DNA of 64,000 nt, taken from Salinivirgaceae bacterium. GTDB taxonomy: Bacteria > Bacteroidota > Bacteroidia > Bacteroidales > SZUA-534. Shown one piece after another: positions 1 through 64,000 of the stretch (its first letter is position 1; the number at the start of each line of letters is the position of its first letter). The translations under genes were made by a program, and so were the position numbers. The notes under the pieces are model-generated. The model saw only the letters and a list, made by a program, of their open reading frames with translations, had not been told where the DNA came from and ran no database searches. The DNA is taken from positions 32,001 to 96,000 of the forward strand of contig JAKSOL010000001.1 in assembly GCA_024405635.1 (NCBI GenBank), read 5' to 3'.

Positions 1-1085
1 TTATTGGCAAGTGTTTCGATATGGAGTTCCACGGAACAATGGGCTCGGTTGGAGGTAATCAATACAATGGTTCTGCAACCGATACGTTGAATTTCCGTTC
101 ACAATTGTTTATGGGTGGCGTTTCGGTTTATTACAATTTTAACCATTTGCTTATCCGTAAACGACCTATTCATCCTTATGTGTCGTTGGGTTTGGAGGTC
201 TTTCAGTTTTCGCCTAAGGGTGATTTGAAAGACAAAAACGGCAACTGCTACAATTATTGGAAAGACGGTTCAATTCGCGACGCTTCTGGTAATGTTATTT
301 CTCGCGATTACGAATACGAAACTGGATTGCGTGAACTGACTGACCAAAATTACTCAAAAACAACAGTTGCTATTCCTTTCGATTTGGGAGTTAACTTTAC
401 CATAACTAACCGTGTTACTTGCCGTACAGGTGCTGCAGTTCACGTGCTGATGTCTGATTATGTTGACAATGTTAAAGGTGGCAAGGGTTGGAAAAACGAT
501 ATTGTGATGAATACATACGTATCCTTGTCGGTTGACTTGTTCTCGTCTGATGAGGAGTTGGTGGCAGTTGAAAACTTCCGTAACTTGAAATTTACCGTAA
601 CCGACCATATGGACGAAGATGGCGATGGCGTTGATGACTTTAACGATGAGTGTCCAGGTACTCCTGCAAAAGTTAAGGTTTATCCTAATGGTTGCCCTGT
701 CGATAGCGACCACGATGGCGTTCCAGATTATCTTGACAAGCAAAAAGATACTCCAATTGGAAAAAATGTTGTGGTTGATGCCGATGGTGTAAAAATGTCA
801 GATTCACAAGTTATTTCATTATTGTATAATCCTGACGCTATTACTCGTAATAAAGTTAAGATATACAATGATGCAGCTGAAGCTGCTGCAACTGACTCAG
901 AAGAGGAGCAAGATGACGTAAAACAAAAGGGTATTCCTGATAAATTTAAGCATGTTGATATAAATGGAGACCGATATATTTCGCACGAGGAGTTGCAACT
1001 TGCTATTGATGCAATTTTTGAAGGAAAAAGCACACTTACTCCTGCTGATATCAGTGAGTTACAAGACTTCTTCTTTAAACAATAA
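1..1085 (+). CDS. Outer-membrane beta-barrel protein with TSP3-type Ca-binding repeats and a C-terminal EF-hand (5'-truncated by the window edge)
   Basis: The frame is open upstream of the ATG at 21. Alternating beta-strand pattern, then DEDGDGVDDFNDECPGTP...GCPVDSDHDGVPDYLD repeats and a DINGDRYISHEE EF-hand loop. Confidence 0.7.
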   Translation, partial: IGKCFDMEFHGTMGSVGGNQYNGSATDTLNFRSQLFMGGVSVYYNFNHLLIRKRPIHPYVSLGLEVFQFSPKGDLKDKNGNCYNYWKDGSIRDASGNVISRDYEYETGLRELTDQNYSKTTVAIPFDLGVNFTITNRVTCRTGAAVHVLMSDYVDNVKGGKGWKNDIVMNTYVSLSVDLFSSDEELVAVENFRNLKFTVTDHMDEDGDGVDDFNDECPGTPAKVKVYPNGCPVDSDHDGVPDYLDKQKDTPIGKNVVVDADGVKMSDSQVISLLYNPDAITRNKVKIYNDAAEAAATDSEEEQDDVKQKGIPDKFKHVDINGDRYISHEELQLAIDAIFEGKSTLTPADISELQDFFFKQ

Positions 1086-1103
1086 TCGGATTTTAACACA
1101 TAT

Positions 1104-1147
1104 AAAAAAGCCATCTGAATTTATTTTAGATGGCTTTTGTTTTTTTT
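1104..1147. terminator. Bidirectional intrinsic terminator between convergent ORF1 and smpB
   Basis: AAAAGCCATCTGAA-loop-TTTAGATGGCTTTT with flanking A and T tracts. Confidence 0.8.
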
Positions 1148-1162
1148 ATGTTGTAGTGATGA

Positions 1163-1618
1163 TTATCGTCGTTGTTTGCTAATTCTGTCTAATTCACGTT
1201 TGCTGTCACGTTGTTTAATGTCCTCTCGTTTGTCAAACACTTTCTTACCACGTGCTAGTCCTATCTCAATTTTAACTAGTCCTCGTTCGTTAATAAACAG
1301 CGAAATAGGGACAACAGTGAACCCTTTTTCTTTTATTTTCTTTTCCATTTTGTCCAACTCACGGCGGTTAAGCAATAGTTTTCGTTCGCGACGAGGCTCG
1401 TGGTTTGTGTATCCACCGTGGTCATATTCGGCAATGTACATGTTCTTAATAAACAATTCGCTATTTTGAAAAAAGCAGAATGTTTCAGTTAAACTTGCTT
1501 TGCCTGCCCTAATTGATTTTATTTCAGTTCCAGTGAGTTGCACTCCTGCTACAAACTTTTCAGTAATCTCGTACTGGAAAAATGCTCGTTTGTTGCGTAA
1601 CTTTATATCGTTTGCCAT
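1163..1618 (-). CDS. smpB: SsrA-binding protein SmpB
   Basis: NKRAFFQY, AGVQLTGTEIKSIR, HEPRRERKLLL and GLARGKKVFDKR motifs. Confidence 0.97.
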   Translation of the reverse strand: MANDIKLRNKRAFFQYEITEKFVAGVQLTGTEIKSIRAGKASLTETFCFFQNSELFIKNMYIAEYDHGGYTNHEPRRERKLLLNRRELDKMEKKIKEKGFTVVPISLFINERGLVKIEIGLARGKKVFDKREDIKQRDSKRELDRISKQRR

Positions 1619-1627
1619 AATGCTTTC

Positions 1628-2191
1628 TTATAATAAGGTTTTGCAGAGGTTGAGTGTCATTGTATAACTCAACAACATTAGTATAAAGGAAAAAACTATT
1701 TTAAAAATGTTGGTTCTGCTTAAGTTTGGTTGTTTACTTTTTATTATTTGCCAAAGAATAAATAGCGAGTATAAACCAAAGCAGGTTATCATTGCTGAAA
1801 GTTGATATAATATGCAAGCCACAATGTTAGTTGTAAACATTGGTAATGATGCGTATTCAACCCAATACAACGATTGTTTATAATTACTATTACCTACTAT
1901 CGATGATAGTAGTTTGTTTAGTATAATGCTACTAATTAATATGGTAGTAAATTGAGCAATTACAATGGGTAATACTTGTGATGTAATTATTGTTAAGTTG
2001 CTTGTGTTGCCAATCTCCCAAATAAATCGGCATAAAAAATTGAATATAAACGAAATGGCAAGCAAAGGCATAATTACTTTAACAAGCATTGCTATGGGTT
2101 GTGGCGATGTGCTTATAAAGTTTGTTACCGAACTTTGCGGCGAGCGAAATTGCTCTATAATGGTTCTATATAATGCTTTCGGATTCATCAA
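1628..2191 (-). CDS. Yip1-like multi-pass membrane protein
   Basis: About five hydrophobic helices and a YASLP motif; this position between smpB and miaA is typical in Bacteroidales. Confidence 0.55.
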   Translation of the reverse strand: MMNPKALYRTIIEQFRSPQSSVTNFISTSPQPIAMLVKVIMPLLAISFIFNFLCRFIWEIGNTSNLTIITSQVLPIVIAQFTTILISSIILNKLLSSIVGNSNYKQSLYWVEYASLPMFTTNIVACILYQLSAMITCFGLYSLFILWQIIKSKQPNLSRTNIFKIVFSFILMLLSYTMTLNLCKTLL

Positions 2192-2257
2192 TCTAAAATA
2201 TCACTGCGAAAATAATCTAAATTTGCAACTATTAGGAACAAAGACACTCCTCTCAAT

Positions 2258-3178
2258 ATGAACTATAACGGAAAACTAATTACCATTTTAGGCCCAACGG
2301 CCACAGGTAAAACTGCACTTGCGGCTGCTTTGGCGGCAAAACTCGATGCTGAAATTATCAGTGCAGATTCGCGACAGGTTTACCGATCAATGGATTTAGG
2401 TACAGGAAAGGATTTGGGCGATTATATTGTAGATGGAAAGCATATTCCTTATTATTTAATTGACATTGCAGAGCCAGGTTATAAGTACAATGTATTTGAA
2501 TATCAGCGCGATTTCCATTCTGTTTATGAGTCGATTGTTAGTAGGAGGGTTCAGCCTATTCTTTGTGGAGGTACAGGGTTGTATATTGAAGCTGTGCTGA
2601 AAGGCTATCAAATGACCGATGTGCCTGTAAACCAAAAACTTCGTGATGAACTTGAACAATATAGTTTGGAACAACTTACGCAGATGCTTGGCGAGTTGAA
2701 ACCGTTGCATAACACGTCGGATACCGATACAAAAAAAAGAGCTATACGTGGAATTGAAATTGCAATGTATCAGCGCGATAATAAGGAACAATTGCCCGAT
2801 AGAAAGCCTATTGATAGCGTAATATTTGGCATTAACACACCACGTGAAATAGTTATCGATCGTATTAACAAGCGTCTTGTGCAACGCTTGAACGATGGCA
2901 TGATTGATGAAGTGAAAATGTTGCTTGAAAGAGGTATTGCTCCTCAAGATTTAATTTACTATGGACTTGAGTACAAGTTCGTAACACAGTTCTTAACAGG
3001 CGAAATTTCGTACGATTTTATGGTTGAACATTTGGCTATTGCTATTCGTCAATTTGCTAAACGTCAAATGACTTGGTTTCGCCACATGGAACGTAATGGA
3101 TTTAATATAAATTGGATTGATGGAACCTTGCCTTTAGAGCAAAAGGTTGATGCAGTTTTGCAAGTTTTGAATAAATAG
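2258..3178 (+). CDS. miaA: tRNA dimethylallyltransferase
   Basis: GPTATGKT P-loop, SADSRQVY, GGTGLY and AKRQMTWF. Confidence 0.96.
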   Translation: MNYNGKLITILGPTATGKTALAAALAAKLDAEIISADSRQVYRSMDLGTGKDLGDYIVDGKHIPYYLIDIAEPGYKYNVFEYQRDFHSVYESIVSRRVQPILCGGTGLYIEAVLKGYQMTDVPVNQKLRDELEQYSLEQLTQMLGELKPLHNTSDTDTKKRAIRGIEIAMYQRDNKEQLPDRKPIDSVIFGINTPREIVIDRINKRLVQRLNDGMIDEVKMLLERGIAPQDLIYYGLEYKFVTQFLTGEISYDFMVEHLAIAIRQFAKRQMTWFRHMERNGFNINWIDGTLPLEQKVDAVLQVLNK

Positions 3179-3245
3179 TCGTTTCGTATCAAAAATTCAA
3201 TTTTGATTACAAAAATCAGATTTCATTTGTTATTAAATGGTGAGA

Positions 3246-4190
3246 TTAATGTCTTGATCCCCAGTCAAAGGCTATGCCCGTGATAAAGTGAGTAAAACTG
3301 TCGTAACAAACGAATCCTTCAACTCCTACAAAAAAACTGAGTTTGTTTATTCTGTATCCAGCTGATGGTCGTGTATATAATCCTCTACAATCTGTTGAAA
3401 ATATACCGAGTCTCAGTTCCGCAAATGGGCTATTCTTTTCTGCTTTGAACTCATATCGAGTAGTTCCAAAAACTTTGGCTTCTGCTGCATTGTGTACTTC
3501 CATAGCGTACAAAGCAACAAGATTAAAACCAAGACCGGCTCCAATAAATAAATGTGGATTAAATTGGTATCCGTGGGTTATTGATGGTCCTAAGTTTTTT
3601 TCTCCTATTGTTCCTTCTGCAATTCCTCTATATCCTTTATTTGGGTAATTGATGTGTTTGTCAATAATTTCTATATCAACATCATTTGTTGAAGGAGAAT
3701 TATGATATCTCGCTTTCCAGTCAATAGATATGCCCGCAATTAACGAAGGGTTATTTGAGTAAGGACAAAGGGCAAATCCTCCAAAAAAATTAAAATGATT
3801 GACACGAACACCATATACACTCCTAAAATGAGCGGCTCCTCCAAATGTTATGCATCCACCAAGTTGTAAATCGATATATGGTGAAACTTTTTCATTTTTG
3901 AATTCGTACCTAGTATCAACAAATCCTACGATACCAACTAAATCTGCTTCCCATTCTGCTACATAAAAAGGCAATCCGCCGCCCAAACCAACAAACCATT
4001 TGTCGTTTTTCTTCAATTGCCTTCCGTGAATTGTAGTTAATGTGTAGTATAATTCTCCATCAGTGTTTAATGTGAACGATAAGTCGCCAAATGCTCGGTA
4101 TCCGTATCTAAGGTATTTGGTCTCTTCACTTTGTGCGCTAACCGAAATTAAGACAAAACTTGCAAGTAAGAGTAGTAATACGCGTTTCAT
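3246..4190 (-). CDS. Outer-membrane protein with two tandem homologous beta-barrel-like domains
   Basis: Signal peptide. Internal duplication: GYRAF..HGRQL..FVGLGGG..TRYEFK..SPY..LG..GISIDW versus GYRGI..HGYQF..FIGAGLG..TRYEFK..SPF..LG..GIAFDW. Confidence 0.65.
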   Translation of the reverse strand: MKRVLLLLLASFVLISVSAQSEETKYLRYGYRAFGDLSFTLNTDGELYYTLTTIHGRQLKKNDKWFVGLGGGLPFYVAEWEADLVGIVGFVDTRYEFKNEKVSPYIDLQLGGCITFGGAAHFRSVYGVRVNHFNFFGGFALCPYSNNPSLIAGISIDWKARYHNSPSTNDVDIEIIDKHINYPNKGYRGIAEGTIGEKNLGPSITHGYQFNPHLFIGAGLGFNLVALYAMEVHNAAEAKVFGTTRYEFKAEKNSPFAELRLGIFSTDCRGLYTRPSAGYRINKLSFFVGVEGFVCYDSFTHFITGIAFDWGSRH

Positions 4191-4238
4191 AAATTTTTGT
4201 GGTTAAAAAGGTTGTGGCAATTTATTGATTTTATCAAT

Positions 4239-4278
4239 AAAAAAAGTCGCCCTTTTTGTGAAAAAGAACGACTTTTTT
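4239..4278 (-). terminator. Intrinsic terminator downstream of prfC
   Basis: AAAAAAGTCG..CTTTTT-GTG-AAAAAG..CGACTTTTTT hairpin. Confidence 0.65.
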
Positions 4279-4296
4279 GGTTGTTATGTTTTTTTA

Positions 4297-5877
4297 TTAA
4301 AACTCCGAAGTGAAGAAGAATTCAAGTCCTTTGAATTTTTCTTGTGCCATTTGAAGTTCGTAAGCCGATTCGGCCAAATAAACATCGCGGTCGTATTTGT
4401 CTTTAGCAATCGATTTGAATTTACGTTTCTTAAAATCTTCCCATTCGGCTTTGTCGTTTGGACGAACCCAGCAAGCTTTGTATAGGCTAGCAGGCTCGTA
4501 TCGGCATTGTGCTCCGTACTCGTGTAGTAATCGGTATTCAATAACCTCAAATTGTAGTGCTCCAACAGTTCCAATAATCTTGCGGCCGTTCATTGTTAAG
4601 GTAAACAATTGTGCTACACCTTCGTCCATTAGTTGGTCAATGCCTTTGGCTAGTTGTTTGGCTTTCATTGGGTCGCTGTTTTCAATGTAGCGGAACATCT
4701 CTGGCGAAAAACTTGGAAGTCCTTTAAAGTGCATGTTTTCGCCTTCGGTTAAAGTGTCGCCAATTTTAAAGTTTCCAGTGTCGTGCAAACCAATAATGTC
4801 GCCAGCATAAGCTTCTTCAACCACCGATGTTTTTTGTGCCATAAATGCGGTTGGACTCGAGAATTTTAGTTGTCGGCCAAGTTGCACGTGAGTGTAGTTG
4901 GTGTTTCGGTGGAATGTACCTGAGCATATTTTTACAAAAGCAATGCGGTCGCGGTGGTTGGGGTCCATGTTTGCGTGAATTTTGAAAACAAATCCGCTGA
5001 ACTTGTCTTCGTATGGACTAACTTGACGTTCAATAGTTTGCGATGGTTGTGGCGATGGTGCAATGCGAATAAACGATTCAAGCAACTCTTTAACACCAAA
5101 ATTGTAAAGCGCACTACCAAAAAATATTGGAGCAACTTTGGCATCAAGGTATTCTTGGTTGTCAAAAGTTGGATAAACACCGGTAATTAAATCAAGGTCT
5201 TCGCGTAGTTTTTCAGCATTTCGTTCGCCAAGTTTTTTGTCAACCTCAGGAGCGTTAATGTCTTTAAACTCTTGTGGTTCTTCGGCTTTCGTCTTATCAT
5301 CGCCGCTAAAATAGTACATCTTGCGGTCAAGAATATTGTAAACGCCTTGTAAGCGTTGTCCCATTCCAACAGGCCAACTTAAAGGGTGAACATGTATTTC
5401 AAGTTGTTTTTCAATTTCGTCAAGCAAGTCAAAAGGGTCTTTGCCTTCGCGGTCAACTTTGTTTACAAACACAATAACTGGAGTTTTGCGCATTCGGCAA
5501 ACTTTCATCAGTTTTTCAGTTTGTGCCTCAACGCCTTTTGCGGCATCAACCACCACAATTACACTGTCAACTGCAGTTAGCGTGCGGAAAGTGTCCTCGG
5601 CAAAATCTTGGTGACCAGGGGTGTCAAGAATATTGATTTTTACGCCATCGTATTCAAATCCCATAACCGAAGTTGCAACCGAAATACCACGTTGGCGCTC
5701 TATTTCCATAAAGTCCGATGTGGCAGTTTTTTTAATTTTATTCGATTTTACGGCTCCAGCTACGTGAATGGCGCCACCAAATAGCAACAATTTTTCGGTT
5801 AATGTTGTTTTACCTGCATCAGGGTGGCTTACAATTGCAAATGTGCGTCGGCGTTCAATTTCTTCTTTTAAACTCAT
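4297..5877 (-). CDS. prfC: Peptide chain release factor 3
   Basis: RRTFAIVSHPDAGKTT, ERQRGISV, DTPGHQDF, NKVD and GALQFEV; the ATG at 5877 is preferred as start. Confidence 0.97.
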   Translation of the reverse strand: MSLKEEIERRRTFAIVSHPDAGKTTLTEKLLLFGGAIHVAGAVKSNKIKKTATSDFMEIERQRGISVATSVMGFEYDGVKINILDTPGHQDFAEDTFRTLTAVDSVIVVVDAAKGVEAQTEKLMKVCRMRKTPVIVFVNKVDREGKDPFDLLDEIEKQLEIHVHPLSWPVGMGQRLQGVYNILDRKMYYFSGDDKTKAEEPQEFKDINAPEVDKKLGERNAEKLREDLDLITGVYPTFDNQEYLDAKVAPIFFGSALYNFGVKELLESFIRIAPSPQPSQTIERQVSPYEDKFSGFVFKIHANMDPNHRDRIAFVKICSGTFHRNTNYTHVQLGRQLKFSSPTAFMAQKTSVVEEAYAGDIIGLHDTGNFKIGDTLTEGENMHFKGLPSFSPEMFRYIENSDPMKAKQLAKGIDQLMDEGVAQLFTLTMNGRKIIGTVGALQFEVIEYRLLHEYGAQCRYEPASLYKACWVRPNDKAEWEDFKKRKFKSIAKDKYDRDVYLAESAYELQMAQEKFKGLEFFFTSEF

Positions 5878-5883
5878 AATCAA

Positions 5884-6243
5884 TTACTTACTCGGATATA
5901 CATATTTAATGTTGATGCTTCGCTCATTTTCTTCTTCTTCCGAATCGTCAAACTCTTCATCGTCATCAAACTCTTCGTCATCATCATCATCATCTTCTTC
6001 TTGGTCGCGATATATTGATTCTTGTGCGTCATATTCATCGTACATAAAATCAATAGCTTCGCTCACAAGTTCGTCAATCTGTTCTTGGGTTAACTTTGGT
6101 TCGTCAATCCAATAGAGTGTGCAGTCCGATTCAAAATCTTCTTCGTCGCCTTCTAAAACAAATCGTGGAGCTTCATTATGAACTACATATAAGTAGCCGA
6201 TGCGCTCTTGATTGTTCTCGGCAAGCATGAATTTAGGTAGCAT
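5884..6243 (-). CDS. Small acidic hypothetical protein, co-transcribed with prfC
   Basis: MLPKFMLAEN...YVVHNEAPRF N-terminus and a long Asp/Glu tail; a TAnnTTTG box lies upstream. Confidence 0.7.
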   Translation of the reverse strand: MLPKFMLAENNQERIGYLYVVHNEAPRFVLEGDEEDFESDCTLYWIDEPKLTQEQIDELVSEAIDFMYDEYDAQESIYRDQEEDDDDDDEEFDDDEEFDDSEEEENERSINIKYVYPSK

Positions 6244-6319
6244 CTTTTTTCTGTTTTTTAGCGGCGCAAATATAGTTCATTCCTTATCTCAACCCAATGT
6301 GTGTAGGCTCTTATATGGC

Positions 6320-6355
6320 AAAAAAAAATCCCCGCACCATTTGGTGCGAGGATTT
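6320..6355 (-). terminator. Intrinsic terminator downstream of the 6378-6923 gene
   Basis: AAATCCCCGCACCA-TT-TGGTGCGAGGATTT with an A9 tract (U tract on the minus strand). Confidence 0.75.
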
Positions 6356-6377
6356 CTATTAGTTGTTATTCAGATTA

Positions 6378-6923
6378 TTAGAATTTGAACGATACACCAA
6401 GATTCATTTGGCTAAGTTCGCAACCCTCAATAATTTCAGCTGAAAGAGCCAATTTGTCGGTAACAAAGAAACGGCAACCTACAATACCTGCACCTTGGAA
6501 TACAACATCGGTGTCATCATCACCGTGAGCTTCGTTTCCGTGCCATTCATATTTCCAAGAGCGGAATGCTATACCTGATGCAGCACCTGCATGAACTTCA
6601 AATTTGTTGGTGATGTTCAAGCCATAAGTTGCGCGAGCCATTACTGCAGTGCTAGACCATTTTTCTTCGTATTTGTAACCCCAACCATTGTAATCTTCAG
6701 TTCTTGTGCTGAAACCTGCCATACCACCAATGGTGAAGTGGCCTTTCCACCATGAGTTAACCAATACATAGTCGCCAGATACGTTAATACCTACACCTGG
6801 TACAAAACCTACAAAAGCGTTCAAGTTGAAGTCGCCTACGTTGTTTGGATTTTCAATTGCAGAAGCATTGAAAGATGCCAAACTCAATACTGCAGCCATT
6901 GCTGCTAAAACAAGTTTTTTCAT
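6378..6923 (-). CDS. Small outer-membrane beta-barrel protein
   Basis: Signal peptide, amphipathic strands and a C-terminal LGVSFKF BAM signal. Confidence 0.8.
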   Translation of the reverse strand: MKKLVLAAMAAVLSLASFNASAIENPNNVGDFNLNAFVGFVPGVGINVSGDYVLVNSWWKGHFTIGGMAGFSTRTEDYNGWGYKYEEKWSSTAVMARATYGLNITNKFEVHAGAASGIAFRSWKYEWHGNEAHGDDDTDVVFQGAGIVGCRFFVTDKLALSAEIIEGCELSQMNLGVSFKF

Positions 6924-7166
6924 TTTTAATAGATTTAAGTAAATGTAAATATTTGATAATTAAATTATTAATCGTTTGCGCGTTTGTTTTGTTATCTTTC
7001 ATCGACTACAAAAGTATTGCAAACTTTAAACTTTCAATAAGCAAAACATGCTTTTTTGACTAATAGCAAAGCAATGTATTTTCGTATATTGATAATAGTC
7101 ATAAAACTTATGTTATTGCTATTTAATAAGAGATTGAGAAAATAATGTTTGGAAAGAATGGAAAAT

Positions 7167-7200
7167 AAAAAAAAGACTCAACCTTGCGGTCAAGTCTTTT
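7167..7200 (-). terminator. Probable terminator downstream of tRNA-Pro
   Basis: AAAAGACT..ACC-loop-GGT..AGTCTTTT with an A tract. Confidence 0.55.
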
Positions 7201-7207
7201 AAAAGTG

Positions 7208-7282
7208 TCGGGGTAGCAGGATTCGAACCTGCGACCTCCTGCTCCCAAAGCAGGCACACTAACCGGGCTGTGCTATGCCCCG
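7208..7282 (-). tRNA. tRNA-Pro(TGG); CCA end not encoded
   Basis: Reverse complement reads CGGGGCATAGCACAGCCCGGTTAGTGTGCCTGCTTTGGGAGCAGGAGGTCGCAGGTTCGAATCCTGCTACCCCGA. Anticodon arm CCTGC-TTTGGGA-GCAGG; T-loop GTTCGAAT. Confidence 0.96.
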
Positions 7283-7302
7283 CGCTTTTCATTTAAGCGT
7301 TG

Positions 7303-7310
7303 CAAAAGTA
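7303..7310 (-). promoter_or_regulatory. Bacteroidota -7 promoter box for tRNA-Pro
   Basis: TACTTTTG matches TAnnTTTG about 20 nt upstream of the tRNA. Confidence 0.7.
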
Positions 7311-7413
7311 GTGCTTAATTTTATTCGTGCAATAGCTTTTTTAAAAAAGTTGCAAAAATTTTTGCTTTGACATTTTTTTCTGAAACTTTGGCTCGCAAAG
7401 CTTTTTCATAATT

Positions 7414-9258
7414 ATGTGTGGGATTGTTGGTATATATTGCAATAACTCAATTAATTACGAGGTCCAACTTGGACAAATGATGGACTCAATTGTTCATCGT
7501 GGACCTGATGCTGCTGGCCAATATGTTGGTAAAAAAGTGTTGCTGGGGCACCGTAGGTTGAGTATTATCGACCTTTCTGATCGCGCAAATCAGCCGATGT
7601 TTTCTCATTCTGGGCGCACTGTTATGGTTTTTAATGGTGAGGTTTATAATTATCGTGAAATTGCTTCGCAACTCAACATAAGCACAAATACACATTCTGA
7701 TTCAGAGGTCATAGTTGAAGCTTTTGAGCAACTTGGGCCAGATTTTGTAAAAATGCTCAATGGAATGTTTTCAATAGTGTTTTGCGATGTTGAAACCCAA
7801 CGTCTTTTTTTCTTCCGCGATCGTTTGGGTGTAAAACCTCTGTTTTATTATCAGCAAAATGGAGTTTTTGCTTTTGCATCAGAATTGAAGGCGATTGAAA
7901 AATTGTCTGATTTTCAGTGTAATAAATCAATAAACAAATCGGCAGTTGGACAGTTTTTGCACTTGGGTTACATTCCTCAACCTAATACTATATATAATAA
8001 TGTGTATAAGTTTCCACAAGGTTGTTGGGCAGAGTATGATGGCTCCGATTTACATGTACACAACTATTGGTCGCTGAATGATTTTGTTGATAATCCAGTA
8101 TTTACAAGTGAAACGCCAGCGCTTGATTATCTGCAAGAGTTGATTGAGAGTTCGGTGTCATATAGGTTGATTGCTGATGTGCCTTTTGGCACTTTTTTGA
8201 GCGGAGGTATTGACAGTTCTTTGGTGACTGCGGTGGCCAATAAGGTATCTGGTGGTGGGTTGAATACTTTTTCAATAGGTTTTGATGATGCTAAGCACGA
8301 TGAGTCAGAAAAAGCTCGTGCAGTAGCAAAGGCATTGGGTACTAATCATCATGAATATCGAATGACTCGCCATGATGCTATTGATCAAATTGCCGACATG
8401 TTTTCTTATTACGACGAGCCGTATGCCGATTCGTCGGCTTTGCCAAGTATGTTAGTTTCAAAAATGGCTCGTCAACAGGTTACTATGGTTCTTACCGGCG
8501 ATGGTGGCGACGAGTTGTTTATGGGTTATGGCATGTATAATTGGGCTCAAAGGTTGCAAAATCCATTGGCGCGCACTTTAAGAAAACCGATTTATTTGGC
8601 ATCGAAACTATTGAACGATAGGTGGAAACGCATAGGCTTAATGTTTGATTGGCAAAAAGACGATTTTCTTCCGTCGCATATTTTTTCGCAAGAGCAGTAT
8701 TTATTCTCAGCAAACGATTTGCAACGATTTGTTGGCAATAAACCTGATGTGACGGCAATGGTTAAGGGGTTGTCGGAGGTTGATCATTTGACGGCTGCTG
8801 AGCTGCAGTCGGTTTTTGATATGCTATATTATTTGCCAGACGATTTGTTGACAAAAGTAGATAGGGCATCGATGCGTTATTCGCTAGAGTCGAGAGTGCC
8901 GTTGCTTGATTATCGTGTTGTTGAGTTTGCGGCAGGGGTACCGGTTAATATGAAAATACGCAACGGAGAGCAGAAGTATCTTCTTAAACAATTGCTGTAT
9001 AGGTATTTGCCTAAAGAATTGTTTAATGCTCCAAAGTGGGGGTTCAGCGTTCCTTTGGCCGATTGGTTACTTAATGAATTGCTGCCTTTACGTGAAAAGT
9101 ATTTGAATCGAGATTTAGTAGAATCGGCTGGTTTAGTCGATTATAGTAGTGTAGAGGAAATGTGTAGCAGGTTTTATTTCGAAGGACAACGCCATTTGTA
9201 TAATCGCGTTTGGGCGTTGATTTGTTTGCATCAGTGGTATGCAAATAGAATGATGTAG
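7414..9258 (+). CDS. asnB: Asparagine synthase (glutamine-hydrolysing) / class II amidotransferase, possibly polysaccharide-related
   Basis: MCGI N-terminal nucleophile, HRGPD, HRRLSIIDL, FNGEVYN, LSGGIDSS and GDGGDELF. Confidence 0.92.
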   Translation: MCGIVGIYCNNSINYEVQLGQMMDSIVHRGPDAAGQYVGKKVLLGHRRLSIIDLSDRANQPMFSHSGRTVMVFNGEVYNYREIASQLNISTNTHSDSEVIVEAFEQLGPDFVKMLNGMFSIVFCDVETQRLFFFRDRLGVKPLFYYQQNGVFAFASELKAIEKLSDFQCNKSINKSAVGQFLHLGYIPQPNTIYNNVYKFPQGCWAEYDGSDLHVHNYWSLNDFVDNPVFTSETPALDYLQELIESSVSYRLIADVPFGTFLSGGIDSSLVTAVANKVSGGGLNTFSIGFDDAKHDESEKARAVAKALGTNHHEYRMTRHDAIDQIADMFSYYDEPYADSSALPSMLVSKMARQQVTMVLTGDGGDELFMGYGMYNWAQRLQNPLARTLRKPIYLASKLLNDRWKRIGLMFDWQKDDFLPSHIFSQEQYLFSANDLQRFVGNKPDVTAMVKGLSEVDHLTAAELQSVFDMLYYLPDDLLTKVDRASMRYSLESRVPLLDYRVVEFAAGVPVNMKIRNGEQKYLLKQLLYRYLPKELFNAPKWGFSVPLADWLLNELLPLREKYLNRDLVESAGLVDYSSVEEMCSRFYFEGQRHLYNRVWALICLHQWYANRMM

Positions 9259-9610
9259 TTTTCATTTTTTTCTTTTCCCCTTTTTTAGTGCGCGCGTAAT
9301 GTGTTGTACTTCAATTATTTGTGCACTATACTTTTCGGTGAGATGCTTTGATTTTGTGGTTTAAAGAGCCGCAAGTGGTGTTTTTGTGTCTGTTTGCGTG
9401 TTAGTAACTTTGTTAATATCGTGTTTATTGTAAGGATTGTCAAACGTTTTATTTGTGTTGAGTTTTTGTTTAGTAATAGTTATGATTTTTGCGCTGATTT
9501 TGTTGCAAATATTCAAGTTCTTGAAAAACAATTACTTTTTTGCTGCGAATGACTTGCATTTTTGATTGATGGCGCATATCTTCGTGCCGTTTTTTCAAAA
9601 CAATTTTTAT

Positions 9611-10324
9611 ATGCCATACAGAAGACTTCCAAATACGGATAGGGCACGTTTGCGTGCTATGAAAACTGCACTTTCAAAATCAGAGCGATTGTTGCCAATG
9701 GATTTGCCATATAGTCCAAATACATTGCAGGATTTGAGGAATTTTGTTCCAGAATTTGAGCAAGCAATGCTTATGCAGCGTGATGTGTTTGAACGTCAAA
9801 CTTCAAAAACACAGAAACATCAAGAAAGTTTTCGTTCTGCTCGTTTGTATGTGTCGCACTTTATTCAAGTGTTGAATATGGCTATTGCGCGTGGTGAAAT
9901 GAAACCTTCAACTCGAAAATTGTTTGGTTTGCCCGAAGATGAGAATAAACTTCCGCAGCTAAATACAGAGCAAGATGTGATAGAGTGGGGCGAAAAAATT
10001 ATTAACGGAGAGCAAAGTCGCACTGCAATGGGTGAGCCGCCTATTACCAATCCAAATATTGCGCGTGTTAAGGTTCATTATGAAAATTTTGTTCGCATTA
10101 ATATTCAGCAAAAAGGTCTGCAAGATTCAAATTCAAAAGCTTTGGCTCGTATTTCTGATTTGCGTAGTAAGGCGGATGGTATTATCCTTACTCTTTGGAA
10201 TGAGATAGAAGAGCATTATTCTGAAAATCTACCTGATACTAAGCGCGAAAAATGTAGTGAATATGGTATTTCGTATGTTTTTCGCAAGTACGAAAAAATG
10301 GAGTTCGCAAATTTGAAGTTGTAA
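9611..10324 (+). CDS. Helical hypothetical protein (MPYRRLPNTD N-terminus)
   Basis: Long ORF followed by its own terminator; the ATG at 9611 is preferred as start. Confidence 0.75.
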   Translation: MPYRRLPNTDRARLRAMKTALSKSERLLPMDLPYSPNTLQDLRNFVPEFEQAMLMQRDVFERQTSKTQKHQESFRSARLYVSHFIQVLNMAIARGEMKPSTRKLFGLPEDENKLPQLNTEQDVIEWGEKIINGEQSRTAMGEPPITNPNIARVKVHYENFVRINIQQKGLQDSNSKALARISDLRSKADGIILTLWNEIEEHYSENLPDTKREKCSEYGISYVFRKYEKMEFANLKL

Positions 10325-10327
10325 TAT

Positions 10328-10355
10328 AAAGCCAACCACAAGGTTGGCTTTTTTT
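10328..10355. terminator. Intrinsic terminator between convergent genes
   Basis: AAAGCCAACC-ACAA-GGTTGGCTTTTTTT. Confidence 0.85.
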
Positions 10356-10368
10356 GTCTTAAGAGGGG

Positions 10369-11172
10369 TTATTTGACCAGCTCGCTAAGCGCGTCTTTTA
10401 AAAATTTCAACTCAAAACCTTTAGGCTCAATTATTCTTTTAAGTAACGATTGGAAGGTATATGCTACTCCGCCAACAAATCCTAAGTTTGTCGATTTGCT
10501 TTTTAATTCGGCAATGTGGTGGTTGTAGAATAATGTGAAAGAGTTGTATAATAAATCGTTGATAAACTGATTGTTGCAATTTTGCGCCATAAAAGGTACA
10601 AAACTTGCCATATATGCGTTGGGTTGTTGCGCGGCATAAACGTTACGTATTAAATCAGTTGTTGATAAGTTGTATTGTTCAAAAAATAGTTCTGATATTT
10701 CAGTTGGGCATTGTTGTCGAACTATGCTACGTATAAGTTCGCGGCCTAAATATGCGCCACTGCCTTCATCGCCGAGTAAATAGCCAAGAGATGGTGATTG
10801 GTTTTCTATTTCGTTTCCATTGTAAAGTCCTGCTGATGCGCCTGTGCCTAAAATAGCCGCAAGTCCGCTTTGTGTGTTCCAAAGCGCAAATCCCGCAGCT
10901 TCAAGATCGGAGGTGACGCGAATGTTGTTGGTTGTAAAAACAGAAGCAAGTGACTTTTTTACTAATTGTTGGTTTGCGGAGTTGCCGCAGCCAGCCCCAT
11001 AATATATTATTGAGTCGGGCTCGTTGGGCAATTTGTTTTCAACTTCGCGAGCAAGCTTTATAAGATTGTCAATGTGAGCAGTGTTGGGCGAAAATCCTGT
11101 GGTTGTTATTATGTTTTTTTGCGATGTTGCCCATTTGCATTTTGTTCCGCCTGCTTCAATAATAAGTTTCAT
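10369..11172 (-). CDS. BadF/BadG/BcrA/BcrD-type ATPase, putative N-acetylglucosamine kinase
   Basis: IIEAGGTK, YYGAGC, ILGTG, LGYLLGDEGSG and FVGGVA. Confidence 0.85.
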   Translation of the reverse strand: MKLIIEAGGTKCKWATSQKNIITTTGFSPNTAHIDNLIKLAREVENKLPNEPDSIIYYGAGCGNSANQQLVKKSLASVFTTNNIRVTSDLEAAGFALWNTQSGLAAILGTGASAGLYNGNEIENQSPSLGYLLGDEGSGAYLGRELIRSIVRQQCPTEISELFFEQYNLSTTDLIRNVYAAQQPNAYMASFVPFMAQNCNNQFINDLLYNSFTLFYNHHIAELKSKSTNLGFVGGVAYTFQSLLKRIIEPKGFELKFLKDALSELVK

Positions 11173-11346
11173 CTCTTTTGCTTTTGGGCAAAGTTATTCA
11201 AAGTCGTTGTTTTGTCTAAACAAATATTTGTTGTTGATGGTGTTAGTGGCTTTTATGATATAAAAGTGTGGTAATCAAATAAAAAGATTAGTAATCAATT
11301 AAATTTGGCGCGATTTTTGCTAAATATTAAAGGTTAAATATTCAAT

Positions 11347-12975
11347 ATGCGAACATTTGTTAATTACATCGAAAGTGCCATTGTAAGTAATTGGGATATT
11401 AATGCTCTATCAAATTATAAAGGAGCAACAATGACCTATGGTCAAGTTGGTGAAACTATTAAAAAGATTCATTCGGCCTTTGAACAACTTGGCATAAAAA
11501 AAGGAGATAAAATTGTAATTATTGGGCGCAATACTTCAAGTTGGGCTTGTTCGTTTTTGAGTGTTGTAACTTTTGGAACTGTTTCTGTTCCAATCTTGCA
11601 AGATTTCTCAATTAAAGATATTGAGAACACAGTAAATCATTCGGATTCGGTTTTAATGTTTGTGTCCGATTATATTTATAAAGATTTGGATATTAGCAAG
11701 TTCCCTAATATTCGAGGCTTTATTTCCCTTGACGATTGGAGGGTTTTGAGCGCAATTGATGAAAATGTTAAAACAGTTTTTGCCGACTTTGAAAGCAAAA
11801 CACTTGGGTTAACAGCAAATACTTTTGAGCTAAAAGATATTGCGCACGATGCGTTAGCTACAATAAGTTATACCTCAGGAACATCGGGCCATTCAAAAGG
11901 TGTGATGCTTACACATGGTAACTATGCAACAAATGTTGAATTTGGTACAGAGATGTTCCATTTTAATCCAGGGGATAACATTGTATCAATGTTGCCAATG
12001 GCTCATGCTTATGGTTTGGCTTTTGAATTCCTTACCGAATTTGTTGAAGGTTGTCACGTTACCTTCCTTGTAAAAACGCCAACTCCGCAACTTATACTTC
12101 AGTCATTTGCAGAACTTCATCCGCGTTTGATTGTTGTTGTTCCGTTAATTTTGGAAAAAGTTTACAAATCGAAGGTTAAACCTGCAATAAGTAGTGGGTT
12201 ACCAAAAATACTATTGGCAATTCCTTTGTTGCGCCAAATAGTTTACAAAAAAGTTCGTCGCCAACTCGAATCGGCGTTTGGCGATAATTTTTTTGAGGTA
12301 ATTGTTGGAGGCGCGGCTTTGAACAAAGAGGTTGAAAGTTTTTTGAATAAGATAAAATTCAGATATACAGTTGGTTATGGCATGACCGAGTGCGCGCCAA
12401 TTATTTGTTATTCGCCTTGGAATAGAGTAAAGAAATTTAGTTGCGGTTATCCTATTCGTCGCTGTACAGTTCGCATCGATAGTCCAGATCCACAAAATGT
12501 TGAGGGCGAAATCTTAGTAAAAGGTAGCCAAGTAATGTTGGGTTATTATAAAAATATTGATGCAACAAACGCAACTTTCGACTCAGAGGGTTGGTTGCGT
12601 ACAGGAGACCTTGGTGTTATGGATGCAAATGGATATGTTACAATTAAAGGGCGTAGCAAGAATATGATTCTAGGAGCATCGGGCCAAAATATTTATCCAG
12701 AAGAAATTGAATCGCAAATAAACAATTTGCCATACGTGGCTGAATCGTTGGTTGTTGAGCGACAAGGTAAGTTGCATGCGCTTATTGTTCCTGATATTGA
12801 AAAGGCTGAGCGCGATGGCCTAGATCGTGAAAAGGTTCAAGTTGCAATTGAGCAAAGCCAAAAAGAACTTAATAAACAAATGCCTAACTACATGTCGATT
12901 GCAAAAATCGAATTGCAGAACGAGGAATTTGTAAAAACTCCAAAGAAAAGTATAAAACGATATTTGTATAATTGA
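11347..12975 (+). CDS. Long-chain fatty acid-CoA ligase
   Basis: YTSGTSGHSKG AMP-binding loop, GYGMTE, WLRTGDLG and GQNIYPEEIE. Confidence 0.92.
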   Translation: MRTFVNYIESAIVSNWDINALSNYKGATMTYGQVGETIKKIHSAFEQLGIKKGDKIVIIGRNTSSWACSFLSVVTFGTVSVPILQDFSIKDIENTVNHSDSVLMFVSDYIYKDLDISKFPNIRGFISLDDWRVLSAIDENVKTVFADFESKTLGLTANTFELKDIAHDALATISYTSGTSGHSKGVMLTHGNYATNVEFGTEMFHFNPGDNIVSMLPMAHAYGLAFEFLTEFVEGCHVTFLVKTPTPQLILQSFAELHPRLIVVVPLILEKVYKSKVKPAISSGLPKILLAIPLLRQIVYKKVRRQLESAFGDNFFEVIVGGAALNKEVESFLNKIKFRYTVGYGMTECAPIICYSPWNRVKKFSCGYPIRRCTVRIDSPDPQNVEGEILVKGSQVMLGYYKNIDATNATFDSEGWLRTGDLGVMDANGYVTIKGRSKNMILGASGQNIYPEEIESQINNLPYVAESLVVERQGKLHALIVPDIEKAERDGLDREKVQVAIEQSQKELNKQMPNYMSIAKIELQNEEFVKTPKKSIKRYLYN

Positions 12976-13082
12976 TTTTAGGGTTTTAACGGTGAACAGG
13001 AGGCTTGATGTCATACGATGTCAAGCCTTTGTTTTTGTTGCTCATTCATTATCTTCGCCAATCAAAAAAAATGACATACAAG

Positions 13083-14087
13083 ATGCGAAAACTGCTGACA
13101 TTTTTGGTAGCCATTATGGCGTTGCAAGTTTCGGCACAAAAAAATTTGACACGTGCCGAGTATATTGAAAAATACAAGCAAATAGCAATTGATGAGATGA
13201 ATAGGACAGGCGTGCCTGCAAGTATCTCGTTGGCGCAAGGAATTCTTGAGTCTGGCGATGGAAATAGTACACTCGCACGCAATGCCAATAATCACTTTGG
13301 TATAAAATGTCACGGGTGGCAAGGAGAAACAATTTACCACGACGATGACCGCCCAAATGAATGTTTTCGCTCGTACAAAAATGCTAACGAATCGTATGTT
13401 GATCATTCTGATTTTTTAACCTCACATCAGCGTTACGCGTTCTTATTTGACTATTCTACAACCGATTATAAAAAATGGGCTAACGGTTTAAAAAAAGCAG
13501 GGTATGCAACAAGTAATACCTACGCAACTATGCTCATTAAGATAATTGAAGAAAATAAATTGTATGAATATGATAAACCCAATAAGGCTTTGGCAAAGGC
13601 TGAAACTGATAAAACGAATGGTGTAAAAGATAAAAATGCGTCAAAAACCGACAAAAAAAGCAAATCTAAACGAGGAAAGAAAAACCAAGAAACTAGTGCT
13701 ATAACATATGCAGAATTAGCTCCCGACGAGGCCGAAGTTGCACCATTTGGCGATGTTAGAACCGAAAATAATGTTGATTATGTGCTTGTGCACCGAGGCG
13801 ATGACATGAAATCGATAAGTGAACATTATGGAATTTTAGCTGCGCAAATTTACCGATACAATGATTTGCCAAAAAATACGCCAATAAACGAAGGTGAGCG
13901 TTTGTATATTCAAGCTAAAAAATCAAAGGCTTCTGCGCAATATAGCACACACACAGTTGCTGAGGGAGAAACAATGCTCTCTATTTCGCAGCGTTATGCT
14001 ATAAAATTAAAGAGCCTATACAAAATGAATGGAATGGAGCAAGGAACTCAGCCAAGCGTGGGCGATGTAATTAAGTTGCGAAAGTGA
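13083..14087 (+). CDS. GH73 glucosaminidase with two LysM domains (peptidoglycan hydrolase)
   Basis: Signal peptide, LAQGILESG, NNHFGIKC and GYAT motifs, then two C-terminal LysM-like repeats. The start could alternatively be 13071. Confidence 0.9.
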   Translation: MRKLLTFLVAIMALQVSAQKNLTRAEYIEKYKQIAIDEMNRTGVPASISLAQGILESGDGNSTLARNANNHFGIKCHGWQGETIYHDDDRPNECFRSYKNANESYVDHSDFLTSHQRYAFLFDYSTTDYKKWANGLKKAGYATSNTYATMLIKIIEENKLYEYDKPNKALAKAETDKTNGVKDKNASKTDKKSKSKRGKKNQETSAITYAELAPDEAEVAPFGDVRTENNVDYVLVHRGDDMKSISEHYGILAAQIYRYNDLPKNTPINEGERLYIQAKKSKASAQYSTHTVAEGETMLSISQRYAIKLKSLYKMNGMEQGTQPSVGDVIKLRK

Positions 14088-14181
14088 AAAAACACTTGCA
14101 GCCTAAAACATAAATTGCTTATATTGTGCAATTAAAAAGTGAAATAAAATCCTATTTTTGGAGAATACAAAATAGACGAAT

Positions 14182-16143
14182 ATGAATGCACGGTTAACTA
14201 TTTCAAACAAACTTCTCATTGGTTTTGGATCGTTGGTATTAACGGTGATTATCAATGGTTTGGTAACCTATTCTACATCAAATAGTAACAGAAAACTAAA
14301 CGAGGATATTTTAAATATATACAACCCCTCATTGTCATGCGTGCGCGATTGTTATAACATGGTAAACAACTCGCTGATGCTAATAAAAAGTTGGGTGTAT
14401 ATTGAAAAACAATCGGACACCAAAGATAAACGTGCACTTGTTTCTATGCACGATGTGCAATATCCTTCGTTACAGGCAAACTTAAACGAAGTTTCAAAAA
14501 CTTGGAGCCCAGAAGATAGGGCACAATTGCAGTTGGTGCTTAAAGCCATTGGCGACACCTTGTTTGTCAACCACAAATTCATTATGAATAGTTTGAAAAA
14601 CTTTTCAGATTATGACGACCTTATGGTGACATGGGAAATTACACCAATGGTTGAGCAAGGAGGCGTTGTGGTGGAACAAACCGATAGAATTTTGGCACAA
14701 CTAGAGGCATTAACAGCTTCAATATCAAAAGAAACAGAGACGGCCAACCGCAATATGATGGATTCGTTTTTATGGTTCCAAAACTTTGTGTTTGTGTCGT
14801 TGCTAATAATTGTTGCAGTTATTGTGATTGTAACTGTTTTAACTACACGAAGCATTGTGTTGCCATTGAATACCCTTAAAGATTTCTTGGTGTCGATGAC
14901 AAAAGGTGTGCTGCCAAAAGATAAACTAGTTACCGCAAACGATGAGATTGGTGATATGGGAGATGCCTTGAATGGATTTATTGATTCGTTGCGTCGAACT
15001 TCAGAATTTGCAGTTGAAATAGGTAACGGCAAATTTGATTCGGATTACGAGGCTCTTGGCGAAGAAGATACATTAGGTAATGCATTGCTTGATATGCGCC
15101 GCAATCTTCGTGATGCTGATGTTGAAAACCGCAAGCGCAAAGCTGAAGACGATATTAGAAACTGGGAAACAAAAGGTTTGGCAGACTTTGGCGACATATT
15201 GCGCCAAAATTCTAGCGACATGGATTTGTTGGCTAGTAATTTGATGCGCCATTTGATTGACTACTTGGGTGTTAACCAGGGTGCAATTTATATTTTGAAT
15301 AACGATGACTCAACTCATCCATTCTTTGAAATGAAGAGTGCCGTGGCATATAACCGTGAAAAATATTTGCGAACCAACTTTGAAATTAACGAGGGATTAG
15401 TTGGCCGTTGTGCATTTGAAAAATTGCCAGTTTACCTTAAAGAAATACCTCACGAGTATATTGTTTTAACCTCGGGATTGGGTGGTGCAGAACCAAGCCA
15501 ATTATTACTAACCCCACTTATTAAAGATGATGAAGTGCTTGGCGTTATTGAGGTTGCATCGTTTAACGATATTCCATCGTACCAAATTGATTTTATGAAG
15601 ACTTTGGGCGAAAATGTGGCGCTAACCATTTCAAATGTTCGTACAGCTGAGCAAACCGCTAGATTGTATGAAGAATCGAAGATGAAAGGAGAGGAATTGG
15701 CCTCACAAGAAGAAGAATTGCGCCAAAATATGGAAGAGTTGAAGGCTACACAAGAGGAATCAGCTCGTCGTGAGGCTGAACTTCAACTTAACTTTGATGC
15801 ATTGAACAATTCAGTTGTTTCGGCAACAATTGACTACTCGGGTGTTATTCTTAACATCAATGAAATGATTGAGAGGAAAACCAAAAACAAAGTGGTTGAT
15901 TATGTAGGCAAAACGTTTATTGAACGCTTTGTTGATGAGTCTCAACTTAGTGAATTTGAAAATGTATGGAGTGCTGTTTTATCGGGAAAAACAATTTCAA
16001 TTGAGTTGAAAAATCCATTGAGCATATTTTGGTTGCAGCATACTTTAACACCATTAGTTGATTCTTATGGAAATGTTAACAAGGTGCTTGATATCATGAT
16101 AGATGTAACAGCAGAGCATCGTTTGGCCGATTTAGGGTTATAA
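14182..16143 (+). CDS. Membrane sensor: periplasmic helical bundle-HAMP-GAF-coiled coil-PAS, with no output domain
   Basis: Two TM helices, a DEIGDM HAMP, an EGLVGRCAFE / VLGVIEVAS GAF, a QEEELRQNMEELKATQEE coil and a C-terminal PAS ending DVT. Confidence 0.8.
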   Translation: MNARLTISNKLLIGFGSLVLTVIINGLVTYSTSNSNRKLNEDILNIYNPSLSCVRDCYNMVNNSLMLIKSWVYIEKQSDTKDKRALVSMHDVQYPSLQANLNEVSKTWSPEDRAQLQLVLKAIGDTLFVNHKFIMNSLKNFSDYDDLMVTWEITPMVEQGGVVVEQTDRILAQLEALTASISKETETANRNMMDSFLWFQNFVFVSLLIIVAVIVIVTVLTTRSIVLPLNTLKDFLVSMTKGVLPKDKLVTANDEIGDMGDALNGFIDSLRRTSEFAVEIGNGKFDSDYEALGEEDTLGNALLDMRRNLRDADVENRKRKAEDDIRNWETKGLADFGDILRQNSSDMDLLASNLMRHLIDYLGVNQGAIYILNNDDSTHPFFEMKSAVAYNREKYLRTNFEINEGLVGRCAFEKLPVYLKEIPHEYIVLTSGLGGAEPSQLLLTPLIKDDEVLGVIEVASFNDIPSYQIDFMKTLGENVALTISNVRTAEQTARLYEESKMKGEELASQEEELRQNMEELKATQEESARREAELQLNFDALNNSVVSATIDYSGVILNINEMIERKTKNKVVDYVGKTFIERFVDESQLSEFENVWSAVLSGKTISIELKNPLSIFWLQHTLTPLVDSYGNVNKVLDIMIDVTAEHRLADLGL

Positions 16144-16152
16144 TTTGTAATA

Positions 16153-16434
16153 GTGTTGTTCGTGTATAATTTTGATATACCTTGTTTCTATAAAACTTAT
16201 ATAGGAATTGAATGCCCATGGTGTGGCTTTCAGCGGTCGTTACATAAACTTTTGCAAGGTCAATTGTTGGAGAGTCTTCAATTCTTCCCAGCTTTAATAC
16301 CAGTGTTGCTGATGTTTTTGCTTCTTGTGTTGCATCTTTTTTTCAAATTTAAGCGAGGAACAGAAATTTTAGTGTCACTATTCATTTTGAACGTCGTCAT
16401 TATATCAGTTAATTACATTGTAAAACTGATTTAA
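16153..16434 (+). CDS. DUF2752-type membrane protein
   Basis: PCFYK..GIECPWCGFQRS motif plus TM helices. Confidence 0.8.
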   Translation: MLFVYNFDIPCFYKTYIGIECPWCGFQRSLHKLLQGQLLESLQFFPALIPVLLMFLLLVLHLFFKFKRGTEILVSLFILNVVIISVNYIVKLI

Positions 16435-16445
16435 AACGTACAATT

Positions 16446-16859
16446 ATGGAATCAATAGAAATGAATGATCAAATGTCGAATCAAACAATTGCGCCTCGTG
16501 CTGTAAACAAGTCAAGTGTAGCTTTAGTTTTTGGTATCTTGAGTATAGTTTCGTGTTGCTGTATAGGTTTGTTCATTGTAAGCCTTGTTCTGGCTATTTT
16601 AGCAGTGGTGTGGGGAAATGAAGGAGTGAAAGAATACCAAGCAACCCCTGATTTGTATACGTTAGTTTCGTTTAAAAATGCAAAGGCTGCTAAGGTATGT
16701 GGAATAATAGGCTTGTGCTTGTCGGGCACTGTACTGTTTTTTGTAATTGCAATTGTTGTGTTTGCCTTGTCGGTTGCAAGTATAGCTTTAACTTCGATGT
16801 CAGCTATATTTCCTGAAATTATTAGCGAGATAATAAATGAAATAACATCAGCGCTATAA
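16446..16859 (+). CDS. CCC-motif / DUF4190-like membrane protein
   Basis: ALVFGILSIVSCCC and AKVCGIIGL; this type is typically paired with DUF2752. Confidence 0.75.
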   Translation: MESIEMNDQMSNQTIAPRAVNKSSVALVFGILSIVSCCCIGLFIVSLVLAILAVVWGNEGVKEYQATPDLYTLVSFKNAKAAKVCGIIGLCLSGTVLFFVIAIVVFALSVASIALTSMSAIFPEIISEIINEITSAL

Positions 16860-16883
16860 ATTAATTAATCGTTATAGATGTTG

Positions 16884-16916
16884 ACGGAATCGATAACAAT
16901 CGGTTCCGTTTTTTTT
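16884..16916 (+). terminator. Intrinsic terminator
   Basis: ACGGAATCGAT-AACA-ATCGGTTCCGT followed by a T tract. Confidence 0.8.
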
Positions 16917-17010
16917 GTTTGATCCAAACTGGCAGTCTAATTTCAGCGGAAAGTTGGGCGCTTGTTTTTTGCCTTTATTTCCTACTTTCGCCATCGGCAA
17001 TAGTTGCGCT

Positions 17011-18990
17011 ATGAAATTATCAGTAATAATCGTTAATTATAATGTGAAGTATTTTTTGGAGCAGTGCCTTCATTCGGTTTTTGCTGCTTCAAAAAACATT
17101 GAAACCGAAGTGTTTGTGGTTGACAATAATTCGGTAGATGGTTCATGTGCAATGGTTGCTGAAAAATTTCCGCAAGTACATCTTATTGAAAATAAGAAGA
17201 ATACAGGTTTTGCGGTTGCGAATAATCAGGCAATTAGAATCTCTACTGGTCAATATGTTTTGCTGCTCAATCCCGATACAATTGTTGAGGAAGATACGTT
17301 TGAGAAAGTCGTTTCTTTTATGGATTCGCATGTCGATGCTGGAGGCTTGGGCGTAAAAATGATTGACGGCAAGGGCAATTATCTGCCTGAGAGCAAGCGC
17401 GGTTTTCCTTCGCCGATGGTGGCATTTTATAAAATGTTTGGTTTGTCGCGATTATTCCCACATTCGCGCAAATTCAACCAATACTATATGGGGCATTTAA
17501 GTGCCGACAAAATAGCAGAGGTTGATGTGCTTGCAGGAGCATTTATGTTGATGCGGCGCGAAACACTTGACAAGGTAGGTTTGCTTGATGAAGATTATTT
17601 TATGTATGGCGAAGACATTGATTTGTCGTATCGTATAATAAAAGGTGGGTACAAAAACTATTATTATCCAGAAACAACCATTATTCACTATAAAGGCGAG
17701 AGTACAAAGAAGGGCAGTGTGAATTATGTGCGAATGTTTTATAATGCCATGATAATATTTGCCCGCAAGCATTTGAGCAAAAAAAATGCAAGTGTTTTTT
17801 CTCTTGCAATAAACATGGCCATATATTTCCGTGGAGCGTTGGCTTTGGTTGGCCGATTTTTGAGCAAGGCTATTGTGCCGTTTGTTGATGCATTGCTAAT
17901 GTATTTGTGCTTATTGTTTTTGGCAATTCGCTGGCCTGTGGCGGCATTTGGTGTTGCTGATTATTTCCCCGATAACTATTATACAGTTGCCTTACCTATA
18001 TATATATTGGTATGGATAGTGTCGGTTTTTTATGCGGGCGGATACGAGTCAAAAGCGAGCCCCATGTCGATTGTAAAAGGAATAGGAGCAGGTGCGCTTG
18101 TTATTTTGGTAGCATATGCGCTATTGCCTGAAGATTTGCGTTTTTCGCGAGCAATAATCATTTTTGGAACAATAGCCAATATGTTCATTGTTAACATTTA
18201 TAGGTTAATGATGCATTGCTTTGTGCCTAATTTGTTTTGTTTCAACTCAAGTAAAAAGACCAATATAGCGGTGGTAGGTTCCCAATCTGAGGCCGATAGA
18301 GTAATTGGAATTTTGAACCAATCGTCGCTGAAATACAATTACGTTGGATTGGTTGATTTACAATCGCAAATGCATGAACGAAAGGCAATTGGCACTATTG
18401 ATCAAATAGCTGATATTGTGAAAGTGAACAAAATTGACGAATTGATCTTTTGTTCAAAAGATATGACAACACAACAGATAATAGGTCTTATGCTTTCACT
18501 CGATAGCAACGAGGTTCATTTTAAAATAGCACCACCAGAAAGCCTTTCAATTATAGGAAGTAATTCGATAGATACGGCTGGCGATCTTTATACGGTTGAT
18601 TTTAACACAATAATAAAACCTCAAAATCGACGCAATAAGCGAACACTAGATGTTATTGTTGCAATACTCTTGCTAGTTTTTTCGCCTTTAATAATATGGT
18701 TTACTAAGCCGGCTAAACAATTGTATATTAATATATTAAATGTGTTTTTGGGAGCAAAAACATGGGTGGGGTTTGACAATAATTGCCCACCGAATCCCTA
18801 TCTTCCAAAACTTAAAAAAGGAGTAATTAGTCAATGCATGGTACAAATTGGCAAAAATGCGACCAACGAACAACGCGAAAAGATAAATTTGTTGTATGCC
18901 AAAGATTACCAAATACAAACCGATATCTATTTGATATTTAAGGGATTTAGATTGTTGGCAACCAGTGAAATAATAAACAAAACTAAATAA
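17011..18990 (+). CDS. GT2 glycosyltransferase fused to TM helices and a sugar-transferase-like C-terminal region
   Basis: SVIIVNYN, VVDNNSVDGS, LLNPD and YFMYGEDID; the C-terminal region has KRTLDVIVA. The ATG at 17011 is preferred as start. Confidence 0.88.
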   Translation: MKLSVIIVNYNVKYFLEQCLHSVFAASKNIETEVFVVDNNSVDGSCAMVAEKFPQVHLIENKKNTGFAVANNQAIRISTGQYVLLLNPDTIVEEDTFEKVVSFMDSHVDAGGLGVKMIDGKGNYLPESKRGFPSPMVAFYKMFGLSRLFPHSRKFNQYYMGHLSADKIAEVDVLAGAFMLMRRETLDKVGLLDEDYFMYGEDIDLSYRIIKGGYKNYYYPETTIIHYKGESTKKGSVNYVRMFYNAMIIFARKHLSKKNASVFSLAINMAIYFRGALALVGRFLSKAIVPFVDALLMYLCLLFLAIRWPVAAFGVADYFPDNYYTVALPIYILVWIVSVFYAGGYESKASPMSIVKGIGAGALVILVAYALLPEDLRFSRAIIIFGTIANMFIVNIYRLMMHCFVPNLFCFNSSKKTNIAVVGSQSEADRVIGILNQSSLKYNYVGLVDLQSQMHERKAIGTIDQIADIVKVNKIDELIFCSKDMTTQQIIGLMLSLDSNEVHFKIAPPESLSIIGSNSIDTAGDLYTVDFNTIIKPQNRRNKRTLDVIVAILLLVFSPLIIWFTKPAKQLYINILNVFLGAKTWVGFDNNCPPNPYLPKLKKGVISQCMVQIGKNATNEQREKINLLYAKDYQIQTDIYLIFKGFRLLATSEIINKTK

Positions 18991-18991
18991 T

Positions 18992-19870
18992 ATGCTACTA
19001 TCGATGACAGGCTTTGGAAAAGCCGTATGTGAATTAGAAAATAAAAATCTTGTAATTGAAATCAAGAGTTTGAATAGTAAACAATTGGATTTGAATTGCC
19101 GCATGCCGTCGTTTTATCGTGAAAAAGAATTTGAAGTTCGCAACATGGTGAACAACAGTATGATACGCGGAAAGGTTGATTTTGTGATGTACTCAGAAAT
19201 GAGCAACTTAGAAACTGTTTCAACTATAAACGCGGAAACCGTTAAAGTTTACTATGAGCAACTTGTTTCGGTGTCGCAACAATTAGGAGTTGATAGTTCA
19301 AGTGCTCAAATGTTTGAAATGGCCATGCGTATGCCCGACGTATTGAAAACTGAGCACGAAGATTTAACCGAGGATGAATGGAGCATTGTTGCAAAATCAG
19401 TTCAACAAGCAATAGATGCGTTAGTTGCATTCCGCACACAAGAAGGTGCAGCATTGGAAAAAGATTTAACAAAACGCATTAACTTGATACAGAGTTTACT
19501 AGCAAAAGTTCCAGAGTACGAACGTCCTCGCATCGACCGCATAAAAGAGCGAATTAAAGGCGACATTGCAGAGTTGGTAGGTTTAGAAAATCTTGATAAA
19601 AATCGACTTGAGCAAGAACTGATTTTCTATATTGAAAAACTTGATATTACTGAAGAAAAAGTACGTTTGGCGAATCACTGCGATTACTTCTTGAAAACTA
19701 TGCAGCAAGGTGGTCCTGTTGGACGTCAATTGGGTTTTGTTGCTCAAGAAATTGGACGCGAAATAAACACCTTGGGTTCAAAAGCTAACGACTCCGATTT
19801 GCAAATAATTGTTGTAGCAATGAAAGATGAGTTGGAGAAAATTAAAGAGCAGATTCTTAACGTGTTGTAA
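18992..19870 (+). CDS. yicC: YicC/YloC family endoribonuclease
   Basis: SMTGFG, KLDITEEKVRL and QEIGREINTLGSK. Confidence 0.93.
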   Translation: MLLSMTGFGKAVCELENKNLVIEIKSLNSKQLDLNCRMPSFYREKEFEVRNMVNNSMIRGKVDFVMYSEMSNLETVSTINAETVKVYYEQLVSVSQQLGVDSSSAQMFEMAMRMPDVLKTEHEDLTEDEWSIVAKSVQQAIDALVAFRTQEGAALEKDLTKRINLIQSLLAKVPEYERPRIDRIKERIKGDIAELVGLENLDKNRLEQELIFYIEKLDITEEKVRLANHCDYFLKTMQQGGPVGRQLGFVAQEIGREINTLGSKANDSDLQIIVVAMKDELEKIKEQILNVL

Positions 19871-19888
19871 ATAATTTTGCGATTAATT

Positions 19889-20452
19889 ATGAATAAAAAA
19901 GTTGTAATATTTTCTGCTCCATCAGGTTCTGGAAAAACAACAATAGTAAAGTATTTGTTGTCGAAAGGTTTGAATATGGAGTTCTCAATTTCGGCAACAA
20001 GCCGACCATTGCGCGGACAAGAGCAACATGGTAAGGATTATTATTTTATGAGCGCAGAAGAATTTCGCAAACATATTGATAACGACGATTTTGTTGAATG
20101 GGAAGAAGTGTATGCCGGTCGTTATTATGGAACGTTGAAATCGGAATTGGAGCGCATTTGGGGTAAAGGCAACTTTGTTCTTTTTGATGTTGATGTAAAA
20201 GGAGGAGTAAACATAAAGCGCATTTTTGGCGACAACGCACTATCGGTGTTTGTTATGCCTCCGTCAATCGACGAGTTGCGTAAACGTTTGGTTGGGCGAG
20301 CAACAGACTCGGCTGAAGATATTGAAAAACGCTTGGCAAAGGCTGCTGAAGAAATAACATACGCACCGCAGTTTGATGTTACAGTTGTAAACGACAACCT
20401 TGACGAAGCATGTCAAAAAGCTTTTGATGTAATATCTAACTTTTTGAAATAA
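19889..20452 (+). CDS. gmk: Guanylate kinase
   Basis: APSGSGKTT, SATSRPLR, YYGTL and DVDVKG. Confidence 0.96.
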   Translation: MNKKVVIFSAPSGSGKTTIVKYLLSKGLNMEFSISATSRPLRGQEQHGKDYYFMSAEEFRKHIDNDDFVEWEEVYAGRYYGTLKSELERIWGKGNFVLFDVDVKGGVNIKRIFGDNALSVFVMPPSIDELRKRLVGRATDSAEDIEKRLAKAAEEITYAPQFDVTVVNDNLDEACQKAFDVISNFLK

Positions 20453-20454
20453 AG

Positions 20455-21033
20455 ATGCTTACAGGCCTTTATTTTGGATCTTTTAATCCCATACACATTG
20501 GACATTTGGCGTTGGCAAACTATATAACAGCCTACACCGATGTTGACGAAGTATGGTTTGTAGTGAGTCCGCAAAACCCATTTAAGCAGCGCGAACAATT
20601 GCTTGATGACCAGCAACGTTTGCATTTGGTGAACATTGCTTTGCGAGATTTTCCAAAGTTTCGCTCATCAAACATTGAGTTCTCGATGCCAAAACCTTCG
20701 TACACCATTGATACACTGGCATACCTGCGTGAAAAATTCCCAACACATGATTTTACTTTAATTATGGGTGAAGATAATCTTGTCAATTTTCACAAATGGA
20801 AAAATGCTGATTTGATTTTGAAAGATTATTCTTTGACTGTTTATCCGCGTCCAAATTGTACAAAAACCGAAATGCACAATCATCCAAAAGTAAAATTGAT
20901 TGATGCTCCAAAAATTGAAATATCATCGAGTTTTATTCGTCAAAGCATAGCAGAAGGACGCAATGTGCAATTCTTTGTACCAGAGGCAGTTTGGAAATAT
21001 ATCGATGAGATGAATTTTTATAAGAAACGTTGA
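20455..21033 (+). CDS. nadD: Nicotinate-nucleotide adenylyltransferase
   Basis: FGSFNPIHIGH, PSYTIDTL and ISSSFIR. Confidence 0.96.
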   Translation: MLTGLYFGSFNPIHIGHLALANYITAYTDVDEVWFVVSPQNPFKQREQLLDDQQRLHLVNIALRDFPKFRSSNIEFSMPKPSYTIDTLAYLREKFPTHDFTLIMGEDNLVNFHKWKNADLILKDYSLTVYPRPNCTKTEMHNHPKVKLIDAPKIEISSSFIRQSIAEGRNVQFFVPEAVWKYIDEMNFYKKR

Positions 21034-21035
21034 AT

Positions 21036-22040
21036 ATGAAAAAGGCTTGGATACTTTCAATATTTCTGTTTTTACTAGTTTGTGGATGCTCAAAAAATCG
21101 TTGGGATATAAAAATCGATGTCAATAACGAGTTGGAAATCAATCGTTTTGAACAAGATTTGTTTTCGGTTAATCCCGATAGCGTATGGCAGTCGGTTCCA
21201 AAGCTTGAGCAAAAATATGGAGCATTTTTCGACCTTTTTAACGAGCAAATTATACGCATCGGTGGTACAAACCAAATGGATTATGATAGCCGTCTATCTG
21301 GTTTTTTGACCGATATGGATATCACTGGAATGTTAGCTGAAGTTAACCGAGTGTTTGGTACAGGCAAACTGCCATTTTCTAATGAATTAACTGAAGCTTG
21401 GTCTCGTTTTAATTTCTATTTTCCTGAGATACAGGCTCCTAATGTGCAAACACATCTTTCAGGGCTTAATCAAAGTATGGTTGTCGATTCGGGATTAATA
21501 AGTGTTAGTCTTGACAAATATTTGGGAGCTAACAACAAATATTACCAAATGTTGCGGTTGCCCCAATATCAGCAAAAGAATATGCATCCGCAAAAAATAG
21601 CAACCGATGTGGTGTTGGCGCTTGGCACATCAGAGTTTGAGTTTAACCCAATAACCGACAATATGTTGTCTAATATGCTGTATTACGGTAAATTACACGT
21701 ACTTATTGATGCGTTGTTGCCTAATGTTGACGAAACTTTAAAGTGGGGTTATACCGAACAACAACTTGAGTGGTGTCGTAAAAACGAGCAATCGATGTGG
21801 TTATCAATTGTTGACAAAAAGGCATTGTTTAGCACTTCGGGGCGAGAAATAAGTCGAATGGTAGGCGAAGGTCCGTTTACAGCATCGTTTTCGCAAAAAT
21901 CGCCAGGTGGAGTTGGTCAATGGATTGGCTATCAGATAGTAATGTCATATCTCGATCATAATTCGCAAGTTACACTTCAGCAACTGATGCGCGAAAACGA
22001 TTATCAAAAAATTTTGAACGAGTCGCATTATAGACCATAA
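21036..22040 (+). CDS. gldB: Gliding-motility lipoprotein GldB-like
   Basis: Lipobox (LVCGC), RFEQDLF, VSLDKYLG, YYGK and SPGGVGQWIGYQIV..Y. Confidence 0.85.
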   Translation: MKKAWILSIFLFLLVCGCSKNRWDIKIDVNNELEINRFEQDLFSVNPDSVWQSVPKLEQKYGAFFDLFNEQIIRIGGTNQMDYDSRLSGFLTDMDITGMLAEVNRVFGTGKLPFSNELTEAWSRFNFYFPEIQAPNVQTHLSGLNQSMVVDSGLISVSLDKYLGANNKYYQMLRLPQYQQKNMHPQKIATDVVLALGTSEFEFNPITDNMLSNMLYYGKLHVLIDALLPNVDETLKWGYTEQQLEWCRKNEQSMWLSIVDKKALFSTSGREISRMVGEGPFTASFSQKSPGGVGQWIGYQIVMSYLDHNSQVTLQQLMRENDYQKILNESHYRP

Positions 22041-22141
22041 AAATTGGGTGGTAAAGCGATTGTGTAAACTCAAAATATAGGTGTAAATACGTATTTGCTT
22101 TTGCATAGCAGTTGGCATTTTTGCGCTAAATACGTATAAAT

Positions 22142-23437
22142 ATGAGCGAAACATTCAAACCTACTGAGTATAAATTAGTTAACGTGGCCGATGGTCGCGA
22201 ATTAGAAGATACAGGCTGGACATTAGCCGATCCACAATCGGAAAAACCTTCGTTGGTTAGAGCCGTTTATGCAAACAAAAAGTTTGAGCCACGTGAAGAT
22301 CTTGACGGTTTTTATCGTTATGCCAATTGGTTGCCAATAAAACGTACTCTTAGCAACTCGCATGCTCCTGTTACTTTTAAGAGCGAAGGCTTAGCTAAAT
22401 ATTTAGGCTTGAATAACTTGTATATCACATTTTCGGGTTATTTTCCAAAACGAGGAGCTTTGCTCGAAACATGCTCATTTAAAGAAACTGAAGCTTATTC
22501 GGTTTGTGCGCGTTTGCCAAAAGACAACAACAAAATTCTAGTTGTAGCATCGGCAGGAAACACAGCCCGCGCTTTTGCCAAAGTTTGTTCCGACAACAAC
22601 ATTCCATTATTGCTTTCGGTTCCAGAAGACAACATGTCGGCACTTTGGTTCAAAAAACCACTCAACGATTGTGTTAAGATAATAGCAGCGCCAAAGGGCT
22701 CTGATTATTTTGATGCTATAGCGCTAGGCGATGCGGCTTGCAAGTCGCCAATGTTTATGGCTGAGGGCGGTGCAAAAAATATAGCTCGTCGCGACGGAAT
22801 GGGAACAACTTTGTTGTCGGCTGTTGAAAAAATTGGTCGTATTCCTGATGCATATTTCCAAGCCGTAGGTTCAGGTACAGGCGCAATTGCTGCTTGGGAA
22901 AACAGCCTACGTTTAATAGAAGATGGTCGATTTGGAAGCAAAAAGATGAAACTATTTCCATCACAAAACGATCCATTTACCATTATGTACGATTCGTGGA
23001 AACTAAATCAACGTCAATTGGTTGATTTGTCGCCAGAGGATGCTCGCTCACAAGCAGCAATAATTCACGCAAAAGTATTGTCAAACCGCAAACCTCCATA
23101 TTCGTTGGCCGGTGGTTTGTTTGATGCAATTAAAGATGCTGGTGGCGATATGTATAAAATTAGCAATTCCGAAATTGAAAAATGGCAAGCAATCTTCAAA
23201 AAAGAAGAAGGAATTGACATTTATTCGGCCGCAGCAGTAGCCACAGCAAGTTTGCAGCATGCTATTGAAGACAAAGCAATTAGTGCCGACGATGTGGTTA
23301 TGCTAAACATTACAGGTGGCGGCGAAGAATTAGCAAAATCAGAAGGCAATGTTATTTATGCAAAACCACATTTGGTTCTAGATCCATCGTTGCCAGAAAG
23401 CGAAATAATACAAAAAGTTGAAGCTCTTTTTAAATAG
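22142..23437 (+). CDS. Cysteate synthase (PLP-dependent, threonine-synthase fold)
   Basis: TCSFKETEA (PLP Lys), VASAGNTARAF, NIARRDGMGT, YFQAVGSGTG and VLSNRKPPY. Confidence 0.88.
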   Translation: MSETFKPTEYKLVNVADGRELEDTGWTLADPQSEKPSLVRAVYANKKFEPREDLDGFYRYANWLPIKRTLSNSHAPVTFKSEGLAKYLGLNNLYITFSGYFPKRGALLETCSFKETEAYSVCARLPKDNNKILVVASAGNTARAFAKVCSDNNIPLLLSVPEDNMSALWFKKPLNDCVKIIAAPKGSDYFDAIALGDAACKSPMFMAEGGAKNIARRDGMGTTLLSAVEKIGRIPDAYFQAVGSGTGAIAAWENSLRLIEDGRFGSKKMKLFPSQNDPFTIMYDSWKLNQRQLVDLSPEDARSQAAIIHAKVLSNRKPPYSLAGGLFDAIKDAGGDMYKISNSEIEKWQAIFKKEEGIDIYSAAAVATASLQHAIEDKAISADDVVMLNITGGGEELAKSEGNVIYAKPHLVLDPSLPESEIIQKVEALFK

Positions 23438-23457
23438 TAGATAATCAATGTTTTGAT

Positions 23458-23489
23458 AAAAAGCCGTGCCTTAAAGCGCGGCTTTTTTT
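23458..23489 (+). terminator. Intrinsic terminator
   Basis: AAAAAGCCGTGC-loop-GCGCGGCTTTTTTT. Confidence 0.8.
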
Positions 23490-23654
23490 GTTTTGTTATG
23501 GTTTAAAAAAGATTTGAAATTTTAATTAGAACCGATTGCCCATCAAGCCTAATTTTTTTTTGATAAAGTTGACTTCCTAAAAAAGCCAAGGTCCTTTATA
23601 TGATGCGGTTTAGATGGTAATTTTAGGTTGTTGATTCTGTTTGATAAAAAAAGA

Positions 23655-23694
23655 CGTTAACGTTAACGAATGGCGCAATAGCTTTTTATATTTG
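23655..23694 (+). promoter_or_regulatory. nifJ promoter: perfect palindrome CGTTAACGTTAACG (23655-23668) plus -7 box TATATTTG (23687-23694)
   Basis: Both motifs were read directly; the TAnnTTTG box lies about 95 nt before the ATG. Confidence 0.55.
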
Positions 23695-23788
23695 CGAATT
23701 AGCATACACATTTTATGTGGTATGATTTTTGAGAAAGATAAGAGATAAAACGAAACATCTAATAGTTTGAATTTTAAATATTTATAAA

Positions 23789-26700
23789 ATGGCAAAAGAG
23801 AAAAAATTCATCACATGTGATGGAAACCAAGCCGCAGCTCATGTGGCCTACATGTTCTCCGAGGTTGCAGCCATCTACCCAATTACTCCGTCATCAACCA
23901 TGGCAGAGTATGTTGACGAGTGGGCAGCACAAGGACGCAAGAATATTTTTGGTGAAACAGTGTTAGTGCAAGAAATGCAAAGCGAGGGTGGAGCAGCAGG
24001 AGCTGTTCACGGTTCATTGCAAGCAGGAGCTCTAACAACCACTTTCACAGCATCGCAAGGTTTGTTGCTGATGATTCCAAATATGTACAAAATTGCAGGT
24101 GAATTTTTGCCAAGCGTGTTCCATGTTTCAGCACGTACATTGGCTTCTCACTCGCTATGTATTTTTGGTGACCATCAAGACGTTATGGCTTGCCGTCAAA
24201 CCGGTTTTGCAATGTTGGCTGAGGGTTCAGTACAAGAGGTTATGGACCTTGCAGGTGTTGCTCACCTTTCAACCATCAAAAGCCGTGTGCCTTTCTTGAA
24301 CTTCTTTGATGGTTTCCGTACTTCACACGAGATTCAAAAGATTGAAATGCTTGAGAACGATGACCTAGCTGGTCTTATCGATCAAAAAGCATTGGCTGAA
24401 TTCCGTAGCCGTGCTCTTACTCCTGAGCATCCAGTTGCTCGTGGTATGGCAGAAAACCCTGATACATTCTTTACACATCGTGAGAGCTGCAACCCATATT
24501 ACGAAGCAGTTCCTGCAATTGTTGAGGAATACATGAACAAAGTGAGCGAAATAACAGGTCGTTCATATCATTTGTTCGATTATTATGGTGCTGCTGATGC
24601 AGAGCGTGTGATTGTAGCAATGGGTTCGGTAACCGAGTGCATTCGCGAAACAATTGACTATCTTGCTGCAAAAGGTGAGAAAGTTGGTTTGGTTGCAGTT
24701 CACTTGTATCGCCCATTCTCAGTTAAACACTTGTTGGCTGCAGTTCCAAAATCGTGCAAAGTTCTTACTGTACTTGACCGCACTAAAGAACCAGGAGCAA
24801 ATGGCGAACCATTATTGCTTGACGTTAAAGACGCATTTTATGGCGTTGAGGGCGCTCCAGTAATTGTTGGAGGTCGTTATGGTTTGGGTTCAAACGATAC
24901 CACACCTGCTCAAATTATTGCTGTTTACAAAAACATGGCTCTACCAACACCAAAAGATCACTTTACCGTTGGTATTGTTGACGATGTTACATTTACTAGC
25001 CTTCCAAAAGAAGAGGAAGTTGCAGTTGGTGGACAAGGCATGTTTGAGGGTAAATTCTATGGCTTGGGTGCTGATGGTACTGTTGGTGCAAACAAAAACT
25101 CAATCAAGATTATTGGTGAAACAACTGATAAACGTTGCCAAGCTTACTTCTCATACGACTCTAAAAAATCGGGAGGTTTCACTTGCTCGCACTTGCGTTT
25201 TGGCGACAGCCCAATCCGTTCAACATACTTGGTAAACACACCAAACTTTGTTGCATGCCACGTGCAAGCTTACTTGCACATGTACGACGTGACCAAAGGT
25301 TTGCAAAAGAATGGTTCGTTCTTGTTGAACACCATTTGGGACGGCGAAGAATTGGCAAATAACTTGCCAAACAAAGTGAAAGCTTACTTTGCTAAAAACA
25401 ACATTAAAGTTTACTATATCAACGCAACCAAAATTGCACAAGAGATTGGTCTAGGTAACCGTACCAACACTATTCTTCAATCGGCATTCTTCCGCATTAC
25501 TGGTGTTATTCCAGTTGAGAAAGCAGTTGAGGAGATGAAACACTTTATTGTAAAATCGTACGGCAAAAAAGGCGAAGACGTTGTAAACAAAAACTATGCA
25601 GCTGTTGACCGAGGTGGCGAGTACAAAGAGTTGGCAGTTGATCCAGCTTGGGCAAACTTGGCCGAGGACAAAAAAGCAGCAAACAACGATCCTGATTTCA
25701 TCAACAACGTAGTTCGTGTAATCAACGCACAAGATGGCGATACACTTCCAACTTCGGCATTTAAAGGCATTGAGGATGGTACATGGCCACAAGGTACTGC
25801 AGCATACGAAAAACGTGGTGTATCGGCATTCGTTCCACAATGGAATGCTGCAGATTGTACAGAGTGTAACCGTTGCGCATTTGTTTGTCCTCACGCTTGC
25901 ATCCGCCCATTGGTAATGGATGCTGAAGAGGCTAAAGGCATTAAAGGTGAGGTTCGCGAAATGAAAGCTCCAGCTACAATGAAGGGCATGATGTTCCGTA
26001 TGCAAGTTGGTGTAATGGACTGCTTGGGTTGCGGCAACTGTATTGATGTTTGCTTGGGCAACAACGAGGAGAAAGGCAAAAATGCTCTTAAAATGGTTCC
26101 ATTTGATCCAGAATCAGAGTCAGCTAAAGTTGAGGCTGCTAACTGGGAGTATGGCGTTAAGAACGTTACCAGCAAACAAGATTTGGTTGACATTACCGCA
26201 AACGCTAAAAACTCACAATTTGCACAACCATTGTTTGAGTTCTCGGGTGCATGCTCTGGTTGCGGTGAAACACCATACGTTAAACTTGTAAGCCAATTGT
26301 TTGGCGACCGCCAAATGGTTGCAAATGCTACAGGTTGCTCGTCAATCTATTCAGGTTCAATTCCTTCAACTCCTTACACAACCAACGCTAAAGGTCAAGG
26401 TCCAGCTTGGGCAAACTCATTGTTTGAGGACTTCTGCGAGTTTGGTCTTGGTATGGATTTGGCAAACGAGAAGATGCGCAAACGCATCGAGTCTTTGTTG
26501 AACAAAATGATTGAAAGCGACAAATCGTCAGAGGGTTACAAAGAGGCAGCAAAAGAGTGGATTGCAAACAAAGATACCGCGTCAGGTAGCCGCGCTGCAG
26601 CTGAAAAGTTGATTCCATTTATTAAAGAGAGTGCTGCAGCTGGTTGCCCAGTTTGCAAACAACTTGACGAAATGAGCCACTTCCTTGTAAAACGTTCGCA

Positions 26701-27349
26701 ATGGATTATTGGTGGTGACGGTGCTTCATACGATATCGGTTACGGAGGTCTTGACCATGTTATTGCATCTGGTCGCGACGTAAATATCTTGGTTCTTGAT
26801 ACCGAGGTTTACTCAAACACCGGTGGCCAATCGTCAAAAGCAACACCTCTTGGTGCTATTGCAAAATTTGCTGCATCGGGTAAACGTGTTCGCAAAAAAG
26901 ACCTTGGTATGATTGCTACAACTTATGGTTATGTTTATGTAGCTCAAGTTGCAATGGGCGCTGACCAAGCACAAACACTTAAAGCTTTGAAAGAGGCTGA
27001 AGCTTATCCAGGTCCTTCAATCGTTATTGCATACGCTCCATGTATCAACCACGGTTTGAAGAAAGGTATGGGTCACGCACAAGCTGAGGAAGCTGCAGCT
27101 GTAAAATGCGGTTACTGGCACTTGTGGCGCTTCAACCCAGCACTTGAGGCTGAAGGTAAAAACCCATTCACTCTTGACTCAAAAGAGCCAGATTGGAGCG
27201 GATTCCAAACATTCCTTGAGGGTGAGGTTCGCTTTGCATCAGTTAAGAAACAATTCCCAACTGAGGCAGCTGAACTTTACGCAGCATGCGAGGAAATGGC
27301 TAAAAAACGCTATCAATCGTACATTCGCATGACCAAGATGGAATACTAA
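23789..27349 (+). CDS. nifJ: Pyruvate:ferredoxin/flavodoxin oxidoreductase
   Basis: YPITPSS, MQSEGGAAG, two CxxCxxCxxxC ferredoxin motifs, ACSGCGE, GGDG...N TPP motif and APCINHG. Confidence 0.97.
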   Translation: MAKEKKFITCDGNQAAAHVAYMFSEVAAIYPITPSSTMAEYVDEWAAQGRKNIFGETVLVQEMQSEGGAAGAVHGSLQAGALTTTFTASQGLLLMIPNMYKIAGEFLPSVFHVSARTLASHSLCIFGDHQDVMACRQTGFAMLAEGSVQEVMDLAGVAHLSTIKSRVPFLNFFDGFRTSHEIQKIEMLENDDLAGLIDQKALAEFRSRALTPEHPVARGMAENPDTFFTHRESCNPYYEAVPAIVEEYMNKVSEITGRSYHLFDYYGAADAERVIVAMGSVTECIRETIDYLAAKGEKVGLVAVHLYRPFSVKHLLAAVPKSCKVLTVLDRTKEPGANGEPLLLDVKDAFYGVEGAPVIVGGRYGLGSNDTTPAQIIAVYKNMALPTPKDHFTVGIVDDVTFTSLPKEEEVAVGGQGMFEGKFYGLGADGTVGANKNSIKIIGETTDKRCQAYFSYDSKKSGGFTCSHLRFGDSPIRSTYLVNTPNFVACHVQAYLHMYDVTKGLQKNGSFLLNTIWDGEELANNLPNKVKAYFAKNNIKVYYINATKIAQEIGLGNRTNTILQSAFFRITGVIPVEKAVEEMKHFIVKSYGKKGEDVVNKNYAAVDRGGEYKELAVDPAWANLAEDKKAANNDPDFINNVVRVINAQDGDTLPTSAFKGIEDGTWPQGTAAYEKRGVSAFVPQWNAADCTECNRCAFVCPHACIRPLVMDAEEAKGIKGEVREMKAPATMKGMMFRMQVGVMDCLGCGNCIDVCLGNNEEKGKNALKMVPFDPESESAKVEAANWEYGVKNVTSKQDLVDITANAKNSQFAQPLFEFSGACSGCGETPYVKLVSQLFGDRQMVANATGCSSIYSGSIPSTPYTTNAKGQGPAWANSLFEDFCEFGLGMDLANEKMRKRIESLLNKMIESDKSSEGYKEAAKEWIANKDTASGSRAAAEKLIPFIKESAAAGCPVCKQLDEMSHFLVKRSQWIIGGDGASYDIGYGGLDHVIASGRDVNILVLDTEVYSNTGGQSSKATPLGAIAKFAASGKRVRKKDLGMIATTYGYVYVAQVAMGADQAQTLKALKEAEAYPGPSIVIAYAPCINHGLKKGMGHAQAEEAAAVKCGYWHLWRFNPALEAEGKNPFTLDSKEPDWSGFQTFLEGEVRFASVKKQFPTEAAELYAACEEMAKKRYQSYIRMTKMEY

Positions 27350-27371
27350 TCCATCTTTGCCATAAAAATTG

Positions 27372-27409
27372 AACCGCCCTTGTGCCATTAGGTGCAAGGG
27401 CGGTTTTTT
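27372..27409 (+). terminator. nifJ intrinsic terminator
   Basis: AACCGCCCTTGTGCC-ATTA-GGTGCAAGGGCGGTT followed by a T tract. Confidence 0.9.
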
Positions 27410-27720
27410 AATGAAAATTGTAATATGGGCTAATTATTAAAAAGACATTATAGTATTTAATGCACATTTTAAAGTACGAGAGTGCTTGTTGTTTTTTTTA
27501 GATCATAGGATGTAATGCATGCCGTGATTGTGGTATATAATTTCATGAATATATTTTGGTTATGGCGTCAGATTCATTGAGTTTTTCAATTTCTTTTTGT
27601 CTTCATATAATATTATCATTTGCGTCAACTTGCAAAATGTACAGAAAATGCAAAAGTTAATTTTGTCAAATTTGTAGCACAGAAACGTATTCTTTGCCAA
27701 AAAAATCGTTTATTTGCCAT

Positions 27721-28090
27721 AACACACACGCTGAGGGCTCCAAACAATAGAGTGCGGGCGTGTATGTGAACATATACAAGACTGGCGTTTATTTTCGCCT
27801 TGTCAGTTGACTATTCGAAACTACCACTTTTGAATTTACAGCCAATGACATGGTAAGAGGTAGATGCCACGGGGTGGTATATTCACTCCGTAGTGTGCTG
27901 TGAGCAATGCTCATAGTACACTTATGGGGTCATATATATCCAACAGCGTGGGTGTCTCTCTTTCTGTCTAGCTGTAAAGGCTGTGGTAGGCCTCGGATAG
28001 TGGACAGACGGAGTAAGACTTCCACGTTTTTGTTTTGTATATGGGGAGAATAGTACATATAGGAAACTAGTCATCGGGAGTCTGACTATA
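27721..28090 (+). ncRNA. Candidate large structured RNA (leader or sRNA) preceding the Hsp70-kinase operon
   Basis: Nested helices: 27771-27782/28032-28043, 27810-27818/27993-28001, 27821-27827/27983-27989, 27835-27842/27971-27978 and 27855-27859/27958-27962. Internal hairpins at 27869-27891 and 27892-27922. Imperfect pairs are G-U on the + strand. Confidence 0.7.
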
Positions 28091-28105
28091 GGAAAGGCAC
28101 AAAGC

Positions 28106-29566
28106 ATGTCTAACATTATAGCAAATAACCCATATCGATTCCTTGGTATATATTCCAATTCATCCATCAAGGATCGTGTCGCCAATGCAAATAAAATAAA
28201 GGCATACTCTAAAGTTGGCAAAAACATAGAATTCCCTTCGGATTTAAACCACATGCTTCCTGCCGTCCATCGTGATATGGACGAATTAGAAAAAGCATCT
28301 GCCAGTTTGAATATGCCAATAGACCAGCTTAAGAATGCCTTTTTCTGGTTTGTTAATGCCACATCGATGGATGGCATTGCATTGGGACATTTGCAATCTG
28401 GTGATACAGATAAAGCTATTGACATCTTCGGCAAAAAGGAAACCTTCTCATCTCTTCTTAATCTAGCCGTAATTGCTTCTATACAAGGTGACAAAAAAAG
28501 GTACGTTACAAATCTTATTAAGATTATCCATGACGAAACATACCGCACAGGCCTCATCTGTGCCGTTTGTGGAGATACATTTCATATTGATGAAGATGAA
28601 TTAATCCATCTTTTCATAGACGAACTGGCGAAAGTTGCCAATGCATCCGAGCTGCCATCATTGTTCGAAAATCCACATTCAACAAGTGAAGACAAAAACT
28701 ATGTCGCAAAGCTATCCATTGGTGAACCTATCTCTGCAATAAACAATGCTATTGCGACAGCAAAAGACGCGAACAACGATGCAGAATCCCAGTTTAATGC
28801 AGGATTACTACTCATGACTTCAACAAAGAAGCATCTTGATGTAGTTAAATCCACATTGGGGACTGACGACTTGCAATATCAAATGCTGGCAGACAAGTTG
28901 GCACAGACCATCCTTCAATGCGGCATCAACTATTACAACAAAACAGACGAAGATGACTACATCTCCATTGATAAAGCATACAAATTGCAGCACTATGCAG
29001 AAACTGTTGCTGTCGGTTCGATGCTAAAAAGCAGATGCAAAGAGAATGTGGATATTCTAAATAAGAAAAAGAAAGATTTACCTCCCAAGGAAGTAGCTTC
29101 TGAAGTTAAATACATAACCAACGAGTTAGTCAAATTCTGTAAGTTGCCTGACAAAATATGTCATGCCAAGGATTTGCTTAACAACACAAAGCCTCATCTA
29201 CAAAGCATGAAGGCTAAATTAGGAACATACAACGATTACTACTTAAAAATATCTACAGGCATCGTCAGCAAGGCACTTCAAAATATTATTGAGGAAGTTA
29301 ATGCCGTGCAAAATCTAGACTACTTAGCCATACCAGAAGTCTTTAAATCAGCATGGGAAGCCACTTTGTTAATGGATAAATTTGATATGGAAAGTGACTT
29401 CAAGTCTAGTCGCTATAACATGAATCGCACCACACTAAAAAAAATGTGCGATGAACTAGGCATAAAAACAAGCACTAGCATTTTCAACAACAGTGACGAA
29501 AACTGGGGGTGTTGGATAGTCGCAGCAATCGTTTTTATAATCATCTGTATCTCACAATGTCATTAA
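28106..29566 (+). CDS. All-helical protein with a J-domain-like N-terminus (no HPD) and a C-terminal TM anchor
   Basis: The NNPYRFLG start resembles J-domain helix I; helical repeats follow; the tail is WGCWIVAAIVFIIICISQCH. Confidence 0.6.
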   Translation: MSNIIANNPYRFLGIYSNSSIKDRVANANKIKAYSKVGKNIEFPSDLNHMLPAVHRDMDELEKASASLNMPIDQLKNAFFWFVNATSMDGIALGHLQSGDTDKAIDIFGKKETFSSLLNLAVIASIQGDKKRYVTNLIKIIHDETYRTGLICAVCGDTFHIDEDELIHLFIDELAKVANASELPSLFENPHSTSEDKNYVAKLSIGEPISAINNAIATAKDANNDAESQFNAGLLLMTSTKKHLDVVKSTLGTDDLQYQMLADKLAQTILQCGINYYNKTDEDDYISIDKAYKLQHYAETVAVGSMLKSRCKENVDILNKKKKDLPPKEVASEVKYITNELVKFCKLPDKICHAKDLLNNTKPHLQSMKAKLGTYNDYYLKISTGIVSKALQNIIEEVNAVQNLDYLAIPEVFKSAWEATLLMDKFDMESDFKSSRYNMNRTTLKKMCDELGIKTSTSIFNNSDENWGCWIVAAIVFIIICISQCH

Positions 29567-29570
29567 AAAT

Positions 29571-30518
29571 ATGAAAGTACTAAAACATCTAATCATTATC
29601 GGAATGTGCGTTACACCTGCACTTGTTTACGCACAAATCGACAGCACTGCTTTCGATAAGCAGCAGATAATAACTATTGAACAGAAATTAAACGTTCAAC
29701 AAGAAAGGTTGTCAGAATTGGACAAAATGATTAATGAGAAAGCTTCTATAAGCCAAATTAATTCTGTTCAAGCGAACTTGACAAACCTCAAATCGGCTAT
29801 AGAAGAGCAAAAAGTTTCTGTTGAGAACCTTATGTCTATGATTGAGCAGAATAAGCAAAATATTAAGAAAACTGCTGATCAACTTGGCGTTGAAATTGAC
29901 AAAACAAAAGTTTCTCTCAACGCAAAAGCCAACAACGACGATTTGCAAAACAAATCAATCATAGGCTTTATATTACTGACTTTGCTTGCTGTTATCCTTG
30001 CAGTTATCGCGTTCGTATTTGGCAAACGCATAAGCAAGAGTCATACAGATGTTGACGAGCTAAAACAGAAAGCAGAAAAAATCAATGAAGACATCCTCAA
30101 CAAGTTCTCTGTTGAAATGAACGAAATGCAGAAGATTTCTGCATCGCTTAGTGCACTATCCGACGTGCAGAAGTCTAACGGCAATGCAGAACAAGACCAC
30201 TCGCTCATCAAGACACTTGCCGACCGCATTACATTTATGGAAATGACACTCTATAAAATGGACAAAGACGTAAGGGGCTACAAGCAATTGTCTAAATCTA
30301 TAGCACAGATGAAAGATAATTTGCTGGCTAATGGCTACGAGCTTGTAGATATGTTAGGTAAAGAGTATAATGAAGGAATGAGGGCAACTGCTAATTTTAT
30401 TGATGACGATTCAATAGAACTAGGCAAACAAATCATCACAGCAATCATCAAGCCTCAGATCAACTACAAAGGTGTAATGATACAAGCAGCACAAATAACA
30501 GTAAGTCAAAACAACTAA
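29571..30518 (+). CDS. Membrane-spanning GrpE-like protein
   Basis: Signal peptide, coiled coil, TM (IIGFILLTLLAVILAVIAFVFG), second coil, then a GrpE-like head GYELVDMLGKEY...ITAIIKPQINYKGVMIQAAQITVSQ. Directly upstream of the Hsp70. Confidence 0.7.
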   Translation: MKVLKHLIIIGMCVTPALVYAQIDSTAFDKQQIITIEQKLNVQQERLSELDKMINEKASISQINSVQANLTNLKSAIEEQKVSVENLMSMIEQNKQNIKKTADQLGVEIDKTKVSLNAKANNDDLQNKSIIGFILLTLLAVILAVIAFVFGKRISKSHTDVDELKQKAEKINEDILNKFSVEMNEMQKISASLSALSDVQKSNGNAEQDHSLIKTLADRITFMEMTLYKMDKDVRGYKQLSKSIAQMKDNLLANGYELVDMLGKEYNEGMRATANFIDDDSIELGKQIITAIIKPQINYKGVMIQAAQITVSQNN

Positions 30519-30523
30519 ATACA

Positions 30524-33025
30524 ATGGCACAAGTAAAAATGAAATACGGAATTGACTTGGGAACAACCAATTCCGCAATATGCAAAATGGAGAATGGCGA
30601 ACCATCCATTAAGAAAACTGATACACTTAAAGATACTCTGCCTTCATGTGTGTCGTTCACAAAAAAGCAAGTTATTAAAGTAGGTGATAGCGCATACAAC
30701 GATTTACGCCAAGATAAATCAAGAGCAACTAAAACCCTGGCAAAAGGTAAAGAAAATGTCTTTATTGAATTCAAACGCACAATGGGCCTTGACACTCCAC
30801 ACGAGAGTTCAAACATGGGGCGGTCGTATTCGTCAGAAGAACTGTCGTCAGAAGTTCTGAAGGCATTAAAGTCGTTTGTTTCTGAAGACGCAATAAATGC
30901 TGCCGTAATCACTATACCGGCAAAATTCAAGGCCGACCAAATTGCTGCAACAAAAAGAGCAGCGACAATGGCCGGCATTGACCATTGCGAACTCCTGCAA
31001 GAACCTATTGCTGCATCTATGGCTTATGGACTTAGTTCGGCACAAAAGAATGGCACGTGGTTGGTTTTTGACTTTGGTGGTGGCACGTTCGATGCTGCAC
31101 TTTTGAGAGTAGAAGATGGTATTATGCAAGTGAAAGATACTGAGGGGGACAATTATCTCGGTGGCAAGAACTTGGATTATGCAATAGTGGATGGTGTTAT
31201 CATACCATACTTGAAAGAAAACTATAAAATTGACGGCATATTGTCAGATGACACCAAAAGAGAAATTCTTCGCGATGCCATGAAGTTCTATGCCGAACAG
31301 GCAAAGAATCAATTGTCTTTCAAAGAAAAATGTGACATCACTTCGCAACTGGATGAATTTGGAGAAGATGATGAAGGCAATGAGATAGAACTTGATATGG
31401 TTGTAACTCAGAGCCAAATAGCATCCGTAGTTGCTCCTGTATTCCAAAAGGCAATAGATATATGTAAGGACTTGTTGCAGCGAAACAACTTGTCTGGCAA
31501 CAATCTTGACTCGCTGATACTTGTTGGTGGACCGACATATTCACCAGTGCTACGTCAGATGCTAAAAGAGCAAATAACGTCCGGTGTTGATACAAGTATC
31601 GATCCAATGACAGCTGTTGCAAAAGGTGCTGCGCTTTATGCTTCAAGTATTGACAGCGAAGCCAAAGAAGAGATAAAAGCTGGGACTATCGCGTTGGATC
31701 TTTCGTATGAATCGAGCTCTGTCGAACAAGTTGAGTTTGTATCGGTAAAACTACTGCGAAATGAATGTACGGGTAATGTGCCGTCACAACTATTCGTAGA
31801 ACTCACACGCAATGACAAAGGCTGGTCGAGCGGAAAAGTTTCCATTAATGAGATAGGAGATGTCATTGAATGTCAGCTCATGGAAGGTAAGGCAAATTCG
31901 TTTGCTATTGTAGCATACGACGAAAAAGGCACGGTACTCCCATGCTTCCCGAACGAAGTAAATATCATGCAAGGCCTTGTCGTAGGCAATGCTGTATTAC
32001 CATACGGAATCGGCATAGAAGTTCATGATAGCGCGAGGAATAAAGATGTCTTTATTCCTATGAAGGGACTGGAAAAAAATCAGCCAATACCAGCGGTTGG
32101 AATCCGAAACGGCCTGAAAACTTCACGTCAGATTCGCCCTGGCATGACTGCAGACAGATTAGTTATTCCTATTTATCAAGGCGAATATAACGCTGAAGGT
32201 ACAAGTGCCATATACAACGACCATGTGTTTGACGTTGAGATAACTGGCGATGATGTCCCTGCGCTTGTTCCTGCCAATAGCGATATCGACATCACTATCA
32301 AAGTGGACAAATCACAGGGAATGCTTCTTGAAACCACATTCCCAGTTATCGGAGAGACCGTTGAAAAAATCATTGAGGTTAAACAAAGAAGTGGTGTAGA
32401 TGCCAATGACCTGTCTTCAAGAATACGAGAAGCAAAGAGCAAATTAAGGGGTCTTAAGTCAAGCGGGATATCGGCAAGCGAAACATCAGAAGCAGAAGCT
32501 GCACTAAACGATGTCGAAAATCGTTTTGATGGAGAAAAAAATTCCGAAGACGGAAAGATGCATTTGCTTGCAGACTTACGTCGTGCATTCTTAAAAATAG
32601 AAGAAGTTGAGAATGCACATGAATGGGAATCCATAGAGAATCAGCTACGTGAAGAATTTGACAAACTTGAAAAGGCTAATAACGACCTTGGAAACAAATA
32701 TGATTCACAGGTAGAAGACCTTCGCAAGCAGACAGATATAGCTATACGTCAAAAGAATGCTGATATGGGACGTCAAGTATTGAGTGATATTCGATCTGTA
32801 TTTGTAGGGGTTACACTTATCTATCAGCTTGTCGGCTTTGTCCGCCACTATAGTTCGGACTTTAATCAGTACAAATGGAAAGACGCAAGCCGAGCTCGTC
32901 GGCTACTCAACCAAGGAATGCAAATTATAGGAAATAATCCTAACGAAGGTGAGTTGCATCCTCTTGTATGTCAAGTGATAGAGTTGCTTGATGAACCAGA
33001 AAGTGAGAAGTTGAAGATAGGATAA
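30524..33025 (+). CDS. Non-canonical Hsp70-family protein (833 aa), not the housekeeping DnaK
   Basis: GIDLGTTNS, LQEPIAA, VFDFGGGTFD and LVGGPT..P. An extra ~110-aa segment lies between the NBD and the SBD-like region (LPYGIGIE..KNQPIP). Confidence 0.9.
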   Translation: MAQVKMKYGIDLGTTNSAICKMENGEPSIKKTDTLKDTLPSCVSFTKKQVIKVGDSAYNDLRQDKSRATKTLAKGKENVFIEFKRTMGLDTPHESSNMGRSYSSEELSSEVLKALKSFVSEDAINAAVITIPAKFKADQIAATKRAATMAGIDHCELLQEPIAASMAYGLSSAQKNGTWLVFDFGGGTFDAALLRVEDGIMQVKDTEGDNYLGGKNLDYAIVDGVIIPYLKENYKIDGILSDDTKREILRDAMKFYAEQAKNQLSFKEKCDITSQLDEFGEDDEGNEIELDMVVTQSQIASVVAPVFQKAIDICKDLLQRNNLSGNNLDSLILVGGPTYSPVLRQMLKEQITSGVDTSIDPMTAVAKGAALYASSIDSEAKEEIKAGTIALDLSYESSSVEQVEFVSVKLLRNECTGNVPSQLFVELTRNDKGWSSGKVSINEIGDVIECQLMEGKANSFAIVAYDEKGTVLPCFPNEVNIMQGLVVGNAVLPYGIGIEVHDSARNKDVFIPMKGLEKNQPIPAVGIRNGLKTSRQIRPGMTADRLVIPIYQGEYNAEGTSAIYNDHVFDVEITGDDVPALVPANSDIDITIKVDKSQGMLLETTFPVIGETVEKIIEVKQRSGVDANDLSSRIREAKSKLRGLKSSGISASETSEAEAALNDVENRFDGEKNSEDGKMHLLADLRRAFLKIEEVENAHEWESIENQLREEFDKLEKANNDLGNKYDSQVEDLRKQTDIAIRQKNADMGRQVLSDIRSVFVGVTLIYQLVGFVRHYSSDFNQYKWKDASRARRLLNQGMQIIGNNPNEGELHPLVCQVIELLDEPESEKLKIG

Positions 33026-33027
33026 TT

Positions 33028-33648
33028 ATGGCATTTTCAATACAACATCCAATACGAAGAATGATTAATCAAGAGGCCGATTATATTCGGTCTCTGATTT
33101 GTCGTTTCCCAGAACAACAAAAAGACTGGATAGATAAAATAGATTCTGAATTCAAGAAATTAGCTCAAACGGAATTTCCTAATGAAAGCGATTCTGCTTA
33201 TCAAATGTATAGATCTTATTCATCAGCTGCCTTGGACTCTTGCGAACTTGAAAAAGACATGTTCTATAAGTCAATGTTCTTGATGACATATATCTATTAT
33301 GAAAGCGCATTGAAAAAAATATTCGCAAAATCGAATGTCAACAAGTCTCTAGAGTATTATATCTCAACAAATCATCTTGAGCTTAAACAAGCTACATATT
33401 CAGATTATGAATTCGTAAAAAAGTATGCCAAGGCTCTCCGTGATCACTTATGTCATAATGGCTACGGTGAAGAATACAAAGTAGAAAAAATCACAAGCAA
33501 GCTAGCTGACTACCCTGAAGTGTCAATCAACGAAGATGGAGTTGTGACTATAACTGATTCAAAATTTATTCTTGATGTTTTGGGAAAAGAACAAAACATT
33601 TTGAATGAAATCGCAGAACGGTTAGGTTTTAAAAATAAAATAATATGA
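33028..33648 (+). CDS. Hypothetical protein, candidate HEPN-domain RNase
   Basis: All-helical; N-terminal YIYYESALK helix and an RxxxxH motif LRDHLCHNG (codons 33439-33456). Confidence 0.55.
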   Translation: MAFSIQHPIRRMINQEADYIRSLICRFPEQQKDWIDKIDSEFKKLAQTEFPNESDSAYQMYRSYSSAALDSCELEKDMFYKSMFLMTYIYYESALKKIFAKSNVNKSLEYYISTNHLELKQATYSDYEFVKKYAKALRDHLCHNGYGEEYKVEKITSKLADYPEVSINEDGVVTITDSKFILDVLGKEQNILNEIAERLGFKNKII

Positions 33649-34746
33649 ACAATAGGATCAAAATAACAAAATGGGCTTCTATAGCTGGATTGACATTCGC
33701 AATAGCTATGCCAATACTCGCAAGAATTGTCGATGGAGAAATATTATCTGACAGTCTGAAATACGCGAAGGGATTTGTAGTGGGATTTTTGGTCTTATTT
33801 TGGAGTGGAATTCTCATCTACGTGATGATAAAATCCAGACACAAAAAAATAGCATCCTTGAATATTGATGCAGACAAGGAGTTTGTTGCTAGTAACGATA
33901 TTCTATTTTCAATTAAGAACAACTACGACAATGTTAAAGGCTTGTTCTCGTCAAATACTACCAATACAAGCAAGAATACATATCAATTAATAGTTGTAGC
34001 CACAATAATAGTTGCTTGTGTGTTTGATTATTTTTCGTTCGTAATAGGGCCTAAAGTCTTGAAATCCTACATATACGACTGCCAAGTTGAACGCCAGAAG
34101 GAACAAATCAATTTGATGAAGGAACTCGCATTTGAAGACATTACCCAAGCAGACTCAATTGCAAGAAAACTTTTCAAGAAGACATATGAAAAAGGTGTGA
34201 TTGTAAACTTATACAAAGACAAAGTCGGAGATTGGTATCATGAAAACTGGGATTTATGTAACAATGTCGCATTTCAGATATTGCGTAATGCAGCTGAAAA
34301 AGGGGAGCACCAGTCACAATTCACTCTTGGGTGTGTTTATGCGGGTGCGAAGTTAGACGACCTGGTTGCGGACCAAGATTGGGACGGCAGTATCACGATT
34401 ATGAAGGAACCTATCGACCGAGCAAGAGCAGCATATTGGTATAAACAAGTAGCGGAAGGTGGTAATGTCAAAGCTATGTGGAATCTTGCAGATGCATAAG
34501 TTAGAGGTATGGGAGTTCCTATGAATAAAGAGAAAGGGGTGGACTGGATAAAAAAAAGCGGCCAATATTGGCGAGAAAAAAAGTCAGAATTTTTTAGGTA
34601 ATCTATAAGAAATTGGTGTTAGGTCATCATATTATGATGACTGGCTTTTGCCACGTGATATTGAGCGCGCAAAATATTGGTGGAGAAAAGCAACAGAACA
34701 AGGTGATGAAGCTGCAAAAAAAAAAATGGAAAATATTTACGAATAA
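33645..34746 (+). pseudogene. Membrane-anchored Sel1-repeat protein with its 3' part disrupted
   Basis: Three TM helices then Sel1 repeats. The Sel1 pattern continues past TAA 34497-34499, a frameshift in the A8 tract 34550-34557 and TAA 34606-34608, through DIERAKYWWRKATEQGDEAA, to a stop at 34746. Confidence 0.8.
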
Positions 34747-34752
34747 ACTCCT

Positions 34753-36510
34753 ATGCTACCGAAAAAAGAACACATAGCAAACTACACAATAACCTTCCCT
34801 TGTAAGGAGGGTGCTTACGCTGAAACATACAGGGTAAAGGGTGCTGATGGTAAAAACTATTTCTTGAAACTTATCAATTGCTCAAAACTAAACCGAAGAC
34901 AATTTGATAACTGCGGGAATATAGTTGAAGTTGACATTGCAAAACAACTGCATCATGACAATATCACTTCATATCATGATAGCGGAGAGATAATATTGAA
35001 TAACAAGCGATATGCATACATTGTTTTCGACTTCATCAGTGGTGAGACTGTTGCGGAGAAGGTGACTCGCGAACAAAGATGTTCTGTATATGATGCTAAG
35101 CAAATTGTTCTTGGTGTTCTTAACGGATTAAAATATCTTCATTCGTTACAAAGACCTGTTATCCATAATGAACTGACCATACAAAATGTCATGCTTGACA
35201 TGACGAGCGGAATACCAGTAGCGAAGATGATTGACTTTGGTTATGCCAGATATATGGATATGGGTATCAGTGCATTTGACAAAGATGGGTTGAATCTATT
35301 CTACGTTGCCCCAGAAGCACTGAATGGCGATTATTCTGTTAGGTCGGATTTGTTTTCTGTAGGAGTTATGCTTTATCATCTCCTGTATGGAATGTTGCCA
35401 TATCACGTAGACTTATCTGATTGTTCCAACATGTCTGAAAAACTTGATGCAATATTAGAAGCAAGACAAAGACCATTGCGAATACCGGACATCGATATAT
35501 TTGAGCTTGACGAGCAACTGCTGAATATTATATCAAAAGCGTTATCAATAAATGTCGATGACAGATTCCAATCGGCAGACGAGTTCATAAAGGCTCTCAA
35601 TGGAGAAATTACGGTAGAGGTTAGCAAACGAGAAAGTCCAACACAAAGAATCACTAAAGAGCAACAACAAATCAATATAAAAAAAGGCAATGGGTTTGCT
35701 GATGTGGCAGGTATGACAGAGTTGAAGAACCAATTACAATCTGACGTTATTGATTTGCTCCAGGACCCAGAGCAGGCGAAGTCACTAGGGATATCCATTC
35801 CCAATGGTCTGCTATTTTACGGACCTCCAGGATGTGGGAAAACATTCTTTGCAGAAAAATTTGCAGAAGAGATTGGTTGCAATTATCAATATGTAAAATG
35901 CTCAGATATTGCATCTCCTTTCATTCATGGAGGGCAGGATAAGATTGCCGCAGTCTTCGACAACGCAAGAAAAAATGCGCCAACGATTCTATTCTTTGAT
36001 GAGATTGATGCCATGATAAAGGATAGGCGTAAGCAAAACAACGTCAGTGAAGCTGGCGAAGTAAATGAATTCTTGACACAGCTTAATAATTGTGGACATG
36101 ATGGCGTTCTTGTTATTGGTGCTACAAACAGGCCTGGCGAAATTGATGAAGCTGCACTACGTGCCGGTAGATTAGAATTGAAGTACTACATTCCATTACC
36201 CGACAAATCTACTCGAGAAAAGATGTTTGAAATTGAACTAAGTCATCGAAAGGTGGATTTTGGCATTGACTACGAGAAATTGGCAGAAATGACAGATGGA
36301 TACATTTCTGCTGATATCAGATTGATTGTTGACACTTCGGCAAGAATGGCATTTAGACAAAAAACTAAAATCACAGAACTTATGTTGATGGAGGCGATAA
36401 AAAACACTAAGCCTAGCTTGACGAAAGAATCTGTGGAGGAACACGAAAACATCAGAAGATATTTTGAAGGTGATGTTCCACAACAAACAAGGAAGAAAGT
36501 AGGATTTTAA
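34753..36510 (+). CDS. Ser/Thr-kinase-like domain fused to a CDC48/FtsH-type AAA+ ATPase
   Basis: Kinase: YFLK, IHNELTIQN, DFG, APE and SDLFSVG. AAA: GPPGCGKT, FFDEID and GATNRP..IDEAALRAGR; C-terminal KVGF. Confidence 0.9.
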   Translation: MLPKKEHIANYTITFPCKEGAYAETYRVKGADGKNYFLKLINCSKLNRRQFDNCGNIVEVDIAKQLHHDNITSYHDSGEIILNNKRYAYIVFDFISGETVAEKVTREQRCSVYDAKQIVLGVLNGLKYLHSLQRPVIHNELTIQNVMLDMTSGIPVAKMIDFGYARYMDMGISAFDKDGLNLFYVAPEALNGDYSVRSDLFSVGVMLYHLLYGMLPYHVDLSDCSNMSEKLDAILEARQRPLRIPDIDIFELDEQLLNIISKALSINVDDRFQSADEFIKALNGEITVEVSKRESPTQRITKEQQQINIKKGNGFADVAGMTELKNQLQSDVIDLLQDPEQAKSLGISIPNGLLFYGPPGCGKTFFAEKFAEEIGCNYQYVKCSDIASPFIHGGQDKIAAVFDNARKNAPTILFFDEIDAMIKDRRKQNNVSEAGEVNEFLTQLNNCGHDGVLVIGATNRPGEIDEAALRAGRLELKYYIPLPDKSTREKMFEIELSHRKVDFGIDYEKLAEMTDGYISADIRLIVDTSARMAFRQKTKITELMLMEAIKNTKPSLTKESVEEHENIRRYFEGDVPQQTRKKVGF

Positions 36511-36521
36511 TACTAAAAAAC

Positions 36522-37013
36522 ATGGAAATAAATGAATTATATCTTAGGACTGCTTTTGCTTGCATGTCTAGTGACGGCGACATAGCAAAAGAAGAAGTTG
36601 CGCTCATAGAAAAAATGAATAATGAGGACCATCTTTTTGGCGATATCAATCTAACTCAAAGGTTAGAGGTGTTGCTTACAGAGATAAACGAACAAGGGTT
36701 GGGTTTCATGAAAAAATTCATAGACGAATTGTCAAAACAAAACCTATCCATCGAGGAAGAATTACAACTTCTAACAATAGCAGCAAAGACAATATATGCT
36801 GATAACAAAGTAGAATATAGCGAGGTGAAGTTTTTTAAGTTGATAAGATCTTGTCTTAAGAAAGTTGATAATCAAACTATCCTTAATTCAATCGAAGAAA
36901 TTGATGAAAATTGGGTAGAAGAAGATATTGTTTGCGATAATGATTTATTGTATGTTTCATATAGCAAAAATGTTGAGATGAAGCTTTTTGATTTGAGTGT
37001 AATAAATAATTAG
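36522..37013 (+). CDS. TerB-family (tellurite-resistance-like) protein
   Basis: Paired acidic motifs ACMSSDGDIAKEE and IYADNKVEYSE. Confidence 0.8.
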   Translation: MEINELYLRTAFACMSSDGDIAKEEVALIEKMNNEDHLFGDINLTQRLEVLLTEINEQGLGFMKKFIDELSKQNLSIEEELQLLTIAAKTIYADNKVEYSEVKFFKLIRSCLKKVDNQTILNSIEEIDENWVEEDIVCDNDLLYVSYSKNVEMKLFDLSVINN

Positions 37014-37034
37014 AGCGCTACTTGACATCTCTCA

Positions 37035-37061
37035 ACTCATTATTAAATGAGTGATTTTTTT
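37035..37061 (+). terminator. Weak terminator ending the island operon
   Basis: ACTCATT-ATTA-AATGAGT then GATTTTTTT. Confidence 0.4.
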
Positions 37062-37067
37062 ATTAAT

Positions 37068-37763
37068 TTACTTCACTTTAAGCGATTTAAGTAGTTCCTT
37101 TTGTTCGGGTGTAATTCGGTAGCTTTCAATTGCTTTTTGTATCGATTTGTTGTGAACCCAAACAGGCAGTTTTTGGCTTGTAATGATTGGCAAGGTTGAA
37201 TCCCATTGTTTGGCTAAAGCTGTTGCAAAGTACCAAGCTTGAGCCATTTGTACGTAGAATTCGGTGTTGGAAACAGCAACAACGCGTTGTAAGTATTCGG
37301 GCTTAAACACTGGCGCATCAAGATAAAAATCCATAAGCATAACAATGCCAAAGCGAACCGAGTAAGTATGCTCCGAGTGTAGCCAACAATCAATATGTTG
37401 AATAAAATGGTTGGTGTTGCGCTTAATAACTTTTGGCGATAGACTGTCGCAAACTGCCCAATTATCGATGTATGGTACCCAGCGCTCAAGTTCGTTAACC
37501 ACGGTTTGGTAGTCTTTGCAACAACATATTAGATAGTCGTGCAGCATGTTTTCTTCGTGAAATGAGTGGGGCAGTTGTTGCATAAAAGCCAAAGACTCGT
37601 TTGTGCCTGCAAGTTGTTTTGCCAATGTGCGAATGTCGGGATTGCGAACGCCAATGAACAACTCGGTTGGCAGTTTTATAATTTTTGCTTGAAATTGCCG
37701 AAATGCAGCAAGTTTTTGTGTGTCGGAGTCGCAAAGCGCACGTAGTTGGTCAATTATTTCCAT
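37068..37763 (-). CDS. DNA alkylation repair protein (AlkD-like)
   Basis: FIGVRNPDIR, IDNWAVCD, YVQMAQAWYFATAL and HNKSIQKAIESYRI. Confidence 0.88.
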   Translation of the reverse strand: MEIIDQLRALCDSDTQKLAAFRQFQAKIIKLPTELFIGVRNPDIRTLAKQLAGTNESLAFMQQLPHSFHEENMLHDYLICCCKDYQTVVNELERWVPYIDNWAVCDSLSPKVIKRNTNHFIQHIDCWLHSEHTYSVRFGIVMLMDFYLDAPVFKPEYLQRVVAVSNTEFYVQMAQAWYFATALAKQWDSTLPIITSQKLPVWVHNKSIQKAIESYRITPEQKELLKSLKVK

Positions 37764-37764
37764 T

Positions 37765-38067
37765 TTATTCAATTGTTTCAATTAAAAAACTAACAGGGCG
37801 AAAACCATCGTTACACGAAATCATTGCCGAATGTGGATTTTGCATCCAACCGTTGTAAAAATTGCCGCCACCGATGGCCAATTCGGTAACAAATTCAACC
37901 ATCGATTGCCATGCGCTGTCGCACATGTTGGTTGGGCGTTGGGCATTGTGGCTTATAAAAGTTTGACCTAACACCATGTCGCATGTGTGTTCAATTGGGT
38001 TTTCGTATTGGGCCATTAAGTCGCTATAGTTGGCCATTCGCATTACTGTAATTCGTACGTCTTTCAT
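37765..38067 (-). CDS. TIGR04076-like small Cys-containing protein
   Basis: VRITV, CD, MCDSAW and SCNDGFRPVSF. Confidence 0.75.
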   Translation of the reverse strand: MKDVRITVMRMANYSDLMAQYENPIEHTCDMVLGQTFISHNAQRPTNMCDSAWQSMVEFVTELAIGGGNFYNGWMQNPHSAMISCNDGFRPVSFLIETIE

Positions 38068-38426
38068 CTTTTCATTTTGTAAAGTTCGGCCAGTTGAGTC
38101 TGGCTAAGTTTGTGTAACACAAGGTTGTGCGCGTGCTCAATTAGTTCGGTTACAAGTGCGTTGTTTATGTCGGTTCCATTAAGGTCAATTTGAATCCAGT
38201 GGCGTTTGTTTAAGTGCCATGCGGGTTGAATTGAAGTGTGGGAGGCTCGCAGTTCTTCCGATAATTCGGGGGCGCATTTGAGCGATAGTTGTTCGTTGCG
38301 CATCAGCATCATAAGTGCAAATATTTTTCCTCCTACACGAAAGGCTATAGCGTCGTCGCCAAATGGCATGTCTTCGGTGGCGTATGGTTGACTGATGCAA
38401 AGGTCGTGTGCCTCTTCAATATTCAT
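38064..38426 (-). CDS. MmcQ/YjbR family protein
   Basis: EDMPFG, FRVGGKIFA, LKCAPE and PAWHLNKRHW. Confidence 0.9.
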   Translation of the reverse strand: MNIEEAHDLCISQPYATEDMPFGDDAIAFRVGGKIFALMMLMRNEQLSLKCAPELSEELRASHTSIQPAWHLNKRHWIQIDLNGTDINNALVTELIEHAHNLVLHKLSQTQLAELYKMKR

Positions 38427-38629
38427 AGTTGGTGTTTTTTTTGGGTGGCAAATATATCGAATTTGAAAGGCAAATTTTGTTGTGTCCGATGCTGTGTGGT
38501 CAAGTTGCGATGGTGGTTATACCGTAATATTATTTTGATATAAACGGTTGAAAATGTGCAATAAATGTTTGGTTTCGGCAACTGATTATCAGTGTTTTAT
38601 TGGTACCGATGCAATATATTTGGAGTGCT

Positions 38630-39019
38630 ATGAAGAGGGAACTGTTTACATATTTGCGATGCTTTTTTATGGCCATTATGGTTGGTTTGGTGGCAACTCC
38701 ATTGCTACGGCACTCGCTGAGTTCAATTGACCAACAAATGACCGATTGTTTGCCCGAGCAATGCGCAGTTTGTGCAACTCTTGCAACCACTGTTGATGTT
38801 GAATTGGTTGGCGAGTGTGTTAGCGGTGTGCAATTTGCATTTCGAAATGTAAAAACGGTTGAATCTGAAGTAGTTGATAAAACACGCCATGTTGAGGCAA
38901 ATAGTTTTGCTCAGTTTGCAGCAGCCAACAAACTCTTGTCAAACATTGGCGCGCATCATATAGTACAATGTCGCGCCTGCGACTATTATGTTTACACATT
39001 GCGCAAGTTGCTCATTTAG
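38630..39019 (+). CDS. Hypothetical protein
   Basis: ORF with an N-terminal hydrophobic segment and a CxxC; no family recognised. Confidence 0.4.
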   Translation: MKRELFTYLRCFFMAIMVGLVATPLLRHSLSSIDQQMTDCLPEQCAVCATLATTVDVELVGECVSGVQFAFRNVKTVESEVVDKTRHVEANSFAQFAAANKLLSNIGAHHIVQCRACDYYVYTLRKLLI

Positions 39020-39122
39020 CAAATAACAATCTGCTTGGCATGCCACAAAGCAACCAATGTAAAAATTGGTGTGCTGTGCATGTATGTGTCTGATTGTTAA
39101 TTTGTTAAAAAAGAGAATTGTT

Positions 39123-39458
39123 ATGCGCAAAACTATATTTTACATCATTTTTGGCATTGTGGTGCTACTTACAATTGGTGTGTTTGCTTTTGGCAACAAT
39201 TTCGGTTCAATTGTAAGCGGCGATGCTATGTCGCTAAACAACAATGCTTTGCTAACGTTTAGCAAACCTATTTTAATTACAATATTGTTGTTTATGCTGG
39301 CAATTATGTTGTCGATTGGCACTGCTGAAAACAAGCGACCTAGGCGTGTGTTGTCGCCACAATCGGAGTTGAGGTTGCGTAGGCTATTTAGGCATAGGGG
39401 TAGATTAAAATCTGCTGTTCCACGCAATTCGCGCCACACACAAATATCTAGAGTCTAA
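39123..39458 (+). CDS. Hypothetical two-TM protein with a basic tail
   Basis: Two hydrophobic helices and an Arg-rich C-terminus. Confidence 0.5.
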   Translation: MRKTIFYIIFGIVVLLTIGVFAFGNNFGSIVSGDAMSLNNNALLTFSKPILITILLFMLAIMLSIGTAENKRPRRVLSPQSELRLRRLFRHRGRLKSAVPRNSRHTQISRV

Positions 39459-39495
39459 ACTTGTTTTTATTAAAATCGGTAAATGCTATTGTGTT

Positions 39496-39951
39496 ATGAA
39501 TCAGAATGTTATAATACGAAAAATTTCGGTTGGCAACTTGCTGGCAAACTCAACATTTGTAATTGTTTGTGTGTTTTTTGCATTTGTGTTGCACCAAAAT
39601 CGATTGCAGATGAACTATGCCATTTATGCTTTTTTGGTGATTGCCGATGCTTTGCTACTTATTGTGGCATTGTATGGGGTTATTGTTTTTAGTACCAACG
39701 AAATACATGCCGAGAGTGGCGAACAAATTGTGCGCGAGCGCTTTTATTGTCGCACCGATGGTTGCACAGTTGAATCGTTGCTCAACATGTTGCGAAATTG
39801 GGATTTGAGTTCGTTGTTTAAATTAAAAACAACCCAAGTGTCGGGCTACGATGTTGAAATTACATATACCAAAGGTGGAGAATATCGAGCCTATTCAGTG
39901 TTTGTGTTCTGCAATTTTAGGTACAAGTGTGTCGAAAGTGCCGAATTGTAG
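39496..39951 (+). CDS. Hypothetical two-TM protein
   Basis: Two N-terminal TM helices and a small soluble domain. Confidence 0.55.
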   Translation: MNQNVIIRKISVGNLLANSTFVIVCVFFAFVLHQNRLQMNYAIYAFLVIADALLLIVALYGVIVFSTNEIHAESGEQIVRERFYCRTDGCTVESLLNMLRNWDLSSLFKLKTTQVSGYDVEITYTKGGEYRAYSVFVFCNFRYKCVESAEL

Positions 39952-40028
39952 GCGATGTGTATTGTTGTTTTTAGCGTGGGGGAGGGTCAACATCAGTTGG
40001 CTCTCCCTTTTTGGGGAGGCAAGTGCAT

Positions 40029-40060
40029 AAAAAAAGCACCACATTTTTAGGTGTGGTGCT
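40029..40060 (-). terminator. Terminator of the efflux operon
   Basis: A7 tract plus AGCACCACATT-loop-GGTGTGGTGCT. Confidence 0.7.
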
Positions 40061-40157
40061 AACAAAAAACAAACAATTAATCATTTCCCCCTATAGTCCC
40101 TGAGAAAAGAGGACTGAATTGTATGGAGATAGGGGGTGCTCCATTTTATTTTTAGAA

Positions 40158-41675
40158 TTAATTCTGGCCAGTTATCATTTTGTAATTTGTAAGAGCAACA
40201 GCATATTCGCTAAGCGAGTCGGTTAACATGTCGTAAGCTTTTTGTAGCAACATTTGTGCTTGAAGCAAATCGCTTACCGATAACATGCCTGCTCTGTACG
40301 AGTTTCTGTTTATCTCCAAATTCTCTTTTGCTTGCTCAATAGAACGTTGTGCTAATTGCACTTGCAAATATACTTGTTGTAATGAATTATACGACTGTTG
40401 CATCTGAATAATTAGCATTTTATTTAAGTCTTTTTGTGTGTTTTGTGACGATTGTATCTCAAGTTTATGTTTTTTAACATCGTGAGAGGTCGATCCCCAC
40501 AAATCGGAGATTGGAATTGATACGGTTGCATACAACATCCCGAATGTTGTGTTGGCATCAAAAGCCATTTTGTGGTAAACAAGCGAGCCGCCTACAGCCA
40601 CGGTTGGCATTAACTTGCCGCGTTCCATTTTCATTTGTAATTGGCTAGCTTCCACTTTCTTTTCAAGCAATTGGAATTCGGCGCGGTTTTGCAGCGCAGT
40701 CTCATGGTCAACTTTTAGTTGGTCGGGTGTTTGCAAATTGTTTGGCGATAGCATTGCAGTGTCAACCATAAAATCGTCGGTTTCAAGACCAATGTATTGT
40801 GCAAGCACCATTTTCGACAATTCAATTCCGTTTTCGAGTTTGATGCGGCTGTTTTGCAGTTCGTTTTTCTTCAGTTGAACTTGAAGCGAGTCGTTGCGTA
40901 GGCATACTTTTGCTTGCAAAGCTGCATTCACATCTTTCTCAATCGATTGTAGCATTGAGTCGAGTGCGTTAATCGTGTTCATTTTCTGAATCAAGGTAAT
41001 CAGTTGGCAGTAGTAGCGCTCGGTGGTAAGCAAAACCTCGTCGGTGGTTTGTTTCTTTTGAATTTCTTTAACCTCAATAGCCACGTCGGCCAGTTTGTTG
41101 CCGTTGTTTATTTGTCCGCCAGCAAACAAAGGCATCATTGCGTTGAGCGAAGCCATAGGTCCGCCAGTAATGTCGATGCCGTTCATCATTGAGTTTAACA
41201 TTGGCGATAGCATTTCGCTCATGGCCGATCCCATTTGGCTCAACTGAGAGGCTTGTGCCATTAGTTGAGTTAGTTGTTCTTGGTATTGTTGGGCAGCTGC
41301 CAAATCGCCAGCAGCCGCTGCTTGTTGAGCTGCAGCGCCAAGTTGCATAGCTTTGTTGGTCATATCGGCAGTTATTTGCTCTTTAGCCGATGAAATGTTG
41401 CCTTTAATGTCGTCGCCAACTTTGTCGGTGTTGAGCATGTTGTCAGAACTTTTTACATAAGCGGCAACAGCGTTAACGGTTGGAAGTCGTTTGGTAAAAG
41501 CACCTTTTTGGGTTTCTTGTGCGGCCTCAATTTCAAGGTCAGCATTTTTAATCTTCACGTTGTTTTGCAATGCCATTTCGCGGCATTGTTCAAGAGTGAG
41601 TTGTTGTTGGGCGGTAGCGTTGTTGATGTTGGTCAACATTAACGCTACCATTATGATGTAAGAAATTCGTTTCAT
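40158..41675 (-). CDS. TolC-family outer-membrane efflux protein
   Basis: LTLEQCREMALQNN, PLFAGG and YRAGMLSVSDLLQAQ; last gene of the RND operon. Confidence 0.92.
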   Translation of the reverse strand: MKRISYIIMVALMLTNINNATAQQQLTLEQCREMALQNNVKIKNADLEIEAAQETQKGAFTKRLPTVNAVAAYVKSSDNMLNTDKVGDDIKGNISSAKEQITADMTNKAMQLGAAAQQAAAAGDLAAAQQYQEQLTQLMAQASQLSQMGSAMSEMLSPMLNSMMNGIDITGGPMASLNAMMPLFAGGQINNGNKLADVAIEVKEIQKKQTTDEVLLTTERYYCQLITLIQKMNTINALDSMLQSIEKDVNAALQAKVCLRNDSLQVQLKKNELQNSRIKLENGIELSKMVLAQYIGLETDDFMVDTAMLSPNNLQTPDQLKVDHETALQNRAEFQLLEKKVEASQLQMKMERGKLMPTVAVGGSLVYHKMAFDANTTFGMLYATVSIPISDLWGSTSHDVKKHKLEIQSSQNTQKDLNKMLIIQMQQSYNSLQQVYLQVQLAQRSIEQAKENLEINRNSYRAGMLSVSDLLQAQMLLQKAYDMLTDSLSEYAVALTNYKMITGQN

Positions 41676-41684
41676 GGTTAAAGT

Positions 41685-44600
41685 TTATTTTTCGTTTTTG
41701 TAACGCACTGCGTAGTAAACTGGCAACACGGTTATTATCAGAACCATTGAAATCATTGTGCCGAAACAAACAACCGTTCCCATTGGGCACCAAAGTTCGC
41801 TGTGGCTAATAATCATTGGTATAACGCCCATTGATGCGGCAGCTGAAGTAAGGAAGATAGGGCGCATACGGCGTTCGGCCGATTTAAGCGCGGCATCTTC
41901 AACGCTCATTTTGTACTTGTGGCGAAGTTCGTTTGTGTAGTCGAACATTATGATGCCGTTACGTACAATGATGCCCATCAGGCTAATTACGCCAAGCACT
42001 GAAGTTATGCTGAAGTCGAGATTCATAACCCAAACTCCAAATGTGGCGCCAAACAAGCAAAGGGCAATAGCACCCAAAATGGTGAGCGACAACGATACTT
42101 GTTGGTAGTGGAACAACAAGATTAAGAAGATGATGGCAACCGATATGGTTAGAGCCAGAATTATTCCTGGAATGGTTTCGTTGTCGTGCTCAATTGCGCC
42201 GCCAATTTCCATGCGAACACCTTCGGGCAGGGTTAGTTTTTGGCATTGAGAACTTATAACTTCGGTTTCGGTATTTACATTGGCATCGCGGCAAACATCG
42301 GCCATTAGCGAGATGCAGCGAACACCGTTGCGGCGAATTACCGTTGAACCTTCCCAACTAGGAGTAAGTTTTGCAATTTGGCGCAATGGTACCGATACAC
42401 CAGGCAAAACACCGCTAACTTGTGTGTTCATTAGTTCGTCGGTGGTTTGTTGTTTGGTTTTCATGTCTTTTAATACCACAGGAACCTCTTTGCCGTCTTC
42501 CCAAATGTTAGTAATGCTCAATCCGTTGCTGAATTTAGTAGCAAGTTGCAACGATAGCAGCGCTTTGTTTACACCGATGCGGTTGGCTTCGTTTTCGTCA
42601 ATATCAACACGAACTGTTGGAATGGCATTGCTAAAGTTTGAGTGAACAAAGCAAAGGTTTGGATTGTTGCGCATCATGTTTAGCACGGTGTCGCCAATGC
42701 TTCGCAAATCGTCAAGGTTGTCGCCGTAAAAGCGAATTTCAACTGGCGAGGTTACTGCGTTGTAGTCCATTTGTTTGAAACGGATTGTGGCCTCAGGAAA
42801 ATACTCGGCATATTTTTCAGCGTACTCGTCAAGCAGTTCAACAGTTGCAGCGTTGTTCACAGTGTTTACAATAAATTGAGCACGGTTGCTGCCTGGCAAA
42901 CTAGGTGCGTAGGTTGTGTGGAAACGAGGCGAACTGCTTCCGTAGAACACTGTGATGGCGGTTACACGATTGTCGGCACGTAAAATCGATTCCATGCTAT
43001 CGGCAACGGCGGCTGTTTGCTCAAGCGAAGTGCCTTCGGGCAAGGTGAATTCAAGAGCAAATTGGTTGCGCTCGGCAATTGGCAACAAGCGTTGTGGTAA
43101 AATGGTGTAGATTAACGCTCCTGCAATAATTGATGCGGCACCGCAGCCAAGTGTAAATGCCTTGTGGCGGAAACACCAACGTATAACAATCTCGTATCCT
43201 TTTTGTACCAAGTCGAGAAACGACACTTTTTTAACCTTTGGCTTGCCTGAGTTTGTTTTAGGTGTTAGTCCGTGACGTATGAAATAGAACTGCATGTAAG
43301 GAACCAAAAACTCGGCCACAAGCAACGACACAAACAAAATTATTGAAATTGCCCATGGAAAGTGAATCAAAAAGTCGAGCATTGGGCCTTCCATTGTAAA
43401 CAACAGAGGGAAGAATGTTACGCTGATGGCCAAAGTTGCATCAATAATTGAGCGTGCAAACTCGCGAGCACTTTGTATTGATGCGTTCCAACGGCTAACA
43501 CCTTCGTCAATCTTTTCAAGATAACTATCGATAATTACAATTGAGTTATCGACCACCATGCCCAATGTTGCCAGCATTGCAGCAAGTGTGGCAGTGTTAA
43601 TTTCGATGCCAAATAGGTAGAACAAACCAATGGCAATGAAAATTGAAATTGGAATGGTTGCTGCAGCTACCGAAGCAACTCGCAATGGTAAAAGCAACAT
43701 AACTACCAGAATAACAGCGCAAATGGCAATTAGCAATTCGCGTAGAAAAGTGTTCACGCTATCGGCAACAACGGTGCTTTGGTCGCAAATGTAGTGCAGC
43801 TTAACATCGTTTGGCAGTTGGTTTTCAAATTCGGTAACCATGTTTTTTACATCGTTGCCAAACTCAACAATGTTGAATCCGTTGCTCATTTCGAGCGACA
43901 ACACAACACACTTGTTTTTGTTGGTTGTAATGTATTCTGATGGGGTAGGAAATTCGCGCACCACAGTAGCAACGTCGCGAACACGAATAACATTTCCAGC
44001 AACATCGGAGTAAATAATTTTTTCGGCAATGTCGTTTATGCTGTTCATCGATTCGTTGATGCGTATTGGCATTGTGTTGTGACCGTTGTCAATGCTTCCG
44101 CTTGTGGTTTTTAGTCCGTCGCCCATCAGCATTGCCGATAGGGTTTGTGGCGAAATACCATAGTCGGTTAGTTTGTCACGGTCAACATAAATGGCAATTT
44201 GCTCTTTTTGCAATCCATAGGTGCGAATGTTTGAAACCGAGTTGATGCTACGTATTTTGTCCGACAACGACTCCAAGTAGTCTTCAAGTTCAGCGTATGT
44301 TTTGCTTTCGCTTTCCATGGCAAGCAAAATAGCCGAAGTGTTACCAAAGTCGTCTTTTGCAAGAAGCGCCAACACACCGCTAGGCATCGACATTTTAGCG
44401 GTTGAAAGTCCGTGTTTAAATTTGCTCCAAAAGGCGTCTTTGTCGTTTACGTTGCCTTTTAGTTCAACAAAAGCAACGCACATTCCGCTCATGCTTTGGG
44501 TGTAGGTTTTCTCTTTGTTTATTTCGGGATATTGCCACATGAACGCCTCAAGTGGTTTAGCAACTTGAGTTTCAACCTCTTCGGCGCTTGCACCGGGATA

Positions 44601-44765
44601 AACAGCAATAACTAAACCTTGGCGAATGGTGATGTTTGGAAACTCGTTTTTAGGCATCACCTTTAGCGAGTAAATGCCAAAGATTACGAGTGCCGATACT
44701 AGCAATATCACTATCTGGCGGTAGTGCATTGCCATTTCAACTAGCGACATTTTGTGTTTTTTCAT
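41685..44765 (-). CDS. AcrB-family RND permease
   Basis: 1026 aa; YPGASAEEVE, GMVVDNSIV, GIIVRNGI and RMRPIFLT. Confidence 0.95.
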   Translation of the reverse strand: MKKHKMSLVEMAMHYRQIVILLVSALVIFGIYSLKVMPKNEFPNITIRQGLVIAVYPGASAEEVETQVAKPLEAFMWQYPEINKEKTYTQSMSGMCVAFVELKGNVNDKDAFWSKFKHGLSTAKMSMPSGVLALLAKDDFGNTSAILLAMESESKTYAELEDYLESLSDKIRSINSVSNIRTYGLQKEQIAIYVDRDKLTDYGISPQTLSAMLMGDGLKTTSGSIDNGHNTMPIRINESMNSINDIAEKIIYSDVAGNVIRVRDVATVVREFPTPSEYITTNKNKCVVLSLEMSNGFNIVEFGNDVKNMVTEFENQLPNDVKLHYICDQSTVVADSVNTFLRELLIAICAVILVVMLLLPLRVASVAAATIPISIFIAIGLFYLFGIEINTATLAAMLATLGMVVDNSIVIIDSYLEKIDEGVSRWNASIQSAREFARSIIDATLAISVTFFPLLFTMEGPMLDFLIHFPWAISIILFVSLLVAEFLVPYMQFYFIRHGLTPKTNSGKPKVKKVSFLDLVQKGYEIVIRWCFRHKAFTLGCGAASIIAGALIYTILPQRLLPIAERNQFALEFTLPEGTSLEQTAAVADSMESILRADNRVTAITVFYGSSSPRFHTTYAPSLPGSNRAQFIVNTVNNAATVELLDEYAEKYAEYFPEATIRFKQMDYNAVTSPVEIRFYGDNLDDLRSIGDTVLNMMRNNPNLCFVHSNFSNAIPTVRVDIDENEANRIGVNKALLSLQLATKFSNGLSITNIWEDGKEVPVVLKDMKTKQQTTDELMNTQVSGVLPGVSVPLRQIAKLTPSWEGSTVIRRNGVRCISLMADVCRDANVNTETEVISSQCQKLTLPEGVRMEIGGAIEHDNETIPGIILALTISVAIIFLILLFHYQQVSLSLTILGAIALCLFGATFGVWVMNLDFSITSVLGVISLMGIIVRNGIIMFDYTNELRHKYKMSVEDAALKSAERRMRPIFLTSAAASMGVIPMIISHSELWCPMGTVVCFGTMISMVLIITVLPVYYAVRYKNEK

Positions 44766-45796
44766 AGCGCAGCAATTTTTGAACCCTCACTAATTTTTTG
44801 CGATCCTGAGGTTACCACTTGGTCACCTTCGGCAAGTCCGCTTGTAATAACAACGCCAGATGCAACTGCGTTACCAACTTTTACGGTGCGGCGTTGTGCA
44901 ATTCCGTTGTTCACAACCCAAACGTAGGTTGAGTTGTTTGAGTCGAGTTTAACAGCGCTGTTTGGTACCACAATAATTTGTTGTTGGTTGTTGTTGGTTT
45001 GTAGGTTAACCGAGCAAACCATGCCTGGCATAATGGCGTTGTTGCTGTTTTGCGCGGTGATGCGAACCTCGTAAGTGTGCGACAACAAATTGGCGCTTAT
45101 TCCTTTTTCGGTAACCTTGCCTTCAAAGGTTTGTCCGTCAAGTGCCGAAACGCTGAATGTGGCTTTTTGTCCAATTTGTACTTTCGATATCTCGTTTTCG
45201 GGAACCGAAATTTTTACGTCGATGTTGTCAATTTTAACCAACTTTATTGCACTTGAGGTTGGTAGTGCATAATTGCCAGCGTCGATGTTGCGAGCGGCAA
45301 CTACACCAGCAAAAGGAGCGCGAAGCTCGGTGTTCTTTAAGTTGTTTTGTGCAATGGTTAAAGCGGCTTTTGCGTTTGCTACTTTGGTTTCAATGTCAAC
45401 CATTTTAACCTCAGGAAGCGAGCCTTTGTCGTACATGTCTTTCATGCGTTTGTAACCATCTTCGGCTTGGTTTAAAGTCGATTTGGCAGCGGCAACTGTG
45501 CTTTCAAGCGATTCTTTGTCAAGCACCGCAAGCAGTTGTCCTTGCTTTACACTTTCGCCTGCCGACACGTAAACCTTTTCAACCAAACCGGGTACGGCAA
45601 AGTTCAGTTCCGAACCATACGATTCTTTAACTGTGCCAACGTAAGCTTTTGATTGATTGTTTGTTGTTAGTTGAATGGTTAATACATTAACCGATACAGG
45701 TTTTGTTCCTTTTTCGGTTTGCTCGGCAGAGCCGCAGGCACCCATCAAAATTCCTGTTAGTGCCATTGCTGCTAATGTTTGCAGTTTTGTTTTCAT
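44762..45796 (-). CDS. RND periplasmic adaptor (membrane fusion lipoprotein)
   Basis: Lipobox (LMGAC), VKQGQLLA, LRAPFAG, MPGM and GLAEGDQVVTSG. Confidence 0.93.
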   Translation of the reverse strand: MKTKLQTLAAMALTGILMGACGSAEQTEKGTKPVSVNVLTIQLTTNNQSKAYVGTVKESYGSELNFAVPGLVEKVYVSAGESVKQGQLLAVLDKESLESTVAAAKSTLNQAEDGYKRMKDMYDKGSLPEVKMVDIETKVANAKAALTIAQNNLKNTELRAPFAGVVAARNIDAGNYALPTSSAIKLVKIDNIDVKISVPENEISKVQIGQKATFSVSALDGQTFEGKVTEKGISANLLSHTYEVRITAQNSNNAIMPGMVCSVNLQTNNNQQQIIVVPNSAVKLDSNNSTYVWVVNNGIAQRRTVKVGNAVASGVVITSGLAEGDQVVTSGSQKISEGSKIAAL

Positions 45797-46035
45797 AGTA
45801 GATTAGTATTATTTGTTCAATATTTTTTTCTGTTTTCAACACTGCAAAGATGTGGTTACCTATTGGGTTGGTTGTAGCCTTTAAGTTGACAGATTTTTCC
45901 TTTTGGTCGAATTATTTAATAAATAATCACTTTTAATTGCCGATATTGACTAAAAAAATCGTCAAATAGTCGGAAAATGATATATTTGCATCGGCTTTAT
46001 GCGAAAAAAAGGAAAAAACACAATAACTATTAAAT

Positions 46036-46926
46036 ATGAATTACTCAATTCAAGATGTGTTTCAGCGCTACATTAAAGGCGAAGAATTTAACCTGTTGTT
46101 GCGCAACGATGTGCTAGTGTTTAACGATATGAGCACACTTAAAGTGGTGTATGAATATCCACTGCGGCTCAACGCCATAATAATGATGGCTTGTTGGCAA
46201 GGAACAGTAGAATTTAGTGTAAATGCCGAAAACTACGCAGTTCACACGGGGCAGTTTGCAATAGTAACACCCGATAGTCTTTTGCGCGTAACCCACACCA
46301 GTGCCGATTTTGATGCAATGTTGTTCATAGCATCAGTCGATTATTTAATGGCGCTTAAACTTGAATTGAAAGAATATTTGCCATACTATTTTTCGTTGCA
46401 AGGCGGAGTGGTTATTCCGTTGTGCGACAATTGTTTTAGCCGAATTTGGAAAATATCAAACATACTAATTTCAATTGACGACGAGGAGGGCGACACCTCA
46501 TCGGTGCGTCGCAGTTTGGTAGCAGCATTGGTTGAGTCGTTGCGTTTTGCATTTGACCATCACATGCCAAGTTCGCAAATTCCCGATTCAACAACCGCTC
46601 CCGTTATGCTCAACAATTCGCTAATGAACAAGTTTATTACATTGCTACAAGAGAAACATAATCAGGAGCATAAGGTGATTTATTATGCTGATAAATTGGG
46701 TTTAACTCCAAAGTATTTTTCGCAGGTAATTAGGCAGATGAGCGGCAAAAGTGCTGTTGATTGGATTAACGAATATGTTATTGTTGAGGCACAAAACCGT
46801 TTGCGTTACTCGCAAGCCAGCATTGCCGATATTGCCGACGAATTGGGATTTGCATCGCAAACACAATTTTGCAAAAGCTTTAAGCGACTTTGTGGCTGTA
46901 CGCCAAACGAATACCGTAAAAAATAG
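46036..46926 (+). CDS. AraC-family regulator, divergent from the efflux operon
   Basis: C-terminal YADKLGLTPKYFS...IADELGF..F.K.FKR..G.TP.EYR; TATATTTG promoter box at 45981. Confidence 0.93.
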   Translation: MNYSIQDVFQRYIKGEEFNLLLRNDVLVFNDMSTLKVVYEYPLRLNAIIMMACWQGTVEFSVNAENYAVHTGQFAIVTPDSLLRVTHTSADFDAMLFIASVDYLMALKLELKEYLPYYFSLQGGVVIPLCDNCFSRIWKISNILISIDDEEGDTSSVRRSLVAALVESLRFAFDHHMPSSQIPDSTTAPVMLNNSLMNKFITLLQEKHNQEHKVIYYADKLGLTPKYFSQVIRQMSGKSAVDWINEYVIVEAQNRLRYSQASIADIADELGFASQTQFCKSFKRLCGCTPNEYRKK

Positions 46927-47043
46927 GTTGATTAAGAGTTTTTAAAACCTCAATAAACCGAGTAAATTCGCGCCATAAATCAGCAAATGCTACAATAGTC
47001 TTGTTGTTGTGGGTATTTGTTTGATATACAAATTATTACGCGC

Positions 47044-47373
47044 ATGTTAACTTGGTTGTATCTTATTATTGCGGCTGTTTTTGAAGTGGGTTGGCCGCTT
47101 GGTTTTCGCTTGGCTGGTACGCATGCCGAGCATTTTTGGTTTTACATTATTATTTCGGCCATTTCAATGGCTTTGAGTGGAATTTTTCTTTATTTGGCAC
47201 AACTTAACATTCCAACAAGCACCGCCTACATCATGTGGACAGGTTGCGGAGCAATATTTACATTCATTATCGGCATATTGTTTTTTGGCGATTCGGCATC
47301 GTTGCTACGAATGTTTTTCTCGTTGCTCATATTGGTAGGCTTAGTTGGGCTTGAATTAGTTGGTAACAAATAA
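47044..47373 (+). CDS. SMR-family small multidrug/guanidinium exporter
   Basis: WLYLIIAAVFEVGW (membrane Glu) and TAYIMWTG. Confidence 0.88.
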   Translation: MLTWLYLIIAAVFEVGWPLGFRLAGTHAEHFWFYIIISAISMALSGIFLYLAQLNIPTSTAYIMWTGCGAIFTFIIGILFFGDSASLLRMFFSLLILVGLVGLELVGNK

Positions 47374-47450
47374 TAGATTAATAATCAAATAGATATACTG
47401 CTTTGTTAGGTAAAAACTACCTTTCGGAGTGTTTTATAAAAAACTGAACA

Positions 47451-50400
47451 ATGAAGAAATTTTTTCTATCGGTATTGATGCTAGCAACAATAGGAGTTAG
47501 CGCACAAACGGTATTTTTTCAAGAGGACTTTGAAAACGGAGGTTCGCGTCCCGATGGATGGACCGAGGAATATGTATCAAACGGTAATGAGCATTTGAGT
47601 TGGACTTACCAAAATGGCGGAACAAAACCTGCTGGTGCTTATGCAGAACCAATACCATCAAGTGCGCATGGTGGCAACTACAACGCATTCTTTTATCGTA
47701 GATCGTTGGGATACACGCAAGAAACTTATTTGGTGTCACCAACCATCGACCTTGAGTTTGCGCATAAACCAATGTTGGTGTTTTACTACTCGTTGATGGC
47801 TAGTCAGTTAACTATAGAAGATAAAGCCGATTGCTTTACATTTTCGCTTTGCTATCGCGTGCTCGATGGTACATCGAAAAAGTGGGTTGAGCTGAAAGAA
47901 TACTCTGACATGACAACCGAAATGTACCCATGGCGAGGCGATTCAATTTACTTACCCGACACTCTTTGCAAATACCGTCAAGTTCAAATTGCTTTTTTGG
48001 GAAAAACCAAGGTAATGGGTTTGGGTGTATGCATCGACGATATTAAAATTATTGAAACACAAGTAGTTAATAAATATATTGAGAATGTTTATGCGTCGCA
48101 ACCAAACGTTAATGTAGTGCCAACTGGTTCAAAAGACAACCCAGTGTTGCGTTTGCGATTCCCAGTTATGGGTAACGACAACAAGCTAATGCTGCAAAAA
48201 CTGACAGTTAATGCACTTATGCAAACCAAAGATGCAGTACCTGCCAATGGTGTAAAAATTTATCACACAACAACCGAGTATTTTAGCACCAACACGCTAC
48301 TTGGTACAGCATCAATAGTAAACGGAAAAGCGGTTTTTAACAATATAAACTACGACTTGCCATACGGAAACTCGTATGTGTGGGTTGCTTGCGATGTTAA
48401 GCAAGATAATAATCACGAACTTAAAGGTTACAACATCGACTTTTCGGTTGATGCCAATGCTATAGCAATAAACGGAATAAATTATCCGTCGAGCGAACTG
48501 AACCCTACAGGTCAGCGTACTATTAACGAATCAATTTTGATTAACGACTTTGAGGAATCAATTGCTGGGTGGACTTTCACTGGCGAGTTTGAATGGTCAG
48601 AAGCCAAAGGTTTGGGCAGCGGATCGACAGGAGCAAAAGACCCAAGTTATGCTCATAGTGGCAAAAAAATGATAGGAACCGACATTAGCGGTTTGGGAAC
48701 TTATCCCGGAGACTACGAACTCGGCATTGAAGGTGCTGGGTATAAGGCAGTTACTCCTGAATTGAATTGCTACCACTACAAAGACATCAGTCTTATGTTC
48801 TATCGTTGGTTTAATGTAAGCTTTGGCGATAGCGCAACTATTGACGTGAGCCTTGATAACGGAACCACTTGGAACCCATTGTGGGAAAATGCCGTGTATA
48901 TTTCAGAACGCGATTGGAGTTTCCATAAAATATCGTTGGGCAAATTTGCCGACCGCGCACCAAGCGTAAAACTGCGCTTTACATTAGGACCAACGGGCGA
49001 GCTGATGCACCTTTCGGGTTGGAATATCGACGACGTTGCTGTGGTTGGTACCTTTGTTTATGTTGATGCTGCAGTTACCGCCATCAATTCTCCTATTGAC
49101 GATTGCGGTCTTTCGTCGGCTGAAGAGGTTAGTGTTACCATTAAAAATACAGGTTATAGTAACATAAGTAGCAGTTATAAAGTGAGTTACTCGCTCGATG
49201 GTAAAGATTGGGTAACCGAAACGGTTAATCATCCTCTTGTACGCGACGAGGAGTTTGTTTACACTTTTAGTAAGAAAGCAGATTTTTCGGCACTTGGCAA
49301 CCACAATCTTACAGTTCGTGTAGAATTGCCCGACGACGAGTATGCTAAAAACGACGAAGTAAGTACTGTAATTCGTTCTATTCCATACTTTGAACTCCCT
49401 TATGCTGAAGAATTTGAAGAAAACGATGGCTATTGGCGAAATATAGGCAACAGCACAACTTGGCAATATGGCCGTCCAACGGGCGATAACATATCGTCGG
49501 CATACAAAAGCAACAAATGTTGGTTTACTAAACCTGCCAATGGTTATGAGGCAAACAATGTTGTTTATCTAGAGAGCCCTTGCTTTAATTTTAGCAACGT
49601 GCAACGCCCAATGATGAGTTTTGCAATAACTGGTCATTCAATTGAAAATCAAGATGGTGTGGCAGTTTATTATACTACCGATAACGGTCGTACTTGGACT
49701 TTGCTACCTGCTGGTGTTGAGTACAGCAAACTACATTGGTACAACAAAAGCACTAACATTTCAGCTTTAGGCTCTAGCGGCTTTAGTGGCACATTTGGTT
49801 GGACTTACATTGAGCAACTTTTGCCTGTTGAATTGGCAGGAAAGTCGGCTGTAAAATTCCGAATAATGTTTGCCACCGGTGCAGCAAAAACTACTACCCA
49901 GAAGATAGAAAACGGAGATGGCGAAGAAGACGATGAATACGTTGATGTGATAGTTCCTTACGACGGTTTTGCTATCGATAACTTTAAAGTATTTGAGTGC
50001 CCTGTTGATGCTGGCGTGCTTGCTATTACTTCGCCAACAAGCGATTGCTATTTGAGCAAACAACAACAAATTAGCGTAAGCATTAAAAACTATGGTATTC
50101 GCGCCATTACTCCAGCCGACACGTTGAGCGCTGCTGTTGAATTGGGTAGCAAAGTATTCCATCAAAAATTCTTTGCAAGCACCAATATACCGGTTGGCCA
50201 ATCTGCAACATTTACATTCGACACCACATTCAACATGTACGACAAAAAGACATATAACATTGTGGCTTACACCGAATTGTATGGCGACACATTGCTATTC
50301 AGCACAATAAATAACGACCAAGCTACAGCTCAAGTTTCGGTACTTGGCGAACCTGCCTACACTTTAGGTCCCGATATTGGTACACTTGATCCAGCAACTT

Positions 50401-53400
50401 GTGTGGTCGATGGCGGTAAACAATCAAACGGTTCCGATTTTGTTAGTTATGTGTGGAAGTGCGACGGTGCTCAGGTTTCAACAAACCGTAAAATAAACGG
50501 TGTGTCTTTTGCCGATGGAACCGACCGCAAAACTTACACTATTGAAGTACAAAACAGCAACAATTGTATTTCGCGCGACACCATTGTGGTAATCAATTCG
50601 GTGCGTAATATTGGCGTGTCGGCAGTTGAAGGCCTTACCAACAATGGCTCTATTTGTATTAACAAATTAAACAACGAGGTAACCGTTACAATTACCAACT
50701 TCTCAAATCGCGAAGACCTTCGTGTGGGCGAAACATTGGGCGTTGGTTACATTTTGTACGACGAAGAAGGCCACGAACAAAAAACTGTTGAAACGGTTCA
50801 AGTTCCAGGCACAATTGGCTATAACCAAAGTTTCCGATACAAATTCACCAACAAACTGAATTTTATTACCAGCGGAGAGCAAAAGGTAAAATTCTTTACA
50901 GTGGTTGAGGCTGATATTCAGTACGATAACGACACCACAACGCTCAATATGACAGTTAATCCTGTGCCAGTAGTAAACTTGGGCTCTCGTTATTGGCAAG
51001 TAGCCGATCCTACTACCATTACACTCGATGCCACCAACGATTTCCCTTGTACCTACGTTTGGCAAGACGGATCAACCAACCCAACATTAAGTATTACCAA
51101 TCCAGCCTCGGCTCACTATGAAGTACGCGTAACCGATTCGCACAATTGTGCCACAGTTTTAGGTCAAACCGATATTAAAACCGACGATTGGCAAGTGGTT
51201 GAAATTACTTCGCCAACCGATATTTGTGCCCCCGAAAGTGACATTGCAGTGTCGTTTATTTTGAAAAACAATAGTGCCAATGTTTATTCTTCTAGCACCA
51301 CATTAAAAGCCGATGTAATATTTGGAACAAAAAATTTCAGCGAGCAATTTGCTTTGCCTGACAATGTTGGTGCATACGAGGAAATTGAATGCACGTTAAG
51401 TACCACCAAAGTTGATATGTCAAGCATTGGAGCTTATAACATAAAACTCACCATTACTCCAAACTTCGACATCGACCGTACAAACAACCAAATTTTCGAA
51501 ACGGTAAACTTGTGGGAGGTGAAAGACGTTGACCTTGGCGATCCTATAATTTACACTCACCGTGCCGATACCATTACTCTTGATGCAGGCGCAGGTTGGG
51601 CTAGTTATAGTTGGAATGGTGGCCAGTCTGCTGCCCAAACATTTACCATACCTAGCAACGAAGATGCTTCGTATTATGTCGAGGTTGAAGATATTCATGG
51701 TTGTCAGGGCTCTTTTGCACAAGTCGATATTGTTACTACCGATATTTATGTAGAAGAAATTTTGTCGCCAACTACATCGTGCGACATTGCTGGAATTAGC
51801 ACCATTAAATTGCGCATTCGCAACAACGGTATGAGCGCTATTTTGCCAGACACCGAACTGTCTTTTAAATTTACAATTGATAACGGAGTAGAGCAGAGCG
51901 AAACGTTTGTTTTAACCGAAGGCCTTGATTCTTGTGCAACTGCCATTGCCTTTTTCAATCACAACCTTAATCTAAATGCCAACTACGAGCACTCGTTCAA
52001 AATTCGTCTCGATTGGGACGAAGATCACTTCGTTGACAACAACTCGCTATCAACTCAAATTAAGCAATATCAACACCCAGAGTCATTTAACTTGGGCGAC
52101 GATATGTACACTTCTCGCCCCGATACTTTGCATTATTCGTTGCCTAGCGGATATGTAAACTATATGTGGAGTCATGGCGAGCAAACCGCAGACGTTACCT
52201 TGCCATACACCGCTTCAACTCAATATTGGGCGCGTATCAGCAACGAGTATGGCTGCGTTTCAACCGACACATTCAACATTTACACTCACGACGTTGCGCT
52301 TAACATAACTGAAGGTGCAGTTGCACACTGCGAACCTTTTGAAGGTGAAACCGTTAAAGGCCAAATTGTAATGGAGTCGCTTGACGAAATTGACGAAACA
52401 ACATCCTTTATTGTAACCTTTAGTGTAAATGGCTACACCGATAGCAAGACTATTACAGCTCCTAGTATTTCGCACACCGAGCCAGTTGACTTTAGTTTTG
52501 ATGTGCCAATAACCTTACCTGAAATTGGCAACTACCAATTAACCACAAGCGTTGAAATGCTTGGTCATCGCGACGTTAACCTTGCAAACAATAACCAAGA
52601 GTCGGAAGTGCGAGTTGGCGCTTACCCTTTACCATTGCTCGATAAGGTTAAAACATACAACCAACTATCAGAAGGCTACGTAATTGATGCAGGTCCTAAT
52701 TTCGTAAGTTTCGATTGGAGTGTTAGCGGTGAACACTCGCAACAACTAACCATCCACGAAACAGGAACATACAGCGTTACAGCAACCGACAATAATGGTT
52801 GCCAAACAACAGGCAAAACTTTTGTGTTCTTTGCCGAACCAAAATTCGAGATAACCGACCTTTATCAGTTTAACGACATGTGTAGCACAACCGACCCAGT
52901 TTCGGTTGGTTTCTTGCTGGCAAACTCGGGTAACGACACATTGTATGTTGGTAGCAAAATAGACATTGCATATACCATTGGCGCAAATGCTACAATTAAC
53001 GAGCAATATGAAGTAACTACCGATATCTTACCAAAAGACACAATTCCTGTAGTGTTTAAAACTAAAGCCGATTTTAGCACCGCAAACGAAAGTGGCTATT
53101 TGGTTAATATCGAAGCATCGGTTGAGGGCGCAGCAAGCGTTTCGCGACCTGTTATGATTCACGTTTGGCAACTCCCTAAAGTTGAACTCATTGAGGTGGT
53201 TAACGACAAAGATGGCGAACTCCTAACTCGTAACGTATCAACATTGAAATCAAGTTTCGAAATGGGAACCTCAGGAGTGTTTAACACCTATTTGTGGAGC
53301 AATAAATCAACCGGACAAACTCTAACCGTTGACAAAAGCGGCACTTATTGGGTTACTGCAACCAACCAACATGGATGTAGAGCTGCCGATACCGTTGACC

Positions 53401-54236
53401 TCCACTTTATTCCTCCAACTGTGGCCATTATCGATATGAAAGCACCAAACTCGGTTTGTGGCAGCATCGACAACCAAACAGTAAGCGTGGTTATTATGAA
53501 CAATGGCGAAAAAGTTGTTGATGCTGGAACCGACATCCATCTACATTACATTGTTGACAAGTATGCCGATGTTTCAGAAGACTTGACTCTTAAATCCGAT
53601 TTTGTTTATGGTGCAAGCATAAACTACGACTTTAAAAATAAACTAACCATTGCCGAATCGGGCGACTATGCAGTCAAATTCATCTTAACAATAGGCGACG
53701 AAACAAAAGATACAAGCATATACAACTTGAGCGCTTATCCAGTGCCTGAATTTACTTTCCCACATGCCGAAATTAAGTCGAAAGAGTCTCCTTACACCAT
53801 TGAGGCCCCAAAATCGGCAGTTTCCGACGTGGCTTACCTTTGGAGCACTGGAGCAACATCAAACAGCATAAGTGTATTTGGCTCTGGTAAATACGAACTT
53901 ACACTTACCACTCCACAAGGATGTAGCTTTACAAGTTCGGTGTCGTTTGTTTTAGAAAACAACCAAGGCATTGACGACGATAACATTTCAGAAGTGCAAA
54001 TTCAAATGGTGAAACTATATCCAGTACCTGCGCGAAACTTGCTTAACGTAAATTTGCCACATCAATTGCAAGGTTCAAACTTGGTAATAATGAATTCAGC
54101 AGGAATGGTTATTAGCAAAATTGATGCAGCTGAAATGGTAAATACTATTGACGTTAGCAATTGGGCTCAAGGCGTTTACTTCTTGAATTTGGAAAACAAC
54201 CAAGGTTCAGCAACATTCAAATTCATTGTTCAATAA
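47451..54236 (+). CDS. 2261-aa T9SS-secreted surface protein (adhesin-like)
   Basis: Signal peptide; three jelly-roll-like units (EDFE...IDD-type motifs); a BNR-associated-N-like segment; repeated CARDB-like and Y.WS.G...Y.VT....GC Ig modules; type A CTD (LYPVPA..LNV...GVYFL...KFIVQ). Confidence 0.88.
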   Translation: MKKFFLSVLMLATIGVSAQTVFFQEDFENGGSRPDGWTEEYVSNGNEHLSWTYQNGGTKPAGAYAEPIPSSAHGGNYNAFFYRRSLGYTQETYLVSPTIDLEFAHKPMLVFYYSLMASQLTIEDKADCFTFSLCYRVLDGTSKKWVELKEYSDMTTEMYPWRGDSIYLPDTLCKYRQVQIAFLGKTKVMGLGVCIDDIKIIETQVVNKYIENVYASQPNVNVVPTGSKDNPVLRLRFPVMGNDNKLMLQKLTVNALMQTKDAVPANGVKIYHTTTEYFSTNTLLGTASIVNGKAVFNNINYDLPYGNSYVWVACDVKQDNNHELKGYNIDFSVDANAIAINGINYPSSELNPTGQRTINESILINDFEESIAGWTFTGEFEWSEAKGLGSGSTGAKDPSYAHSGKKMIGTDISGLGTYPGDYELGIEGAGYKAVTPELNCYHYKDISLMFYRWFNVSFGDSATIDVSLDNGTTWNPLWENAVYISERDWSFHKISLGKFADRAPSVKLRFTLGPTGELMHLSGWNIDDVAVVGTFVYVDAAVTAINSPIDDCGLSSAEEVSVTIKNTGYSNISSSYKVSYSLDGKDWVTETVNHPLVRDEEFVYTFSKKADFSALGNHNLTVRVELPDDEYAKNDEVSTVIRSIPYFELPYAEEFEENDGYWRNIGNSTTWQYGRPTGDNISSAYKSNKCWFTKPANGYEANNVVYLESPCFNFSNVQRPMMSFAITGHSIENQDGVAVYYTTDNGRTWTLLPAGVEYSKLHWYNKSTNISALGSSGFSGTFGWTYIEQLLPVELAGKSAVKFRIMFATGAAKTTTQKIENGDGEEDDEYVDVIVPYDGFAIDNFKVFECPVDAGVLAITSPTSDCYLSKQQQISVSIKNYGIRAITPADTLSAAVELGSKVFHQKFFASTNIPVGQSATFTFDTTFNMYDKKTYNIVAYTELYGDTLLFSTINNDQATAQVSVLGEPAYTLGPDIGTLDPATCVVDGGKQSNGSDFVSYVWKCDGAQVSTNRKINGVSFADGTDRKTYTIEVQNSNNCISRDTIVVINSVRNIGVSAVEGLTNNGSICINKLNNEVTVTITNFSNREDLRVGETLGVGYILYDEEGHEQKTVETVQVPGTIGYNQSFRYKFTNKLNFITSGEQKVKFFTVVEADIQYDNDTTTLNMTVNPVPVVNLGSRYWQVADPTTITLDATNDFPCTYVWQDGSTNPTLSITNPASAHYEVRVTDSHNCATVLGQTDIKTDDWQVVEITSPTDICAPESDIAVSFILKNNSANVYSSSTTLKADVIFGTKNFSEQFALPDNVGAYEEIECTLSTTKVDMSSIGAYNIKLTITPNFDIDRTNNQIFETVNLWEVKDVDLGDPIIYTHRADTITLDAGAGWASYSWNGGQSAAQTFTIPSNEDASYYVEVEDIHGCQGSFAQVDIVTTDIYVEEILSPTTSCDIAGISTIKLRIRNNGMSAILPDTELSFKFTIDNGVEQSETFVLTEGLDSCATAIAFFNHNLNLNANYEHSFKIRLDWDEDHFVDNNSLSTQIKQYQHPESFNLGDDMYTSRPDTLHYSLPSGYVNYMWSHGEQTADVTLPYTASTQYWARISNEYGCVSTDTFNIYTHDVALNITEGAVAHCEPFEGETVKGQIVMESLDEIDETTSFIVTFSVNGYTDSKTITAPSISHTEPVDFSFDVPITLPEIGNYQLTTSVEMLGHRDVNLANNNQESEVRVGAYPLPLLDKVKTYNQLSEGYVIDAGPNFVSFDWSVSGEHSQQLTIHETGTYSVTATDNNGCQTTGKTFVFFAEPKFEITDLYQFNDMCSTTDPVSVGFLLANSGNDTLYVGSKIDIAYTIGANATINEQYEVTTDILPKDTIPVVFKTKADFSTANESGYLVNIEASVEGAASVSRPVMIHVWQLPKVELIEVVNDKDGELLTRNVSTLKSSFEMGTSGVFNTYLWSNKSTGQTLTVDKSGTYWVTATNQHGCRAADTVDLHFIPPTVAIIDMKAPNSVCGSIDNQTVSVVIMNNGEKVVDAGTDIHLHYIVDKYADVSEDLTLKSDFVYGASINYDFKNKLTIAESGDYAVKFILTIGDETKDTSIYNLSAYPVPEFTFPHAEIKSKESPYTIEAPKSAVSDVAYLWSTGATSNSISVFGSGKYELTLTTPQGCSFTSSVSFVLENNQGIDDDNISEVQIQMVKLYPVPARNLLNVNLPHQLQGSNLVIMNSAGMVISKIDAAEMVNTIDVSNWAQGVYFLNLENNQGSATFKFIVQ

Positions 54237-54243
54237 ACTGAAT

Positions 54244-54996
54244 ATGGCGCGCTACTTTTTGGTACTCGATTACAACGGAACCAACTTTTTTGGCTGGCAG
54301 CGGCAACCAAAACAAATAACTGTGCAAGGTTGTATTGAGCAAGCCTTGTCAACCTTGTTGCACCAACCAACTGAGGTTACTGGTTGTGGCCGCACCGACA
54401 CAGGTGTGCATGCAGTTAATTACGTTGCACATTTTGATGCCGAACAAACCAACCTTCACACCGATAGTAAATTCTTGTATCAACTTAATAGCATGCTGCC
54501 ATATCATATTTGCATCAAACGCATATCGCCAGTTCCGACCGAAGCGCATGCAAGGTTTGATGCAACTTGCCGCACATATAAATATTATCTCACAACACGA
54601 AAAGACCCGTTTCGGCTCGATTTTGCAATGCTGCAACGTGGTAGCAACGTGCCAAATATCGAATTGATGAACCAAGCTGCCGAACATTTGTTGCACATCA
54701 ACGATTTTGCAAGTTTCTGCAAAGCCGGTAGCGACATTAAAACCACACTTTGTGAAGTGAGCGTGGCACATTGGGAACAACAAGGCGATTTGCTAGTGTT
54801 TACAATAAGAGCCAATCGTTTTTTGCGAAACATGGTGCGTGCAGTAGTTGGAACATTACTCGAAGTAGGTACAGGCAAAATATCGGTTAACGATTTTTAC
54901 AACATTGTTGAAAGCCATAACCGAGGCTGTGCAGGCACCTCTGCCGATGCAAAAGGACTTTTTTTAGTTGACATTAAATACCCTTACGAATATTAG
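54244..54996 (+). CDS. truA: tRNA pseudouridine(38-40) synthase
   Basis: YNGTNFFGWQ, GRTDTGVHA, HARFDA and FLRNMVR. Confidence 0.96.
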   Translation: MARYFLVLDYNGTNFFGWQRQPKQITVQGCIEQALSTLLHQPTEVTGCGRTDTGVHAVNYVAHFDAEQTNLHTDSKFLYQLNSMLPYHICIKRISPVPTEAHARFDATCRTYKYYLTTRKDPFRLDFAMLQRGSNVPNIELMNQAAEHLLHINDFASFCKAGSDIKTTLCEVSVAHWEQQGDLLVFTIRANRFLRNMVRAVVGTLLEVGTGKISVNDFYNIVESHNRGCAGTSADAKGLFLVDIKYPYEY

Positions 54997-54997
54997 T

Positions 54998-55366
54998 ATG
55001 AAAACGTTTCTTACAATTACCTTGCTCGTGTTGAGCAACACTTTTATGACCTTTGCGTGGTATGGCCACCTTAAGTTCAAAGAAATGAAATGGTTTAGTG
55101 CGCTACCATTGGTTGCTGTAATTCTCATTAGTTGGGGAATAGCACTATTTGAGTACTTCTGTCAAGTGCCTGCCAATCGCATTGGTTTTCGCGAAAACGG
55201 TGGACCTTTTTCGTTGGTTGAACTTAAAGTCATTCAAGAAGTTATAACACTTACTATCTTCACCATTTTTACATTGGTGTTTTTTAAAACCGAAACATTT
55301 CGTCTCAATCACCTAATTGGTTTTGTATTCCTTATTCTTGCAGTTTATTTCATTTTTAAGAAATAG
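54998..55366 (+). CDS. DMT-superfamily membrane protein (DUF486-like)
   Basis: SNTFMTFAWYGHLK, SWGIALFEY..QVPANRIG and LKVIQEVITL. Confidence 0.88.
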   Translation: MKTFLTITLLVLSNTFMTFAWYGHLKFKEMKWFSALPLVAVILISWGIALFEYFCQVPANRIGFRENGGPFSLVELKVIQEVITLTIFTIFTLVFFKTETFRLNHLIGFVFLILAVYFIFKK

Positions 55367-55388
55367 GCAGTAGAATTACAAAAGGCAT

Positions 55389-55427
55389 AAAAAAAGCGAG
55401 AATCTTTTTTCAAGGTCCTCGCTTTTT
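55389..55427. terminator. Bidirectional terminator
   Basis: AAAAAGCGAG...CTCGCTTTTT between convergent genes. Confidence 0.7.
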
Positions 55428-55447
55428 ATTTTGTACAATTTTAAGAC

Positions 55448-55951
55448 TTATCTTGCAAATTTATCAAGGTCGCTAGCCATTTGCAATTTGTGAGCTGTTA
55501 CGTTGTCTTTTCTAATCTCAATTTTAATCTTATCGTCTTGAACGTAAAAATTAATAGCCGAACCTTTTTCAAGTGAACCAGTACGTTCAGTAACAATCAA
55601 TGTGCTAGCATCAGCCACAAGACCTGTTGCTTTTTCCATGTTTGCAGCATTGCTTACACCAGTTCCTAAAAACAAAATGTGGCATTTTGAAATTTCGTCA
55701 ACGGTTTTCACTTTTCTAATAACAATATCTTGCATACCCAATTTTTTACCTGTTGTAATGGTTGTCAATTGTGATGCAAGTTCATTGTGGTTAACAACAC
55801 ATATAACAAAATCGCCATTCTTGTCTGCCGATGGCCAGTTTATTTGTTTAGTGAAGTTATAGATAAACAGCGCCTTGTATTTCGCATCTTGAGCCTCTAC
55901 GCACAGAGCGAATAGGAAAACGCTCGCAATGGTTAGAAGTATTCTTTTCAT
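55448..55951 (-). CDS. YfiR-family periplasmic protein
   Basis: Signal peptide, KALFIYNFTKQINWP, CHILF and INF. Confidence 0.85.
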   Translation of the reverse strand: MKRILLTIASVFLFALCVEAQDAKYKALFIYNFTKQINWPSADKNGDFVICVVNHNELASQLTTITTGKKLGMQDIVIRKVKTVDEISKCHILFLGTGVSNAANMEKATGLVADASTLIVTERTGSLEKGSAINFYVQDDKIKIEIRKDNVTAHKLQMASDLDKFAR

Positions 55952-56261
55952 ATTCGTATAGTTTGTGGTTTGTGATAGTGTTGCTAAAATATGTATTAAA
56001 ACTATTCACAATGCATTGTTAAGAAGTTTTTTTTGTTAAAAAGAACTTTTTTGTAGCAATAATTTGTTCAATAATGACATTTGTCATTAAAATATGTCAC
56101 CTATTTGCATAATAGATAAATAGACCTATTGTACAAACGACAAATGTTATTGCATAGTTACTATGCTAGCTAATGGTTAAAGTTTTTTGATGCGAAAGGT
56201 GCTAATATCAAAAATTCATTGAATAAACCTTTTTACTTTTGTGCCGCTAAAATCAATGTAG

Positions 56262-57692
56262 ATGGAAGTAGGCAATTTGCTCAACAACGATATTTTTAAA
56301 GCAGTTTCGACCATTTTGGGGCAACGCAATCAGCAAGCTTTTGTAATTGGAGGTTTTGTGCGTGATTGGAAATTGGGACGCCCATCAAACGATATCGATA
56401 TAGTTACTGTTGGTAGTGGAATTGAATTGGCTACTGAAGTGGCTGCATACCTTGGCAAAAAAGTGCATCGCAACATTAAAGTGTCGGTGTTTAAAAACTT
56501 TGGCACAGCCATGTTTAAGTTCAATAATATTGAGGTTGAATTTGTTGGTGCACGTAAAGAATCGTATAACCGAAATTCGCGCAAGCCTATTGTTGAAGAT
56601 GGCACTTTAGAGGATGACCAATGTCGTCGCGATTTTACCATAAATGCACTAGCCCTCAACTTACATCCCGACCATTATGGCGAATTGATTGACCCATTTG
56701 GTGGAATTCAGGACTTGGAAAATAAAATTATTCGCACTCCTCTTGACCCCGATACCACATACTCTGACGACCCGTTGCGAATGTTGCGAGCCATAAGGTT
56801 TGCTACTCAACTCAATTTTATGATTGAAGACGAGTCGTTTGCCGCCATTGAGCGTAATAAAGAGCGAATAAAAATTATTTCGCAAGAGCGTGTTATTGAG
56901 GAGTTTAATAAAATTATGCTTTCGCCGCAGCCGTCAGTGGGCATAAAGTTGCTTCAAAAAGTAGGGTTGCTTGCCATAGTTTTTCCTCAAATAGAGGCTC
57001 TTAAAGGTGTTGAGGTTATTGATGGTTGCCGACATAAAGACAATTTTTATCACACAATTGAGGTGCTTGATAATGTTTGCCGAACTTCTAACGACATTTG
57101 GCTTCGTTGGGCAGCATTGTTGCACGATGTGGGTAAACCAGTAACAAAAAAATATATTAAAGATCAGGGGTGGACTTTTCGTGGTCACGAATTTGTTGGC
57201 AGTAAAATGGTTCCACAAATCTTTAAACAGTTGAAACTTCCACTAAATGAGAAGATGAAGTATGTGCAAAAAATGGTGTTGTTGCACATGCGCCCAATTG
57301 TTTTGGCCGAAGATATTGTGACCGATAGCGCAGTTCGTCGGTTGTTGTTTGAGGCTGGCGACGATATTGACGACCTAATGTTGTTGTGCGATGCCGATAT
57401 TACTTCAAAAAATCCCGAAAAGGTTAGTCGTTACCTTGATAACTACCAACTTGTGCGAAGAAAATTGGTAGAGGTAGAGGAAAAAGATCGGGTGCGGAAC
57501 TGGCAACCTCCTATTACTGGCGAAATGATTATTGAAACATTTAAGTTGTCGCCATGTAGGGCTATTGGTGATATAAAAAACGCAATAAAAGAGGCTATTC
57601 TTGATGGAGAGATTGAAAATTCGTACGAGGCTGCTTATGCGTTTATGCTTGAAAAAGGGCAAGAAATGGGCCTTAAAGTGGGGGGCAAATAG
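56262..57692 (+). CDS. CCA-adding tRNA nucleotidyltransferase / poly(A) polymerase family with HD domain
   Basis: GGFVRD..LG...[22 protein letters not shown] and LLHDVGK. Confidence 0.92.
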
Positions 57693-58232
57693 TTAATTGT
57701 CAATATATTCTTCTTCGTTGCCTTTATACCACTCGGCAAAGTCGATATAGTGGTTGGCCGATTTGGTAATCATTGCTTCGCATTGTGCGGGCGAAAGGTC
57801 TTTTACTTTTTTTGCAGGAACTCCAGCATATACACTATTTGCCTCAAGTACAGTTCTTCCTAACACTAAGGCTCCAGCGGCAACAATTACGTTTGAGTTT
57901 ACAACAGCATTGTCAAGTATGGTTGATCCCATGCCAATCAAAACATTGTCTTTTACTGTTGCTCCATGAACAGTGGCGTTGTGGCCAATGGTTACGTTGT
58001 TGCCAATAATGGTTTGCGATGTTTTAAAACTACCATGAATCACAGCCCCATCTTGAATGTTTGTGCAGTTGCCAATGCGTATTCCGCTAACGTCGCCGCG
58101 CAAAACTGCTCCGTACCAAATGCTGCAGTTGTCGCCGGTTTCAACATCGCCAATTACAACGGCAGTTTCTGCTAAAAAATTGTTTTTGCCTAGTTTTGGT
58201 TTTACGCCATTCAGTGTTCTTATAAGTGCCAT
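57693..58232 (-). CDS. Gamma carbonic anhydrase family protein
   Basis: Hexapeptide repeats, LRGD, NIQDGAVIH and GHNATVHG. Confidence 0.9.
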   Translation of the reverse strand: MALIRTLNGVKPKLGKNNFLAETAVVIGDVETGDNCSIWYGAVLRGDVSGIRIGNCTNIQDGAVIHGSFKTSQTIIGNNVTIGHNATVHGATVKDNVLIGMGSTILDNAVVNSNVIVAAGALVLGRTVLEANSVYAGVPAKKVKDLSPAQCEAMITKSANHYIDFAEWYKGNEEEYIDN

Positions 58233-58309
58233 AATTGTTAGTTTCTTTTGGCTCAAAAGTGCACAATTATCTTTTGCGTTTCAATAGCAAATGTTGGTTG
58301 TTGGGGAAT

Positions 58310-58341
58310 AAAAAACGCCCGAATTAGTGTTCGAGCGTTTT
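58310..58341 (-). terminator. Terminator downstream of the pseudouridine synthase
   Basis: AAAACGCCCGAA-loop-TTCGAGCGTTTT. Confidence 0.65.
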
Positions 58342-58361
58342 GTGTTAACTTATGCAAATGT

Positions 58362-59570
58362 TTATTTGTAAGTGCCTCGTTTTAGCATAATTACTTCTTT
58401 TTCTTCCAAAAAGCGCCATTTGCCGCGTGGAAGATTCTTTTTTGTTAAACCGGCATAGTAAACGCGGTCAAGTTTTTTCACTTTGTAGCCAAGTGCTTCA
58501 AACATGCGGCGTACAATGCGGTTGCGGCCACTGTGGATTAAAATTCCAACTTCGGTTTTGTCGCCTGGAGTGCAATATTCAAGGTCGTCGGCTTGGGCTG
58601 GACCATCTTCAAGAGTAATGCCGTTTAGTAGTTTTTCAATGTCGGCCTCGCTAACAGCGTGGTCAAGCGTTACTTGGTAAATTTTTTGTTTGTTGTAGCG
58701 AGGGTGCGACAATTGTTCGGCTAATTCGCCATCGTTGGTTAGTAGTAGCAAACCTGTTGTCGATTTGTCAAGTCGGCCAACTGGAAAAACTCTTCCATGT
58801 CCTGCGTTGCCAATAAGGTCCATCACTGTTTTGTCGGCATGAGGGTCGTCAAGTGTGGTAACGTAGTCTTTTGGTTTGTTTAGCAAAATGTAGGTTTTCT
58901 TTTCGGGCATTAGTGGTGCGTCGTTAAACTTCACTATATCGCCATAGTAAACTTTAGTTGCTAGTTCGGTTACAATTTTTCCGTTTATTGAAATAACACC
59001 AGCGGTTATGTATTTTTCAGCATCGCGACGGCTGCACACTCCAGCATTTGCAATGTAGCGGTTAAGGCGTATGCCTTCTGGGTCGCTCATTGTTACTGCG
59101 GCATTTTGTGAGCGTGTTGGTTTGTCTTGTATAATGTCGGTTAACTTGTTTTCAAATTTTTTGGTGTTAAATGATTTTCTTTCACCATCGTTTTTGCTTC
59201 CAAAACGAGGTTTGCGGTCGGTTTTTTCGCCAAAACGAGGTTTGCGGTCAGTTCTTTCGCCAAAGCGAGGTTTACGGTCAGAGTCGTTGGCAAAGCGAGG
59301 TTTGCGTTCGCCTTCGGTTCTGTCGCCAAAGCGTTTTGTTTGAGCGCCAGATTTTTTCTCAAAAGAGTGGCGGCTGAAATGTTTTTGACCTTGTTCGTCG
59401 GTTTCAAACGATTTGTGTCCAAACGATTTGCGTGGACGTTCTCCGTCAGAGTCATCGCGACGTGGACGGGCTGAGTGACTTGGTTTTCGGTCGGAGCTAC
59501 GGCCAAAACTTCTTCCTTCTTGGTTGCCGCCTTGGCGTGATGCTCTGCGGCTGTTGTTTGAATATTGCAT
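58362..59570 (-). CDS. rluB: RluB/RsuA-family rRNA pseudouridine synthase with a long basic N-terminal extension
   Basis: S4 domain RLNRYIANAGVCSRR and catalytic VGRLD. The ATG at 59570 is supported by a TACTTTTG box at 59593-59600. Confidence 0.85.
   Translation of the reverse strand: MQYSNNSRRASRQGGNQEGRSFGRSSDRKPSHSARPRRDDSDGERPRKSFGHKSFETDEQGQKHFSRHSFEKKSGAQTKRFGDRTEGERKPRFANDSDRKPRFGERTDRKPRFGEKTDRKPRFGSKNDGERKSFNTKKFENKLTDIIQDKPTRSQNAAVTMSDPEGIRLNRYIANAGVCSRRDAEKYITAGVISINGKIVTELATKVYYGDIVKFNDAPLMPEKKTYILLNKPKDYVTTLDDPHADKTVMDLIGNAGHGRVFPVGRLDKSTTGLLLLTNDGELAEQLSHPRYNKQKIYQVTLDHAVSEADIEKLLNGITLEDGPAQADDLEYCTPGDKTEVGILIHSGRNRIVRRMFEALGYKVKKLDRVYYAGLTKKNLPRGKWRFLEEKEVIMLKRGTYK
59201..59320 (-). 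repeat. Four imperfect 30-bp tandem repeats encoding RKPRFxxxxD
   Basis: CAAA(A/G)CGAGGTTT(G/A)CG at 59201, 59231, 59261 and 59291. Confidence 0.85.
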
Positions 59571-59607
59571 TTTGTTTTTGTTTATAGGGCCGCAAAAGTA
59601 AGTAAAA

Positions 59608-61713
59608 TTACTTGCCTTTGGTTGCACCAATTTCACTCATAAGTATTTCTGTAATAGACTTGTCGCTCGTGCGGAATTTTTGGAATGTTTTGTATTGACG
59701 TTCCTCGTCGGCAAGCCATTGTTCAAGTCTTTTGGCGTCAAATTGTTCAAGATTTTGTTTTGCTACAAGTCGGCATATCACAGCGCACAACTTTTTGTAG
59801 CTCGATGGCAGAGCCTCGTCTGGTGTGATATTTTTCAGGTAATCAGTAGCTTCAGCGTATTTGTTTTGGTTGTAGCGCATTACACTCATTCCAAGTAGCG
59901 CCATGTTGTTACGGGGCGAAATGTCTAGTGCTTTTAGGTAGTATTTTTCAGCCTCTTCGTTTTGGTTTAGCAACACTAGCGACGATGCGTATTCGGTTAG
60001 CGATATAATGTGGTAAGGCGCATATTCAAGTCCTTTTTTGTAGGCTTCGGCAGCTTCTTTGCTTTTTTTCTGCAGAATGTATGCATGACCGCGATAATGT
60101 TGTATTGGCGCGCTATAGTTGTTAATGGTGTATATCGAATTGTCAATTTTATTTGTCAGTTTTATCACTCGATCCCAATTAGCTTGATAGTAAGCCGAAA
60201 GAATTTTGCGAGCTCGAACTTCGCCGTTGTAGTATTTATAGGTAACAAATGAGGCTATTGATAATAGAACAAGAGCAGTGATACCAATTGCTATTGAAGT
60301 TTTGTGCCCCAAAGATTTAGGCTCACTTTTGCTTTGGTCTGATGAGTCGAAAAGAACAATGGCAGCAATTGTTAAATACATAAGGTTATGCTCAACTCGC
60401 TCGTGCGGAAAGTCGCAGAACGATACTGCAATAAATCCAACAAAAAAGCCAATTGCAATAATGCCAAATGTGCTTGAGTTTAGCGAACCTTTGGTTGTGT
60501 TGCGCAAGCAGAGCCACATTATGCCAAATAAAAACAAAAGGTAGCCAAACAGTCCTATGATGCCGTTTTCTGATAAAATCCAAAGGATGTCGTTGTGAGG
60601 ACGTTGAAAGGTAAGCGAACCGTCGCGTAGGTTGTATTCAAATTCGTCAACGCCATATTTGGGTATAAGCAGTTGCCATTGCCCAGCTCCTGATCCAATA
60701 AAAGGATGCTCTTTAACCATTTGCATGGTTTTGTTCCAAACGGTTACGCGCATGTGTGTCGATTTGTTATAGCCGTCGGGATTGTCGTCGTTGCTTAATG
60801 CGTTTGATATTTTTTCAACCACATAGTTGCGTGCTGTTTGGTTTTTAATAATGAATCCAGTTGCTCCGCAAAGCAGTATTAAAGGAATAGCAATTGCTAA
60901 TATGTTTACTATTAAACTGCGTTTTTTTCCAGCACGACGTTGAACTACAAATATGTAGTAGTAAACTGCCGAAAACGAAACTCCAAAAAACAATATAACA
61001 CCCATCCATGTAGCTCGACTGCTTAATAGTGCTATAAATACAATAGAAAGAACCAATTCAATGGATGCAATTATGCGCCATATAATATTACCTCGCAACA
61101 TTTCGTATAAGCACAATGGAGTTAGGCAAAGCAACATTGACGAGAAAAGGTTTTTGTTTGAGCAATGCGAAATAATCTTGTTCATCGCAAGATTAAAATA
61201 GTATGAGTAGTCAGATGTTGCGGTTTTGAATGGTGTAAAATCAGCTTGCAATAATTGTTGGCAACCAAATGCTATAAAAAAGCCGCCCATTACCATAAGC
61301 GATTTTATTAAAATGTCACGGCTTTTGGGCTGATTTTTCATTGTTACGTAAACAATAAAAAACCAAATGCCAAAGGTGAACTCTTTAAAAATGTGGAATA
61401 AAGCCTCGTAAATGTTTATGGCATTAACCGATGAAATAATTTGCATCAGTAGGTAAACCCCTAAACCACTGAATATAATGCACTCGGTTCGGCTGACCGA
61501 TAATTTGAATGCGCCACGAATAAATTTTATTAAGAGTAGTGCTGAAGTAATAGTAATGCCAATGGTTGCAACCAATAGTCGAGGCAAAAGTGAAGCGTCG
61601 AGCATTCCTTTATTATCCCAAGCAAAAGGCAAGTATATAATCAAAACCGAAATGACGGTTAAAAGCCCATATTCTGCCAAAAAATTCTTGGCTATTTGTG
61701 TGTTGAATTTCAT
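59608..61713 (-). CDS. O-antigen ligase-family membrane protein with C-terminal TPR repeats
   Basis: Many TM helices, SSRA, R..VW....M..HPFIGSGAG and PHND motifs, then TPR-like helices. Confidence 0.85.
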   Translation of the reverse strand: MKFNTQIAKNFLAEYGLLTVISVLIIYLPFAWDNKGMLDASLLPRLLVATIGITITSALLLIKFIRGAFKLSVSRTECIIFSGLGVYLLMQIISSVNAINIYEALFHIFKEFTFGIWFFIVYVTMKNQPKSRDILIKSLMVMGGFFIAFGCQQLLQADFTPFKTATSDYSYYFNLAMNKIISHCSNKNLFSSMLLCLTPLCLYEMLRGNIIWRIIASIELVLSIVFIALLSSRATWMGVILFFGVSFSAVYYYIFVVQRRAGKKRSLIVNILAIAIPLILLCGATGFIIKNQTARNYVVEKISNALSNDDNPDGYNKSTHMRVTVWNKTMQMVKEHPFIGSGAGQWQLLIPKYGVDEFEYNLRDGSLTFQRPHNDILWILSENGIIGLFGYLLFLFGIMWLCLRNTTKGSLNSSTFGIIAIGFFVGFIAVSFCDFPHERVEHNLMYLTIAAIVLFDSSDQSKSEPKSLGHKTSIAIGITALVLLSIASFVTYKYYNGEVRARKILSAYYQANWDRVIKLTNKIDNSIYTINNYSAPIQHYRGHAYILQKKSKEAAEAYKKGLEYAPYHIISLTEYASSLVLLNQNEEAEKYYLKALDISPRNNMALLGMSVMRYNQNKYAEATDYLKNITPDEALPSSYKKLCAVICRLVAKQNLEQFDAKRLEQWLADEERQYKTFQKFRTSDKSITEILMSEIGATKGK

Positions 61714-61892
61714 GAGATTCTAAAATTATAAAACGCACAAAAATAGTTTTTTGGTTAAAAAAAAACTTAAAGACCAACAGCGCATTTGCACGCTTAACGT
61801 TTTGTGGCGAAACATAAACTAATTGACAAAAAATAAGGTATCGTTAAAAAATACACTACCTTTACGCGGTTTGAACTAAAAGAAAGAAAATA

Positions 61893-62612
61893 GTGAGTAA
61901 GAAGATTAAATTATTGATTATAAGTTCTCTAGTAGTAATTTGTGTTGTTGCTATTATTGTATGCGCAGACCAATTGAGTGGTTTGTGGGGCAAAACAGCA
62001 AACATCATTTCGGGGAATACAAATTCTGGAAGTTTTAAGTACAAAATAACCTATTTATCAAAGGAAGAAGAAAAACCAGTTGTGGGACTTCTGCCAAAAA
62101 CACTTTCTTTAAAATATAAAGATAGTTGCGTAGTGATTGATGTTGAAGGATATGGACGGATATTTAAATCAACCTTTATTAAACATTCCGACAATTCAAC
62201 CGACATGACACTGCGTATTTTGCGCGACAAACACAAATTGCATACCAACCCGGGCGAAGGCTTTTATGGTTTAACATTGCCAGCCGAAACAACACTCGAA
62301 ATTGACGAAACAACCGACAAAATACTTGGCTTTGATTGCCATCACGCTTTGTTGCACACCGCCGATTCGGTTTTCGAAATTTATTATACAAAAGAAATAT
62401 CAGTAGGTCAGATTTATGAAAACACAGTGTTTGACCAACTAGAAGGCATGCCTCTGAAATTATATATTGAAATGGCTGGCATACCAATGTATCTTGAGGC
62501 TATTGAATACAATAGAATTGCTGTTGAGGATGAAGCATTTGTCGTGCCCGACGATTATGAAGAAATATCGCGAGAGCGAATGGATAAATACTTCTCAGAT
62601 TTGAGCAAATAG
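61893..62612 (+). CDS. DUF4412/GLPGLI-like exported protein
   Basis: N-terminal TM, ILGFDCHHA, LEGMPL and FVVPDDY. Confidence 0.6.
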   Translation: MSKKIKLLIISSLVVICVVAIIVCADQLSGLWGKTANIISGNTNSGSFKYKITYLSKEEEKPVVGLLPKTLSLKYKDSCVVIDVEGYGRIFKSTFIKHSDNSTDMTLRILRDKHKLHTNPGEGFYGLTLPAETTLEIDETTDKILGFDCHHALLHTADSVFEIYYTKEISVGQIYENTVFDQLEGMPLKLYIEMAGIPMYLEAIEYNRIAVEDEAFVVPDDYEEISRERMDKYFSDLSK

Positions 62613-62632
62613 CCATCTAATCCTATTTCAAT

Positions 62633-64000
62633 ATGGCTACCAAACAAGCACCATCGGCACAAGAACAGATGAGTTTAATTCGCATTTTTTGCGGATTGTT
62701 TCTTTGTGGCTTCACCTTCTTGTTGGCCTTTGCATTTGTATCGTATCTTTTTACATGGCGAAACGACCAAAGCATGCTCGACATACCATTGTCGGCTCTG
62801 TTTTCCGATAAAGATATTTTGGTGCAAAACTGGTCAGGTAAAGTAGGAGCATTGTTAGCTCACTGCTGCATGTATAAAGGCATTGGTGTTGCAGCCTTTG
62901 GTTTGGTCATTATTCTCTTTTGCGCAGTTTTCAATATCTTTTTAAAAGAAAACCGATTGCCATTGCTCACCATTATTGAATATGTGAGCGGATATGCTAT
63001 TTGGACTTCCATTGCCATGGGATACTTTTTCCAATCGTCGCAATTTGCTCCCGGTGGAATGCAAGGTCACTTTGTTAGCGAATGGCTTAACGCAACAATT
63101 GGTAGGGCATCAACCTTTATGTTGCTGCTTATTTTTCTGTTTATATTAATGTCGCTAACCATAAAAGGTTTTGTTGATAAATGCCGAAGCTTAATTGATA
63201 GAGTCCGTAGCTTGCGAAATGTTAAAATGGTTGAAGTTGAGCCAATTGCAATAGGTCCAACCGACCAACCAGAAGTTGAAAATACAACTGACGTCGAAAC
63301 TGAAAAATCGGAGGTTGATGACGCTGAACTTGTTGACGATAACTTGGATAGCCAAAACGATGAGCAACCAAATGTAAACGAGGTTGATTTATCAATTAGC
63401 ATTAGTGAAAAAGCAGAAGAAAGTTCAACTGACAGCGATTTTGAAATAACTCACGCAGTTATTACCGATGATGGCGATTCTGACAACAACTATGAAGATA
63501 ATCTTGAGGTGGTTGAAACTTCGCCAGCTGAAGAATTACCAAAGCAAGATGAGGTTGAACCAAAGGAACAACAAACCGAGTCAACCAAAACCGACATTGA
63601 AATTGATCACGGAGTAGAGGAGGAAGAGGCCAAAACAATTAGCGATAAACCTCTTGAAGACTATGATCCTAAATTGGAATTGTCGCACTATACTTTGCCA
63701 TCAATCGATTTGCTAAAAGAGTACGAGACCAACAACGATAGCGTTTCTGAAGAGTTGGTAAAAGAAAACAAAGACAAGATTGTGCAATCGTTGGCCGATT
63801 TTAAAATTGAAATTGAAAGCATTAAAGCTACCATAGGTCCAGCAATTACGCTATATGAAATAGTGCCAAAGCGCGGAACAAAAATTGCTAAAATAAAAAG
63901 TTTAGCCGACGATTTGGCTCTTAGTTTGTCGGCTTTGCAAATTCGTATCATAGCCCCAATTCCCGGTAAAAACACAGTAGGTATTGAGGTGCCAAATGCA
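62633..64000 (+). CDS. ftsK: DNA translocase FtsK (3'-truncated by the window edge; absent from the ORF track)
   Basis: ATG at 62633. 4TM N-domain (FVSYLFTWRNDQS, NWSGKVGA), acidic linker, then alpha domain ATIGPAITLYEIVP...DDLALSLSA..IRIIAPIPGKNTVGIEVPN. Confidence 0.93.
   Translation, partial: MATKQAPSAQEQMSLIRIFCGLFLCGFTFLLAFAFVSYLFTWRNDQSMLDIPLSALFSDKDILVQNWSGKVGALLAHCCMYKGIGVAAFGLVIILFCAVFNIFLKENRLPLLTIIEYVSGYAIWTSIAMGYFFQSSQFAPGGMQGHFVSEWLNATIGRASTFMLLLIFLFILMSLTIKGFVDKCRSLIDRVRSLRNVKMVEVEPIAIGPTDQPEVENTTDVETEKSEVDDAELVDDNLDSQNDEQPNVNEVDLSISISEKAEESSTDSDFEITHAVITDDGDSDNNYEDNLEVVETSPAEELPKQDEVEPKEQQTESTKTDIEIDHGVEEEEAKTISDKPLEDYDPKLELSHYTLPSIDLLKEYETNNDSVSEELVKENKDKIVQSLADFKIEIESIKATIGPAITLYEIVPKRGTKIAKIKSLADDLALSLSALQIRIIAPIPGKNTVGIEVPNA

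Follow-up and report, generated by a model that had tools for sequence, protein, structure and literature searches.

A horizontally spread Hsp70 gene cassette with a variable slot and a structured leader RNA in a Salinivirgaceae bacterium

A block of seven genes in Salinivirgaceae bacterium (GCA_024405635.1, contig JAKSOL010000001.1, positions 32,001-96,000 of the forward strand; this 64,000-nt stretch is the window analysed here) contains a conserved, co-inherited and membrane-linked module built around an 833-aa Hsp70. Its gene order, gene co-occurrence, domain families, patchy distribution, mobility and defence-gene neighbours were observed directly. We propose that the cassette is a self-contained mobile accessory system whose obligate core would be a private membrane Hsp70 cycle, with conflict against phages or other mobile elements as its most likely role, a reading held with moderate confidence. 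The combination, which the first-pass annotation of this DNA did not recognise as a named system, is likewise undescribed in the PADLOC models, the NCBIfam library and the literature searched.

According to the ORF calls, the seven same-strand genes (g1 to g7) occupy positions 28106-37013 (Table 1), separated from g1 onwards by 4, 5 and 2 nt, a 4-nt overlap of g4 and g5, 253 nt and 11 nt. Strand, gene number and the single overlap agree with the earlier description, but its upper limit of 11 nt on every gap fails before g6, where the 253 nt arise because g5 is broken; this gap shrinks to 6 nt only when g5 is read through to 34746. The in-frame TAA of g5 (34497-34499) is followed by a same-frame piece (34500-34601) and a shifted piece (34609-34746). 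A DNA contig from an independent study (run X3), compared over 33854-36225, differed from the window by one gap (34716) and nine letters. The boundaries proposed earlier, a nifJ terminator and a convergent gene, were both confirmed. The nifJ hairpin, with a loop of 12 nt, was absent from the output of a simple terminator scan, which accepts loops of 3-8 nt.

Table 1. Coordinates of the features in the window.
Feature	Position	Strand	Description
nifJ	23789-27349		left neighbour; TIGR02176, E=0
nifJ terminator-like hairpin	27372-27411	+	left boundary; 11-bp perfect inverted repeat (27372-27382 / 27395-27405), then T-run
Promoter-like -7 box	27709-27716	+	TTTATTTG; one mismatch to the Bacteroidetes -7 promoter consensus TAnnTTTG
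Structured leader RNA	27720-28037	+	ends in a long closing helix and U-run (28027-28036)
g1	28106-29566	+	486 aa
g2	29571-30518	+	315 aa
g3	30524-33025	+	833 aa; Hsp70
g4	33028-33648	+	206 aa; HEPN-domain protein
g5	33645-34499 (ORF); 33645-34746 (broken gene)	+	284 aa (ORF); Sel1-repeat membrane protein
g6	34753-36510	+	585 aa; kinase-like/AAA+ fusion
g7	36522-37013	+	163 aa; TerB-like
DNA_alkylation-family gene	37068-37781	-	right boundary, convergent; Pfam 3.6e-15

The comparison set consisted of 44 related loci besides the window, and per-gene counts refer to assessable loci only. Across these loci g1, g2 and the Hsp70 gene form an invariable core, usually followed by the kinase-like/AAA+ gene and the TerB gene, and the gene order is constant throughout. 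The Hsp70 gene is accompanied by g2 in 39/39 loci, preceded by g1 in 36/36, and followed by g6 in 27/32 and by g7 in 25/31; all five genes occur together in 21 of the 28 loci with long flanks. The distribution, which the first-pass annotation had suggested checking, is patchy: within the order, 10 of the 401 genomes carried the cassette (~2% of sampled genomes), and a single one of 60 relatives yielded a full-length relative. The cassette crosses phyla: its loci occur in several Bacteroidales families and, outside that order, in Sutterella, Ruminobacter, Enterobacterales and Desulfovibrio MAGs. Its flanks are non-syntenic, since 173 flank proteins form 149 clusters. In L043, a contig from a Parabacteroides distasonis isolate, tyrosine integrases lie on both sides of the cassette. 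In L016 a MobA/VirD2 relaxase is encoded upstream of it, and upstream ORFs of L017 and L023 belong to the same cluster as this relaxase. The cassette had no matches in 50,697 phage records, a result that is neutral for a defence role.

The domain labels given earlier fared differently: Hsp70, kinase-like and AAA rest on direct Pfam matches, TerB, HEPN and Sel1 hold at the level of the protein family only, and the J-like and GrpE-like labels fall below significance. In g1, a conserved N-domain of ~90 aa precedes a TPR-like helical region (residues 95-141 match a TPR PDB profile, E 1.4e-5) and a C-terminal hydrophobic anchor, which is a tail-anchored layout. Pfam recognised no family in this protein, J-domain included, and hhalign against Bacteroidales DnaJ J-domains gave a probability of 27.5% (E 6.5e-4, 67 columns), short of significance. 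FPxD replaces HPD in the N-domain, where N8, G14 and D46 are invariant residues of g1; a homologue on a Haliscomenobacter plasmid is annotated as CFI-box-CTERM. Judged from its sequence, g1 is a candidate tail-anchored co-chaperone with a possibly J-like N-domain.

The g2 sequence reads as a bitopic protein in which a signal peptide is followed by coiled coils on the periplasmic and cytoplasmic sides of a TM helix and then by a 110-aa C-terminal domain, which has 76% mean column identity in 19 sequences. Pfam and PDB profiles gave no GrpE signal and hhalign against GrpE reached a probability of 1.1%, short of significance; ESM Atlas features pointed, as leads only, to two clusters auto-named GrpE, one at 0.88 and one at 0.84, and 65% of the members of the second carry PF01025. 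Nucleotide exchange of the GrpE type is a possible function of the C-terminal domain. The third core protein, g3, is built from an NBD, an insert of ~100 aa, an SBD-beta-like region and a helical tail of ~210 aa. Its residues 9-378 match Pfam HSP70 (8e-67), its score lies under the NCBIfam DnaK and HscA cut-offs, and residues 486-554 align with the start of the E. coli HscC SBD (E 0.002). The NBD is 32% identical to HscC, which is no nearer than the DnaK of its own genome (32%). With ATPase motifs invariant in 26 sequences, g3 is proposed to be an ATPase-competent atypical Hsp70 with an extended substrate-side region.

Downstream, g6 fuses a kinase-like domain (Pfam Pkinase 4.6e-33) to a classical-clade AAA+ ATPase (AAA 4.2e-34). 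All 34 sequences have Walker A, Walker B and the SRH arginines unchanged. The catalytic loop of the kinase-like domain is non-canonical, with H-N-E-L-T in place of the usual H-R-D-L-K; catalytic Asp and Lys are both replaced, and the Glu occurs in 29/34 sequences. In the g7 family, 22 of 24 members match Pfam TerB at E<=0.1, with 8.7e-6 as the best value and 0.059 for the window protein. PDB profiles matched 2h5n (0.011) and 2ou3 (0.2), and the homologue on the Haliscomenobacter plasmid carries a TerB family annotation.

Between the Hsp70 and AAA+ genes lies a variable slot, holding 0-3 genes in 26-1776 nt across the related loci. Nine of 33 loci have nothing in the slot and retain the full core, and slot genes therefore supply no obligatory effector. 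Slot proteins belong to unrelated families, many with TM segments: the largest cluster (15 members) is a CpXC zinc-ribbon with a TM segment (Pfam CpXC 2.5e-8), others have 9 and 6 members, and there are singletons, with TM proteins of ~90 aa and ~308 aa and a soluble HEPN protein among the contents. The HEPN protein of the window, g4, has a family of 77 representatives at E<=1e-3, in which R138 and H143 (RNxxxH) are invariant in 50/50 aligned sequences; Pfam HEPN_RiboL-PSP matches 16 of these 50 (best E 1.7e-5), and the window protein itself has no Pfam match. An intact g5 homologue of 346 aa in L024 matches Pfam Sel1 (1.8e-12). The first-pass annotation had counted a toxic HEPN RNase and the Sel1 protein as parts of the system, a view that the comparison does not support: each occurs in 1 of the 44 other loci (HEPN in L026), and the Sel1 gene is broken here. 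HEPN and Sel1 are slot cargo, outside the core.

Known defence genes adjoin the cassette in some loci. The Haliscomenobacter plasmid pHALHY02 (NC_015512.1) has these five genes directly beside brxL (BREX), pglZ and McrBC-like genes, and among 126 immediate neighbours of related loci PADLOC models matched GajA, GajB, pAgo, AbiEi, AbiEii, RtcR-CARF, PDC-S01 (2 proteins) and PDC-S58. The window itself lies between housekeeping genes (nifJ and the alkylation-repair family gene), and the majority of flank proteins in related loci are ordinary metabolic families. Protease partners also occur, namely a TPR and retropepsin-like protease in 6 loci and ClpP in 3, and a thioredoxin-domain protein is found in some. 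Within the cassette, g3, g4, g5 and g7 had no match in PADLOC-DB v2.0.0 at E<=0.01; g1 had a weak one (PDLC02421, E 0.0074) that lacked a significant stretch, and the PADLOC and NCBIfam matches of g6 were generic, separate kinase and ATPase models (PD-T4-6, MADS kinase, IetA), none of which covered the fusion.

Considering these results, we propose a plausible model for a defence role. As a tail-anchored adaptor, g1 would act through a degenerate J-like N-domain and TPR-like helices, g2 would span the membrane with its coiled coil in the periplasm and its conserved C-terminal domain in the cytoplasm, and the membrane Hsp70 cycle would work as an ATP-driven sensor or switch. The trigger might be envelope perturbation, or the chaperone might be engaged or titrated by foreign proteins. 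The kinase-like/AAA+ fusion and the TerB protein would form an output or regulatory pair, in which the AAA+ module could remodel or release client or effector proteins, in some loci together with ClpP or an aspartyl protease, and the slot would take swap-in genes, small membrane proteins elsewhere and the HEPN RNase and Sel1 membrane protein here. Growth arrest or removal of phage proteins would be the outcome. We infer each functional step, the direction of signalling and the identity of the effector, as the first-pass annotation inferred its path from the envelope through the Hsp70 and kinase-AAA to an RNase. DnaJ-mediated phage sensing has reportedly been seen in one study. Two sources propose HSP70-like NTPases as switches of conflict systems (10.64898/2026.10.19.760177, PMC7159879). 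Core co-inheritance, the variable slot, horizontal mobility, defence neighbours, protease partners and invariant Hsp70, AAA+ and HEPN motifs argue for this role; against it stand a core with no recognisable nuclease, NADase or pore-former, the empty slots, the housekeeping neighbours of the window, the mostly metabolic flank families, the sub-significant J-like and GrpE-like matches and the replaced kinase Asp and Lys.

Heat-resistance (tLST) islands are known in enterobacteria, and the cassette might similarly be a mobile proteostasis or stress-tolerance island. In that case the Hsp70, its co-chaperones and an AAA+ unfoldase, helped in some loci by ClpP, an aspartyl protease or a thioredoxin-like protein, would form a transferable quality control for membrane proteins and make cells better able to withstand heat, bile, oxidants, metals or envelope damage. 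Every component family is of proteostasis type, and this flavour (Hsp70, AAA+, ClpP, thioredoxin-domain protein) would suit such an island equally well; TerB belongs to tellurite and stress-response families, a mobile-element location is as for stress islands, and the neighbours in the window are housekeeping genes. HscC works with DjlB/DjlC at the membrane and their loss gives Cd2+ sensitivity (PMC8215388), and the cassette invites comparison with the Cd2+/UV phenotypes of E. coli hscC. We nevertheless consider this explanation rather unlikely, as a hypervariable slot with HEPN and small TM proteins is typical of conflict systems and not of chaperone islands, BREX and McrBC-like genes adjoin one locus and Gabija, pAgo and AbiE models match neighbours in others, only ~2% of sampled genomes have the cassette, and no small heat-shock or ClpB-type partner appears in the 25 commonest Pfam families of the 126 neighbours. 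Less probable still, the Hsp70 triad might insert, fold or regulate membrane proteins of the slot or of the mobile element, for example in exclusion or transfer, with no immune role. The TM segments of slot proteins, the tail-anchored g1 and bitopic g2, and the adjoining relaxase or integrases would fit such a chaperone, but loci lacking any slot gene keep the full core, the slot families are unrelated and include a soluble protein, and the flanking element genes vary among loci.

Shango and Bunzi are TerB-containing defence systems. The cassette resembles TerB and kinase/AAA+ defence systems in its TerB protein, Ser/Thr-kinase-like domain and classical AAA+, which those systems use in anti-phage contexts, whereas their helicase or protease partners are missing from its core. 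The E. coli hscC locus (ybeQ-ybeR-djlB-ybeT-ybeU-djlC-hscC, NC_000913.3) similarly places a specialised Hsp70 beside ~480-aa tail-anchored co-chaperones and Sel1-repeat proteins (PMC8215388), and both loci share predicted action at the cytoplasmic membrane and a physiological importance that is low or unknown. However, HscC has only 556 aa, g1 has no similarity to DjlC (hhalign probability 0.6%) and no HPD, Sel1 is cargo confined to the window and one other locus, and a GrpE-like membrane protein, a kinase-AAA+ and TerB are all missing from the hscC locus; DUF1266 proteins, a point of comparison with that locus, were absent from the Pfam tables for the window, the related loci and the neighbours. 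Like the DnaK-DnaJ-GrpE triad, the cassette encodes an Hsp70 whose ATPase motifs are intact, together with two small partners at the places expected for a J-protein and an exchange factor. Unlike in that triad, these partners are membrane-anchored, with no significant sequence relation and HPD changed to F-P-x-D, and the housekeeping grpE-dnaJ and dnaK are encoded elsewhere in the genome, where a PF01025 search found the housekeeping GrpE only. PMC7159879 describes predicted HSP70 conflict systems that join a GAP1-N2 GTPase with HSP70, GrpE and DnaJ-fused proteins, and PMC11090510 describes CoCoNuT systems with Hsp70-like CnuD proteins. Both are like the cassette in combining an Hsp70-family NTPase with co-chaperone-like partners in multi-gene, mobile and effector-variable systems, some with HEPN as the associated RNase. 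The cassette differs in having no GTPase, tubulin, McrBC or coiled-coil nuclease partner. The predicted systems occur mainly in Actinobacteria and Firmicutes or are linked to McrBC, and the ATPase motifs are degenerate in CnuD (PMC11090510) but invariant in the cassette Hsp70.

The large folded RNA that the earlier reading had placed at the head of the block is well supported. The region 27720-28105 folds at -148.2 kcal/mol vs -106.4 +/- 5.7 in 100 dinucleotide shuffles (z -7.4 on the plus strand, -5.9 on the minus strand). The leader aligns with leaders of ~330 nt from 9 related loci, where TAATTTTG stands at the place of the -7 box, and RNAalifold gave 73 pairs, 27 with compensatory changes. 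In 24 sequences, 91.6% of cells pair vs 77.2% when shuffled, and double changes occur in 34 of 40 pairs, a value reached by 0 of 500 shuffles; the covariance model (R1) covers 27870-28036. The window copy and those of ten other copy-bearing loci had no match among 4227 Rfam 15 families, and this RNA class, missing from Rfam 15, is previously undescribed. That it is a private component of the system, for instance an antitoxin RNA or a guide of the HEPN protein, is very improbable and largely refuted by its distribution. It does sit immediately ahead of the block on its strand, and is kept ahead of g1 in 13 of 44 related loci. However, the genome studied here contains six copies, no two of which head the same operon (the operons include T9SS cargo, a Peptidase_S74 protein, an FN3 protein and a TerB operon). 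The leader occurs in 16 of 151 genomes of the order, and HEPN accompanies the cassette in a single other locus. In five genomes with strong leader matches the Hsp70 C-terminal query found nothing, and a genome with two leader matches (G052) likewise had no match to the Hsp70 query. We read the leader instead as a separate, general cis-regulatory element with a promoter-like box, a conserved fold of ~310 nt and a terminator-like end, which probably gates read-through into the cassette and other accessory operons. Riboswitches, attenuators and antitermination leaders (EAR, Bacteroides capsule-locus leaders) are cis-acting leader RNAs, with which it shares a promoter-proximal fold, a terminator-like stem with a U-run and multiple copies ahead of accessory operons; unlike the FopS sRNAs (65-70 nt, PMC11697453), it is much larger. 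Among 18 copies examined for spacing, 17 had downstream sequence: a same-strand ORF begins 21-442 nt past the leader in 16 of these, and in the seventeenth the ORF call overlaps the RNA end.

Searches with the C-terminal half of the Hsp70 gene product (g3) returned 833 proteins of about 830 aa and 38 genome loci. In tblastn searches with the seven proteins of the block, the gene for the GrpE-like candidate g2 adjoined the Hsp70 gene in 39 of 39 assessable loci and that for the J-like candidate g1 in 36 of 36, and the genes for the kinase-like/AAA+ protein (g6) and the TerB protein (g7) lay 3' of it in 27/32 and 25/31, respectively. All five were present in 21 of the 28 loci with long flanks, and their order never varied. 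This evidence supported the earlier proposal that the genes co-occur across genomes, for this five-gene set. The cassette was also patchy rather than core, as the proposal required: a full-length-like g3 homologue was found in only 1 of 60 relatives, where the remaining matches were housekeeping DnaK, and a sample of 401 genomes spanning the order yielded 10 with the cassette. Several Bacteroidales families contributed loci, as did proteobacterial and Desulfovibrio MAGs. A metagenome scan with g1 yielded only six loci, at no more than 50% identity, none of them closely related to the window.

The surroundings of the cassette were unrelated from locus to locus, with 173 flanking proteins falling into 149 clusters (the flank scans left out ORFs shorter than 140 aa, the near-duplicate loci L017, L023, L044, L052 and L053, and two housekeeping proteins, GyrA at L039 and a GlmS-like protein at L030). 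In a Parabacteroides distasonis isolate contig, integrases stood on both sides of the cassette. In locus L016 a relaxase lay 5' of it, and ORFs 5' of the cassette in L017 and L023 clustered with this relaxase. On the Haliscomenobacter plasmid pHALHY02 (L093, NC_015512.1 8539-16064), the five genes abut brxL, pglZ and McrBC-like genes, and are annotated in order as CFI-box-CTERM protein, septum formation initiator, Hsp70 family protein, AAA family ATPase and TerB family protein; the RefSeq names 'septum formation initiator' for g2 and 'AAA family ATPase' for the kinase-AAA fusion hide the conserved cassette. PADLOC models applied to 126 immediate neighbours gave matches to Gabija, pAgo, AbiE, RtcR-CARF and PDC, a raw tally over all loci and not an enrichment, and by Pfam most of the 126 were ordinary genes. 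The cassette was absent from the phage records searched. None of the window's downstream genes was present in the 6-10 kb 3' of nifJ in six relatives; these genomes are too divergent for nifJ comparison to define insertion boundaries.

Features of the locus, with further copies of the leader RNA and the protease genes found beside related cassettes
Feature	Location	Strand	Remark
nifJ	23789-27349		left neighbour; TIGR02176, E=0
Leader RNA	27720-28037		5' of g1
g1 (J-like candidate)	28106-29566	+	ORF
g2 (GrpE-like candidate)	29571-30518	+	ORF
g3 (Hsp70)	30524-33025	+	ORF
g4 (HEPN)	33028-33648	+	ORF
g5 (Sel1)	33645-34499	+	ORF
g6 (kinase-like/AAA+)	34753-36510	+	ORF
g7 (TerB)	36522-37013	+	ORF
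DNA_alkylation-family gene	37068-37781	convergent	right end of block
Leader RNA copy	own genome (G000), C8:40352-40506	-	5' of FN3 protein and unknowns
Leader RNA copy	G000, C34:14908-15038	+	5' of Listeria-Bacteroides-repeat protein with T9SS sorting tail
Leader RNA copy	G000, C16:46126-46257	+	5' of Peptidase_S74 protein
Leader RNA copy	G000, C27:174-303	-	runs off contig end
Leader RNA copy	G000, C23:33767-33951	+	5' of TerB-domain protein and 446-aa and 283-aa unknowns
TPR + retropepsin-like protease	L021:719-2776		
TPR + retropepsin-like protease	L026:4295-6328		
TPR + retropepsin-like protease	L028:3174-5219		
TPR + retropepsin-like protease	L034:4229-6262		
TPR + retropepsin-like protease	L040:829-2868		
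TPR + retropepsin-like protease	L011:15513-17567		

The first-pass annotation had described a tight same-strand block of seven genes. The gene set stands, with intergenic distances of 2-11 nt or overlap; the tightness fails 3' of g5, where 253 nt separate it from g6. The g5 gene is disrupted by an in-frame TAA (34497-34499) followed by a frame change, and Sel1-like remnants continue as far as 34746. Since a DNA contig from a different study (run X3) spans 33854-36225 with a sole gap at 34716, the frame break is not peculiar to this assembly. The gap falls in a poly-A tract (34711-34721), located within the final Sel1-like remnant of g5 and immediately 5' of the g6 start, which is one base shorter in the X3 contig and two bases shorter in a contig of another run, X2; the difference may reflect either an error in the homopolymer or variation in its length. 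Contigs of an RNA library (run X5, 90-99% identity) overlie parts of g1, the g2/g3 junction, g3 and g6 and none covers 27300-27953, though this library may contain DNA and the uncovered part proves nothing. The sole Rfam gathering-level match in the 64-kb window was a tRNA (7208-7282, minus strand, 63.5 bits).

The Hsp70 at the center of the cassette is recognizable by its nucleotide-binding domain (NBD). Pfam HSP70 (PF00012) matched residues 9-378 (8e-67), the NBD alone, and the profile match ended at position 377 of 599. The ATPase motifs DLGTTNS, DFGGGTFD and LVGGPT were invariant in 26 family members, so that the phosphate-1, phosphate-2 and adenosine motifs of the actin-like NBD are all in place. 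Behind an insert of about 100 aa, residues 486-554 aligned with the start of the HscC substrate-binding domain (SBD; E 0.002), and this stretch appears SBD-beta-like, followed by a long helical tail. The protein scored below the NCBIfam cut-offs for DnaK (246.4 against 822.55 bits, TIGR02350) and HscA (217.3 against 708.55 bits). A specific relationship to HscC was not supported, as the NBD identity to HscC, 32%, is the same as that to the DnaK of its own genome. In another genome of the order, two matches to the Hsp70 C-terminal region lie about 1.8 kb apart on one contig (G080:C60:3448-4794 and 6616-7737), which may represent a tandem Hsp70 duplication.

The two proteins encoded before Hsp70 had been called J-like and GrpE-like, calls that, with that of HEPN for g4, rest on sequence profiles. 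For g1, neither Pfam (26 members scanned, no family of any kind) nor a PDB profile search gave a J-domain, and the g1 family, compared by hhalign with 12 DnaJ J-domains from Bacteroidales, reached a probability of 27.5% (E 6.5e-4, 67 columns). Its first ~90 residues weakly resemble a J-domain; the HPD position reads F-P-x-D without His, with D46 invariant and F43 at least 90% conserved. A TPR-like segment (PDB profile) follows these residues, and the C-terminus is a hydrophobic anchor, replaced in relatives by a CFI-box-CTERM-type end. Despite this anchor, similarity to tail-anchored J-proteins of the DjlB/DjlC type was not supported, with an hhalign probability against DjlC of 0.6%. Five loci carry extra g1 paralogues of about 950-1050 aa (L011:2951-5794, L029:14150-17053, L049:71-2920, L051:5850-8990 and L053:5835-8990), which keep the N-terminal domain and add long unannotated C-terminal extensions; the L011 copy had no Pfam match.

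The g2 protein begins with a signal peptide, has two coiled coils separated by a TM helix, and ends with a 110-aa C-domain, whose mean column identity is 76%. GrpE was not detected in it by Pfam, NCBIfam or PDB profiles, the whole-protein profile gave only coiled-coil noise against the PDB, and a PF01025 scan of its own genome found the housekeeping GrpE only. The hhalign probability against GrpE was 1.1%, which is non-significant, yet the equivalent segment was aligned. ESM Atlas features pointed to GrpE-named clusters at 0.88 and 0.84, which serve as leads only. If the lead is correct, g2 is a candidate membrane-spanning nucleotide-exchange factor that could link the state of the periplasm to a chaperone in the cytoplasm, and our literature search, as far as it reaches, suggests that such a candidate has not been described before.

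The g6 protein is a kinase-like domain (Pfam Pkinase 4.6e-33) fused to a classical AAA+ (AAA 4.2e-34). In the AAA+ part (PF00004), GPPGCGKT, DE, R470 and R473 were present in 34 of 34 sequences, giving complete Walker A, Walker B and SRH elements. The kinase-like part matches the fold of eukaryotic-like kinases (PF00069), though it lacks their HRD..K..N catalytic loop. Residues 138-145 (window 35164-35193) read H-N-E-L-T-x-Q-N instead of the canonical H-R-D-L-K; among the 34 sequences the catalytic Asp position is Glu in 29, Asp in 3 and Asn in 2, and the catalytic-loop Lys is Thr in 31, with the beta3 Lys, DFG Asp and APE Glu retained in 33. Judged by these residues, the domain may be a pseudokinase or an atypical kinase. 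The TerB call for g7 was confirmed at family level, as Pfam TerB (PF05099) matched 22 of 24 members at E≤0.1 (best 8.7e-6); the window protein itself gave E 0.059, and its PDB profile matches were TerB-like 2h5n (0.011) and 2ou3 (0.2). A ClpP paralogue lies just 3' of the TerB gene in three loci (L014:4822-5466, Pfam CLP_protease 2.1e-71; L021:10945-11619; L029:17378-18070), a position that suggests a proteolytic partner of the AAA+ module.

Between Hsp70 and g6 lies a variable slot of 26-1776 nt, which was empty in 9 of 33 loci and otherwise held one to three unrelated genes, among them a CpXC zinc-ribbon protein with a TM segment (15 members), TM proteins of about 90 aa (9) and 308 aa (6), and singletons. 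In the window it is filled by g4 and g5, and each of these was found by tblastn in only one other related locus, so that HEPN and Sel1 are slot cargo rather than core parts. Their family calls were correct. The g4 family comprises 77 representatives of about 205-225 aa; in 50 aligned sequences (20-49% identity), R138 and H143 of the RNxxxH (Rx4-6H) motif were invariant and N139 was at least 90% conserved. Pfam matches in 50 members were to HEPN_RiboL-PSP (16, best 1.7e-5), Cthe2314 (3), Swt1 (3) and MAE_28990 (1), and the window protein had none at E≤0.01. The 284-aa g5 ORF, cut by the stop and frameshift, had no Sel1 match, and its intact homologue in L024 matched Pfam Sel1 (PF08238) at 1.8e-12. 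Because the slot is empty in some loci, slot genes are unlikely to be the sole effector. A thioredoxin-domain protein is a further added gene in some loci. In six loci, a same-strand gene adjoining the cassette encodes a protein of about 680 aa with TPR and a C-terminal retropepsin-like aspartyl protease; in L028 it is this gene, and not g1, that follows the leader RNA.

Hsp70 is the best-studied chaperone. To our knowledge, specialised bacterial Hsp70 paralogues such as HscC are still without a clear job, and an Hsp70 cycle acting as an immune switch has so far been only a genome-based prediction. The first-pass annotation did not recognise the combination as a named system, and our searches agree: PADLOC-DB v2.0.0 had no match for g3, g4, g5 or g7, and its matches for the others were weak for g1 (E 0.0074), to coiled-coil LmuB for g2 (8.4e-6) and to generic kinase/AAA only for g6. 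No literature description fits the gene set, although the supplementary tables of PMC7159879 and PMC11090510 or later catalogues could list it. In the parts of these two papers available to us, the predicted HSP70-containing conflict systems have the idea in common with the cassette and differ in partners (PMC7159879, PMC11090510). The E. coli hscC locus, as far as the accessible part of its description goes, is alike in outline, and its homology with the cassette stops at the Hsp70 fold (PMC8215388).

Considering these results, the g1-g2-Hsp70 triad would form a membrane-tethered chaperone cycle, g6 and g7 would be its usual output or regulatory pair, and the slot genes would be interchangeable clients, modulators or effectors. 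We give a defence or conflict role for the cassette about an even chance. It is favoured by the swap-in slot with its HEPN and TM proteins, by mobility, by patchiness and by the defence neighbours, which stand among mostly ordinary genes. The same mobile arrangement could belong to a stress-tolerance or proteostasis island, which we consider unlikely, and the invariable triad could be a dedicated biogenesis chaperone, which is quite improbable. As a candidate for defence or conflict, the cassette is a compact, conserved and portable system on which an Hsp70-cycle immune switch could be tested in gut bacteria, with copies available in an isolate of P. distasonis and on a plasmid beside BREX.

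The leader RNA had been placed at the head of this system. The region 27720-28105 folds far better than its shuffles (z -7.4), and the leader aligned with leaders of about 330 nt 5' of g1 in nine related loci, with compensatory changes in 27 of 73 pairs by RNAalifold. R1, a covariance model of its 3' domain, found it 5' of the cassette in 13 of 44 related loci, about 11 contigs having no upstream sequence. R1 also found six copies in the own genome, the window copy included, and matched 16 of the 151 genomes of the order; five of the RNA-carrying genomes gave no match to the Hsp70 query. As the own-genome copies front unrelated operons and these five genomes were blank, the RNA is not private to the cassette. 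Across 24 copies, 91.6% of cells paired against 77.2% after shuffling, and double changes occurred at 34 of 40 pairs, a value reached by 0 of 500 shuffles, in an alignment fitted to R1 and thus favouring structure; slid controls gave 38-52% pairing. Among 18 copies examined, 17 had downstream sequence, and in 16 of these a same-strand ORF begins 21-442 nt past the RNA; the exception is L058, whose called ORF overlaps the end of the RNA. Most copies terminate with CG(C/T) and a T-run, and 5' of the RNA sits a -7-like promoter box. The anatomy comprises this promoter-like box, a fold that is conserved and covaries, a closing helix with a U-run, and a same-strand ORF 3' of it. Rfam 15 gave nothing at gathering score in 27300-28200, where the only matches at E≤1 were chance-level, and nothing at E≤0.01 in ten loci with other copies. 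The leader RNA is a genuine, general leader class, apparently undescribed.

A joint reading, possible if rather doubtful, combines a new class of chaperone-gated immunity with a leader-RNA class that is new and widespread in Bacteroidales. Phage attack at the envelope would be sensed by a private Hsp70 cycle anchored in the membrane. Its members would be the long Hsp70, a tail-anchored adaptor with a degenerate J-like domain, and a GrpE-like exchange factor that spans the membrane and extends its coiled coil into the periplasm. This cycle would drive the putative pseudokinase-AAA+ unfoldase and the TerB protein, which would release or destroy the swappable membrane or RNase effectors. The leader RNA of ~310 nt, with its strong covariation and absence from Rfam, may be a gate, riboswitch-like or based on antitermination, that is common to defence, surface-protein and T9SS-cargo operons. 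What it senses could show how accessory genes for surface and defence functions are regulated together in these abundant gut bacteria.

A single-copy leader had been suggested by a DNA-level search of the own genome and 32 genomes of the family, a result overturned by the six copies found with the covariance model. Blastn of the leader against the related loci returned nothing; BLAST was too insensitive, and the homology therefore surfaced only when the related leaders were aligned mutually and then with the window. FopS sRNAs were excluded as its identity by their size of 65-70 nt, as given in the part of the source available to us (PMC11697453). In L051 and L053, another conserved noncoding stretch of about 230 nt (82% identity, no R1 match) lies 5' of the first g1-like gene and may be another leader type.
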